Assembly (NCBI GenBank): GCA_001782515.1
Contig: MFOV01000012.1
Coordinates: forward strand, 5,832-43,214
DNA: 37,383 nucleotides
DNA from: Candidatus Levybacteria bacterium RIFCSPLOWO2_01_FULL_39_10
GTDB lineage: Bacteria; Patescibacteriota; Microgenomatia; Levybacterales; UBA12049
Reading direction: 5' to 3'
Part shown: positions 1 through 37,383 of the stretch, piece by piece
How positions within the stretch are numbered: the stretch's first letter is position 1
Layout: each line of letters begins with the position of its first letter
Translations under genes and position numbers: made by a program
Notes under the pieces: generated by a model
The model's database searches: none
Told to the model about the DNA's origin: nothing
What the model saw: only the letters and a program-made list of their open reading frames with translations

Positions 1-141
1 CGGGTCTGCTGCATACTTCTCCTGGAGTAGTTGATAGTAAATCCCGACCTCGTTTTGCAGCCTGCTCAATGCTCCACTGAAGAACTCAACCTTCGTCATT
101 CTTGTCGTTTCGAACCTTGCCCCTCTAGGTGACTGTTTCAT
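1..141 (-). CDS. Hypothetical protein, 5' part only (MKQSPRGARFETTRMTKVEFFSG...), runs off the window; probable cargo of the element in comM
   Basis: Translated by hand: ATG at 141, GGAGG RBS upstream, open to position 1, overlaps the end of the upstream ORF. Confidence 0.6.
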   Translation of the reverse strand, partial: MKQSPRGARFETTRMTKVEFFSGALSRLQNEVGIYYQLLQEKYAADP

Positions 142-682
142 TATGTTTCTCCTCCCTGGATTGCCGTATTGTATCTTGATTCTCACTCAGCAAAAACACC
201 TGAAAGTAAATTGTACCTCCTTCTGTTGTGAGATTTCTTGCTTTGAGCTTACCTTCTCGTACCATCTTTCTTACTGTTGAAGAATGAATTTTCAACTTAT
301 CCTGAATTTGCCAGCTCGCGTACCAACTATCCCGATCACGACAGATGTTCCGAGGTACTACACCATTCTCAATATTTCGCTGACAATCAAGACACTTCTG
401 ACCATCCAGATCCCACCAACCATCTTTGCCTGAAATCATCTTGTGACAGATTATGCAGTTGTAGGTACTTCCGTCTTCTTCAAGGTGAAATCCTTTTGGC
501 TCGTCCTTGAGTCTTTGTTTACGAAGTCTTTCTCTATGTTCGCACTTCAGTAAAACCTCAAAAAGGTTCAGAAGTCTCTGTGCCGAGTCAAGAGCTTCGA
601 CATCTGATTTGAATTCCTTACCATACTGCTCTTTGTAAATTTTTTTGAATTCTTCGAGTGCTTTTGGTGTTACTGTAGCCAT
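125..682 (-). CDS. Hypothetical Zn-finger (CxxC..CxxC) plus C-terminal HTH protein, excisionase/MerR-like; probable mobile element gene
   Basis: Likely start MATVTPK at 682, 4 nt after the truncated comM stop; CIIC and CLDC pairs; HTH-like segment SWQIQDKLKIHSSTVRKMVREGKLKA. Confidence 0.65.
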   Translation of the reverse strand: MATVTPKALEEFKKIYKEQYGKEFKSDVEALDSAQRLLNLFEVLLKCEHRERLRKQRLKDEPKGFHLEEDGSTYNCIICHKMISGKDGWWDLDGQKCLDCQRNIENGVVPRNICRDRDSWYASWQIQDKLKIHSSTVRKMVREGKLKARNLTTEGGTIYFQVFLLSENQDTIRQSREEKHNETVT

Positions 683-686
683 AAAA

Positions 687-1754
687 CTATGACAACCCTT
701 GTGGGCAGGGGTTTTGTGCGGCAATTAGTAAAAATTTTGCAGGAAAAGTAATCCTACCCGATGCACGGGATATTGTAACAAATCCGTCTTCCATGGGTTG
801 TCGTAATGCCTCCAAAACATGACGGGGAAACTCTGCAAACTCGTCCAAAAATAATACACCACGGTGCGCAAGAGATATTTCGCCGGGCTTTGGAATATTT
901 CCTCCACCAATCAGCCCAATATGTGAAGTTGTGTGATGTGGAGAGCGAAAAGGCCGCTTTATGAAAAGCTCTTCTTTGTCCAAAAGTCCTGAGATGCTAT
1001 AGATTTTCGTTATTTCAATTGCTTCATCAAAGGTGGGCTTAGGAAGAATTGACGGAAGAGTGCGTGCCAAAAGCGTTTTTCCGGCACCGGGCGGGCCTTT
1101 AAACAAAACATTATGTCCTCCGGCAGCCGAGATTTCAAGTGCTCTTTTCGCCTGTTCCTGGCCTTTTATATCTTTCATATCAAATTCAAAATCTTCATGA
1201 GAAATCGCATCCATCGATGTTGATTTTTGTTTTTTAATAAGTGATGCGCCAGCTAGATGATTCAAAAGTTCGTGCAAAGAAGAAACAGGCAGAATATCAA
1301 TTCCTTTAATGATTGCAGCTTCTTTTGCATTTTGGTGAGGAAGGAAAAAAGACGTCAATTTTTTTTCTTTTGCTAAGATTGCTTGAGACAAAGCGCCTGA
1401 TGTACGGCGAAGTTTTCCCTCCAACGAGAGTTCTCCCATGAATAAAAAAAATCCAATTTTTGCTCTAACCTGTTCGGAAGCCAAAAGTATTCCAAGAGCA
1501 ATAGGAAGATCATATAAAGCGCCTTCTTTTGGAAGATCAGCAGGCGCAAGGTTTACAGTTATTCGCTTTGCCGGGAATTCTGCTCCGGTATTTTTAAGAG
1601 CAGATCTCACTCTTTCTTTTGCTTCCTCGACTGCTTTATCAGGAAGCCCAACTATTGTAAAACTAGGTAAACCTTGAGATGCGATATCTACTTCTACTTC
1701 CACAGGAATTGCATTTAGTCCAACAATTGCAGATGAATTAACCTTCGCAAGCAT
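687..1754 (-). pseudogene. comM: ComM/YifB Mg-chelatase-like AAA+ ATPase, 3'-truncated (355 aa versus about 500 aa)
   Basis: [19 protein letters not shown], Walker [32 protein letters not shown]; ends [11 protein letters not shown] instead of NPCPCG plus the C-terminal part. Confidence 0.9.
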
Positions 1755-1809
1755 ACTATTATAATAACATTTTAGAAAATGATTGCTGTTGTAGTATAAT
1801 TTTACCCTT

Positions 1810-3006
1810 ATGAGTGTTGAAAGAAGATCAGTGCAAGTGTTTAATGTGGAAACCAGAATACAAAATGATTCAATAGCATTATATGTTATTAATAGAAGCG
1901 GGGGTGAATCAATAGATGAATTGCCCTTTGAAGTTGGAAAGGAATTAACTGCAGTAGATTCCGTACAAGCAAATCTCTCTACAAAAATAAAACTGCTTGC
2001 TTATCGATTCTGGTATCAAGATGGAAAGTTTAGTCTTATAAAAGAATATCTTGGAGAAACTGAAGGACCAAAGTTAGATGATTTGACAGATAGTGTAATG
2101 ATGGACGAGGCTGATTTAGCCGAATTATACAGGAAAATTGATTATTTAGTAGAAATTGCTGATGAGTTAATGCCTGTCGGAAAAAGGAATATTTTCAGAT
2201 ATAAATCAATTTTTGAGCAGGTGAGAAGAGCAGTTGGGGCTGGATTTACTCCAGAAGAGATAATGTCTGAAAAAGATAGGATTTTGAAAAATAGCATAAA
2301 TCAGGCAGAGCAATTTCGAGTAAAAGAGCGCATAGGAATAATGAGAAGAGCAGGAGTCAGCGATAGAGGAATCTCAGAAAAACTCGGCATAAATCTTGTT
2401 GAGGTTAGGAAAGCAACGTTCGAGCTAATAAGCATGAGAGAAATATCTCCTGGTATTAGAACAAGAGGGAAAAATTTAGAATTCGAAGCTTTTTGTGATC
2501 AAGTTAAGTCTCTTCGTTCACATTCGTATACTAACGTCGAAATTGCTGATGAACTAAGCTGCTCAGTAAGGAAAGTGAACAGAGCTATTAGAAGGCTTAT
2601 TATGAGAAATGAAGTTGAACCAAGATTCAGAAGCAGGAGACAGATTAGAAGAAAAAGAGAAGCAATAAGAATTCAAAACCAAATTGCAGAACTTTGGAAT
2701 AATACAGATTTAACTGGGCAGCAAATTGCAGCAATGCTTGGAATCTCAATGGACTCATTACGCTATAATTTATGGGTTCTACATGGAACAGGAAAAGCTG
2801 TTAAAAAAACAGAAGTCTATCTTACGGAGAAAAAAAAGGAAAAATTACGACAAGTTTTAAATCAAATAACTCTTAATCCGCAGGATAAACCTTTAAGTAT
2901 ATGGAAAATTAATGAAATATATTTTCCAAACACAGACCTCAGAACACTCAGAAGGTTATGTGAGGAAATTTCTGAAGAGCAAGAGCCCCACCTGTTAGAA
3001 AAATAA
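1810..3006 (+). CDS. Hypothetical protein with 3-4 tandem helix-turn-helix repeats
   Basis: 398-aa ORF; repeats [54 protein letters not shown]; TATAAT just upstream. Confidence 0.7.
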
Positions 3007-3052
3007 CAAGGAGGAAATCAGCTGATTCTTTCTAGTTCTTCTTCTGTTAGTC

Positions 3053-5693
<2,641 letters not shown>

Positions 5694-5716
5694 TCAAGTG
5701 GTACAATGTTTCCACA

Positions 5717-7468
5717 ATGGATCAAGTATCACAAGTCAGAGAAAAAATAGACATTGTTGGGCTCATTTCCTCATATATCCCGCTTAAAAAATCCGGGAGA
5801 AATTTTACAACAAATTGTCCGTTTCACAATGAAAAAACCCCGTCATTTGTAGTATCGCCAGAGCGGCAGATCTGGCATTGTTTTGGATGTGGCAGGGGAG
5901 GAGACGCTTATTCATTTTTAATGGAGTATGAAAATATAGAATTTATTGAAGCACTCCGTACTCTTGCAAAAAAAGCAGGAGTAAATCTTAAATTTACTAG
6001 TGATGCATTTTCATCATCAAAAAAAGAAAAAATATTTGAAGTAAACAAAATAGCATCTTTGTTTTATAATTTTATTCTTTTAAAGCATCAATCAGGAAAG
6101 CAAGCACTTGAATATTTAATTAAAAAAAGGGGACTAACCAGCAGACTCATTAACACTTTTGGTATTGGATTTTCACCAACCGGAAGACGAGATTTATCAA
6201 ATTATCTTATCAACAAAAAGAATTTTTCAAAAAAGGATCTAGTTGATGCAGGATTATCTTACGAAAAGGATGGCGAGATTTTTGATTTTTTCAAGAGAAG
6301 AATTATGTTTCCATTAATTGATCACAGGGGAAATATAATAGGATTTTCCGGAAGAAAAATAACAGATGACTCTTTTGGGCCAAAATATATCAACACAAAA
6401 GAAACTGAGGCGTATCATAAGGGGAGCACTTTTTTTGGGCTTAATATTGCAAAAGATGAAATAAAAAAACAAGGAGCAACACTTGTTGTTGAGGGGGAGT
6501 TTGATGTAATTTCAGCATTCTCGCAAGGAATAAAAAATACTGTTGCTCTAAAGGGAACCGCATTTACCGAAGCACAAGCCCTTCTTCTATCCAGATTTTC
6601 GCCAAAAATATTACTTTGTTTTGACCAGGACGAAGCGGGATTCACAGCACTTAAAAAAAGCATTCCGATTATTGAAAAAAGAGGACTATCAATATCTGTT
6701 GTAATTCTTGACGGAAAAGATCCTGATGAGGTGATTAAAAAAGATCCTGTTGTTTTTAAAAAGGCAATTAAAAACGATATAGAAGTTTACGATTTTTTAT
6801 TGGATAAACTTATAAAAGAAAATGATACCCAAGAAGCATCTGGTAAGAGAAAAATAACGGATGATATTCTGCCACTTATTTCAGGAATTCAAAATGAGAT
6901 TGTAAAAGAGCATTATCTAAAAAAACTGAGTAAAAGTATAGATACATCATATGAATCACTACTGCGACAATTGAATAAAAAAGAAGATGAGAAAAAGGAA
7001 AAAGTTTTCAAAAAAATCCAGGTCAGAGACAGAAGAGAAATTCTTGAGGAGTATCTTCTGGCTTTAATTCTTCAAAGCGAAAACCCCAGAGATTCATTTA
7101 CAAAATCAAAAGATATTTTATCCTCTTATGAATTCAGAATTTTAAGCGTTGGAAAAATATTTGCCGAAATATCAAACTTTTCAAAAGAAGGAAATAGATT
7201 TAATCTCAAGTCAATGTCCGCTATTTTGTTAAAAGAACTTCTTCCATCCTTTGATAAATGTTTTTTAGTTCCTCTTCCAAAATTTGAGAATTATACAAAA
7301 TATGAGGAGGAAATAATTAGAGTTTCAAAAGAACTTAGAATTTTTTTGCTTAAAGAAAAAGTTAAAAAAATAAGTACAGAACTCAAAGGCAAAAATACAG
7401 ATATTTTGGAAATTGAGAAAATAAGAGAGGAAATAACAAATATAACAATGCAACTCTCATCGCAATAA
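5717..7468 (+). CDS. dnaG: DNA primase
   Basis: CHC2 zinc finger CPFHNEKTPSF..HCFGC, PKYINT, TOPRIM VEGEFDV and FDQDEAG, KDPD; upstream of rpoD. Confidence 0.97.
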   Translation: MDQVSQVREKIDIVGLISSYIPLKKSGRNFTTNCPFHNEKTPSFVVSPERQIWHCFGCGRGGDAYSFLMEYENIEFIEALRTLAKKAGVNLKFTSDAFSSSKKEKIFEVNKIASLFYNFILLKHQSGKQALEYLIKKRGLTSRLINTFGIGFSPTGRRDLSNYLINKKNFSKKDLVDAGLSYEKDGEIFDFFKRRIMFPLIDHRGNIIGFSGRKITDDSFGPKYINTKETEAYHKGSTFFGLNIAKDEIKKQGATLVVEGEFDVISAFSQGIKNTVALKGTAFTEAQALLLSRFSPKILLCFDQDEAGFTALKKSIPIIEKRGLSISVVILDGKDPDEVIKKDPVVFKKAIKNDIEVYDFLLDKLIKENDTQEASGKRKITDDILPLISGIQNEIVKEHYLKKLSKSIDTSYESLLRQLNKKEDEKKEKVFKKIQVRDRREILEEYLLALILQSENPRDSFTKSKDILSSYEFRILSVGKIFAEISNFSKEGNRFNLKSMSAILLKELLPSFDKCFLVPLPKFENYTKYEEEIIRVSKELRIFLLKEKVKKISTELKGKNTDILEIEKIREEITNITMQLSSQ

Positions 7469-7508
7469 GGTTTAAAGATTAATTCTTTTTGTGATAAAAT
7501 ATAAGATT

Positions 7509-8591
7509 ATGGCAAGCGACCCCAATAAAATCTTAAGTGAAATAGTGGATACGGCGAAAAAAAGAGGTTTTATAACACAGGATGAGATACTCTCAATTTT
7601 TCCCAAACCCGAGCAACATATAGAAGAACTAGATGAGCTTTACGAAAAACTTCTAAAAGCAAATATTGATGTTTTTGAATCTGTTGCTGGGGATCAGGAC
7701 ACGGAAAAGCCAATTGAAGAACTTGAAAAAGAACTCGAAGCCTTAACAGTTCTTACTGAAGGAACAGTTTCGGATCCTGTTAGAATGTATCTTAAAGAAA
7801 TTGGAAGAATCCCACTTCTTAATTTTGAACAGGAAATTCTTCTTGCTAAAAGGGTAGAGAAAGGAGATAAGGAAGCAAAAAGAATCTTAGTTAATTCAAA
7901 TCTTCGTCTTGTTGTGTCAATTGCCAAAAAATATGTAGGCCGCGGACTCACACTTCTTGATTTAATTCAAGAAGGAAATCAAGGGCTAATTCGTGCAGTT
8001 GAGAAATATGATTGGAGGCGGGGATTTAAATTTTCAACGTATGCAACCTGGTGGATTAGGCAGTCAATCACCCGCGCAATTGCTGATCAGGCCAGAACTA
8101 TTCGCATCCCTGTTCACATGGTTGAAAATATAAATAGATTTTTAAGAGCCTCAAGAAAACTTATGCAGGAGTTAGGTAGGGAGCCAACGCCGGATGAAGT
8201 GGCAAAAGTTCTGGGTATTGATCCTGAGAAAGCGCTTGAGATAATAAAAATTTCCCAAGAACCTGCAAGTTTGGAGTCTCCTGTATCTGATGAGGAAGAC
8301 TCACGTCTTGGAGATTTTATTCATGACGCGGCAGCGCCCACCCTTTTTGATAGTGCATCAAGAGAACTTCTTAAAGAGCAGGTTGATGATGTTTTGTCAA
8401 CCCTTTCAGATCGCGAAAGAAGAGTTTTGGAAGAACGATTTGGTCTTAAAGACGGAAGGCCAAAAACGCTTGAGGAGGTAGGGAAGATGTTTGCGGTAAC
8501 AAGAGAACGAATAAGACAAATTGAAGCAAAGTCTCTTCGTAAACTTCGTCATCCGTCCCGCGGAAACAAATTAAAAGACTACCTCGGATAG
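7509..8591 (+). CDS. rpoD: Primary RNA polymerase sigma factor (sigma70/SigA type)
   Basis: [52 protein letters not shown]; ATG at 7509. Confidence 0.97.
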
Positions 8592-8838
8592 GAAATAGGG
8601 GAGTTTGTGTTTGATAGTTATCAAAAATTCAATTCGTTTCTCCAAACGATAAGATAATTTCACAGGACTTTTCACAAGCATATTATCGCGTCGCAGAATG
8701 ATAATTGGATAGAGAAGATGTTAAAGTTTTAGGATAGTAAATATCATTATTTTTTAATTTTTTAAAAAATAACTGGTTAAATTTTCTGTTTACTTTCCCG
8801 CACTACCATTAGATGGTAGTATTATGGCTACGGAAAGA

Positions 8839-9441
8839 TTAGTAATTTACAATGTCGTTAACTATAAAATTAATGATTCTTGGTTTTTTGCCAGACCTAT
8901 CGTATTGAGATTTGCTTGCTATAGTAGCTACTTTTCCTTTCCCCTGTCTTCTAGTTATTACTGTTCCGCGATTTCTATGCCTAGTCCAAATAAAGCCATT
9001 TCTTCCGCCCGCAGTGACAAACCAATTCCACATACCCTCCTCTTGTTCGTTTGGTGCCACTATAAATTTAACTGGTGTACCTGGGCTTATCTCTGTTCTA
9101 TCTGCACTCCCAGCACCATATCCATAGCTGGATCCATGTAGTATTATTGGTTTGTCAAAAACATGCACTGGATTATCTTGATTTTCTCTAACATCAGGAT
9201 TTATTCGTGTACTATTAAAAGGGATTATTAATTTTTCTTTATCCTTTTTGCTTATTGAAGATTCTGGCGACTGATCTATTTGCGGAGGGGTAAAGGCTGC
9301 TAAAAAGTCTTCTTCAATTTGCCCATCAGTAAGTGTATCTGGAGATAGCATTTGAGAATGTGATCCTCTGTGTTCGATTGGAATTGACGAAATTCTTCCA
9401 CCTGGCTTATCGACACCTTTTTCTAATGATGCTTCTGACAT
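8839..9441 (-). CDS. Hypothetical protein (200 aa)
   Basis: Likely start MSEASL at 9441 with a G-rich RBS; overlaps the end of the upstream gene; no confident family. Confidence 0.6.
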   Translation of the reverse strand: MSEASLEKGVDKPGGRISSIPIEHRGSHSQMLSPDTLTDGQIEEDFLAAFTPPQIDQSPESSISKKDKEKLIIPFNSTRINPDVRENQDNPVHVFDKPIILHGSSYGYGAGSADRTEISPGTPVKFIVAPNEQEEGMWNWFVTAGGRNGFIWTRHRNRGTVITRRQGKGKVATIASKSQYDRSGKKPRIINFIVNDIVNY

Positions 9442-11759
9442 ATTATTCCCCCCTTTTTCTTTTTTGTAGTATACCATTTTGCAGAAATTATTCCGATTCC
9501 TACAATTGAAATAAGAGCAATCACTATTCCCCATTTAAAACTTTCGGGATAATAATACATTTCAACCCTATTTTTTCCTTCTAGCACTACAACCCCTCGA
9601 AAAGTATAGTTTGTCCGCAAGACTTCTGTGTCTTTTCCATTCATTTTTGCGTGCCAGCCCGGATAAAAATTATCGGATATAACAAGAATCGCTTCCCTAT
9701 CCGAGTCAGTGTCAATTATTAGTTTATTGGGAGTATATTTTATAATTTCTGCGCTTCCTGATATTTTGCTGCTTTTATCTACATTTATTTCTTTTTCCAA
9801 AACTGCACTTTTTCGTAAATCAAAACCCTGACTTAAAATTTTATTTATTATCTTTTGATCATTTTTTATTACCTCATAATTTCCTACTAAGAAAGCTTTT
9901 GGAAACACTTCCTTATTCTCATAAATAAAAAAATCTTTTTCTCTATAAATTAAATTAAATTTATTATCTTCAAATTTACTAAACGGAAAATCCCAGACTT
10001 CACCCTTGTCCAGTCTTTTTTGAAGAATGTATCTTATTCCTAAAAAGTCAATAATTTTTTGAAAATATTTATCATTTGTTGAGATTTTTATTCCTGATCT
10101 TGGACCTTGTTTAATTTTCCCGTCTCCAAGAGAAGTTATAAACTCCCCGTATCTATTTATATATAAGGGGTCATAACCTTCGGTTATCGGAATTTTAAAA
10201 TAGACTGATCCCTCAGCGCCAAATGGCCCATAAATCCTGTCAATACTTCCCAAATTTGTTAATTTTTGAATAATTGGAGTCCTAGGAAATATGAGATCCG
10301 CAGGATCAAATGCCTGCCATTTTGATGCAAATCTTAACATATCAAATGCAACTAAAATTATTATTAAAATTAAGAATATTTTTATCAGTTTTTGTTTTAT
10401 TAAAACCGTAGCTATCCCAACAATAAATACAATAAACATAATTGTTGGAAGAATAAAATTTTTTAAAGAAATAAGATAACCATCCCCTACTTGTTTGGTA
10501 ACAACTAAAATCCAAAGACTTAGGAAAATTAAAAGGAAAAACACAAAAAAGTAAATTATTTTTTTCTTATTCTTTTCTTTTATATCCAAAACTAGCTGAT
10601 CAAGTCCAAAAGCGGCAAGTACTGTTATTGAAAAACTGAAAAGAACAAGAAGTCTTCCAACAGCAGAGGTTGATAAGACAGGGATTTTTAAATTTATCAA
10701 TAAATCTAGAATTGGTGTATTAAGGGAAAAAATTAGAGAAACAATTCCTAAGATCAGAAAAAATATTATTTTTTTTGATTTTGCTGAGAGCGAATATAAC
10801 GCGAGAAGAAAAGGAATTGTTCCTGAAAACATAGCCCATTCTATGTAGTTTCCGAAAAAATTATTTCGAGTCACAGGATTTCCGTAGAAATCAGGAGAAA
10901 AAATAGTTGGCAGGAAACGAAAAGACAAAGGTTCAACTTTTTGAAAAATGGTTGATCTTACTGCTTCTTTGTAAAACTCAATTGAAGGAAGAATTTGAGG
11001 AAAAGAAATAAAAAGTCCAAGAATTGCGAATATTAAAGTTTTTAAAAATTGCGGTTTATCTTTTTCTTCATAGAACTTAAACAGCAGATATAAAAAAACG
11101 GTGATTAAGAAATACAAAGAAACTTGAAAGTGTCCGCTGAAAAGAGACAGGGCAATAGAAATTGCAAGAATAATAAGGAATCTCATTTTATTTCGAGAGT
11201 AAAATTTCTCAATTGAGAAGAGAGCAAGCGGAAGAAATGATATTGCTAAAGAGAGCGTTGCGTAACTCATCCAAACTGTGATAAATCCGCAGAACATAAA
11301 CGAAAGACTTGAGATAATTGCAGCAAATATACTTAGTTTTAAGCTTCTTATATAAAAATACATAAATATTCCGGAAAGTAAGGGCTGAATAAGAACACCC
11401 AAACTCCAAGCGTAGTTAAAATTGAATATAAAGTAGAAAATGTTTGTTATCGAGAAAACTCCGGACTGATAATTGGCAAGATGTGGAGTTCCTGAAAAGC
11501 TGTAAGGATTCCAGAGGGGAATACTTCCTTCCTTCCATGCATCAATTGTCAATTTTTTCCACGGCATGATCTGGTCAATCACATCTGGAGTTGAAGGATT
11601 TTTAACAGGTCCCCAGAAGTTTTGATATGAAGACCAAAGCGAATAATTGTTAACCAGAAGTGTTGAGGGGAAAGGAATTTTGTTGTCAAGGAAAAAAGGT
11701 TTTGAAAATATAAGCCATATAATAATTATAAAAACTAGAGGTAGGATTTTTTTTACCAC
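9423..11759 (-). CDS. YfhO-family polytopic membrane protein (GT-C-like glycosyltransferase)
   Basis: PLWNPYSFSGTP motif, many TM helices, C-terminal FYPGWHA...YYP domain. Confidence 0.85.
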   Translation of the reverse strand: MVKKILPLVFIIIIWLIFSKPFFLDNKIPFPSTLLVNNYSLWSSYQNFWGPVKNPSTPDVIDQIMPWKKLTIDAWKEGSIPLWNPYSFSGTPHLANYQSGVFSITNIFYFIFNFNYAWSLGVLIQPLLSGIFMYFYIRSLKLSIFAAIISSLSFMFCGFITVWMSYATLSLAISFLPLALFSIEKFYSRNKMRFLIILAISIALSLFSGHFQVSLYFLITVFLYLLFKFYEEKDKPQFLKTLIFAILGLFISFPQILPSIEFYKEAVRSTIFQKVEPLSFRFLPTIFSPDFYGNPVTRNNFFGNYIEWAMFSGTIPFLLALYSLSAKSKKIIFFLILGIVSLIFSLNTPILDLLINLKIPVLSTSAVGRLLVLFSFSITVLAAFGLDQLVLDIKEKNKKKIIYFFVFFLLIFLSLWILVVTKQVGDGYLISLKNFILPTIMFIVFIVGIATVLIKQKLIKIFLILIIILVAFDMLRFASKWQAFDPADLIFPRTPIIQKLTNLGSIDRIYGPFGAEGSVYFKIPITEGYDPLYINRYGEFITSLGDGKIKQGPRSGIKISTNDKYFQKIIDFLGIRYILQKRLDKGEVWDFPFSKFEDNKFNLIYREKDFFIYENKEVFPKAFLVGNYEVIKNDQKIINKILSQGFDLRKSAVLEKEINVDKSSKISGSAEIIKYTPNKLIIDTDSDREAILVISDNFYPGWHAKMNGKDTEVLRTNYTFRGVVVLEGKNRVEMYYYPESFKWGIVIALISIVGIGIISAKWYTTKKKKGGIICQKHH

Positions 11760-13435
11760 TCCAACCTCCTTACTTTTGTTTTTGATAAGAGATAAAGTAA
11801 AAAAGGAACAACAATAATAAATAATAAACTTAATAAAGATATTAAATTTGAGCAGTATCTAAGCTTTGTTTCTTCAAATTTTAAAATTATATTATGCATT
11901 CCCTGATCCAAATAAAATGTAATAATACCCCTGTTTTCAGGATCTTGAAACTCAACGCTCTCAATTAGTTTTCCGTTGTCATAAACTTTCCAACCAGGAA
12001 AATAGAGAGTGTTTTCTCTAATTCTAATTTTTGATTTAGCATCAATAACATATTCATGGTATGTCGATTTTCGTGGCAGCTCAACCATTTCCCCTTCCCC
12101 TTCAATTATTTCAATATTGGAATATGCATGCGATTCCATAAATCTAACCGACCAAATCGGAGAACTTTCTCCAGTGTCTGTTGTGCTTTCAATTATCCCT
12201 TCAAGATAAAAGTCTTTAATTTGTCTGTATTCTTTCGCTTGCCAGAAACCAATTGTTTGAACAATTGCGAGAATGATTAAAACTGATGTTAAAACTTCTT
12301 TTCTTTTTATATTCAAACTATAAATAAAGAGAGCCCCTATTAAAGATGTAGTGAAAACAGCAATTGATAAGAATCTCCACGGAAATTGAAGTTTCTGAAG
12401 AGTGGATACGTTTTCCCAGATAAAATTAGATGAATGAAGCATTAAAAATACGGAAATTAATAAGTAGATCAAAGTCCCGATATATAGGTATTTTAGCTTG
12501 TCTTTTTTTCTGAATAACTTAAAAAATAATACAACTGATGATATTAAAATAATGATTTGAATAATTCCAATCTGAACACTAAACTGTCCTGTTCCCCCAA
12601 AACTCCAAACTCCATAAAATAGGTCAGCTAAATCAACAAACCTGTCTTTATAAACACCCTCAGTTACAATATCTCTTAAAGTGTATTTCCCTTCGAAAAA
12701 TGCCGGAAACCAGAAAAAGAACGAAAACAGGAATCCAAAAAAAAGTGATGATAAAGTTAAAACAAATTTCAATTTTGATTTATGATCGAAAAACAGATAA
12801 AGAACGTAGAATAAGATAAAAGGAATAAACAGAAGACTGATTGCATTATGAGAAAGAATAAGACCGGCAAAAGATATTGATGAAAACAAGAATGTGAAAT
12901 AATATTTTCTCAGCCTTTCGTTTTTCGACAAATTATTGATCAAATAAATTGATAGTAGAGCCAAAGGAAGAAAAAGAAATGCCACATGCTCTCCAAGCGC
13001 TCCTCTTACATATAAATCAATAAATCTGTATGGTGCATATAAAAAAAGAACACTGCCAAAAACTGCTGAAACATTTCCCAAAAACCTTGAGAGCCACAAA
13101 TACATAAAAATTCCGCTTAGAATATAGGTTGATGTCAGAGTCAGTTTAAAGCTGTCTGCATAGGATGCGCCCAGAAAATGAAAGACTGATGATATGTATG
13201 AAGGCAGAGGATATAAAAACATAAGAATCGGATGACCGAATCCGAAGTTTAAGTTTCCGGCCCATCTTGGAATAAATATCCCTTCCTTAAGATTAGTGTA
13301 AAAACTGGCAATCCTTACAACATGATCAAGCGAATCGTGAGCGACAGGAAGCCCGGGTGTTAAAAGATTGATAAGGGGAATAAGAGATAGTAAAAATACG
13401 ATTATTAATCCTAAATTATTTTTTATATGAATCAT
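11753..13435 (-). CDS. YfhO/PTPS-related membrane protein (GT-C-like)
   Basis: HD..H, PRWAGNLNFGFGHP, RGALGE, LQFPWRFL, YFPGW motifs; multiple TM helices. Confidence 0.8.
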   Translation of the reverse strand: MIHIKNNLGLIIVFLLSLIPLINLLTPGLPVAHDSLDHVVRIASFYTNLKEGIFIPRWAGNLNFGFGHPILMFLYPLPSYISSVFHFLGASYADSFKLTLTSTYILSGIFMYLWLSRFLGNVSAVFGSVLFLYAPYRFIDLYVRGALGEHVAFLFLPLALLSIYLINNLSKNERLRKYYFTFLFSSISFAGLILSHNAISLLFIPFILFYVLYLFFDHKSKLKFVLTLSSLFFGFLFSFFFWFPAFFEGKYTLRDIVTEGVYKDRFVDLADLFYGVWSFGGTGQFSVQIGIIQIIILISSVVLFFKLFRKKDKLKYLYIGTLIYLLISVFLMLHSSNFIWENVSTLQKLQFPWRFLSIAVFTTSLIGALFIYSLNIKRKEVLTSVLIILAIVQTIGFWQAKEYRQIKDFYLEGIIESTTDTGESSPIWSVRFMESHAYSNIEIIEGEGEMVELPRKSTYHEYVIDAKSKIRIRENTLYFPGWKVYDNGKLIESVEFQDPENRGIITFYLDQGMHNIILKFEETKLRYCSNLISLLSLLFIIVVPFLLYLLSKTKVRRLEW

Positions 13436-13555
13436 TAAGTATTTAATGAAATTGATAATTCAATAGATCTTTTTTGGAAGTATCTATAATAAATTCCATT
13501 TGTAGGATTTATATCATATTTAATATTTAATTAAAATAAAATAAAAAGGAGCAAG

Positions 13556-13975
13556 TCAGGAATTTAAATACTTTTTATACAAAAACATAAGAATTGTAAT
13601 AATCACAAATGCGGAAAGTGATAAGAATGGAATTGTTATAAATCCAAACCACTCAATGAATTTAGTTGTGCATGAAATTCCTTGCACACAGGGAGCTTCG
13701 GATTCAGGAATTATATTATAGTACAAAAGATTGTGATATACGGCAATCAAAAGCCCGGCTATGCTTAAAGGAAGAACAAAAAGTGGAGTATTTTTGTCTT
13801 TTCTTAAGATCCCGACGGCAAGGATAACAACAATAGGATACATTGCAACCCTTTGATACCAGCAAAGTGTGCAGGGTGGAAACTTTAAAACCTCGCTAAA
13901 AATAAGACTTCCAACTGTTGCCGTTGTCGCAATAAGAAGTGATATTTGCGTTGAGTTTTTCTTGATAAGCTCCAT
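13556..13975 (-). CDS. Disulfide bond formation protein, DsbB/BdbC family
   Basis: PCTLCWYQR, second pair PCVQGISC, FGFITIPFLS; 139 aa from MELIKK. Confidence 0.9.
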   Translation of the reverse strand: MELIKKNSTQISLLIATTATVGSLIFSEVLKFPPCTLCWYQRVAMYPIVVILAVGILRKDKNTPLFVLPLSIAGLLIAVYHNLLYYNIIPESEAPCVQGISCTTKFIEWFGFITIPFLSLSAFVIITILMFLYKKYLNS

Positions 13976-13979
13976 AAAG

Positions 13980-14156
13980 CTACTCATAATAGAAAGACTG
14001 TTGGGGTATTGTATCATTAATTTCTGAATTCCCAGAATTATTATTTGTCAAAAAGTAAAATATTAAAAAATACACAATGACTCCGATTACAAGATAGATA
14101 ATTAGCCATTTAGTCCATGAGCTTTTTTTTGAATAAACTTTTCTAGGCTTTGCCAT
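13980..14156 (-). CDS. Small single-TM protein (58 aa, MAKPRKVYSKKSSWTKWLIIYLVIGVIVYFLIFYF...)
   Basis: Translated by hand; basic N-terminus plus TM helix; stop 4 nt before the dsbB start. Confidence 0.65.
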   Translation of the reverse strand: MAKPRKVYSKKSSWTKWLIIYLVIGVIVYFLIFYFLTNNNSGNSEINDTIPQQSFYYE

Positions 14157-14208
14157 AAATTAATTATTTCAAATGACTTATATATAGTCAATTTGATAAA
14201 ATTAAATT

Positions 14209-14715
14209 ATGAAATTTTTAGAAAATCTAAATATTCATGAGGACTACTTAAGAAGCATAATCTTCGGATTTCAAGATTCATTGGTTTCAACAACAGGAGT
14301 AATAGTTGGTGTTGCTGCGGGGTCCAACAGCAAAGAACTAGTAATACTCGCTGGAATTGTAGCAATAACAGTTGAATCTTTGTCAATGGGCGCAGGACAA
14401 TTTATGAGTGAAAAAACAGTTCATCAAATGGATAAGACCGGCAGGCATACTGACAATTTATATATAGGAGGGACACTTATGGCGCTTTCATATTTTTTGG
14501 GTGGCCTTGTTCCCTTGACTCCAATAATCTTATTTAATCTGCCGTACTCGGCAACTTTAAGTATTGTATTTTCATTACTTGGACTTTTTGTCTTGGGCTA
14601 TCTAAAAGCACATATTGTGAAAGTAGATCCAATTAAAAGCGCAATTGAAATACTTATACTTGGCGGTGCAGCGACTCTAATTGGACTTATTGTTGGAAAT
14701 CTATTTAGAATTTAA
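14209..14715 (+). CDS. VIT1/CCC1 family Fe/Mn transporter
   Basis: LRSIIFGFQDSLVST, SMGAGQFMSEK, GGLVPLTP. Confidence 0.88.
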   Translation: MKFLENLNIHEDYLRSIIFGFQDSLVSTTGVIVGVAAGSNSKELVILAGIVAITVESLSMGAGQFMSEKTVHQMDKTGRHTDNLYIGGTLMALSYFLGGLVPLTPIILFNLPYSATLSIVFSLLGLFVLGYLKAHIVKVDPIKSAIEILILGGAATLIGLIVGNLFRI

Positions 14716-14719
14716 TTTT

Positions 14720-14830
14720 TTATTTGGTTAAAATAAATAAAATTACCGCAAGCGCTATCCCAAAAGAAGCAATCAGAAAACCGAGTGAAAAATATTTGTA
14801 ATATTCTAAATTATTGTTTTTCTTTGCCAT
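14720..14830 (-). CDS. Small membrane peptide (36 aa, MAKKNNNLEYYKYFSLGFLIASFGIALAVILFILTK)
   Basis: Translated by hand; single hydrophobic helix; converges on the VIT1 stop. Confidence 0.5.
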   Translation of the reverse strand: MAKKNNNLEYYKYFSLGFLIASFGIALAVILFILTK

Positions 14831-15020
14831 AGATTTATAAAAATAAATATAATACAGAGGAAGTGGAAAAAGCAACCTCAAGAACTACTATGAGAGAAAT
14901 AAAGATAAATTTTACTGTCAATATATGATTAATTCAAAACTCAAAAAATTATTGCATAAATACAGTAAAGTTGTCAAAGACGAATACAAGAATTAATGTT
15001 AAAATAAAAAAAGGAGGAAT

Positions 15021-15104
15021 ATGGCTGTTTCAAAACGAAAAAGACTAGGTAAAGGCCAGTTTGCTAAAAGAAAAAAAGGAAGAAGGCGCGGAACATATAG
15101 ATAG
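15021..15104 (+). CDS. 27-aa highly basic peptide, bTHX-like (MAVSKRKRLGKGQFAKRKKGRRRGTYR)
   Basis: AAGGAGG RBS; GKG-x10-RGTY pattern; Lys/Arg rich. Confidence 0.6.
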   Translation: MAVSKRKRLGKGQFAKRKKGRRRGTYR

Positions 15105-15261
15105 ATTATCCAAAGGTGAATGTAAATATACTAACACCTGAGCCTAGAAATTCAATTTTTCAGCTGTCTATTGCTAACACAAAGGCAAGATTTATTTATA
15201 GATGGTTTAAGTAGTATAACATATAAAAATGATGCTTCTTAAAAAGTAACAACTTTAAATC

Positions 15262-15306
15262 TTGACAAGAATATTTGAAGAATGATATATTCGAAATATC
15301 GAATAT
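15262..15306 (+). promoter_or_regulatory. Sigma70 promoter with overlapping palindromic operator, probably bound by the ArsR regulator
   Basis: TTGACA 15262-15267; TGnTATATT 15283-15291; perfect ATATTCGA-aata-TCGAATAT 15287-15306 overlapping the ATG. Confidence 0.75.
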
Positions 15307-15784
15307 GTATTCACAAGTATTTAATTTGCATGCAAATCTTTTAAAAGCTCTGTCTAATCCTAAGAGGCTTGAAGTTCTTCAACTTCTGCGCGACCAAGAA
15401 TTAACAGTTACTCAGATTCAAGAAATGCTATATCTTCCCCAAGGGAATTTGAGTCAACATCTTCATGTTCTTAGAAGTGCAAATGTTGTAAGCACACGGC
15501 GCGAAGGAAAACAGATTTACTATAAAATTGCACATAAAAATTTTATTAAGGCAAGTGACTTAATGAGGGAAATCCTTATTGAGCAACATAAAAACGATAT
15601 TTTAGTCAGCGAGCTTAGTAAAAAAATGACAGACCTTATTCCCTTAACTGCGGATCCAGTTTGTGGAATGAGGATAAGCCCAAAAACCGCATCTTTCATT
15701 TCAAAACAAAACGGCCATTTATATTACTTTTGTGCATCCGGTTGTCTTGAAGCTTTTAATAAATATCCAAAAAGATATGTCTAA
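15305..15784 (+). CDS. ArsR/SmtB transcriptional regulator fused to a C-terminal YHS domain
   Basis: LKALSNPKRLEVL, NLSQHLHVLR, RREGKQIYY; DPVCGM..YYFCASGC. Confidence 0.9.
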   Translation: MYSQVFNLHANLLKALSNPKRLEVLQLLRDQELTVTQIQEMLYLPQGNLSQHLHVLRSANVVSTRREGKQIYYKIAHKNFIKASDLMREILIEQHKNDILVSELSKKMTDLIPLTADPVCGMRISPKTASFISKQNGHLYYFCASGCLEAFNKYPKRYV

Positions 15785-16724
15785 ATATTCTAGAAAAAAA
15801 ATATATAAAAAGGTAGGTAGGCTAATACGTCGGAAAGGATTAGAGATTTTACTTATATTTCTTATTGTTATCGCCTCCTTTTTATCAGGGATTCTTTTTA
15901 ACAAACTGAATAGCTTAGAGAAGAATATTACTTCAAACTCTCCGATAAACTTTGTGTCGAGCGAAGATTTGTCAAAGATCCAAAATAAAGTTCTTAAAGA
16001 TAAATATATTTTTAAAATTAAATGGGGAGACTTAGGGAAAAGGATGGTCGAAGATGGAGTAATTGATAAAGTAAAATTAGCTCAGGCAATAGGAGGAGAG
16101 GATGAGCTCCCAAAAGATCTGGATAAATATTTTACAGGCGATCAAAACAAGATCGAAGTTAATCAAGGAAATGCGCAGTTTTGGGTAGATGTTTTATGGG
16201 GCTTGGGTCTTGCCAATAAAAATAAAATTCTGGAGGAAGGGGATATGATGATGGAAGACGATGCATCCATTTTTGCATCAACAGGGGGCTGGAGTTTGGG
16301 AGCAGGTGATCCGATGGATCATTACTCAAGACATTCATATATTACACTTTCTGAAGAACAACAAAAGACTGTTTCTGAAATTGCCGGAAGCATATACAGA
16401 CCATGCTGCGGAAATTCAACAGCATTTCCTGACTGCAATCACGGTATGGCAATGCTTGGGCTAATTGAGCTGATGGTTTCCCAGAACTTTTCTAAAGACG
16501 AAATTTATAAAACGGCTCTTGCCTTTAATACATACTGGTTTCCCCAGACTTATCTTGACAGCGCTTTATATCTTCAAAAAAATGGAAAAGATTATGAAAA
16601 AGTTTCACCGAAGGAACTTTTATCTGAGAATTTTTCAAGCGCAATGGGATCACAAACCATATCTGAAGAGGTAGGACAAGTGCAGTGGCCGGCGTTTGGA
16701 AATGGAGGCAGCTGCGGCGCATAA
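15777..16724 (+). CDS. Membrane-anchored Cys/His-motif hypothetical protein
   Basis: Start MSKYS; one TM helix; YRPCCGNSTAFPDCNHG; C-terminal GGSCGA. Confidence 0.75.
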   Translation: MSKYSRKKIYKKVGRLIRRKGLEILLIFLIVIASFLSGILFNKLNSLEKNITSNSPINFVSSEDLSKIQNKVLKDKYIFKIKWGDLGKRMVEDGVIDKVKLAQAIGGEDELPKDLDKYFTGDQNKIEVNQGNAQFWVDVLWGLGLANKNKILEEGDMMMEDDASIFASTGGWSLGAGDPMDHYSRHSYITLSEEQQKTVSEIAGSIYRPCCGNSTAFPDCNHGMAMLGLIELMVSQNFSKDEIYKTALAFNTYWFPQTYLDSALYLQKNGKDYEKVSPKELLSENFSSAMGSQTISEEVGQVQWPAFGNGGSCGA

Positions 16725-16730
16725 AATTTT

Positions 16731-17618
16731 ATGGAACTTCTTGTTAGCGCATCATTTATCGCGGCCTTTATAGCAGGAATTGCAGCCTTATTTGCTCCTT
16801 GCTGTGTAACAATACTTTTACCCACTTATCTTGCTTCTATTTTTAGAGATCGATCAACAGTATTTTTGATGACGTTTATTTATTTTCTAGGACTTTTGGT
16901 TGTATTTATGCCGATTGGTTTAGGTGCAGTTTTCTTAACGCAAATATTCAGCACTTATCACAACACTATTTTCTTCCTAGGTGCTTTATTTTTAATTTTT
17001 TTAGGCACATTTTTACTTCTGGGACAACAGTTTTCTCTCCCGTTTAATATCCACCCCGAACTTAAAAGAGCGAATGCTGGATCTGTCTTTATCCTTGGGA
17101 TTATTTCAGGTATTGCCACAACTTGCTGCGCTCCGGTTCTGGCCGGCGTTTTAACGCTGGCAGTACTACCTGGATCATTTTTATTAGGAGCAGCTTATAC
17201 CCTCGCTTATGTTTTAGGAATGGTTTTGCCCCTTTTTATTCTTGCCACAGTACTTGATAAAACTAAGTTTACAAAAAAATTTTTCGTTTTTCGAAGAAGC
17301 GTGAGTTACTCTCTATTTGGAAAACAAATCAGATTAACTTTTTCTAATCTGTTCTCAGGAGCAATGTTTTTGGTTCTTGGAATAATTATCTTATTTCTAG
17401 CCAGAACAAATAATTTAACATCTCATGCTTCTTATCAAGTAAGTATTAACATTTATTTAACAAAGCTTATTCAGCTTATAGGAGAGTATACAAAACTTAT
17501 ACCCGAACCTATCTGGGCTTTGATTTTTGTTGGTATATTCATTTTCATTACTAAAATTGCACTTGGGCAATTAAAAAATCTAAAGAATGTAAATAAGAAA
17601 GAAGGTGAGAATGAATAA
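16731..17618 (+). CDS. ccdA: CcdA/DsbD-family thiol-disulfide transporter
   Basis: FAPCCVTILLPTY and TCCAPVLAGVL in a multi-TM protein. Confidence 0.85.
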   Translation: MELLVSASFIAAFIAGIAALFAPCCVTILLPTYLASIFRDRSTVFLMTFIYFLGLLVVFMPIGLGAVFLTQIFSTYHNTIFFLGALFLIFLGTFLLLGQQFSLPFNIHPELKRANAGSVFILGIISGIATTCCAPVLAGVLTLAVLPGSFLLGAAYTLAYVLGMVLPLFILATVLDKTKFTKKFFVFRRSVSYSLFGKQIRLTFSNLFSGAMFLVLGIIILFLARTNNLTSHASYQVSINIYLTKLIQLIGEYTKLIPEPIWALIFVGIFIFITKIALGQLKNLKNVNKKEGENE

Positions 17619-18246
17619 ACAAATCCTTGCGATAATTGGAATAGTGGGTGTAATAGTTTTATTGGTGGTTATAGTTGCATCTTTTTCCGACGAAAGTAAA
17701 CCATCGGAAACCCAATCACAGACACCCTCTGATATAAGTGGGCATCATGGATCTGATACGACAAACGATGAGAAATTCCAGTCACTTATTGAGAAGGAAG
17801 CACCTGATTTTATACTTGAAAGTTATACAGGTGAGCAAGTGAGCTTACAAGAACTCCGGGGCAAAAAAATTGTACTCTTCTTCACAGAAGGACTTATGTG
17901 TTATCCGTCATGCTGGAATCAAATGGCCGCATTCGGGGAAGATAGCGCATTTAACAATAGTAACGTAGTAACTTTAAGCATCACCGTTGATAGAAAAGAA
18001 GATTGGAGGCAGGCAATTGAAAAAATGCCTGAGCTATCTCGTGCAATAGTACTTTTTGATACTAACCGTCAAGTATCCAGTGAGTATGGCGTTCTCTCAT
18101 TATCATCGTCCATGCATAAAGGTCAGTTTCCAGGGCATACTTATCTCATATTAGATGAAGAAGGCGTGGTCCGTTTTATTAAAGATGATCCTCAAATGGG
18201 AATAAGAAACGATGAGTTGAAGGCTGAGCTTGGGAAGTTAAAGTAA
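17611..18246 (+). CDS. Membrane-anchored redoxin (AhpC/TSA, thioredoxin fold)
   Basis: APDFIL..VSLQELRGKKIVLFF, CYPSC, TYLILDEEGVVRF. Confidence 0.85.
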   Translation: MNKQILAIIGIVGVIVLLVVIVASFSDESKPSETQSQTPSDISGHHGSDTTNDEKFQSLIEKEAPDFILESYTGEQVSLQELRGKKIVLFFTEGLMCYPSCWNQMAAFGEDSAFNNSNVVTLSITVDRKEDWRQAIEKMPELSRAIVLFDTNRQVSSEYGVLSLSSSMHKGQFPGHTYLILDEEGVVRFIKDDPQMGIRNDELKAELGKLK

Positions 18247-18261
18247 AAATGAGTAATAAAA

Positions 18262-18320
18262 ATCTGTTTGCTCATGCATTTATTATACACAAAGGTCATG
18301 GAGATCACAAAAATAAGAAA
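18262..18320 (+). pseudogene. Possible frameshifted remnant of a DUF2933-like His-rich small membrane protein
   Basis: ICLLMHL followed, after a frameshift, by HKGHGDHK; resembles CPLMHLFMHGGHG. Confidence 0.35.
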
Positions 18321-18338
18321 AAGAGAGGTGAATAGATT

Positions 18339-18503
18339 ATGTTTGGAATAGGAAGTGACGATAAAGTAAGGGATCCTGTCTGCGGGATGAAAGTAGACAA
18401 AAATAAAACTCAGTTTTCTTACGAAAAAGGGAGACATAAGTTTTATTTCTGTTCTCAAAATTGTAAAGACACGTTTATCGAAGACAATAAAAAGGGAGCT
18501 TGA
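18339..18503 (+). CDS. Stand-alone YHS domain protein (54 aa), absent from the ORF track
   Basis: MFGIGSDDKVRDPVCGMKVD...FYFCSQNCKDTF; GAGGTG RBS. Confidence 0.88.
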   Translation: MFGIGSDDKVRDPVCGMKVDKNKTQFSYEKGRHKFYFCSQNCKDTFIEDNKKGA

Positions 18504-18542
18504 GAAGGCAATAAATGTTTTTGGTAATGATTTAAAAAATAT

Positions 18543-18992
18543 ATGGAGAATATAAATATATCAATTGTTAAGGACTCTTCGGTAAAAGGATTATTGGCCA
18601 CTTTTGCTTTGCTGGTTATATATCTTACAATAGTTACATTAGTTTCAGGTTGGGCCTTTGCTCAGATTCAATTTAGGCAGTTTTGGTTTTTTATTATAAC
18701 GCTTGCAATTGGTTTTGGGATTCAGGTGGGTCTTTTTACTTATCTTAAAAATGCAATTAAACAAAATACGTCTCCAAGAGTTTTAGCTATTTCAGGAACA
18801 ACCTCGACTGTCGCTATGGTTTCTTGCTGCGCTCATTATTTGGTAAACATTTTACCAATTCTTGGTGTAGTTGGAATTATTACTGTTATTTCTTCATATC
18901 AAGTACAACTTTTTTGGGTAGGATTGGTTTTTAACATTGCAGGAATAATTTATATAACAAATAAAGTTATCAAGTACACGCGCGGAATATGA
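18543..18992 (+). CDS. Membrane protein with SCCAH motif, putative metal binding or transport
   Basis: About 4 TM helices; AMVSCCAHYL. Confidence 0.75.
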   Translation: MENINISIVKDSSVKGLLATFALLVIYLTIVTLVSGWAFAQIQFRQFWFFIITLAIGFGIQVGLFTYLKNAIKQNTSPRVLAISGTTSTVAMVSCCAHYLVNILPILGVVGIITVISSYQVQLFWVGLVFNIAGIIYITNKVIKYTRGI

Positions 18993-19450
18993 AAATAAAA
19001 TCAAAATTATTATTAGTTTTTTTAATTCCAGTTATTATTGCAGGTGTTTTTATTGTCGCAAGAGCGAATGATAAATCTTCTGAGAGCAATAAAAACCAAG
19101 TTACTACGGAAAAAAACTTATATTCATCGCAAACAAATTCTGAAGGAAACGTAGAAGTTGAGGTTGTTCCGAATGTTTCAGCGGACAAAAAATCATGGAG
19201 TTTTCAAATTACTTTAACGACTCACGAAGGAAGTTTGGACGAAGATTTAACAAAAAAAGCATTTCTTGAAGGCGATGGCGTAGAAAAAATAAAACCCTCA
19301 AAATGGGAAGGATCACCGCCAGGTGGTCACCATCGTGAGGGGAAATTAGTCTTTCCATCATTTTCCCAAACGGCAAAATCAGTCAGACTAATATTAAAAG
19401 ATATTGGACAAATCTCAGAACGAAGTTTTATTTGGAACTTTGACGGGTAA
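18989..19450 (+). CDS. Exported His-motif hypothetical protein
   Basis: N-terminal TM helix; THEGSLD and WEGSPPGGHHREG. Confidence 0.75.
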   Translation: MKIKSKLLLVFLIPVIIAGVFIVARANDKSSESNKNQVTTEKNLYSSQTNSEGNVEVEVVPNVSADKKSWSFQITLTTHEGSLDEDLTKKAFLEGDGVEKIKPSKWEGSPPGGHHREGKLVFPSFSQTAKSVRLILKDIGQISERSFIWNFDG

Positions 19451-19464
19451 AAGGAGGTGATTAA

Positions 19465-19875
19465 ATGAAAAAAGAATATTTGTACGGAATAATTGGATTT
19501 CTAGGAGGTATAGTTCTTACAGTTTTGTTTGCTTCCAATGCAGTGAACAATAACAGCCAACAAATGATGGGAATGATGGGAATGAAAGCTCAAGCACCTT
19601 CCTGTCAAATGGGAGAATCTAGGGAGTTACAAATGAGCATGGAAGATCATATGATGGGTATGACTAGCTCTTTAGAAGGGAAAACCGGAGATGAATTCGA
19701 CAAGACTTTTATTGAGGAGATGATAGTTCATCATCAAGGAGCAATTGATATGGCGCAGCTCGCTCAAGAAAATGCCGGACATGATGAGATTAAATCTATG
19801 GCAGATAATATCATTTCTGCCCAAAGTAGCGAAATAGAAATGATGAGGAATTGGCAACAAGATTGGGATTATTAA
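19465..19875 (+). CDS. DUF305 / CopM-like Met-rich metal-binding protein
   Basis: FDKTFIEEMIVHHQGAIDMA, IISAQSSEIEMM; AGGAGG RBS. Confidence 0.88.
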   Translation: MKKEYLYGIIGFLGGIVLTVLFASNAVNNNSQQMMGMMGMKAQAPSCQMGESRELQMSMEDHMMGMTSSLEGKTGDEFDKTFIEEMIVHHQGAIDMAQLAQENAGHDEIKSMADNIISAQSSEIEMMRNWQQDWDY

Positions 19876-19890
19876 GTTTAATATATGAAA

Positions 19891-19925
19891 GGCCGCCGGC
19901 CCGCGAGGGCCTCTGGCCCGGAGGG
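19891..19925. repeat. GC-rich REP-like double hairpin
   Basis: GGCCC-GCGA-GGGCC 19898-19911 and overlapping CCTC..GAGG stem in AT-rich surroundings. Confidence 0.55.
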
Positions 19926-19936
19926 AGGTGAAAATT

Positions 19937-20203
19937 ATGCTTAAATCTATCGCTTTTGCAAATGCTGCGACAATAGTTATAGCAATATTTTTTATAGCTT
20001 GTGCACTTTTGTCTTATGTTGCGCCGAATTTAGTAGCTGGTATTGGAAATTCATGGGTTCATTCATTGAATCTGGAAGCAATTAAAATAAAAACTCAGCT
20101 TTCGCTAGGAACTCTTGTTTACGGACTGGTGACAATTTCGGTAGTAACATGGGTAACGTCATACGCATTTGTAGAATTATATAACAGACTTGCAAAAAAA
20201 TAA
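19937..20203 (+). CDS. Small two-TM protein, DUF5676-like
   Basis: IACALL, SWVHSLNL, LYNRL; GGAGGTG RBS. Confidence 0.65.
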   Translation: MLKSIAFANAATIVIAIFFIACALLSYVAPNLVAGIGNSWVHSLNLEAIKIKTQLSLGTLVYGLVTISVVTWVTSYAFVELYNRLAKK

Positions 20204-20208
20204 TAACA

Positions 20209-22293
20209 ATGGATATGAATAACAAAATTTATACGTGTCCTATGGATCCGGATATAATTCTGGACAAACCCGGCGATTGTCCAAAATGCGGAATGAAACT
20301 TACCCCGCTTAAAGAAGAGTATGATGGACATGAAAATCATTCCTCAATGGAGCAGGAATTTAAAAAGCGTTTTTTCATAACCCTTCCGTTTGTAATCCTT
20401 GCAATGATTTTGTCCCCAAATATCCAAAATTGGCTTTCATTAGGTATTGATTTTGCCGGCCGAGAAATTGCACTTTTTGTCATTGGCACATTTATATTTT
20501 TCTATGGAGGACTTCCTTTTTTCAGGGGCGCAAAAGGAGAACTCTTTGCAAAGAATGCGGGAATGATGACGCTTGTCGCTTTGGCAATAACTGTTGGATA
20601 TACATTTTCTGTTGCTGCGACATTCCTTTTCCCTGGAGAATCTTTGTACTGGGAAATCTCAACTCTTATTTCAGTATTTTTGCTTGGACATTGGCTTGAG
20701 ATGAGAGCAGTTCGTGGGACAACAGGGGCACTTGCCGAACTTGCAAAACTTACCCCGCCCCAAGCCCATCTTTTAAAAGACGGCAAGGTAATTGATATTA
20801 AAACTGATGAAGTAAAATTAGGTGACAAGCTTCTTGTAAAACCGGGCGAGAAAATTCCAATTGACGGGCAAGTTTTGGATGGAGAAAGTTCTATTAATGA
20901 GTCAATGGTAACAGGCGAATCTCGCCCTGTAGGAAAATTAAAAGGAGACAAAGTTATAGGTGGAACCATTAATCAAGACGGGTCGCTTACGATTCAGGTT
21001 ACAAAGACAGGGAGCGATACGGCAATCTCCCAAATTATGGATTTGATAAGACGCGCACAGGAATCAAAGCCTAAAGTTCAGGAGCTTGCAGACCGCGCCG
21101 CAAACGTTTTGCCATTAACCGCTATAACCATCGGTACGGGAACATTTATATATTGGCTAATTATTAATCCTCAAGGCGCAGTCTTTGCATCAACCCTTGC
21201 CGTTGCGGTTGTGGTTGTTGCCTGTCCGCACGCTTTGGGCCTTGCTATTCCAACGGTTACAACAATTACATCAACTCTTGGTGCCCGCAATGGAATTCTA
21301 ATAAAAGATATGAAGGGGTTAGAGATAGCGCGGAAAATAAATTATGTAGTATTTGATAAAACAGGGACACTTACCCGCGGAGAATTTGGTATAGCAGAGG
21401 TAGTTCGCGTATCAAGTTCAATAGTTGGGGAACAGGAACTATTAAGGCTTGCTGCAGCTGTTGAATCTTCCTCCCAGCATTCAATAGCAATGGGTATAGT
21501 GAATGAAGCAAAAAAGCATAAAATTACGATCCCGACTCCTAAGAATTTTAAATCATATCCAGGCAAAGGTGCGATGGGTAAGGTTGATAATAAAGAGATT
21601 ATTATAGGAAACGGACGCATGATGGAAGAATTAGGTATTAAGAAAGAAGATATTAATAAGCTTGAAACGAAGAAAGTAGGGACATTAGTTTATATTGCTA
21701 TTGATAAAAAATTATCCGGCGCTTTCGTATTATCCGACTTAATAAGAGACGAATCCCGTCCTGCGATTGATAAGCTCCACGAGATGGGCATAAAAATAGC
21801 AATGCTGACAGGGGACAAAAAAGAAGTGGCGGATGAAGTTGGTCGTACCTTAAATCTTGATACGGTTTTTGCAGAAGTTTTGCCGGGTGATAAAGTTGAG
21901 AAAGTCAAAGAACTCCAGAATAAAGGCTATATTGTCGCAATGGTAGGGGACGGCGTGAATGATGCTCCAAGTCTTACCCAAGCACACATGGGAATTGCAA
22001 TAGGGGCAGGAACTGACGTTGCCGTAGAATCAGCAGAAATAGTACTTATGAAAAACAATCCGCAAGATGTTGTTAAGGCAATTTCCCTCTCCCGCAAAAC
22101 CAACTTCAAAATGGTTCAAAACCTTGCGTGGGCAACAGGATATAATGTCTTTGCAATACCAATAGCAGCGGGTGTACTTTTTCCTACATTTGGAATACTG
22201 CTTCGCCCCGAATGGGCAGCAGTTTTAATGTCTGCTTCATCCATAATCGTTGTTTTTAATGCTCTTATTTTAAGACGAGCAAAGCTAAGTTAG
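20209..22293 (+). CDS. copB: Copper-translocating P1B-type ATPase (CPH subtype, CopB-like)
   Basis: TGES, CPHALGLAIP, DKTGTLT, GDGVNDAP, YN and MSASS; N-terminal YTCPM..CPKCGM domain. Confidence 0.9.
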   Translation: MDMNNKIYTCPMDPDIILDKPGDCPKCGMKLTPLKEEYDGHENHSSMEQEFKKRFFITLPFVILAMILSPNIQNWLSLGIDFAGREIALFVIGTFIFFYGGLPFFRGAKGELFAKNAGMMTLVALAITVGYTFSVAATFLFPGESLYWEISTLISVFLLGHWLEMRAVRGTTGALAELAKLTPPQAHLLKDGKVIDIKTDEVKLGDKLLVKPGEKIPIDGQVLDGESSINESMVTGESRPVGKLKGDKVIGGTINQDGSLTIQVTKTGSDTAISQIMDLIRRAQESKPKVQELADRAANVLPLTAITIGTGTFIYWLIINPQGAVFASTLAVAVVVVACPHALGLAIPTVTTITSTLGARNGILIKDMKGLEIARKINYVVFDKTGTLTRGEFGIAEVVRVSSSIVGEQELLRLAAAVESSSQHSIAMGIVNEAKKHKITIPTPKNFKSYPGKGAMGKVDNKEIIIGNGRMMEELGIKKEDINKLETKKVGTLVYIAIDKKLSGAFVLSDLIRDESRPAIDKLHEMGIKIAMLTGDKKEVADEVGRTLNLDTVFAEVLPGDKVEKVKELQNKGYIVAMVGDGVNDAPSLTQAHMGIAIGAGTDVAVESAEIVLMKNNPQDVVKAISLSRKTNFKMVQNLAWATGYNVFAIPIAAGVLFPTFGILLRPEWAAVLMSASSIIVVFNALILRRAKLS

Positions 22294-22330
22294 GTAGGAT
22301 GTGAAAGGCGATCACGTAAATCATTAAACT

Positions 22331-22807
22331 ATGAAAGACAAGATATTTATTTTTGGAGGGGGAATACTAATAATTCTTGCAATTGTTGGGGCAGCTGTTT
22401 TCTTATCGAAAGGTCAGGACAAGGCAACAGATATTTCAAAAGATCAAATTGTTGCCTCAAATGGAATTCATTGGCACCCAAAACTAAATGTTTACATAAA
22501 TGGAGAAAAGCAAGAGTTTGAAAACAATATTGGGTTGGGCGCTATTCACCAACCAATGCATACACATGATGAAGATTTTAAAGATGGCGTAGTTCATATG
22601 GAAATGTCAGGAGTTGTGACAAAAGATGATACTAAACTTGGTAATTTCTTTAAAATCTGGGGGAAAGAATTTAATTCTACACAAATATTTGACAAAAAAA
22701 GCGGAGAAGACGGACAAATTACAATGGCAGTAAACGGAAAAGAAAATAAAGATTTTGAAAATTACCAAATGCGCGATGGAGATAAAATCGAGATTCGATA
22801 TGAGTGA
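22331..22807 (+). CDS. Membrane-anchored His-rich hypothetical protein
   Basis: N-terminal TM helix; IHWH, MHTHD, VVHME. Confidence 0.75.
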   Translation: MKDKIFIFGGGILIILAIVGAAVFLSKGQDKATDISKDQIVASNGIHWHPKLNVYINGEKQEFENNIGLGAIHQPMHTHDEDFKDGVVHMEMSGVVTKDDTKLGNFFKIWGKEFNSTQIFDKKSGEDGQITMAVNGKENKDFENYQMRDGDKIEIRYE

Positions 22808-22937
22808 TTAATCAAATCACCCCTCACTAGAAAGAATAAGATTCTTGAGACATTATAAAGTTTAATGACCCGCTTGGAGTTTCTATTTAATTAATAATAT
22901 CAGGTATTAGATTTTGTGTTAAAATTTGTTGACAATT

Positions 22938-23879
22938 ATGGGAAACGCAAAACAAAAACTGACTATTATTTTATTATTTTTGCTTCTTCTTATAGTAATT
23001 CCTGTTTTTCTTTATTTCATATCAAAATCTCAAAATATTACCGATAAGAGAATTACCTCTCCTATAGTTAATTTTGTGGAAACAATATCCCGAAGCAAAC
23101 TTAAACATATAGTTGAGAGTAATTTCTCAAAGGAGAAAGGAGAATGGGCTGTTGTTGTCAAAAACTTAAAAACAGGGGAAAGCTTCAAGTATAACGGAAA
23201 TCAAAAGTTTGATTCTGCAAGTCTTTATAAACTTTGGGTAATGGCTGTTGCTAAAGGGCAAATTGAAAACGGCAATTTAAACGAAGGCACTTTATTAAGT
23301 GCTGAGAAAGAAAAACTTGATGAAACTTTATCAACAGTTACACCAACACCAACCCCTCTAGATTTTATTCCAACTCCCACACCAGAGGAATTTAAGAAAG
23401 AAATTATTTCGATGACAGTTTCAGATGCACTCGAGAAAATGATAACAATCTCTGACAATTACTCGGCACTTCTTTTGTCAGCAAGAGTCGGACCATCAAA
23501 TATTACAAGTTTTCTAAAAGATTACGGATTCGATAATTCAAATTACGCTTCTCCACCCGAGACCTCAGCTTCTGACATTGCAGAATTTTTTGAGCTTCTT
23601 TATAAAGGCGAAATAGTTAGTGAAAAAACCTCAATTGAAATGATTGAAATTTTAAAACAACAAACATTTGATGACAGAATTCCAAAATATTTGCCCAAAA
23701 ATACAGAGGTTGCTCACAAAACTGGAGAACTTTTTGGTGCAAAACACGACGCTGGCATTGTTTTTAGTAAGGGTGGGGATTATATAATTGTAGTTTTATC
23801 AAAAACAGAAAATGAAAAAGAGGCAGCTGAAAAGATTGCAAGGTTCTCAGAAGAAATTTACAAATATTTTAACAACTAA
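22938..23879 (+). CDS. Serine hydrolase, class A beta-lactamase-like fold
   Basis: SxxK (SLYK), SDN, HKTG, HDAGIV; N-terminal TM helix. Confidence 0.88.
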   Translation: MGNAKQKLTIILLFLLLLIVIPVFLYFISKSQNITDKRITSPIVNFVETISRSKLKHIVESNFSKEKGEWAVVVKNLKTGESFKYNGNQKFDSASLYKLWVMAVAKGQIENGNLNEGTLLSAEKEKLDETLSTVTPTPTPLDFIPTPTPEEFKKEIISMTVSDALEKMITISDNYSALLLSARVGPSNITSFLKDYGFDNSNYASPPETSASDIAEFFELLYKGEIVSEKTSIEMIEILKQQTFDDRIPKYLPKNTEVAHKTGELFGAKHDAGIVFSKGGDYIIVVLSKTENEKEAAEKIARFSEEIYKYFNN

Positions 23880-24000
23880 ATTTATTTTTTGAAAAATCTA
23901 GTCTCTTAAATTGGTCTGTTAGCAGTAAATACAACAAAGACTCATAGCTATTTCCTCAAACTTAAATGAGAAAACATTAGAGTTTTTATTGCAAAATCTA

Positions 24001-24684
24001 TTAGGATTTTTGTTTTTTGGCTTTAGTCTCATATTCTTTAACAGTTGAATCATATGAATATGCTTCGGGAACATAAGACTGTGCCATCTGACTCATTTGA
24101 TATTGTGTTCCAACACCAACTCCGGCAATAACAACCCATACCAATATCCAGAACCAAGACTCAGCAATGTATGGTTCAATAAGAGCAAGTCCAAGCTGGC
24201 TTGGTGGAATCTGTACGAAAAGAACAAGCACCCCGCCAATCAAAGCTGACGCTCCTGCAAAAGCTGTTATTACCATTATGTATATTTTCGGCATGTCTCC
24301 TTTCCAGAAAAGGTAACCGAGAGCAACAGCTCCGATTACCCCAACCATAAAAGACATGAATCCTCCGAATCCTATTGGAAGCATAATGCCAGCTCCCAAA
24401 GTGTATCCGAGAATAAGGCCCGCTAAAAGAATTGCTAAGGAATATACAAAATAGGCAACAGCTGCAAAAATTACACCCAAGACTACTCCCACAACAAGTC
24501 CAAGAGAAACCCCTAAGAATGGATAATTTGATGCAAAGTTACTAACGAGATCAAGTCCAAGCCATAGCCCTCCGAAAAATCCAAGAATTGGAAGGAGCAC
24601 TCTGAAAGCAGCATAGCCCATGAATGTAAGTCCAAGTCCAAGGACTATCGCCAAAAATGAAAATAATAAAACTTCAAGTAACAA
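24001..24684 (-). CDS. DUF4203/TMEM198-like membrane protein
   Basis: Gly-rich TM helices, GY..FR.LLP..GF..G, TAFAGA; AGGAGGTGA RBS before a TTG start. Confidence 0.75.
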   Translation of the reverse strand: MLLEVLLFSFLAIVLGLGLTFMGYAAFRVLLPILGFFGGLWLGLDLVSNFASNYPFLGVSLGLVVGVVLGVIFAAVAYFVYSLAILLAGLILGYTLGAGIMLPIGFGGFMSFMVGVIGAVALGYLFWKGDMPKIYIMVITAFAGASALIGGVLVLFVQIPPSQLGLALIEPYIAESWFWILVWVVIAGVGVGTQYQMSQMAQSYVPEAYSYDSTVKEYETKAKKQKS

Positions 24685-24782
24685 AGTTATTCACCTCCTT
24701 TCTTAAGATTAGATTACATTTTTCAGCCTCGATTTACAATATATCAAAGGGTATATTATGTGCTCAAACTAGAGAGCGGGGA

Positions 24783-25577
24783 TTACTTATTTATAAAAGT
24801 TGCCTGTAAGGAGCCACTGCTGTCTAGCAGTTCTAGGCCATCGAAAGTCATCTGGTAAACTGTAGAATTTTGAAGAGCATTTAAGTATTCTTGTTCTTGA
24901 AGCATAACATCCTCCTCGCATGCAATAAGAGTTACCGCGGGTGTTCCAATACTTATACTATTATTTTCGCCCAAAGCATAAGGCGCGCTATATGAGTTAC
25001 AACTTGAGGTTCCTGTTACTGTTCCGTTTTCAAAAAGTGCGGTAATTTTAGTTCCTATCACCAAAGATACAACTCCACCCCTGCCGTTATTGTAACCAAG
25101 TGCGTTCCAGTCTGTTCCTTCAAGGGCAGGCTCGTCTCTTAGTTTGTAAACTAATAAACCGTTCCCGTTTGAATCTTTTAAATAAAGATTGCTGCCGCTT
25201 ATTTCAAATTTTGTGACATTTTCCAAATGTCTTAAATAAATATTTTCAAGCGTCATGATATCTGGAAGACAGGCTTTTTCAGTAGTTACAAATGGGGAGA
25301 ACTCAATATCGTTTCCGCTGGTTGAATAAGTTCCGCTATATAGATTGCAAAACGCGGTGCCGGTTACTCTTCCGTTATCTTCAAAAATAATGTTTGCAGT
25401 TTGTGTTTCATCGGGAACCTGGTTGGTTTGTTTGCCTTTCGAGTACTCTGTCAAATTCCAATAACCGTAAATTTCCGAGGAATTATTATTAATTAAAGAG
25501 TTGTCCCGCGTAAATAAAAGAAAAAGAGCTGTCAAAATTAAAACAATTCCTATTATTGCAAGTATTGCGTTTTTCAT
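24783..25577 (-). CDS. Double META (HslJ-like) domain protein
   Basis: Two repeats of G..CN.Y...T..AC...E..YL. Confidence 0.85.
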   Translation of the reverse strand: MKNAILAIIGIVLILTALFLLFTRDNSLINNNSSEIYGYWNLTEYSKGKQTNQVPDETQTANIIFEDNGRVTGTAFCNLYSGTYSTSGNDIEFSPFVTTEKACLPDIMTLENIYLRHLENVTKFEISGSNLYLKDSNGNGLLVYKLRDEPALEGTDWNALGYNNGRGGVVSLVIGTKITALFENGTVTGTSSCNSYSAPYALGENNSISIGTPAVTLIACEEDVMLQEQEYLNALQNSTVYQMTFDGLELLDSSGSLQATFINK

Positions 25578-25584
25578 ATATTCG

Positions 25585-26157
25585 CTACAAACTATGCATC
25601 GTGCCTTCTACTATATGGTCGGCAGGAGATGGATCGCCATTATTCGGCTCGATTGTCAGCACATAAAAATCATAATTTGTCAGGTCCTGCCTTGATTTAT
25701 AAATGTTTGTATAGACTCCTCCAATTTTTCGGACAATTCCGGTGCTTAAAAACATGAAAGGGTCCTTTTGTACAATCCAGCCCTCATAAAAATCATCACT
25801 TGTGGGTGTTGGTAAATTTTCAAATGTTGCAAGAAGTGAGTACTGTGCTCCATCATAATTTGATTTTGCAATTCCCACTGCCTCGCCACCTGTATTTATG
25901 TCCCTTACTTCTCTTTTCGTAACATCTGAAAGTTCACCTTCATATTGATATGTAATTTCCTTCATAGCATCTAGATCATTTTCATCGGTTTCAATCATCA
26001 TCTCATCATCAGTTGGCTCACCGGTCATTGATTTCTCCGAAGTATTTTTGTTTATCATACCCAAATCAACTGGTAGGTTATCTGGCTTTAAAAAATAAAA
26101 ACCAATACCCCCGATTATTATTAAAACCAGAAATATAATTATTAATTTCTTAACCAT
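25585..26157 (-). CDS. Membrane-anchored hypothetical protein with RskA C-terminal-like domain
   Basis: FYEGWIV and VLTIEP..DPSPADHIVEG. Confidence 0.6.
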   Translation of the reverse strand: MVKKLIIIFLVLIIIGGIGFYFLKPDNLPVDLGMINKNTSEKSMTGEPTDDEMMIETDENDLDAMKEITYQYEGELSDVTKREVRDINTGGEAVGIAKSNYDGAQYSLLATFENLPTPTSDDFYEGWIVQKDPFMFLSTGIVRKIGGVYTNIYKSRQDLTNYDFYVLTIEPNNGDPSPADHIVEGTMHSL

Positions 26158-26166
26158 AATTAAGAT

Positions 26167-26301
26167 TTATTTTTTATTCAGATGTTTAAAATATTCAATT
26201 TGCATGAGGCGTTTCTTCGCTTCCTCGTAAGTCCGGTAAGTTCCCATATTTCGTCCTTTCTCAGAGAGAACTCGGAAGCCTTCTTTTACTTTTCTAATCA
26301 T
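26167..26301 (-). CDS. Small basic protein (44 aa, MIRKVKEGFRVLSEKGRNMGTYRTYEEAKKRLMQIEYFKHLNKK)
   Basis: Translated by hand; TGCTATAAT 6 nt before ATG; fills the gap in a co-directional run. Confidence 0.75.
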   Translation of the reverse strand: MIRKVKEGFRVLSEKGRNMGTYRTYEEAKKRLMQIEYFKHLNKK

Positions 26302-26325
26302 ATATAAATTATAGCAAAAGAGTTT

Positions 26326-26790
26326 TTAGATAGATAAAGCATCAAGTGCTTTTAGTGCATAATATTTGACATTCGGAACAATCTCATTATTTTCTTCTAT
26401 TTCTTTCTTTGTAAACCATCTACACTCCTCGTTTAACTCATCTTTCATACCCTGAGTTATTTGATCACTTGTTGCTTTAGCAAAATAAACAAACGTTATG
26501 TGTTCATGTGTTTTGTCAATTTTATGTCTGTTTAAAAAATATGGGGGTATTAACTCTATGGTTTCATCCTTTTCATAATTAGGTCTTAGCTTATCATCCA
26601 GTTCAATATCCAATCCAACCTCTTCTTTAACTTCACGAATCGCCGCCTCAACTGGGTCCTCGTGAAGCTCAATATGTCCACCAATACTCAACCACTTTTT
26701 ATATTTATCATGTCTTCTTAAAAGTACTTTATGTTTATGAACGATAAAAACTTCAACTGTAAAATCGATAAGTTTATGGATGTGTGGCAT
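26326..26790 (-). CDS. NUDIX hydrolase
   Basis: Nudix box GGHIELHEDPVEAAIREVKEEVGL. Confidence 0.92.
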   Translation of the reverse strand: MPHIHKLIDFTVEVFIVHKHKVLLRRHDKYKKWLSIGGHIELHEDPVEAAIREVKEEVGLDIELDDKLRPNYEKDETIELIPPYFLNRHKIDKTHEHITFVYFAKATSDQITQGMKDELNEECRWFTKKEIEENNEIVPNVKYYALKALDALSI

Positions 26791-26833
26791 GGAGAGATTA
26801 TAACAAATTGAACTTGTATTGTAGAATGAGTTT

Positions 26834-27127
26834 ATGGCGAGAAAGGACCTGCCTGCCGGCAGGCAGGAGTGGTCGAATGAGGTTACTAAACATAGTATTG
26901 CGCTGGATCTTGAAGAAGGGGTTTTTACATGGGATGATCCGAAAAAAATTGCCTCAAGTCTTAAGCGTTCGGCTGATGTTAGTACAAGAAGAAAAGCCTC
27001 ACCTTTTCAATCCGCAATGAGCATGCTTAATTTTTATATTAACCGCGCTGGTAAAAATCTAAACCCTAGGAAAAAGAAAATACTTGAGGAAGCAAAAATA
27101 GAGCTTCGAAAGATATTCACCGAATAA
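26834..27127 (+). CDS. DUF3175-family protein with an N-terminal palindrome-derived insertion
   Basis: WS.EVT.HS.ALDLE.GVFT, SAMSMLNFYINRAGKNL. Confidence 0.85.
   Translation: MARKDLPAGRQEWSNEVTKHSIALDLEEGVFTWDDPKKIASSLKRSADVSTRRKASPFQSAMSMLNFYINRAGKNLNPRKKKILEEAKIELRKIFTE
26848..26867. repeat. Perfect 20-bp palindrome CCTGCCTGCCGGCAGGCAGG inside the CDS
   Basis: Read directly; encodes LPAGRQ. Confidence 0.9.
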
Positions 27128-27165
27128 GGGCAATTATAGCACTTCGCTTTTGCTCAGCGTAAACA
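27128..27165 (-). repeat. Boundary motif GCTATAATTGCCC preceded by CTGAGCAAAAGCGAAG
   Basis: Minus strand CTGAGCAAAAGCGAAGTGCTATAATTGCCC closely matches CTGAGCAAAGTCGAAGGGCTATAATTGCCC in the 76-bp repeats. Confidence 0.8.
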
Positions 27166-27169
27166 GAAG

Positions 27170-27793
27170 TTATTTACTGAATATTGTTATTCCGCCGTTA
27201 GAGCCGGGGAAGTTGAAAGCTTTTTCAAAATCTTTTAGAGTAATTTTTCTTCCTTTGATTGGTGGTAGTCCAGGGTCGTGAAGAATTATATTTCTTCCGT
27301 CAAAATCATAAAGCAAAATGTAATGTAAAGAAAAGCCTGGCTTGTTGTTTAAAATTCTGGAATTTACTTCTACGCTAACCAAAAAGCCGTCTTTTAAGTT
27401 TTCTGTTATTTCATTAACAGATCCTTTTCTTATCTCGTGCTTTACGTTTTTGAGAAATTCCGGAATAAAAGGGATTACTGATTTGATATTGCTTTTGTCC
27501 AGATAATAATCCGCTGTGTCTTTGCCGACCACTTTTCTAAGGTAATCCGGGCCGTCTTTGTAAAGTTTTTTGTAATCGACGGGTTCTACGCTCGTGATTT
27601 TTAAACCTTTTTTTGCAAAGTATGTAAGTCCGGGGAATGTCCAAGTTCCTTTTCTGGAGACAGATTTCATTATTCTATCTATTTCGCGCCAATTTAAATC
27701 TTCACCAAAATAATATTTGCTAAGCATTCGAAAGACTGCGGGACAACAGTGCATGTTATCGGAAGAATTAGCTACAAACGGGATCTTTTTCAT
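27170..27793 (-). CDS. Peptidase C39-like (papain-fold) protein
   Basis: N-terminal HCCPA, HYILLYDFD, ILHDPG. Confidence 0.7.
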   Translation of the reverse strand: MKKIPFVANSSDNMHCCPAVFRMLSKYYFGEDLNWREIDRIMKSVSRKGTWTFPGLTYFAKKGLKITSVEPVDYKKLYKDGPDYLRKVVGKDTADYYLDKSNIKSVIPFIPEFLKNVKHEIRKGSVNEITENLKDGFLVSVEVNSRILNNKPGFSLHYILLYDFDGRNIILHDPGLPPIKGRKITLKDFEKAFNFPGSNGGITIFSK

Positions 27794-27807
27794 GGGGCAA
27801 TTATAGC
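27794..27807 (-). repeat. Boundary/promoter motif GCTATAATTGCCCC directly before ATG
   Basis: Plus strand GGGGCAATTATAGC. Confidence 0.9.
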
Positions 27808-27846
27808 AGGTTTGTTATATAAGCTATGTTATAATCTAAGTCATTA

Positions 27847-28374
27847 ATGAATATAAATTATATATCTTCCGTTGTTGAAATATTTACCCAGCTTACAACA
27901 GCGATTGCAATAATTCTCGGTGGCATTTGGGGATATTGGAATTTTGTGATCAGAAGGACTGGTATATGGAATCTTCAAATGAGTATTTTGCCCCAAGTCC
28001 ATAGTTATCATGGAAAAGACCGCTTACTAATTGTTGTTAATATTACGTTAAAAAATGTTGGTAATGTAAAGATTGTTCCTGGACCAAGCGGATGCAGATT
28101 AACAGTGATTAAATTACCAAAAAATATTAAAGAATATAACGTTTTAGATTGGAAAAAAGGACAGGTGCTGTTTAAAAATATTGACATATTAAGGAATTGT
28201 AAAGTAAATAATAGTTATGAAGGAGGATATGAGCTTGAACCAAATAATGAATATCATGAATTCGAAACATTTATTGTAAAAAAAGGTGATTTGTTAGCGA
28301 TAAGATGTAAATTTTATTGTGAAAACAATAAGGATGTTATTCACGAAAGTACTATATTTCAAGTAAATACCTGA
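27847..28374 (+). CDS. Hypothetical protein with N-terminal TM helix
   Basis: AIILGGIWGYWNF, ITLKNVG; TGTTATAAT upstream. Confidence 0.7.
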   Translation: MNINYISSVVEIFTQLTTAIAIILGGIWGYWNFVIRRTGIWNLQMSILPQVHSYHGKDRLLIVVNITLKNVGNVKIVPGPSGCRLTVIKLPKNIKEYNVLDWKKGQVLFKNIDILRNCKVNNSYEGGYELEPNNEYHEFETFIVKKGDLLAIRCKFYCENNKDVIHESTIFQVNT

Positions 28375-28392
28375 AAAATTACTCTTAATATT

Positions 28393-28530
28393 TTAAAAAG
28401 ATAATTGTTGTTTATAGAAATCAATTGAATTTGTTACAGCGCTATTCCAACCTGATGGCAGCAAATTATGGTCAGCTCCGGGATATTTAAAATAAGTAAC
28501 ATCTACATCATTTTCCTTTAAAGCTTCTCC
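28393..28530 (-). pseudogene. C-terminal fragment of an alpha/beta hydrolase (S9 peptidase-like)
   Basis: Translated by hand: GEALKENDVDVTYFKYPGADHNLLPSGWNSAVTNSIDFYKQQLSF*; carries the catalytic-His motif; 5' side replaced by repeats. Confidence 0.7.
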
Positions 28531-28665
28531 TTTCCCACTTTACTTTCCCACTTGGAATGTGGGAAGCAAGAAATGTGGGAAGCAAGAACCTCGGTTTCAC
28601 TCAGTGCAAGCGCGCAAGGCTACGAAGGATTCATCTTGAGGGTTTCATCCTGAAGGGCAAGGAAG
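28530..28665. repeat. Composite repeat cluster
   Basis: CTTTCCCACTT x2, AATGTGGGAAGCAAGA x2 (TTCCCAC and GTGGGAA are complementary), then a degenerate minus-strand copy of the 76-bp unit. Confidence 0.8.
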
Positions 28666-28679
28666 AAAGAGTATATTGT

Positions 28680-28988
28680 TTAGGATAAAATTCCTGAGAA
28701 GAATATAAGAAGAATAACAACTGTTATTGCGGCAAAAATTCCAAGAGTTTGAAGGAATATATTAACGGCTTCTTTTTTCTTCCCGTCAAAATAAAGCTGT
28801 AGCGGCTGGAAAAGAAAAATATATCCCATAACTGCTGCAGAGAGTGAAAAAAGAGAGAGTGCAGCAATTGGCGCAAGTACAGAATTATCATTAGTTCCTG
28901 AAAACTGCGTACCATAATACATTACACTTGCCACAACTACTATATATAGTACTCCGGCCCCAGCATTGATGATTGGATTCTTAGTCAC
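28680..28988 (-). CDS. Small three-TM hypothetical protein
   Basis: 102-aa hydrophobic ORF, LSAAVMGYIF..P..LYFDGKKKEA. Confidence 0.75.
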   Translation of the reverse strand: MTKNPIINAGAGVLYIVVVASVMYYGTQFSGTNDNSVLAPIAALSLFSLSAAVMGYIFLFQPLQLYFDGKKKEAVNIFLQTLGIFAAITVVILLIFFSGILS

Positions 28989-29084
28989 TTATTTATTATC
29001 AGAATTATAGCACAAACGGGCAATTCCAAAATTTTAAATCTTGCATGAATTTTTAAATATCTTTACTATAAATGTATAGACTAA

Positions 29085-29762
29085 ATGGCGGTTGCGCAGG
29101 AAACACTAAACGCTCCACACCACACCGATTCAGAAGCGGAATCTGCTTTTATCCCCCTAAAAATGACACAACGATCAGTAGACATTGATATCGATTTTTC
29201 AAAAGTAAATCCTGATAATATAATTGGTAAAATATACGAAGATGAATGTTTCAAGAGAGTAATTGAAGAGCTTGGGCCAAGCGAGGTTGCGTATGGTGCA
29301 CATTTTTTAAACAGAGCATTTAACTCTCACCTTAAAGCAAGAGGGGTTTCAATACCAGATGCATTAGTTGGTGAAGTTGATTACTCAACGCAGGTGTTAG
29401 ATCAATCTGGTGTTCCAGTTGATAGGTCCGTAATAAGAGTGAAACGAATTATTGAAGCGCGAACTGGAGAAATCAATGGTATATATAAACTAAAAAGATT
29501 TGGAAACTTAACAGCGGAAATTAGAAGAAATCCGGAATTTTTTACAATGGCAATTAGAAAGTTACTTGCTGGTAGGGGTGGGGTTTTAAATCTTGCTTTT
29601 TTATTTGCTCCGCCCGATGGGGAACTAGAAGTTGATTTTTATTCCCCACATCAACATACAGAAAGAGAAGTAGCTGATGCTAAAAGACAGCTTGGAGAAC
29701 ACCCTTTTAGAAAAATAGGATATAAAACTGTTCCTCTTCCGATTTTCACCCCTGCAGTATAG
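29085..29762 (+). CDS. Hypothetical protein, possibly a degenerate PD-(D/E)xK fold
   Basis: 225-aa ORF; IPDALV...IIEARTG. Confidence 0.6.
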   Translation: MAVAQETLNAPHHTDSEAESAFIPLKMTQRSVDIDIDFSKVNPDNIIGKIYEDECFKRVIEELGPSEVAYGAHFLNRAFNSHLKARGVSIPDALVGEVDYSTQVLDQSGVPVDRSVIRVKRIIEARTGEINGIYKLKRFGNLTAEIRRNPEFFTMAIRKLLAGRGGVLNLAFLFAPPDGELEVDFYSPHQHTEREVADAKRQLGEHPFRKIGYKTVPLPIFTPAV

Positions 29763-29893
29763 AGAATTAAATGGATATTTTATTGCTCGAACGATGGTAT
29801 GTTTATAAAACAACTGACTGGACAAATTACCATAAATATCCAGAATTTACTCTAAAACAAACCCAGCATTGTTAGCAATAAATTAACTACCCA

Positions 29894-30529
29894 TTATAAC
29901 TGTTTTACAAATCTGACTGTATAGTTCCAAAAGTTTCCCAACACTTTATCAAGAATAAAACCTGCCTCCTCTCCTATCTTGATTGTGGTTGATTTAAGCG
30001 GATAATCTGGGTCAGGCAAAAACTCGGTTACTGCTAGAACACCCCCTGGCTTTAACACCCTTCCTGCCTCCTTCAAAGCTTTCTGTTTGTCTGGTGTCTC
30101 TTGAAGGACTGTCACCATATACACTAAGTCAATAGAATTATCTTCAAAGGGTAGTTTGTATGCGCTTCCAAGAATCAACTTGATGTTTTTTATATCCTGA
30201 TTTTCAGGTTTTGTAAGTTTGACTTTTAGCTGCCTTAACATTGCAGGTTGAATATCAAGCGCATACACTTTTCCTGTCTTCCCAACGACTCTTGCAACAG
30301 ATGTCACAAATGCTCCGCTTCCACATCCAACCTCCAATACACGCATACCCTGCTTTATTCCACTACGCTCTATTAACTTATCGGGTGGTTGCATCTCCCT
30401 TCTTATATCACTATCCAGGAATCGTCCAATAAACGCAGGTGCAGGAAAGTGATACCTTTTTCTAAACAGTCTTATAACTACTTGCCATACCAGAAGAACT
30501 CCTAAGATTGTTAATACAATCGTCGTCAT
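29894..30529 (-). CDS. Class I SAM-dependent methyltransferase
   Basis: VLEVGCGSG, ALDIQ, LPFEDNSIDLV, RVLKPGG. Confidence 0.92.
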   Translation of the reverse strand: MTTIVLTILGVLLVWQVVIRLFRKRYHFPAPAFIGRFLDSDIRREMQPPDKLIERSGIKQGMRVLEVGCGSGAFVTSVARVVGKTGKVYALDIQPAMLRQLKVKLTKPENQDIKNIKLILGSAYKLPFEDNSIDLVYMVTVLQETPDKQKALKEAGRVLKPGGVLAVTEFLPDPDYPLKSTTIKIGEEAGFILDKVLGNFWNYTVRFVKQL

Positions 30530-30688
30530 TCCTTAAATTATAGCAACATTTAATGCCTTAAAAACTGCCAACTCGGTTAGATTATTGACAACTCAGCTCC
30601 CCCTATCGGACTTATTCATCAACAGGGAGATTGAGTTTGATGTTAACTTGGAGGATTTTAAGAATTTATATTCAAATCTGAATATTAT

Positions 30689-31174
30689 CTAATTAACTAG
30701 GATATATTTTTCATCCTCGCTGGGTGATTCCCAGTATTTCAAATATTTATCAAACATTTCTCCACTTATTTCAAAGGAATCTATAGGAGGATTTTTACTT
30801 CGTGAAACAACCCTTTCTCTCATTTTCTCTACAGAGCATTCAACATAATATAAAATTGGCTTTGCTCCTGCATTTAATATTTTCTTCTTTATATCGTCTC
30901 TTTGTGATTTAACCCAGAAACCTTCATCTATTATCACATCTTTCCCAGATTCCAAAATTTTGAAAGCAATATTTGTAGCCAATTTCGTTATTTTTCCGTC
31001 ATATACTGCAAAATTCTTATCTGAAGTAATTTTATTTCCATAAATTTTTATAATCCATTCGTCTTTAGTTATGCGAATTGCTCCCGTTTCCTTTTCTAGT
31101 TTTCTAGCAAAAGTAGTTTTTCCCGAACCGATAAATCCGCAGATAACATAAGCAATAGGTTGTTTCTTATTCAT
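30689..31174 (-). CDS. P-loop kinase (AAA_33-like)
   Basis: CGFIGSGKTTFA, DVIIDEGFW. Confidence 0.85.
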   Translation of the reverse strand: MNKKQPIAYVICGFIGSGKTTFARKLEKETGAIRITKDEWIIKIYGNKITSDKNFAVYDGKITKLATNIAFKILESGKDVIIDEGFWVKSQRDDIKKKILNAGAKPILYYVECSVEKMRERVVSRSKNPPIDSFEISGEMFDKYLKYWESPSEDEKYILVN

Positions 31175-31233
31175 TAAGACATTATAACAAAGTGGAATCT
31201 ATTTATATTATGATGGAGCTCTAAAATTACTTG

Positions 31234-31305
31234 CTCCGCAGCTAGGACTCGAACCTAGAACCTTATCCTTAACAGGGATCTGCTCTACCATTGAGCTACT
31301 GCGGA
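31234..31305 (-). tRNA. tRNA-Asn (GTT), CCA not encoded
   Basis: TCCGCAG acceptor stem, GCTC/GAGC D-arm, loop CTGTTAA, CTAGG-TTCGAGT-CCTAG T-arm. Confidence 0.96.
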
Positions 31306-31362
31306 ATGTTTGATAATTATATAAAATTAGCCTCAAGATGTAAACCTGCTATAATTGATCCA

Positions 31363-31521
31363 ATGAAAATAAATGCAGAGTGGCATAAGAAAAATAAAAT
31401 GCCAAAAAATCCAACCGAGGAGCAAAGAATAAAATGGCATATAGCGCATGCCAAAAATTGCGCTTGCTGGCCTATACCCAAAAAACTCCAAGAGATAATT
31501 GACAAAAAATATCCGTCCTAA
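31363..31521 (+). CDS. Small His/Cys-motif protein (52 aa)
   Basis: MKINAEWHKKNKMPKNPTEEQRIKWHIAHAKNCACWPIP; TGCTATAAT 7 nt before ATG. Confidence 0.7.
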   Translation: MKINAEWHKKNKMPKNPTEEQRIKWHIAHAKNCACWPIPKKLQEIIDKKYPS

Positions 31522-31606
31522 TATAATTTGCTAAATTATGAAAACCCGTCACGTTAGAGAAGTGTGATTGTTTAAGTTTTTATAGAGACAAACAGAAAAC
31601 AGTATT

Positions 31607-32032
31607 ATGAAAAAATCCCAAAACAACAAAAAATCCTCTAACGTGATGAATCCCGTAGTTCACTTTGAGATGCCGGCAGTTAATAAAAAAAGAGTTGCGA
31701 AGTTTTACGAAACTGCCTTTGGCTGGGAGACGCAGCAGTTAGGAGCAGAGATGGGTCATTATCTTCTGGCAACAACAACACCTCTTGACAAGAATAGAAT
31801 GCATCTTAATAAAGGCGCCATAAACGGAGGTTTTTTCCAAAAACCAAAAGAAGGCAAGGTGCCTCATCTGGTAATCTCAGTTGATAATCTTAAAAAACAC
31901 ATGGAAATTGTTAAAAAAGCAGGTGGAAAAGTTCTGGGAAAGCCAATGGATATTTCAGGAATTGGAGAATTTGTAATGTTTAAAGACACAGAAGGAAACC
32001 AAGTCGGAATGCTTGAGCCCTCTCAAATGTAG
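31607..32032 (+). CDS. VOC/glyoxalase family protein
   Basis: NPVVHFEMP, FYETAFGW, INGG, FKDTEGNQVG. Confidence 0.9.
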   Translation: MKKSQNNKKSSNVMNPVVHFEMPAVNKKRVAKFYETAFGWETQQLGAEMGHYLLATTTPLDKNRMHLNKGAINGGFFQKPKEGKVPHLVISVDNLKKHMEIVKKAGGKVLGKPMDISGIGEFVMFKDTEGNQVGMLEPSQM

Positions 32033-32059
32033 ATTTATCTCATTTGCTATAATTGCCCC

Positions 32060-32548
32060 ATGAAGGTTAACGAAAATATTATTTGGGACTTACTTAGACT
32101 TTCGCTTTCATTTATTTTTCTCTGGGTATTTTTTGATAAATTATTTGGACTTGGATTTGCAACCGGAGCAAGTAAATCATGGCTTGCAGGGGTCTCTCCT
32201 ACAACCGGATTTTTAGCAAATGCTCCCGATGGACCACTTGCTCCGCTTTTTAACAGTCTCTCAGGAAATATTGTGATAGATATTTTATTTATGGGAGGAC
32301 TTTTTTTAGTTGGATCTGCACTACTTCTTGGAATCGGGATGAAGATTGCTGGTTACTCAGGATCTTTAATGATGTTTTTAATTTATCTTTCTCTTTTTCC
32401 TCCGGAGAATAATCTCTTGATTGACGAACACATTGTTTATATTATTATTCTGATTGGCTTGGTCATAAGAGGTGAAAAACAAAAATTTGGGTTCGGCAAA
32501 AAATGGTCAGAAGTTAAATTAGTTAAAAAGTATTCAATCCTTCAATAG
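32060..32548 (+). CDS. DoxX-family membrane protein
   Basis: LRLSLSFIFLWVFFDKLFGLG, SPTTGFL, LIDEHIVY. Confidence 0.8.
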   Translation: MKVNENIIWDLLRLSLSFIFLWVFFDKLFGLGFATGASKSWLAGVSPTTGFLANAPDGPLAPLFNSLSGNIVIDILFMGGLFLVGSALLLGIGMKIAGYSGSLMMFLIYLSLFPPENNLLIDEHIVYIIILIGLVIRGEKQKFGFGKKWSEVKLVKKYSILQ

Positions 32549-32577
32549 ATAAATTCCCCTTTTGCTATAATTGCCCC

Positions 32578-33039
32578 ATGACTTCCTCTGAATTTTTCAA
32601 AATAATTGAATATATTACCCAAAACTGCAGGGATTTAAAAAATAAATATATAAGCGAAGATTTAAAAATTGATTACGTTTGCATATTTTCGAAAAGCCAA
32701 AAGGAATTTGATGAACTTTTAAAATTTGCGTCAAGCATAGGAGAATTGGCAGAACAAACAAAAACAGGGCCTGTTTTTAAATTAAATAATTCTCCAGATA
32801 CAATTATTGGCAAACCAAAAATGCTAAAAATAAGAATTCCCGATAAAACAAGACTGGAAAGAGGAGACGTGGATTTTAATACAGACTATGAAAATTTCAA
32901 AAAAAAGTATCTTGATAACAAAAGATTTACTTTAATAAAAAGGGACAACTTTGAAATGCTTGAACTGCGAGATAATTCCTTTGATGTTCTGGTTTACTTC
33001 TCAAGCATTCCTCTTAGCGAACAGTTAGGAGTAAATTAA
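32578..33039 (+). CDS. Hypothetical protein
   Basis: 153-aa ORF starting directly after the motif. Confidence 0.75.
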   Translation: MTSSEFFKIIEYITQNCRDLKNKYISEDLKIDYVCIFSKSQKEFDELLKFASSIGELAEQTKTGPVFKLNNSPDTIIGKPKMLKIRIPDKTRLERGDVDFNTDYENFKKKYLDNKRFTLIKRDNFEMLELRDNSFDVLVYFSSIPLSEQLGVN

Positions 33040-33063
33040 AAGCTAAGCTGCTATAATTGCCCC

Positions 33064-33390
33064 ATGATTATAATCCTCAAAAAAAGAGCTACGAAAGATG
33101 ATATTAAAAAAATGTCAGAAGATTTTGACGGATATATTAAGCTTGTTGTCGACATTGAAAAAGAAATATTGGCCGGAGGCGGAGAGAGGCATTTTGAAGC
33201 AGAACAAAAATTAATTAATGATGGTTCACACCAAACAAGTCTTTGGGGCGGCGGATTAGATTGGGATACTCGCGAGATAGATTATAATTCAATTTTAAAT
33301 CTTCGGCCGGGGGTAAATCCAAGCCGTGATATTCTCTCCGAAATTATAAGAAAAAAGTTTGATAAAATAGTTGAAGATATTCTTCTATGA
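33064..33390 (+). CDS. DUF5674-like protein
   Basis: IKLVVDIEKEILAGGGERH..E..L...GS.Q..LWGG, SILNLRP. Confidence 0.75.
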   Translation: MIIILKKRATKDDIKKMSEDFDGYIKLVVDIEKEILAGGGERHFEAEQKLINDGSHQTSLWGGGLDWDTREIDYNSILNLRPGVNPSRDILSEIIRKKFDKIVEDILL

Positions 33391-33698
33391 CAAGTACAAA
33401 ATTAAAAATTCTAGACATAGCGATGAACCTTAATAGAGTTGGTAACTTTGCCGCAGATGGGTATGATATAAAACAAAAAAGAATAAAAATATTTCTTAAT
33501 CAAACCTCAGAATACATAGACTCTCTCTCTATCAAAGATTTACCAGACTCATTTAAAAGAACATACTTAAATTTTCTAAATCAATATAAATATCTTAAAA
33601 AGGAAGGATTATCAGGACCTAAAAATGAGCTTGAATGGGCTGAAAAAATGATGACATGGGGAAATATTTTGACTCACCGTGCAAACCTCATAAAATAA
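33387..33698 (+). CDS. Hypothetical helical protein coupled (ATGA overlap) to the DUF5674 gene
   Basis: 103-aa ORF. Confidence 0.7.
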   Translation: MTSTKLKILDIAMNLNRVGNFAADGYDIKQKRIKIFLNQTSEYIDSLSIKDLPDSFKRTYLNFLNQYKYLKKEGLSGPKNELEWAEKMMTWGNILTHRANLIK

Positions 33699-33701
33699 CT
33701 T

Positions 33702-33777
33702 CCTTGCCCTATCGTAGCCTTAGGGCGAAGTGGGGTGCTTGCCCTGAGCAAAGTCGAAGGGCTATAATTGCCCCAGT
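33702..33777 (+). repeat. 76-bp direct repeat, copy 1
   Basis: CCTTGCCCTATCGTAGCCTTAGGGCGAAGTGGGGTGCTTGCCCTGAGCAAAGTCGAAGGGCTATAATTGCCCCAGT. Confidence 0.95.
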
Positions 33778-33992
33778 TATTTTAGCCTGAGGAATTCTTC
33801 TTCACTAGACTCCGCTTGTTTGATTATACTTCTTACCAAACCTTTTTTCAGTTCTCTGGCATGAATGGGAATAGGAATAATCCTCTTTAACTTGGGATTA
33901 TACATAATAAGATGGCTGCCGGTTTGTCTTTTTTGAATGTACCCCAGTTTTTGAAGAATTTTAACTATCTCTCTTGCTTTAAAACTTGCCAT
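33777..33992 (-). CDS. hicA: HicA-family toxin
   Basis: LQKLGY..RQTGSHLIM, IPIHARELKKG..RSIIKQA. Confidence 0.92.
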   Translation of the reverse strand: MASFKAREIVKILQKLGYIQKRQTGSHLIMYNPKLKRIIPIPIHARELKKGLVRSIIKQAESSEEEFLRLK

Positions 33993-34262
33993 TTATAGAG
34001 ATACTGCTGGATTTTGTACGGAAATTTGCGTGATGACAACATTTGGCCCTTCTTGTGGAATTTCTTGTTTTTCTTCTTTAAGAACCTCCAAATACCCTTC
34101 CATGGCATCTTTTATCATAGACACCGCTTCCTCAAAAGTTTCCCCCTGGCTAACGCAGCCAGGAAGTGCCGGAACACTTACCACATATCCGCCTTCTTCA
34201 GCCGGTTCAAAGATAGCAGTATATTTTAAGATTTTTTTTGAAAGAGATTTTACTTTTACCAT
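33993..34262 (-). CDS. hicB: HicB-family antitoxin (short, no DNA-binding domain)
   Basis: EEGGYVVSVPALPGCVSQGETFEEA. Confidence 0.92.
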   Translation of the reverse strand: MVKVKSLSKKILKYTAIFEPAEEGGYVVSVPALPGCVSQGETFEEAVSMIKDAMEGYLEVLKEEKQEIPQEGPNVVITQISVQNPAVSL

Positions 34263-34291
34263 GAATTAATTATAGCATACTCAAACTCTTC

Positions 34292-34367
34292 CCTTGCCCT
34301 ATCGTAGCCTTAGGGCGAAGTGGGGTGCTTGCCCTGAGCAAAGTCGAAGGGCTATAATTGCCCCAGT
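34292..34367 (+). repeat. 76-bp direct repeat, copy 2
   Basis: Identical to 33702-33777. Confidence 0.95.
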
Positions 34368-34403
34368 GCGTGACAAAATGTATGCTAATATGGTAATATA
34401 TTT

Positions 34404-34688
34404 ATGAATACATCCTTTGAATGGGATGAGAGTAAAAATACCGAGAATTTAAGAAAGCATGGAGTAGGTTTTGAGACTGCCCAATTCGCATTTATTGATT
34501 TAAGACGCGTAATTGCTCGGGATCTAACTCACAGTAAGAGAGAAAAGAGATATTTTTGTTTCGGAAAAGTTAAAGGAGGTGTACTGACTGTTCGCTTTAC
34601 CTATCGGAGCAATAAAATTCGCATAATTGGCGCTGGATATTGGAGAAAGGGCAAAAGCATATATGAAAAACAAAATAAAATACAGTAA
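34404..34688 (+). CDS. brnT: BrnT-family toxin
   Basis: FEWDESKNTENLRKHGVGFE, EKRY, LTVRFTYR..IRII. Confidence 0.9.
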   Translation: MNTSFEWDESKNTENLRKHGVGFETAQFAFIDLRRVIARDLTHSKREKRYFCFGKVKGGVLTVRFTYRSNKIRIIGAGYWRKGKSIYEKQNKIQ

Positions 34689-34893
34689 TGAACCAATCGA
34701 GGCTCGTGTAGTGAGTGATTTCTTACCTAAGCCTGAGGATTTGGTTTTAAAAGAAAAAAAGATAAGGGTAACCTTAACTCTTACCGAGAAAAGTTTGGAC
34801 TTTTTTAAAATAGCTGGTAAAAAACATGGGGCTCCTTATCAGGCAATGATAAGACGCCTTCTTGATTTTTACGTTGCTAATCAAAAAGCCTAA
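34663..34893 (+). CDS. BrnA/CopG-like antitoxin
   Basis: DFLPKPEDL, RVTLTL..LDFFK, PYQAMIRRLLD; overlaps brnT. Confidence 0.85.
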   Translation: MKNKIKYSNEPIEARVVSDFLPKPEDLVLKEKKIRVTLTLTEKSLDFFKIAGKKHGAPYQAMIRRLLDFYVANQKA

Positions 34894-35009
34894 ATAAGTT
34901 TTGGAAGAATTTCCTCTTCTGCTATAATTGTCCCCATAGCCGATTTCCAAGAAGTCACTATAGGATATTGTGTTTTGAGGGGAGTAGTGCTATTATCGCT
35001 CAGCAAAAA

Positions 35010-37383
35010 ATGCGAAAGGGGTTTTGGAGAAAGTTCTCTGCATTCCTTGCCCTAATTTCGATACTTGCCCAATCGTTAGTCCTTTTATTGGCTTCGGCAC
35101 CAAGAGTATATGCACAAGAAGAGGTAGAACAAGTTGCACTTGAAGAATCTGTAACAGAAACTCCTATTCCTACTACCTCTGATGAAATAACCGCATCTCC
35201 CTCACCAGAAGATCAACCTCAAATAACTCCCGAAGAGGCAATCTTTGAGATAGACATAACCCTCACACCACCAGAAAACGTTACGCCTTCAAATGCTCAG
35301 ACACAAAATGAGTTGGAGCAACTAGAAAATCAGGAAAACAATAATAGTCCAAATGAAAAACCACAAGATGAAGAGCCACAAGAGTATAATGAAGAACTCC
35401 ACGTTATAGTTATCAATAATGTTTCTGCTGAATCTTTAGATTTAGAAACAACTGTAAAAGATTCTTCGGCAACACTTACTACCGATAAGGCCGACTATTC
35501 TCCAACAGACACGGTTATTATTAGCGGGAGCGATTTTAAGCCGGAGCAAACATATAAGCTAATAATTACATCAGAAAATGAGCCTCCTGCCCACTTTGAA
35601 ACAGAAATTAAATCTGATGAAAACGGATCTTTCATATACGCTTATCAGCTAGACGGGACGTACAGACCAAACTATAAAGTTGAGGCAAAAGACGAAGATG
35701 GAAATATTATCGCAACTATAACATTTACAGACGACATCCAAGCCCCTGTTCCCTTTTCAGACTCCTTTGGGACTGTAAATTCGTCTTCGGTAACTAATTG
35801 GGATGAACAAGATCCTGCGGAAATAACAAGTGGTTCAGGTGAGGATTCTTCAAGACCGGGGTCTCCTACTACAAAATTTGCAAAAATTGGACAATCAAGC
35901 GGCGGAACAGATGGATGGATTAGGCGAACGATCAACGCAACAGGATTTCAATCTCTTCAACTTAAATATTACTGGAGAGGAGATAGTGACGCAGAAAGTA
36001 ATGACTTAGGAATTGTAGAATATTGTTTGGGAGCGACTTGCACTTCTTTTAACCAGCTCGTGACTCATGCTTTGAACAATACTTCCTGGAGCGGCCAGCA
36101 AACCATAAATTTGCCCTCATCGCTTAATAATTCTGTCTTTAGAATAAGATTTAGAAATAGTTCCAGCAATACTGATGAATATTTTAGAGTAGATGATGTT
36201 GAAGTAGCGGGCTCTGGGATAGTTCCGCCGGATACCATTCCTCCAACTGACCCAGCTGATGTCCATAGTACTGACCACACAATCAATGTACCATCAAGTG
36301 ACAATACTATTGCTATTGCTTGGACCTTAGCCGGTTCTGCTCCCGGGGCTACTGATTCAGAATCCGGGATTGACGGATATTCATATTCATTTAGTGGCGG
36401 GGCTGCTGATTTACCAGATACAGTAAAAGACTCGGAAGAATCATCAATAGGGACAACGAGTAGCTCTCTTTCAGACGGCAATTGGTGGTTTCATTTAAGA
36501 ACCAGAGATAATGCAGGCAACTGGACATCAACGGTGCATATCGGCCCATTTATAGTAGATACCGGTGCTCCGGTTTTATCAGAGGCAACAGCTGTCCAAA
36601 CCCCAACAAATGATACGACCCCAGCTTATGTATTCAATTCTGATGAAGAAGGGACGGTTTCATATGGAGGCAGTTGTTCCAGCCCAGATTCGTCTGCAGT
36701 TTCTGGCAACAATACTATTACTTTTAACTCTCTTTTGGATGGAACCTATTCTGATTGTACAATTATAGTTACGGATTCTGCGGAGAATAGTAGTACGCCT
36801 TTGGGTGTATCTCCATTTACAGTTGATACGCTGGCTCCTACATCTTCATTTACTTCTCCAGAAAACAACAGTTTCTGGAACAGCTCAATAGAAATCTCCG
36901 GAAGCTCAATTGACCCATCAGGTAATTTTGTAGATTATGTTACGCTATATTACTCCCTCTCAGGAGAAAATGACTGGAATGAGATTACCCAAGTTACTAA
37001 TAATGCAGATACCCCTTTTAATTGGAGCTACAGCTGGGAACCCGAAAATGAGGTGACTTATGACATAAAGGCTGAGGCAACAGATGTTGCTGGAAACACG
37101 GAGACAAGCCCCATAGTCACAAATATAACTTATGATATTACATCACCCACAGATCCCGATGTTTTCTCAAGTAGCCATGCAGTTGGTACTTGGTCAAATG
37201 ATCCAACCGTTGATATTGAGTGGGGTGGGGCTGCGGACTTTTTGTCTGGAGTAGCCGGTTATTCATTTCATTTTGATTCCTCGCCAAGCACGCTTCCTGA
37301 TGAAGTATCAGAAGGGTTAGTAACATCAACAACAAGTGAGGGGCAAGGCGATGGAGACTCACACTACTTTCATTTAAGAACAC
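35010..37383 (+). CDS. Large secreted acidic Ser/Thr-rich surface protein with Ig-like/FN3-like repeats; 5' part (at least 791 codons), absent from the ORF track
   Basis: Translated by hand: signal-like MRKGFWRKFSAFLALISILAQ..VYA, E/P/T linker, TDKADYSP, repeated DT.PP and D.AGN motifs; frame open to the window end. Confidence 0.88.
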   Translation, partial: MRKGFWRKFSAFLALISILAQSLVLLLASAPRVYAQEEVEQVALEESVTETPIPTTSDEITASPSPEDQPQITPEEAIFEIDITLTPPENVTPSNAQTQNELEQLENQENNNSPNEKPQDEEPQEYNEELHVIVINNVSAESLDLETTVKDSSATLTTDKADYSPTDTVIISGSDFKPEQTYKLIITSENEPPAHFETEIKSDENGSFIYAYQLDGTYRPNYKVEAKDEDGNIIATITFTDDIQAPVPFSDSFGTVNSSSVTNWDEQDPAEITSGSGEDSSRPGSPTTKFAKIGQSSGGTDGWIRRTINATGFQSLQLKYYWRGDSDAESNDLGIVEYCLGATCTSFNQLVTHALNNTSWSGQQTINLPSSLNNSVFRIRFRNSSSNTDEYFRVDDVEVAGSGIVPPDTIPPTDPADVHSTDHTINVPSSDNTIAIAWTLAGSAPGATDSESGIDGYSYSFSGGAADLPDTVKDSEESSIGTTSSSLSDGNWWFHLRTRDNAGNWTSTVHIGPFIVDTGAPVLSEATAVQTPTNDTTPAYVFNSDEEGTVSYGGSCSSPDSSAVSGNNTITFNSLLDGTYSDCTIIVTDSAENSSTPLGVSPFTVDTLAPTSSFTSPENNSFWNSSIEISGSSIDPSGNFVDYVTLYYSLSGENDWNEITQVTNNADTPFNWSYSWEPENEVTYDIKAEATDVAGNTETSPIVTNITYDITSPTDPDVFSSSHAVGTWSNDPTVDIEWGGAADFLSGVAGYSFHFDSSPSTLPDEVSEGLVTSTTSEGQGDGDSHYFHLRT

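Follow-up and report, generated by a model that had tools for sequence, protein, structure and literature searches.

On contig C12 of the Candidatus Levybacteria draft genome studied here (G000; 921,647 bp in 31 contigs, 37.6% G + C), a C39-like peptidase gene on the minus strand is bordered by the same short motif at both ends. This raises the question of what kind of unit a single gene between two such motif copies is. The first-pass annotation had proposed an independent insertion or an inverted arm of an array whose other motif copies lie on the far side of a tRNA-Asn gene. We analysed the stretch C12:5832-43214 (37,383 nt), referred to below as the window; positions given without a contig name are window positions. 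The unit proves to be genuine: a single-gene cassette, bounded by the motif, that has been duplicated and inverted within a promoter-delimited array. The mechanism by which it would have moved is one that we infer.

The sequence GCTATAATTGCCC is found on the minus strand at 27128-27140 and again at 27795-27807, with a start-to-start distance of 667 bp. The copy on the gene's upstream side runs directly into the ATG and the downstream copy starts 29 nt past the stop codon, which confirms the earlier description of a 667-bp unit whose motif recurs about 30 nt after the gene. It had also been noted that the downstream copy is aimed at the 3' end of a convergent gene and has no ORF to drive. Indeed, it abuts the stop codon of the DUF3175 gene; since the reverse complement of that stop codon follows the motif directly, no ORF lies behind it, and the copy is an orphan because the next gene is convergent. 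With at most two mismatches allowed, the window holds 9 motif copies compared with 0.85 expected, a count not attained in any of 100 shuffles. Of the 9, two lie left of tRNA-Asn, on the minus strand, and seven to its right, on the plus strand, so that the orientation split reported initially stands. The same holds for the likeness to the 76-bp repeats that had been claimed for the prefix CTGAGCAAA..CGAAG, which agrees with the 3' 30 nt of two perfect 76-nt repeats at 27 of 30 positions. The CTGAGC..CGAAG module is scattered over the genome (17 matches at no more than three mismatches), and the 3' tail of the cassette (27142-27169) has no significant fold (z 0.12). The features are listed in Table 1.

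Table 1. Features of the C39-like cassette and its surroundings, in window coordinates
Feature	Position	Strand	Basis
Convergent DUF3175 gene, conserved edge of the variable region	26834-27127	plus	Pfam E 1e-41
Downstream 'orphan' motif TGCTATAATTGCCC, aimed at the DUF3175 3' end	27128-27141	minus	sequence; kept with the cassette in L029
Cassette 3' tail, CTTCTG TTTACG CTGAGCAAAAGCGAAG: -35-like hexamer and copy of the dispersed CTGAGC..CGAAG module	27142-27169	minus	alignment with G013 3' flank and 76-nt repeats
C39-like peptidase gene, copy A, 207 aa	27170-27793	minus	ORF, Pfam
Upstream motif TGCTATAATTGCCCC, then directly ATG: extended -10 promoter, ATG 6 nt past the -10 (predicted leaderless start)	27791-27808	minus	sequence; one of 9 exact 18-mers in the genome
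175-aa accessory gene travelling with the cassette (block 27129-28384)	27847-28374	plus	block common to L029 and L030
Decayed junction-like element without -10 motif	28530-28670	minus	sequence; resembles 76-nt repeat and G002 junction units
tRNA-Asn between minus and plus arms	31233-31305	minus	ARAGORN, Rfam
Part of the plus arm within the window, with seven cassette-heading motif copies	31348-34933	plus	motif scan, ORFs, Pfam

Chromosomal genes border the region, four of them assigned by Pfam (NUDIX, DUF3175, VKOR-like and ClC) and one an unscanned ORF. An Rfam scan of 26000-37383 returned only the tRNA and one sub-threshold snoRNA match. The cassettes of the plus arm encode a 52-aa ORF, a DoxX-like protein of 162 aa, a protein of 153 aa, DUF5674 with a 103-aa protein, hicAB between 76-nt repeats, brnTA and a large surface protein, and the arm runs on past the window to C12:47460. 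All 9 exact copies of the 18-mer TGCTATAATTGCCCCATG in the 0.92-Mb genome are located in C12:33622-47460, about 14 kb around tRNA-Asn. At up to two mismatches C12 carries 15 copies, within C12:32958-47457; 9 of these stand directly ahead of an ORF of at least 30 aa and 6 are orphans.

At no more than one mismatch, 13 of 61 related genomes had at least one match (reversed-pattern controls, 0), and at least three copies were present in genomes of the same genus only: 10 in G000 (the 9 exact ones on C12 and a one-mismatch copy on C17), 6 in G002, 4 in G012 and 3 in G013. Two arrays in G002 comprise 11 copies apiece (at most two mismatches), and 15 of their 21 copies with an intact TATAAT are orphans. 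Taking C12 and the two G002 arrays together, about half of the motif copies are orphans; they stand ahead of opposite-strand genes or of toxin-antitoxin operons that have their own promoters. As orphan copies are common in these arrays, the orphan beside DUF3175 is a regular feature of the array. Viral contigs contained no motif arrays; 16 of them had a single match each, which we took for matches at chance level.

The motif has the form of an extended -10 element (TGnTATAAT, here TG-C-TATAAT) followed by TGCCCC and then ATG (TGCTATAAT-TGCCCC-ATG). Across the genome, TATAAT-N6-ATG precedes 45 ORFs of at least 60 aa, compared with 19 at N7, 23 at N8 and 1-7 at the majority of the remaining spacings between 0 and 30; TGnTATAAT precedes 26 such ORFs at N6 and none at N0-5. 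The usual distance from the -10 to the transcription start is 7 nt. Because 6 nt are fixed between the -10 and the ATG, the RNA is predicted to begin on the A of the start codon, and a -10 at this distance leaves no room for a Shine-Dalgarno site. The genome-wide excess at N6 points to leaderless mRNAs, and the motif would then be the promoter of a leaderless C39-like mRNA. The start codon itself is correct, since M1 is invariant in 31 homologues, in which further N-terminal residues are conserved as well. In distant C39 homologues (G001, G026 and G041) TGnTATAAT is likewise located 6 nt ahead of the start. The other N6 promoters of the genome have varied discriminator bases, unlike the motif. 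The homologue in G041 (42% aa identity, from another family) has the motif upstream with one mismatch.

Leaderless genes with a -10 next to the ORF are known in Deinococcus-Thermus and in Actinobacteria such as Mycobacterium. The arrangement described here is similar, with the -10 hexamer 6-8 nt ahead of the start, no Shine-Dalgarno site and genome-wide use. In contrast to ordinary leaderless genes, one exact 18-mer is reused here for about 10 adjacent, unrelated genes and also occurs without an ORF.

The encoded protein matches Pfam Peptidase_C39 (PF03412; 27.5 bits, cut-off 22) and C39_2 (PF13529; 24.9 bits, cut-off 24). In the bacteriocin-processing type of family C39 (clan CA), the peptidase is fused to an ABC exporter and acts on a substrate with a double-glycine leader. 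C16, H157 and D173 are invariant in 31 homologues and are the probable catalytic residues. The AlphaFold model (pLDDT 95.9) matched PeiR, the peptidase domains of PCAT1 and ComA, the phytochelatin-synthase-like Alr0975 and 3erv in Foldseek, at E 1e-5 to 1e-3 and a TM of about 0.5. From the profile matches and the model, the protein is predicted to be a stand-alone papain-fold cysteine peptidase of the C39-like type. A search limited to proteins of 113-363 aa gave 70 homologue clusters, all stand-alone and 128-242 aa long, and those named at the source are called "hypothetical protein"; the nearest named matches come from Gottesmanbacteria and Roizmanbacteria, which suggests a Microgenomates-type CPR bacterium. 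Searching the genome contigs with the single C39-like protein recovered only the homologue in G013. NCBIfam gave no match for it, and PADLOC gave no defence-family match for it or for most cassette proteins. Among the array proteins, PADLOC assigned a methyltransferase to mad2 and, weakly, a kinase-like protein to VakA and a 102-aa CopG-like antitoxin to REase_II.

A second copy of the gene (copy B) is present just past the window, 11 kb from copy A and inverted relative to it, in the plus arm (C12:44575-45198, plus strand, 207 codons, about 90% identical). The homology of the two copies spans motif to motif: its upstream limit is at CTGCTATAAT and its other limit at the downstream motif, which in copy B heads the next gene, encoding a 2'-5' RNA ligase-superfamily protein. 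At its 3' end, copy A extends about 22 nt further (TTTACGCTGAGCAAAAGCGAAG), a tail that is missing from copy B. This tail matches the 3' flank of the G013 homologue, the closest outside homologue (65% aa identity), and the 76-nt repeats; the tail is therefore old and was lost from copy B. With a dN/dS of 0.15 between them, both copies are under purifying selection. Their dS rises from 0.085 in codons 1-63 to 0.45 in the remaining codons, and the low value at the 5' end fits a later exchange that may have taken place beside the shared motif. Copy A would best be explained as an older, diverged (90%) duplicate of the plus-arm cassette, inverted in the minus-oriented arm at DUF3175.

Comparison with other genomes and with metagenome contigs (L029, L030 and L031) placed the ends of homology at the motif. 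The 726-bp unit C12:45734-46459, with a toxin-antitoxin-like pair of 93 and 102 aa, matches G002 at 98.9% identity over its whole motif-to-motif length, compared with 67-84% in the syntenic flanks. The match of the hicAB unit to G002 (86.6% identity) also starts at the motif, and the DoxX-like cassette (32045-32547) is 82% identical to G011 from the motif to 17 nt short of the next one. The identity of L031 to C12:44141-45750 is 100%; beyond this, immediately behind the motif, L031 has other cassettes. L029 matches 27129-28384 at 99.8% identity, but past GCTATAATTGCC DUF3175 is replaced by different DNA, the break falling inside the orphan motif. About 600 nt beyond this break, L029 has a motif-headed cassette that in G000 is located at C17:27772-28435 (95.9% identity); it consists of an RNA 2',3'-cyclic phosphodiesterase gene with flanking direct repeats of about 27 nt that include the motif, the downstream copy again being an orphan. 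Changes between relatives, i.e. insertion, deletion and replacement, are bounded by the repeats.

In total, 11 of 13 non-truncated ends of homology blocks were at most 24 nt from a motif copy. The binomial P is 3e-13 against a null of positions drawn at random anywhere and 3e-7 against one restricted to intergenic DNA, for ends that are not fully independent and spacers that are short. The two exceptions are an end 73 nt from a motif and position 28384, which is 577 nt from the nearest motif of G000 and is the end of the block 27129-28384, where both L029 and L030 diverge. Past this point, these contigs have two more copies of the motif, minus-oriented like copy A; at 28530-28670 G000 has only a decayed junction lacking the -10. 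Copy A therefore belongs to a minus-oriented arm.

L030, in which copy A stands next to DUF3175, is 99.6% identical to 26072-28384. It has 10 differences from G000 over 2313 nt, of which 4 are directly beside the motif core (CCCCATG to CCCTGTG; upstream AC to CT), and for the C17 cassette G000 and L029 have reciprocal variants. These swapped motif variants show that variants have been exchanged between cassettes and that the crossover points are not fixed. Among the 15 of 20 joints listed for contigs of sequencing runs X1, X2, X3 and X5, with sides of only about 20-30 nt that make them untrustworthy, none deletes, inverts or circularises the C39 cassette; such contigs are short and hide rare forms.

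In G002 and G013, DUF3175 is followed by unrelated DNA straight after its stop codon and has no motif, and the DNA past DUF3175 differs among all three genomes compared. A homologue of the gene at 27847 was found in none of the 15 other genomes of the genus searched. Syntenic homologues without flanking motifs, which would speak against an insertion, were not found. Both readings of the first-pass annotation gain support from these data: the insertion of a motif-bounded unit from the inverted 90% copy with motif-to-motif homology and from the L029 break inside the motif, and the inverted arm from the two additional minus-oriented motifs past 28384. It had further been asked whether homologues of the gene elsewhere are motif-flanked. 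This was so for 3 of 29 complete metagenome loci, which are the same cassettes; at the other 26, no 12-mer is common to the two flanks. The homologue in G013 is flanked by a different pair of 30-nt promoters, present just twice in that genome. By these comparisons the motif belongs to the array, not to the C39-like gene family, which in most relatives is an ordinary chromosomal gene.

The 667-bp unit is probably a single-gene expression cassette of a promoter-delimited array that is shuffled by recombination at the shared promoter. With 6 nt fixed behind the extended -10, transcription would begin at the A of the ATG and give a leaderless C39-like mRNA, and any gene landing behind the motif would gain a complete promoter. 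The 16-nt core (CTGCTATAATTGCCCC) would at the same time be the junction of neighbouring cassettes and provide the homology for their duplication, exchange and reordering. The downstream motif would be the copy that forms the cassette's 3' junction; if active, it would give antisense transcription across DUF3175. The variable crossover points favour recombination driven by homology, or gene conversion, among motif copies, which would be the most likely mechanism, as has been proposed for the PeSL (promoter-early stem-loop) cassettes of T4-type phages. Two points count against shuffling: a shared core of about 16 nt is short for RecA-type recombination, and the spacers are tiny and consist mostly of motif, so that the gain or loss of whole genes by any route would be likely to leave breaks close to a motif. 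A wider proposal, which we hold with less than even confidence, is that the 16-nt leaderless promoter core may be the crossover site of an integrase-free chromosomal cassette exchange in this genus of ultra-small bacteria. Inserted genes would be transcribed from their own start codon and cassettes, including toxin-antitoxin pairs, would cross species; the system would be a bacterial counterpart of PeSL and an analogue of integrons.

Several features of the array resemble integron-like, site-specific capture, in which a dedicated recombinase would act at the motif as an attachment site with a promoter and the orphan would be the site at which the last cassette ends. The cassettes are short, co-oriented and rich in toxin-antitoxin pairs (hicAB, brnTA, PIN, ParE/Phd), their boundaries are sharp from motif to motif, orphan copies are found at cassette ends and a tRNA gene lies inside the region. 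We nevertheless consider such capture unlikely. C12 encodes no tyrosine recombinase, the only Phage_integrase (PF00589) matches in the genome being at C17:25949-26476 and C1:26607-27086, and the C17 integrase is Xer-like (262 bits with the XerC model; 122 bits for integron integrase, cut-off 265). The sole serine recombinase of C12 (495-938) is about 32 kb away, and the 63 ORFs scanned in the arrays of G000 and G002 include no recombinase. Stop-to-start spacers at three junctions are only about 27 nt long, without an inverted repeat, and the crossover positions vary across the motif. The 3' end of tRNA-Asn is not copied at the junctions: no 9-12-mer of the 3' part of the tRNA recurs at any of them, the few matches being inside genes or AT-rich 9-mers, and derivation of the junctions from this end is ruled out. 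A terminator or structured-RNA reading of the cassette ends is ruled out as well; neither junction of the C39 cassette is predicted to fold more stably than shuffled sequence (z 0.12 and -0.05) and no terminator-like sites were found between cassettes. For the 76-nt variant of the junction two hairpins are predicted, with a z of only -1.6.

It is also improbable that no special mobility is involved, the motif being the best leaderless promoter, independently selected or locally duplicated, and the C39 pair an ordinary inverted segmental duplication that included the promoter of the neighbour. The genome-wide use of leaderless extended -10 promoters, the TGnTATAAT at 6 nt from the start in the distant C39 homologues and the different promoter pair of the G013 homologue agree with this reading. 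Against it speak the confinement of the exact 18-mer to one region, while other N6 promoters vary in their discriminators, the half of the motif copies that have no adjacent ORF to drive and the near-identical cassettes in different contexts and species whose homology is bounded by the motif. That the inverted copy, or the junction of DUF3175 and motif, arose when strain variants were wrongly joined during metagenome assembly is highly improbable. The genome is a draft, and short-read contigs do end at the motif and in the 5' stretch of the gene that is nearly identical in the two copies; those of runs X1, X2 and X3 begin at 27780. Against this, separate metagenome contigs have copy A with DUF3175 (L030) and copy B with its neighbours (L031), and a Logan contig of run X3 covers 25077-27248 without a difference, although L030 or the X3 contig may come from the same sample as the window. 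Since copies A and B diverge by about 9% with a dN/dS of 0.15, they are not strain-level noise. The preferred reading remains the motif-bounded cassette of a promoter-delimited array.

The closest described system is the PeSL cassettes of T4-type phages, which the array resembles. Further work on these cassettes was reportedly presented by Comeau et al. in 2014. In T4-type phages, accessory genes are flanked by strong early promoters that are repeated and carry stem-loops, and recombination from repeat to repeat has been proposed to excise, insert and shuffle the genes (Arbiol et al. 2010, PMC2839356). Both systems repeat a strong sigma-70-type promoter ahead of many small accessory genes in hyperplastic regions, and in both, gains, losses and replacements between relatives are bounded by repeats. 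A PeSL unit between two repeats can be lost or moved by recombination, and a moved gene brings or receives a promoter; a further mark of PeSL would be mini-circles that arise from exchange between repeats. The array differs in lying on a bacterial chromosome between housekeeping genes, not in a phage, and in conserving only the extended -10 (about 16 nt, compared with about 100 bp in PeSL). Likewise unlike PeSL, the C39 cassette has no stem-loop terminator, and the start codon is located at the predicted transcription start with no Shine-Dalgarno site ahead of it.

Integrons and CALINs (attC clusters without integrase) are arrays of short, mostly co-oriented and unrelated accessory genes, many of them toxin-antitoxin pairs, with a repeated junction. 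As in the array described here, their cassette content differs between close relatives. Unlike integrons, the array has no IntI nearby, no attC-like imperfect palindrome and junctions as short as about 27 nt, and each cassette has its own promoter, whereas integron cassettes share a common Pc. No attC-like structured repeats were found between cassettes, as judged from fold statistics and the short spacers and not from an attC-specific model. The array is not an integron, and our literature search found no description of such arrays in CPR/Patescibacteria.

If the promoter repeats are exchange points, they would offer genome-reduced, uncultured bacteria a simple way to gain, lose and instantly express accessory genes without integrases or transposases, and this would account for assembly breaks in such regions. 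The expression signal and the recombination site would then be one sequence, a compact natural example of such a combination. Leaderless transcription in CPR bacteria could be tested directly at the approximately 10 identical promoters. For annotation, the array is a warning that such repeats may be junctions and promoters at once, and that antisense RNA may start at orphan copies and run into the genes beside them.

The hicA/hicB pair, on the minus strand, is enclosed by two 76-nt direct repeats, the long form of the cassette junction, each of which has the motif (extended -10 promoter) at its end. Its counterpart in G002, a genome of the same genus with two motif arrays, has 86.6% identity, and the match begins at a motif copy. 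The hicA/hicB unit looks like a cassette that was inserted via exchange within this longer junction form.

Coordinates of the features described (in the window, unless another locus is given).
Feature	Position	Remark
76-nt direct repeats, 2 copies	33702-33777; 34292-34367	100% identical
CCTGAGCRAAGTCGAAGG module	33751-33768; 34341-34358	
Motif variant TGCTATAATTGATCCA	31348-31366	followed by ATG, 7-nt spacing
Surface-type protein gene	34921-37383 and beyond (L001 1-1423)	within the array
Palindrome CCTGCCTGCCGGCAGGCAGG	26848-26867	DUF3175 gene
Decayed junction-like element	28530-28670	minus strand
Phosphodiesterase cassette	G000:C17:27772-28435 (locus L068 6773-7436)	single gene

A cassette with a single RNA 2',3'-cyclic phosphodiesterase gene was found on C17, another contig of the same genome (G000), where direct repeats of approximately 27 nt, including a motif variant ending in CCCTGTG, lie on both sides of the gene and a Xer-like tyrosine recombinase gene is present approximately 950 bp from the cassette. 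On the metagenome contig L029, this phosphodiesterase cassette and the C39 cassette are approximately 600 nt apart. In the window, the C39 cassette adjoins the DUF3175 gene, whose coding sequence holds the perfect 20-nt palindrome CCTGCCTGCCGGCAGGCAGG in its 5' part; several contig joints, themselves not trustworthy, start at 26846-26867 when contigs of the runs are compared with the window.

Within the array, the motif variant TGCTATAATTGTCCC precedes a very large surface-type protein gene (>1200 codons) without an adjacent start codon; just beyond the window end, this gene contains a stretch in which the bases are masked or unknown. The TGCTATAATTGATCCA variant lies directly next to the 5' end of tRNA-Asn, and the 52-codon ORF behind it encodes a Cys/His-rich product. 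In G002, two GIY-YIG genes are present in the same variable region, one on each side of tRNA-Asn (locus L025 3875-4698). The 0.92-Mb genome has 16 GIY-YIG matches, mostly short open frames of 63-137 aa.

The decayed junction-like element carries CCCACAT/GTGGGAAG repeats. A 31-nt piece of it (28541-28571) recurs with a 96.8% match at four sites across both arrays of G002, where the matching piece forms a unit of approximately 92 nt between two motif copies, which possibly holds a 34-codon ORF or a small RNA.

The CCTGAGCRAAGTCGAAGG module is present in the long junction forms, with a more diverged form at 27146-27161, within the C39 cassette's tail, and is scattered genome-wide (17 matches with at most 3 mismatches, on 10 contigs). 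Short variable inverted repeats often enclose the module, which then forms the loop, and it may be a hairpin insertion element.

Follow-up and report, generated by a model that had tools for sequence, protein, structure and literature searches.

The window analysed here, a stretch of 37,383 nucleotides, lies on contig C12 of a small candidate-phyla-radiation genome from groundwater (G000; 0.92 Mb, 37.6% GC) and holds a hypervariable locus in which short genes are separated by copies of the 14-mer GCTATAATTGCCCC, in the following called the box. On the + strand exact copies start at positions 32046, 32564, 33050, 33761 and 34351, and a copy with one mismatch (GCTATAATTGTCCC) starts at 34921. 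The six co-oriented copies and their spacings of 518, 486, 711, 590 and 570 bp had been reported in a first-pass annotation of this DNA, and we could reproduce both coordinates and spacings. Three copies are new: an exact one at 27794 (−), one with a single mismatch at 27127 (−) and one with two mismatches at 31348 (+). Altogether nine matches with at most two mismatches are present in the window as compared to 0.17 expected from 100 shuffled sequences, none of which reached nine. Six further exact boxes are found past the window end, 3′ of an open reading frame for a 1207-aa secreted or surface protein, which divides the array into two parts. Its full size is about double that originally described; as a whole the array comprises 12 exact and 2 one-mismatch boxes within ∼15 kb.

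The direct array is preceded immediately upstream by a gene for tRNA-Asn(GTT) (31233–31305, − strand); searching the array and the C15 site with Rfam at the gathering threshold yielded nothing beyond tRNA. A predicted box-like promoter with two mismatches (GCTATAATTGATCC, 31348–31361, +) lies 1 nt 5′ of the ATG of a 52-aa open reading frame. The following features are on the + strand unless stated otherwise. Box copy 1 (32046–32059) directly abuts the ATG of a 162-aa multi-pass membrane protein gene (32060–32548) which makes up most of cassette 1 (32060–32563). The label DoxX previously given to this protein could not be upheld, as neither Pfam, even at E ≤ 1, nor NCBIfam returned a match. Box copy 2 (32564–32577) directly precedes the ATG in cassette 2 (32578–33049), whose 153-aa product has no family. 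The same arrangement is seen for box copy 3 (33050–33063) and cassette 3 (33064–33760), which codes for a DUF5674 protein (33064–33390) and an overlapping partner of 103 aa (33387–33698) and ends with REP-like units. Box copy 4 (33761–33774) points at the 3′ end of hicA in the inverted cassette 4 (33775–34350, − strand; HicA 33777–33992, HicB 33993–34262), which has its own predicted leaderless promoter TGCTATAAT-N6-ATG. A stretch of 76 nt, made up of two REP-like units, the box and 3 nt (33702–33777), is 100% identical to 34292–34367 (C12 39533–39608 and 40123–40198). Box copy 5 (34351–34364) is followed by cassette 5 (34365–34920) with BrnT (34404–34688), BrnA (34627–34893) and a predicted promoter of its own (34370–34399). 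The one-mismatch box copy 6 (34921–34934) precedes the large surface-protein gene, whose 5′ part (34968–37383) extends to the window end and beyond. Pfam confirmed the DUF5674, HicA/HicB and BrnT/BrnA modules, and the observation that an ATG abuts the box at the first three copies and is absent at the other three was correct. On the − strand, the exact box at 27794–27807 is directly followed by the ATG of a Peptidase_C39-like gene (27170–27793) in an inverted cassette (27141–27793), which is closed by the one-mismatch box GCTATAATTGCCCT (27127–27140). A direct copy at C12:44556–45204 shares 90.9% identity with this cassette, and both copies have boxes at both ends.

The box can be read as T-G-C-TATAAT-TGCCCC-A(TG), that is an extended −10 element TGnTATAAT, a discriminator of 6 nt and a +1 A which would be the A of the start codon. 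By its letters it matches the form of a sigma-70 extended −10 leaderless promoter and probably acts as one. The leaderless spacing is enriched in the whole genome: 45 open reading frames of at least 60 aa have TATAAT-N6-ATG, compared to 1–5 at each of the spacings N0–N5. The discriminators of these 45 genes vary. Eight of the nine listed starts with TATAAT-TGCCCC-ATG are located on C12, and TGCCCC is also present at the lone exact copy elsewhere. The conserved block is T-GCTATAATTGCCCC-A, or 15–17 nt when written as (C)T-GCTATAATTGCCCC-A. A comparison of 64 instances out of more than 10 genomes showed high information content solely from −1 to +13, an A at position +14 in 64%, and neither conservation nor a −35 element in the flanks. 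The box is weakly palindromic (GCnATnATnGC).

A start codon is found within 0–2 nt of the box in 65 of 122 cases, a set which is biased towards boxes with an ATG; in 13 cases the box points at the 3′ end of a gene in inverted orientation, and in 9 no open reading frame follows. The first-pass annotation had proposed that each captured gene receives a leaderless promoter from the box. This would apply to only about half of the boxes in this biased set. Altogether, 22 of 122 boxes have no gene to drive. Toxin–antitoxin cassettes have predicted promoters of their own, and we count the retention of the box where it is useless to the cassette in favor of a role as a recombination site.

Could the box simply be the promoter or operator of a regulon of co-regulated stress and accessory genes, with the repeats arising from tandem duplication of the promoter region? 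The perfect extended −10 element and the leaderless spacing would be in agreement with this, as would near-copies before non-array genes, among them one exact box upstream of rplC. Since versions with one to three mismatches precede single genes outside of the arrays, the box probably also serves as an ordinary promoter elsewhere. However, an ordinary regulon would be dispersed over the genome, and this was not observed: from the 13 exact copies in the genome of 921,647 bp, 12 are clustered in a 14-kb stretch of one contig (G000:C12:33638–47457). The boxes without a gene to drive likewise speak against a regulon, and the open reading frames of different cassettes are unrelated to each other and not duplicates.

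The exact 14-mer is present in 16 of 245 genomes of the order, and the reversed control gave 2 matches in total. Sets of several boxes occur in four species of the genus and in three other genera, and co-oriented arrays with the same box are found in some, not all, related species and genera. In a metagenome scan 16 of 31 contigs carried at least two boxes, all of them co-oriented within a contig. As in integrons, the arrays are co-oriented and their open reading frames unrelated: a single box orientation is seen in 26 of 27 multi-box loci, with intervals from box to box of 78 to 3795 bp (n = 88, median 615 bp). These arrays also occur in named public records, under the labels Levyibacteriota and Gottesmanbacteria. 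A contig scan with a 16-mer revealed at least two boxes in 5 of 119 loci among the matches listed, most matches being single and due to chance; viral contigs gave 16 single matches which resemble coding sequence and no arrays. The interval between the Xer and YebC genes of eight box-less relatives contained no alternative repeated motif. The cassettes carry toxin–antitoxin pairs (ParE, Phd, HicAB, BrnT) as well as glyoxalases, hydrolases, GNAT, RidA, isochorismatase and redoxin proteins. Their content is integron-like.

Comparison of strains showed that the cassettes change exactly at the box. Over 1,610 nt, as far as ...CTGCTATAATTGCCCCA, the metagenome contig L176 is 100% identical to the genome; beyond this point it is unrelated and has two different cassettes that are absent from this genome. 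Conversely, contig L172 is unrelated upstream of CTGCTATAATTGCCCC and 100% identical for 1,827 nt from there on. Breakpoints at the motif had been anticipated for a gene-capture array and were observed, and so was a second expected feature: at orthologous loci of different species, units bounded by boxes have been gained, lost and reordered. Between the two species G000 and G002 a cassette with a BrnT-like and a CopG gene is 98.9% identical over 726 nt, whereas the flanking core genes share about 68–69% identity on DNA level and 62–85% on protein level (MltG, Xer). A box-bounded hicBA cassette is found in three species, and the proteins of a Phd/ParE-like cassette are 92–95% identical between two genera. 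Likewise, a 253-aa open reading frame has 93% protein identity between two genera (G244 and G002). In G244 this cassette has a box region at both ends, and homology begins immediately behind the left box. In G002 homology stops immediately short of the right box, and no box is present on the left. This boxless left end was counted against the cassette view, as were the box-like promoters before single genes. We could show that identity starts and stops at the box edges, that the box is sharply delimited, that the arrays are co-oriented and that the same cassettes recur, in different order and context, across strains, species and genera. A regulon would explain neither that 100% identical strains break exactly at the box nor cassettes of up to 98.9% identity in species whose core genes diverge by about 30%, and we regard it as very improbable.

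As the genomes are metagenome-assembled, chimeric joins at a repeated k-mer, whether by assembly or by binning, have to be considered. We compared Logan contigs of four DNA runs with 19.5 kb of the locus, and the order of the array was recovered with 0 differences in contigs from independent runs, for example, in a contig of 2,048 nt that spans four boxes. In addition, the box of 14–17 nt is shorter than the k-mers of the assemblers, and the arrays are found in many metagenome-assembled genomes and metagenome contigs. The chance of an artefact is practically negligible. Among the joints listed from these four runs no excised circle and no clean box-to-box deletion joint was seen. The listed contig joints were rejected as excision products; they have short sides (20–33 nt), high depth and in some cases REP-like letters, and come from other organisms or repeats.

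A classical integron or a CALIN (an attC cluster without integrase) with overlooked attC sites would also give arrays of co-oriented cassettes that are short, unrelated to each other and often carry toxin–antitoxin genes. REP-like units of 24 nt with weak hairpin potential just upstream of some boxes could also be taken in this sense. They are, however, missing from most junctions and present elsewhere in the genome. When folded as single-stranded DNA six junctions gave z values of −0.2 to −1.5, which are not significant; nothing is conserved beyond the box, and the R″/R′ cores GTTRRRY are absent. With the integron-integrase model TIGR02249 the only tyrosine recombinase adjacent to an array reached 121.7 bits, the cut-off being 265, and it is XerC/D-like. 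The earlier statement that neither an attC site nor an integrase is visible agrees with these results, and an integron or CALIN is highly improbable.

A recombinase co-occurring with the motif, as the first-pass annotation had envisaged, did not emerge: none of the families searched (Resolvase, IS110, TnpB, Y1_Tnp, Phage_integrase) tracks the box. No tyrosine recombinase was found near locus 1 or the arrays of G076 and G244, and beside most arrays no recombinase was seen at all. In G000 and G002 the array of the second locus lies beside an Xer-like gene and points away from it. A tyrosine recombinase of 310 aa adjoins this locus in both genomes and was not found in the box-positive genomes G244 (97% complete) and G013. 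The Xer neighborhood is conserved synteny that is also found in box-less genomes. Two types of tyrosine recombinases are present, both housekeeping-like and encoded in box-less genomes as well, and Xer-type enzymes are the sole recombinases found in all box-positive genomes examined. Serine recombinases occur in only two of five box-positive genomes, the IS110 and TnpB families are absent, and 21 of 25 genomes carry Y1 HUH (Y1_Tnp) genes whether or not the box is present, and never at the arrays. A block of 15–17 nt without flanking conservation is also short compared to the known sites of tyrosine or serine recombinases. Conserved hairpins at the cassette ends were not found. A single-strand mechanism would be compatible with the breakpoints at both box edges and with the strictly common orientation of the boxes.

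One may ask whether a dedicated recombinase is required at all. The box could be a very strong, selected leaderless promoter; cassettes would be lost by slippage or short-homology deletion between direct repeats of 14–17 nt and gained by natural transformation and recombination anchored on shared cassettes nearby or on the box. Short direct repeats promote RecA-independent deletion, and the searches revealed no array-linked recombinase. Moreover, more than 1.6 kb of identical flank is common to the strain variants and might act as a homologous anchor, and box-like promoters are also found in front of single genes outside the arrays. On the other hand, this explanation leaves unexplained why the same 14-mer bounds unrelated genes from different genera, why TGCCCC is invariant while the discriminators of 45 other leaderless promoters differ, why the box persists at cassettes that are inverted or have promoters of their own, and why the boxes are co-oriented in all multi-box loci but one. 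We consider replacement of cassettes without a dedicated enzyme unlikely.

The arrays share several properties with known systems. As in integrons, sedentary chromosomal integrons and CALINs, co-oriented short unrelated cassettes, mostly of a single gene, are separated by one conserved site per junction. Many toxin–antitoxin pairs, some inverted and self-promoted, sharing across taxa and hypervariable chromosomal loci are further common traits. Integron cassettes have attC sites of 57–141 nt and are mostly promoterless and driven by Pc; toxin–antitoxin pairs are common among them and some are inverted. In contrast to the folded attC, the box looks like a double-strand site of 15–17 nt, is shaped like a promoter and borders the cassette gene on its 5′ side, so that in place of a common Pc a predicted extended −10 box is found at every junction. 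Moreover, there is no IntI and no attI beside an integrase, and a genome has two or more array loci. The pdif sites of Acinetobacter plasmid modules alternate in orientation and measure 28 bp, a 6-nt spacer being flanked by two arms of 11 bp. Like the arrays, these modules and other Xer-dependent mobile elements are small units, often with toxin–antitoxin or accessory genes, that have a short site at their borders, and they are moved in trans by housekeeping recombinases, of which the Xer type is present in all box-positive genomes. The box, however, with its 15–17 nt, weak palindromy and direct repeats lacks the 28-bp two-arm structure. In the vpma and vsa loci of Mycoplasma a recombination site lies upstream of each gene, an Xer-like recombinase is adjacent, and paralogues are inverted onto one promoter. 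The short site 5′ of each clustered gene and the Xer-like gene beside the second locus in G000 and G002 are similar. Here, on the contrary, the cargo is unrelated, the repeats are direct, every site is promoter-like and the Xer neighbor also occurs in box-less genomes. Elements of the IS200/IS605 type (Y1 HUH) and PATEs are characterized by subterminal hairpins at both ends and a linked Y1 transposase. Finally, putative mobile promoters have been described in which the same promoter is found before unrelated genes within and between taxa by means that are not known (PMC3575422). They are defined by at least 50 nt with at least 80% identity in the region −150 to −50 and mostly come in pairs (Nijveen, Matus-Garcia, van Passel 2012, PMC3575422). 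An identical promoter-form sequence in front of unrelated genes is common to both. Yet the similarity of the boxes is limited to 15–17 nt at −15 to +1, which falls outside that definition, and the box bounds tandem cassettes, with the genes moving between the boxes (compare PMC3575422).

On balance, the locus is probably an integron-like mobile cassette array that recombines at a promoter-like box. The reading as a gene-capture array, as first suggested, gains support from the clustering of the motif, from gain, loss and reordering at the locus and from the breakpoints at the box. We suggest that a cassette would leave and enter by Campbell-type recombination between two boxes, whereby one box is kept per junction. 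A dedicated novel recombinase may act on the box, and this enzyme would work in trans and not be encoded beside the arrays. Because the box has the form of the leaderless promoters of this organism, an open reading frame that starts at the first base of a cassette would be transcribed into a leaderless mRNA wherever the cassette lands. Inverted or self-promoted cassettes such as the toxin–antitoxin pairs would keep the box only as a recombination site. More tentatively, the arrays could represent a new class of gene capture in candidate-phyla-radiation bacteria, with a leaderless −10/discriminator sequence as the site, a non-IntI enzyme, exchange across genera and expression independent of a ribosome binding site; we see this as a possibility rather than as the expected outcome. 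In this case the recombination site would coincide with the stretch that RNA polymerase melts, and the candidates for the enzyme would include an Xer-type recombinase with a housekeeping role, a Y1 HUH protein working on the melted promoter and a protein not yet described.

To our knowledge, integrons are the sole well-understood system which stockpiles and shuffles single-gene cassettes, using a dedicated integrase and the folded attC. The arrays described here show an integron-like population behavior, with gain, loss, replacement, reordering and sharing between genera, and their site is wholly unlike that of integrons, being short, promoter-shaped and without linked integrase. No description of such arrays was found in a search of open-access full text. 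If the mechanism is confirmed, gene capture would have evolved more than once, and integration would be coupled to immediate leaderless expression. The short site and its enzyme could become a compact recombination tool. The hosts are ultra-small and host-dependent bacteria, about whose gene exchange little is known, and a confirmed mechanism would provide a handle on the flux of accessory genes in candidate-phyla-radiation genomes.

By motif search, the window (C12:5832–43214 of the source genome G000) contains five exact copies of the 14-nt box GCTATAATTGCCCC (positions 32046, 32564, 33050, 33761, and 34351) and one copy with a single mismatch (34921), all on the plus strand. These are the six co-oriented copies listed in the first-pass annotation, which had also correctly seen an ATG immediately 3′ of three of them; these are the boxes at 32046, 32564, and 33050. 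Three further copies had escaped that reading: an exact inverted box at 27794 and a one-mismatch box at 27127, both on the minus strand, and a two-mismatch box at 31348 on the plus strand. When up to two mismatches are allowed, the window holds nine matches where 0.17 are expected, and none of 100 shuffled sequences reaches nine. The array also exceeds the extent first described: 12 of the 13 exact copies in the source genome G000 (921,647 bp, 31 contigs, 37.6% GC) lie between positions 33638 and 47457 of contig C12, and the genome-wide search places six of them just beyond the window end (C12:44561, 45204, 45736, 46457, 46750, and 47444, all plus). These six are preceded by an ORF of 1207 amino acids with a variant box 5′ of it; it encodes a secreted, repeat-rich surface protein and sits mid-array directly behind that box (window 34968–37383 and on; C12:40799–44422). 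The sole exact copy off C12 is found on the minus strand at C15:29812, between rpsJ with a 218-aa membrane ORF and rplC (C15:29700–30520; extracted locus L020, 3700–4550). A box-like GTTATAATTGCTGT is located upstream of the membrane ORF, and a further box with two mismatches follows 86 nt beyond the exact one. The arrangement suggests that a segment providing a new promoter was inserted into the S10 ribosomal-protein operon.

The alignment of 64 box instances with at most one mismatch from more than 10 genomes shows near-maximal information from position −1 (T, 88%) to +13 and an A in 64% at +14, with neither informative positions in the flanks nor a −35 element. The form T-G-C-TATAAT-TGCCCC-A corresponds to an extended −10 element, a six-nucleotide discriminator, and a +1 A. 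In a simple promoter scan just three of the six window boxes have a −35-like hexamer; a separate internal promoter is predicted in the brnTA cassette (a cassette being the interval between two boxes), and hicB has its own predicted promoter, TGCTATAAT-N6-ATG. Judged from its sequence, the genome appears to use leaderless architecture normally, as TATAAT-N6-ATG starts 45 ORFs of at least 60 aa, with 1–5 ORFs for each spacing of 0–5 nt. In these 45 ORFs N6 varies freely, whereas TGCCCC is invariant in the boxes; therefore, promoter grammar does not account for TGCCCC.

The exact 14-mer occurs in nine genomes among 41 relatives and in 16 of 245 genomes of the order, and a reversed control pattern gave two matches in total. 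Multi-copy sets are found in the same genus (G000, 13 copies; G002, 15; G012, 4; G013, 3) and in three other genera (G076, 2; G172, 3; G244, 4). G002 carries one array of 10 exact boxes, all plus, within 7.3 kb of its contig C13 (12 with one mismatch allowed) and one of four exact boxes, all minus, on C16 (nine with one mismatch allowed). When metagenomes were scanned for boxes with an adjoining ATG, 31 contigs matched; 16 of these hold two to seven boxes, co-oriented in every such contig. A single orientation is kept in 26 of 27 multi-box loci, the exception being G000 with 12 plus and two minus boxes. Among the matches listed, the array-bearing named public records belong to Candidatus Levyibacteriota and Candidatus Gottesmanbacteria; viral contigs gave 16 single matches and no arrays.

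The strongest evidence for mobility comes from breakpoints between strains. Metagenome contig L176 is 100% identical to G000 over 1,610 nt, a stretch that takes in the Peptidase_C39 and LigT-like cassettes and runs through the box behind them to ...CTGCTATAATTGCCCCA; the contig is unrelated from the first base thereafter. There it continues with cupin-like and hydrolase-like cassettes, neither of which is present anywhere in the G000 genome. A second contig, L172, equals G000 over 1,827 nt that begin at CTGCTATAATTGCCCC in the LigT-like cassette and span the BrnT-like/CopG cassette and a 77-aa cassette, and is unrelated directly upstream. Thus, cassettes that are 100% identical occur in three arrangements, and these diverge exactly at the box. 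The BrnT-like/CopG cassettes of G000 and G002 share 98.9% identity over 726 nt, from 2 nt 5′ of the box up to and including the last base before the next, as compared to ∼68–69% DNA identity and 62% (MltG) to 85% (Xer-like) protein identity for the core genes flanking the shared locus. The hicBA and BrnT-like/CopG cassettes have reversed order in these two genomes, and hicBA is bounded by boxes in G000, G002, and G012 at 80–87% identity. Across genera, a Phd/ParE-like cassette (g1 vs. g58) shares 92–95% and an inverted 253-aa ORF (g1 vs. g97) 93% protein identity; homology of the latter sets in directly after the box, with no base between, in G244 and runs right up to the box in G002. Within G000 the Peptidase_C39 cassette is present twice in inverted relative orientation with 90.9% identity and boxes at both ends of each copy. 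All genomes compared are metagenome assemblies, and the array order was recovered without differences in contigs of independent runs. The interval between two boxes is the unit of variation, with junctions within or at the edges of the 15–17-nt box, and this pattern holds at every evolutionary distance sampled, identical strains included.

Boxes delimit 88 intervals shorter than 4 kb; these are 78–3795 bp long (median 615 bp) and contain 87 ORFs along the array orientation and 24 inverted ones; 16 intervals are devoid of any ORF of at least 45 aa. Pfam searches of 88 representatives identified ParE (four members), Hydrolase_4 (four), and Glyoxalase (three) as well as RidA, isochorismatase, GNAT, HicB, Phd, LigT-like, AAA_33/zeta-like kinases, and redoxin, and no recombinase is among the 25 families listed. 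Pfam also bears out the earlier assignments of DUF5674, HicA, HicB, BrnT, and BrnA; the DoxX label of the 162-aa membrane ORF is not borne out, since neither Pfam, even at E ≤ 1, nor NCBIfam gave a match. Among 122 distinct boxes, a set skewed to box plus ATG because the metagenome search pattern demanded ATG, 65 are followed within 0–2 nt by the start codon of an ORF, 35 have an ORF after a leader of 3–150 nt, 13 face an inverted gene at its 3′ end, and nine have no downstream ORF. Between the inverted and direct boxes of the window lies a 225-aa ORF of no family (29085–29762), neighboring a methyltransferase and an AAA_33/zeta-like kinase; its sole match is a weak one to anti-DarT factor A (E = 0.19).

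Very short cassettes also occur. A 78-nt one is found four times between two boxes in G002 (L011 6828–6933 and 13335–13440; L012 5946–6051 and 11922–12027); it holds the hairpin CTTCCCAC...GTGGGAAG and, with an ATG 1 nt past the box, would encode a 27-aa peptide whose TAA stop lies within the next box. G013 has a different one of 96 nt, twice (L015 1048–1143 and 1766–1861). Some cassettes terminate in one to five REP-like 24-nt units (consensus like GCTTGCCCTGAGCAAAGTCGAAGG) exactly between cassette end and box. Tandem units such as GCTTGCCCTGAGCAAAGTCGAAGG and GTTTACRCTGAGNGAAASCGAAGT are seen at window 33702–33760 and 34292–34350, L011 13244–13334, and L017 ∼7249–7400, in some copies of a cassette and not in others. 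Only two of 10 matches in G000, both of a 23-nt unit, directly precede a box, eight lying elsewhere. These units are a second repeat family and look like a separate small mobile repeat favoring the upstream edge of the box.

The window array (locus 1) lies between a DUF3175 gene (window 26834–27127) and MltG/YceG in both G000 and G002, with a tRNA-Asn immediately upstream of the direct array. MltG was found in 16 of 16 genomes of the genus and DUF3175 in three of the 16 (G000, G002, and G013), all box-positive, so that DUF3175 is probably accessory itself. In G013 it sits amid degenerate box-like predicted promoters with two to three mismatches (L196 7054–8510). Locus 2 is flanked by genes for a 310-aa Xer-like protein and a YebC-family protein. 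It spans 2.1–4.7 kb in eight box-less relatives, where no other repeated motif was found in the interval. In G000 it measures 5.3 kb and holds two one-mismatch boxes, and in G002 it reaches 10.9 kb and holds eleven boxes (≤3 mismatches). In two species, a 279-aa gene beside yebC is adjoined by the 7-nt tandem repeat (AGCAAAT)n (L012 4162–4196; L148 1417–1451).

The first-pass annotation had seen neither attC site nor integrase, and this stands. Identity of the junctions with attC was rejected, as single-stranded folding of six of them gave z-scores of −0.2 to −1.5 and REP-like units are missing at most junctions. The array-adjacent tyrosine recombinase scores slightly under the XerC/XerD cut-offs and far under that for integron integrases, and its type was not found in the box-positive genomes G244 (97% complete) and G013. 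Housekeeping-like tyrosine recombinases number one or two per genome throughout the genus, boxes or not, and all PF00589 genes of G076 and G244 are distant from the arrays. Resolvase-family genes occur in two of five box-positive genomes, IS110 and TnpB domains in none of the five, and Y1 HUH genes in 21 of 25 genomes regardless of boxes. When the seven recombinase-like proteins that G000 encodes were all used as tblastn queries on 44 array loci, the G002 Xer was the sole match. A small serine recombinase (282-aa frame, Resolvase E = 2.3e-41) is encoded at C12:495–938 (L002), ∼32 kb upstream of the arrays, and no counterpart was found in G002, G012, and G013.

The simplest mechanism would be that the box on a free, probably circular, cassette recombines with a chromosomal box; one box would be kept per junction and arrays would extend in a single orientation. 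Without a dedicated enzyme, short-homology deletion combined with transformation and long-flank exchange could also reshuffle cassettes, but this is less likely, because the discriminator does not vary, the boxes are strictly co-oriented, and cassettes that are inverted or self-promoted nonetheless keep the box. In its behavior the array resembles an integron, but the defining features of integrons, IntI, attC, and promoterless cassettes read from Pc, are missing. Its sites differ from those of pdif/Xer modules in size and orientation, and the array is also distinct from putative mobile promoters, which are upstream similarities of at least 50 nt (PMC3575422). Searches of open-access full text turned up no account of arrays like these in candidate-phyla-radiation bacteria. 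The box is shaped like a promoter, and roughly half of the cassettes open their ORF immediately after it, which suggests that integration and leaderless expression may be coupled.

Follow-up and report, generated by a model that had tools for sequence, protein, structure and literature searches.

A hicBA toxin-antitoxin module between perfect copies of a 76-nt intergenic element with a predicted promoter in Patescibacteria

A complete hicBA toxin-antitoxin module in a 37-kb stretch of a Patescibacteria genome (the window, which is the whole of the DNA analyzed here; all coordinates are window positions) is enclosed by two perfect 76-nt direct repeats, and we favor, with a probability of about 0.5, its entry by recombination at a putatively promoter-bearing intergenic element that was duplicated by the event. 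Judging by its sequence relatives, the 76-mer is most likely a member of a GC-rich intergenic family of ~75–120 nt in Microgenomates-type Patescibacteria, and the element takes up the space between a gene's stop codon and the start codon of the gene that follows. The perfect pair points to a recent local rearrangement and not to an integron-like gene-capture machine; the direction of the event, its mechanism and any excision are what we infer from the layout of the genes.

The repeat search returned a single family with two copies, 100% identical and 590 bp apart from start to start (Table 1), and a perfect repeat of 76 nt is beyond the reach of chance. Since the bases beside the two copies differ (T and C on the left, T and G on the right), 76 nt is the maximal extent of perfect identity. 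The GC content of the 76-mer is 57% against a background of 36%, its 3′ end is made up of the recurrent motif GCTATAATTGCCCC and a subsequent AGT, and the identical tract corresponds to the part of the element that is conserved in the family, from CCTTGCCC through 3 nt beyond the discriminator that follows the −10 box. Copy 1 is tightly fitted between its neighbors: the TAA at 33696–33698 in its A-rich left end is the stop codon of ORF103, base 33777 is at once the last one of the copy and the first plus-strand base of the hicA stop codon, and the copy is followed by GTT, with no start codon. It is also surrounded by an inverted repeat of 9–10 nt (33691..33701 with 33775–33783). Copy 2 is directed toward brnTA, with a GTG (34366) 7 nt past its −10 box; this GTG opens a mini-ORF whose TGA overlaps the brnT ATG (ATGA) and which may have a role in coupling. 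Beyond the left border of the perfect repeat, the sequence at copy 2 matches the left end of the family at ~8 of 12 positions, so copy 2 could be an old, complete element. The arrangement described in the first-pass annotation, i.e., two identical 76-mers enclosing the hicB-hicA pair together with its own promoter, is borne out by the repeat search, Pfam and the −10 box.

Table 1. Coordinates of the repeat copies, their flanking genes and the related promoter sites
Feature	Position	Strand	Details
Copy 3, truncated family member	27121..27180	-	27/30 identical; profile E 1.6e-10
Fourth 18-nt site	27791-27808	-	Extended -10 box, 6 nt, ATG
Copy 4, decayed family member	28575..28668	-	Profile E 0.0011, weak match
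Three identical 18-nt sites	32045-32062, 32563-32580, 33049-33066	+	Extended -10 box, 6 nt, ATG; predicted leaderless promoters
Upstream two-gene unit	33064..33698	+	DUF5674 (33064..33390) and ORF103, a 103-aa ORF of unknown kind (33387..33698); promoter motif abuts first ATG
Left end of element, A-rich	33691..33701	+	AAATAACTT; kept in copies 1 and 3 of the window and in L001 copy b
Copy 1, 76-nt perfect repeat	33702..33777	+	Whole gap between convergent ORF103 and hicA
Copy 1 putative boxes	33739-33744, 33763-33768	+	-35-like TTGCCC; TATAAT; 18-nt GC-rich spacer
hicA, toxin gene	33777..33992	-	71 aa; PF07927 E 2.9e-20, 72.6 bits vs. cut-off 27
Segment between repeats	33778..34291	-	514 bp, GC 37%; complete hicBA (promoter, hicB, hicA), no spare sequence
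hicB, antitoxin gene	33993..34262	-	89 aa; PF15919 E 3.1e-13
hicB predicted promoter and start	34260-34277	-	Extended -10 box TGCTATAAT, 6 nt, ATG; leaderless layout
Copy 2, 76-nt perfect repeat	34292..34367	+	-35-like box 34329-34334; TATAAT 34353-34358
Mini-ORF	34366..34407	+	GTG, 13 codons; tail of ORF 34294..34407; starts 7 nt past copy 2 -10 box
brnT, in second toxin-antitoxin pair, downstream of copy 2	34404..34688	+	PF04365 E 6.4e-22
brnA	to 34893	+	Start TTG 34627 or ATG 34663; PF14384 E 5.3e-5, under Pfam cut-off

The length of the repeat is by itself a warning sign for an assembly artefact, as 76 equals k−1 for k = 77, a value common in de Bruijn assembly. The order element-hicBA-element could then be a loop in the assembly graph or a mixture of populations, with hicBA residing in some strains or at another element-flanked locus, and many close HicB relatives among the matches listed are indeed on contigs below 1 kb (658, 992, 530, 838, 609, and 588 bp), as expected if assemblies break at repeats. 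A graph loop would nevertheless require that both junctions (element-hicA and hicB-element) exist in the reads, ordinary read lengths exceed a 76-nt repeat, the sequence has no chimeric look, and an identical HicB was found on at least 12 contigs, the longest of 63,673 bp. We regard an artefact or mixture as quite unlikely.

The hicB and hicA genes lie on the same strand, with the hicB TAA adjoining the hicA ATG. In addition to the Pfam matches, HicA has matches in PDB to 1whz (E 1.9e−8) and Yersinia HicA3 4p78 (E 3.8e−4), and its tgsh stretch aligns with the GSH of the latter, the conserved His being present; the His of this Gly-Ser-His stretch is the catalytic residue of HicA. HicB matches the PDB HicB 6u0i (E 1.2e−7) and corresponds to the N-terminal fold alone (profile positions 1–58 of 123; residues 9–72 of a 148-aa HicB chain), and the C-terminal DNA-binding domain carried by the solved HicBs (138–148 aa) was not found in the 89-aa protein by Pfam or in the PDB alignments. 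As this domain is not universal in the family, membership in HicAB stands, and hicBA is by its sequence a HicAB type II toxin-antitoxin system, with toxicity and neutralization as predicted functions. It resembles the HicAB systems of E. coli (6hpb), Yersinia (HicA3, 4p78), and Thermus (1whz) in having both domains, adjacent co-directional genes and a small size, and differs from those compared in that the antitoxin gene precedes the toxin gene and its 89-aa product, HicB, is devoid of the C-terminal DNA-binding domain, a short form that is the commonest among the relatives listed. HicB relatives are common in Patescibacteria (2318 matches at E ≤ 1e−3); the best 120 of the 2318 are ~69–100% identical and nearly all of them are 86–90 aa long. 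Few of the matches listed have a named source, Levy- and Daviesbacteria being among these, and one located on a Levyibacteriota contig is 96% identical. Such a frequent and highly conserved hicB in Patescibacteria fits a mobile module, and the earlier view of hicBA as a minimal toxin-antitoxin module holds, the pair being compact, self-contained and equipped with its own predicted promoter.

The repeat is not restricted to this locus. The family comprises nine copies on four contigs of four genomes: copies 1–4 of the window, copies a–c of a 3188-bp Gottesmanbacteria contig (L001), and a single copy on each of two further contigs (L003 and L004), one from Levyibacteriota and one from Vogelbacteria. 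Among 185,579 species genomes, a degenerate 23-nt pattern was matched at 4 loci, 3 of them in Patescibacteria, with no locus having two matches, while the alignment profile matched three times in L001 (E 1.6e−19, 2.5e−26, and 7.7e−18) and once each in L003 and L004. A Maribacter locus (L002) was rejected as a member, as it shares the 23-nt pattern alone and the profile match (E 1e−4 over 30 nt) was deemed chance; it was excluded from alignment A2 and from every family count. All four window copies lie within 27.1–34.4 kb of the 37 kb, and the three of L001 (3.2 kb) occupy three successive intergenic gaps. Copy 3 consists of the AAATAACTT left end and the 3′ half, in which TATAAT is intact; the TAA of its left end is the stop codon of a C39-like gene (27170..27793), and the copy ends on a base that also belongs to the stop codon of a convergent DUF3175 gene. 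Copy 4 begins ~12 nt past the stop of ORF 28680..28988, has an insertion in the first hairpin (likewise L001 copy c), and has no −10 box. Seven of the nine copies follow the stop codon of a gene that has the same orientation, and in four copies (window 1, window 3, L001 a, and L003) this upstream stop is inside the A-rich left-end motif; copy 2, preceded by the divergent hicB, is the clear exception. According to the first-pass annotation, its proposal would fall if the 76-mer were an abundant dispersed repeat with no empty-site alleles, and one half of this describes what was found, namely a dispersed but diverged family with nine copies on four contigs of four genomes. In the parts of the literature covered by our searches, no description of the element, or of a leaderless promoter layout in Patescibacteria, was found.

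What had been called a cassette motif is an extended −10 box with a 6-nt discriminator, predicted from sequence to be the promoter of leaderless genes. The motif GCTATAATTGCCCC has nine matches in the window with up to 2 mismatches, against 0.17 expected, and this number was reached in none of 100 shuffles; at four of the nine sites it adjoins an ATG. Similarly, the combination of extended −10 box, 6 nt and ATG was found eight times vs. 0.07 expected (0/100 shuffles reached 8), in seven cases where an ORF of at least 89 aa has its first start codon, and the 6-nt discriminator is identical at five window sites. The 18-nt leaderless sites have just the last 15 nt in common with the 76-mer. A −10 box followed by a discriminator of 6–8 nt would put the start of transcription on or beside the start codon, and hence a leaderless mRNA is predicted. 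The leaderless-gene promoters of Actinobacteria (e.g., M. tuberculosis), in which transcription starts at the start codon, likewise have their −10 box a short, constant number of nucleotides away from it; they differ from the sites described here, which have the extended TG and one and the same discriminator at five window sites, and from the 76-mer family, where contigs from different candidate phyla share the conserved promoter in full, along with its spacer.

The 3′ half of the 76-mer has the makings of a complete sigma-70-type promoter, the activity of which is predicted. In a consensus promoter scan, which was mildly enriched overall (25 found vs. 15.2 ± 3.8), TTGCCC, 18 nt and TATAAT scored 10/12 at copies 1 and 2, and the −35 and −10 columns vary little or not at all in 7/9 aligned family copies. 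An ORF start codon lies 6–8 nt past the −10 box in four of the nine (L001 a, L001 b, L003, and L004), and the ORFs downstream are unrelated to each other (Pfam GNAT, dioxygenase, HIT, and RmuC). Copy 1, copy 3 and L001 c point at convergent genes, the latter with an ATG ORF of just 7 codons placed 7 nt past its −10 box. The repeat does end in a recurrent motif at its 3′ end, as first annotated, but this motif is a predicted promoter layout and not a recombination site; moreover, two of its nine matches are on the minus strand, and a motif that occurs on both strands does not make the uniformly oriented array that had been proposed.

RNA or DNA structure was rejected as the cause of the conservation. 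The hairpin folding energy of the element is not better than that of shuffled sequences (z −1.6 to +0.6), the minimum-energy fold of the 76-mer is two separate hairpins (z −1.6), and compensatory pairs amount to 0 among the 12 pairs of the alignment fold. A two-way terminator at copy 1 (hairpins between an A-tract and a T-tract) was also set aside as speculation, the consensus terminator scan giving 3 sites in 31000–35500 vs. 3.2 expected and none at the element. At gathering scores, the Rfam search of the whole window gave a tRNA-Asn alone, and in the region 33600–34450 it gave 0 matches at E ≤ 1; blastn in distant mode found no match to 33680–34400 in plasmid and phage records. For the 44-aa ORF over copy 1, there were 2 candidates among longer proteins, none of them scored, and none among proteins of similar length; the collection does not contain the 44-aa ORF of the window itself, so the peptide search is silent on empty sites. 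The ORF over copy 2 is 37 aa long.

The first-pass annotation had also taken the 76-mer for a cassette-type recombination site, in which case it would be the target of a site-specific recombinase and hicBA would move with one site as a 590-bp circle. The length of the element is inside the range of attC sites and, like these, it is found after the stop codons of genes; copy 1 is furthermore bordered by a complementary AAC...GTT pair. The core sites of attC follow the consensus RYYYAAC and GTTRRRY, however, and the AAATAAC and GTTATTT of copy 1, while complementary, fail at the Y and R positions; at copy 2, L001, L003, and L004 the flanking pair is absent altogether. An attC site is one long imperfect hairpin, whereas the element forms two separate ones, and the neighboring "cassettes" are ~25–30 nt apart, with a gap that is promoter alone and with each gene having its own −10 box at the ATG. 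The occurrence of the motif on both strands likewise speaks against such a system, as does the Pfam scan of 44 ORFs of the 37-kb window, which gave no domain of an integrase (IntI or other), a recombinase or a transposase. Sedentary chromosomal integrons contain toxin-antitoxin cassettes that bring a promoter of their own (PMC13108822), and the hicBA locus shares with these a toxin-antitoxin pair behind its own predicted promoter, similar repeats on either side and a run of small accessory genes; it departs from them in the lack of IntI and of attC architecture, in a shared motif that is a predicted promoter, and in neighboring genes that are not promoterless. With no recombinase domain in the window, unsuited core sites and a motif predicted to be a leaderless promoter, we abandon the cassette-site claim and hold this explanation to be very unlikely.

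Identical small repeats around a short cargo also recall the IMU arrangement described in PMC3184786, and two miniature non-autonomous elements flanking hicBA could have been moved as a composite transposon-like unit by a transposase acting in trans. Yet terminal inverted repeats within the element do not exceed 5 nt, its copies form direct repeats, no transposase domain was found in the window, and direct repeats of 2–12 nt, as a target-site duplication would leave, were found neither beside copy 1 or copy 2 nor at the ends of the whole unit or of the insert. This possibility is hardly tenable.

A recent event is indicated by the identity of the two copies. They differ at 0/76 positions, while in the same columns the remaining 35 pairs of the family are 50–84% identical, in agreement with the recent date given in the earlier annotation. 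The three copies of L001, at most 1.4 kb apart, are only 69–84% identical, which means that the identity of copies is not upheld by function alone. This also bears on a tentative alternative that we consider possible but rather doubtful, according to which copies 1 and 2 are two older, independent family members (behind ORF103 and before brnTA) that became identical through gene conversion or stem fresh from one master copy, hicBA not having been delivered by the event. Gene conversion between older copies would yield the same picture, the family is dispersed, and the elements in three successive gaps of L001 indicate that adjacent copies need no special event. In addition, a position between convergent genes, like that of copy 1, is seen in 3 or 4 of the nine copies (window copy 3, L001 c, and perhaps copy 4), and the left flank of copy 2 is a diverged family left end. 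On the other hand, neighboring L001 copies are far from identical, this scenario would make copy 2 the sole clear copy (1/9) not following a co-oriented gene, and signs of transposition (inverted ends, target duplications) are nowhere to be seen.

If hicBA entered by recombination at the element, the ancestral order was most likely the ORF103 stop, the element and brnTA. The module, together with its own leaderless promoter, would have arrived via recombination at the element, in the simplest route through a single crossover with a circular intermediate made up of hicBA and one element copy, which would leave one copy on either side of hicBA. Copy 1 would retain the native left junction and now be oriented antisense into hicA, while copy 2 would retain the native right junction and still drive brnTA. 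When hicBA and one repeat are removed, the layout that is left is the one found elsewhere, i.e., gene stop, element, next gene. To call the pair the best evidence that an array is active, as was done at first, overstates the sequence. A more far-reaching scenario, speculative and in our view unlikely, is that of a recombinase-free cassette system in Microgenomates-type Patescibacteria, where the stop-to-start element, combining the end signal of the gene before it with the leaderless promoter of the gene after it, would serve as portable homology and modules of one or two genes would be looped out and re-inserted ready for expression; the perfect pair would then mark a freshly integrated hicBA, and copy 1 would act as an antisense promoter tuning a HicB that has no DNA-binding domain.

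Short repeats that bring expression signals to genes have been described in other bacteria. The REP2 repeats of Neisseria and the IR repeats of Borrelia carry a promoter, a ribosome-binding site plus an ATG (PMC3184786); like them, the Patescibacteria element is a short intergenic repeat with two stem-loops, predicted to supply the promoter and to fix the translation start for unrelated genes. It has no ribosome-binding site, in contrast to both, its start codon is 6–8 nt past the −10 box and it adjoins the upstream stop codon; a relation in sequence is not expected. The Correia elements of Neisseria are MITEs with functional outward promoters (PMC3184786), and they too are small dispersed intergenic repeats that place promoters (predicted ones in the present case) beside genes, often at gene ends, but they have terminal inverted repeats and target duplications and the Patescibacteria element has neither.

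The integron-like reading of an active array is hence replaced by a simpler and more testable one. Most small accessory genes of this Patescibacteria genome are predicted to be leaderless, with an extended −10 promoter set against the start codon, and a recurring GC-rich element packs a predicted promoter into the gap that separates a gene's stop from the start of the following gene. If the element is a strong portable promoter, it would aid the annotation of gene starts and could provide an expression part for organisms that are not yet engineerable. For recombination still under way in natural populations, the identical copies that enclose hicBA are a promising site to examine.

A repeat search of positions 33400-34700 returned one family with two copies (copies 1 and 2; coordinates in the table), which are 76 nt long, 100% identical and 590 nt apart from start to start, and the bases bordering them are unlike each other on both sides. 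The first-pass annotation had described identical 76-mers at this spacing around a hicB-hicA pair with its own promoter, and the repeat search, the ORFs and Pfam confirmed this in every detail: the hicB TAA directly abuts the hicA ATG, base 33777 is common to the hicA stop and the end of copy 1, and an extended -10 box (TGCTATAAT) followed by 6 nt lies upstream of the hicB ATG. HicA could be aligned to PDB 1whz and Yersinia HicA3, Gly-Ser-His stretch included. The alignment of HicB to solved HicBs (138-148 aa) covered only their N-terminal 60-odd residues, so the DNA-binding domain at their C-terminus is missing from this protein. HicA and HicB are genuine HicAB family members, the antitoxin being of the short form. 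HicB had 2318 matches at E ≤ 1e-3, with identities of about 69-100% in the best 120 of these; the matches listed include one of 96% from a 171,713-bp Levybacteria contig and one of 79% from Daviesbacteria. Relatives of hicB in Patescibacteria are numerous and well conserved, which is consistent with a moving module.

The short motif ending the 76-mer, GCTATAATTGCCCC, was found nine times in the window at ≤ 2 mismatches (0.17 expected; seven plus, two minus), directly abutting the ATG of an ORF at four sites (plus 32060, 32578, 33064; minus 27793) and separated from it by one base at a fifth. A stricter pattern, the extended -10 box TGNTATAAT followed by 6 nt and ATG, gave eight matches against 0.07 expected, on both strands between 26299 and 34277, seven of them coinciding with the first start codon in ORFs of at least 89 aa (NUDIX, C39-like peptidase, AAA_33 kinase, three unknowns or DUF5674, and hicB); further genes are preceded by looser versions. 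Leaderless genes in Actinobacteria and others have a -10 hexamer 6-7 nt upstream of the start codon, and the motif is therefore a predicted promoter and not a recombination site. The first-pass reading of a "cassette motif" in an active, integron-like array did not hold: the motif is a leaderless-type -10 box abutting ATGs, and the supposed array consists of successive leaderless accessory genes that each have a promoter of their own. Since the seven sites coincide with the first start codons of real-looking genes, the accessory genes of the source genome seem to be expressed leaderless as a rule. Just upstream of copy 1, the DUF5674 gene (108 aa) and a 103-aa ORF (ORF103) overlap by ATGA and have one common leaderless promoter; the AAA_33 / zeta-toxin-like kinase gene, also with a leaderless promoter, adjoins tRNA-Asn.

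The 76-mer has a GC content of 57% (36% for the window), and a consensus promoter scan of copies 1 and 2 found TTGCCC, an 18-nt spacer and TATAAT, scoring 10/12 in each. A degenerate 23-nt pattern from its 3' half was used to scan genome contigs and matched four loci once each. A profile from the first alignment (A1) was then run over the window and these loci; it recovered two degenerate relatives in the window (copies 3 and 4), three copies in the Gottesmanbacteria locus (L001 a, b and c) and one each in L003 and L004. The Maribacter locus (L002) had only the 23-nt pattern in common and was taken as a chance match. Over the window's first 27 kb the profile detected no copy; the interval from 27.1 to 34.9 kb, around tRNA-Asn, contains all four window copies and both toxin-antitoxin pairs.

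Features of the repeat-bearing region and of the matching loci (window positions unless a locus is named)
Feature	Position	Strand	Details
Copy 1	33702-33777		
Copy 2	34292-34367		
Copy 3, truncated	27128-27157	minus	27/30 identical; profile E 1.6e-10
Copy 4, decayed	about 28575-28668	minus	weak profile match, E 1e-3
L001 copies a, b, c	L001 (3188 bp) 1271-1361, 1884-1980, 2616-2692	plus	Candidatus Gottesmanbacteria; one 23-nt pattern match; profile E 1.6e-19 to 2.5e-26
L003 copy			Candidatus Levyibacteriota; 23-nt pattern
L004 copy			Candidatus Vogelbacteria; 23-nt pattern
hicA	33777..33992	minus	71 aa; HicA_toxin, E 2.9e-20
hicB	33993..34262	minus	89 aa; HicB_lk_antitox, E 3.1e-13
Mini-ORF	34366-34407		13 codons, GTG start; TGA overlaps brnT ATG (ATGA)
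brnT + brnA	34404-34893		second toxin-antitoxin pair
DUF5674 + ORF103	33064-33698		two-gene unit
tRNA-Asn	31233-31305	minus	
AAA_33 kinase gene with tRNA-Asn	30689-31305	minus	
Direct and inverted units	28395-28590	minus	downstream of copy 4
Beta-lactamase-type ORF	22926-23879		class A fold (PF13354, E 4.3e-47)
Metal/redox cluster	15275-22293		

Three consecutive intergenic gaps of L001 are taken up by element copies (NYN gene, element, GNAT gene, element, dioxygenase gene, element). Seven of the nine copies come after the stop codon of a gene in the same orientation, a stop that falls within the A-rich left-end motif in four (window copies 1 and 3, L001 a, L003), and in four of the nine the start codon of a long Pfam-domain ORF (GNAT and dioxygenase in L001, HIT in L003, RmuC in L004) lies 6-8 nt downstream of the -10 box, so the element reaches from stop codon to start codon. 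The window contains exactly two instances of AAATAACTT, each at the left end of a copy. Convergent genes flank copies 1, 3 and L001 c, each with an intact -10 box toward the neighbour's 3' end, and perhaps also copy 4, in which the -10 box has decayed; downstream of L001 c there is only a 7-codon ORF. Rather than an attC-like site, the 76-mer is one of a dispersed family of predicted promoter elements, and the element is modular. An extra unit like the second hairpin is inserted between the element halves in L003 (about 2040-2075, minus), and window copy 4 and L001 c have a similar ~26-nt insertion in the first hairpin. Next to copy 4 are two direct CTTGCTTCCCACATT and two inverted GTGGGAAAG units and, beyond them, an apparent C-terminal gene remnant (...QQLSF, then stop). 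Folding of the element gave z-scores of only -1.6 to +0.6, and the alignment fold of the family contained 0 compensatory changes among 12 pairs. The scans do not support a terminator role for its hairpins (3 sites in the terminator scan vs. 3.2 expected, none at the element).

Integron-like site-specific recombination at the 76-mer fails as an explanation, as integrase, core sites, hairpin form and promoterless cassettes are all missing; the 44 window ORFs searched against Pfam included no integrase, recombinase or transposase. A MITE or composite transposon fails as well, there being neither inverted ends nor target duplications. The same Pfam search placed the repeats in a chromosomal context (purA, purB, dnaG, rpoD, a copper/redox cluster). 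The metal/redox cluster encodes an ArsR-type regulator with a YHS domain, DsbD-like, AhpC/TSA, DUF305 and DUF5676 proteins and a P-type ATPase with a heavy-metal-binding domain, and the beta-lactamase-type ORF also lies on this Patescibacteria-like chromosome.

Over the 76-mer columns, copies 1 and 2 are identical at 76/76 positions, compared with 50-84% for the other 35 copy pairs; the neighbouring L001 copies (69%, 76% and 84% pairwise) and the pairs with other window copies (60-62%) have diverged, and function alone is therefore not keeping copies identical. The recency suggested at first pass was thus borne out, and the perfect pair is the record of a duplication or conversion that was recent. 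The identity tract coincides with the family-conserved element, starting at CCTTGCCC and ending 3 nt past the discriminator, within a GTG codon at copy 2 and GTT at copy 1. The left junction of copy 1 is canonical (upstream stop inside the A-rich motif), as is the right junction of copy 2 (start codon 7 nt downstream of the -10 box, opening the mini-ORF). Copy 2 is the only clear copy not downstream of a co-oriented gene. Without the 514-bp hicBA segment and one copy, what is left is the ORF103 stop, the element and brnTA, the layout of L001. We therefore favour an event in which hicBA was inserted through recombination at the element, which would thereby have been duplicated, most simply through a single crossover with a circle bearing hicBA together with a single element copy. 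The same identity could possibly have arisen by gene conversion or from independent recent copies. An assembly loop or strain mixture is likewise possible: 76 equals k-1 for k = 77, a common assembler setting, and many of the closest HicB relatives among the matches listed are on contigs < 1 kb (658, 992, 530, 838, 609 and 588 bp), where assemblies could often have broken at module-flanking repeats, or coverage could merely be low. The module could also be lost again, as 76-nt direct repeats can delete what lies between them via homologous recombination; the resulting toxin-antitoxin loss would be selected against.

Copy 2 is probably the promoter of brnTA, which lies directly beside hicBA (the brnA ORF and the brnT end share 26-62 nt, depending on the start); weaker -10-like boxes lie nearer brnT. 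The mini-ORF may couple translation from the leaderless start to brnT. Copy 1, if active, would produce RNA antisense to hicA and hicB, which, speculatively, could matter given the missing DNA-binding domain of this HicB.

The closest functional analogues are promoter-bearing intergenic repeats: as described in PMC3184786, Correia elements carry functional promoters, and a cargo can lie between two identical IMU elements. Chromosomal integrons contain toxin-antitoxin cassettes with their own promoter according to PMC13108822, and the likeness of hicBA and its repeats to these is superficial. The element is absent from excerpts of the literature on leaderless promoters and intergenic repeats in the candidate phyla radiation, Patescibacteria and Microgenomates (PMC12641178, PMC12641261). 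The hicBA finding is ordinary in kind, but it brings to light a predicted promoter element that seems to be undescribed, and its repeat pair offers a concrete place for testing recombination in an uncultivated lineage.
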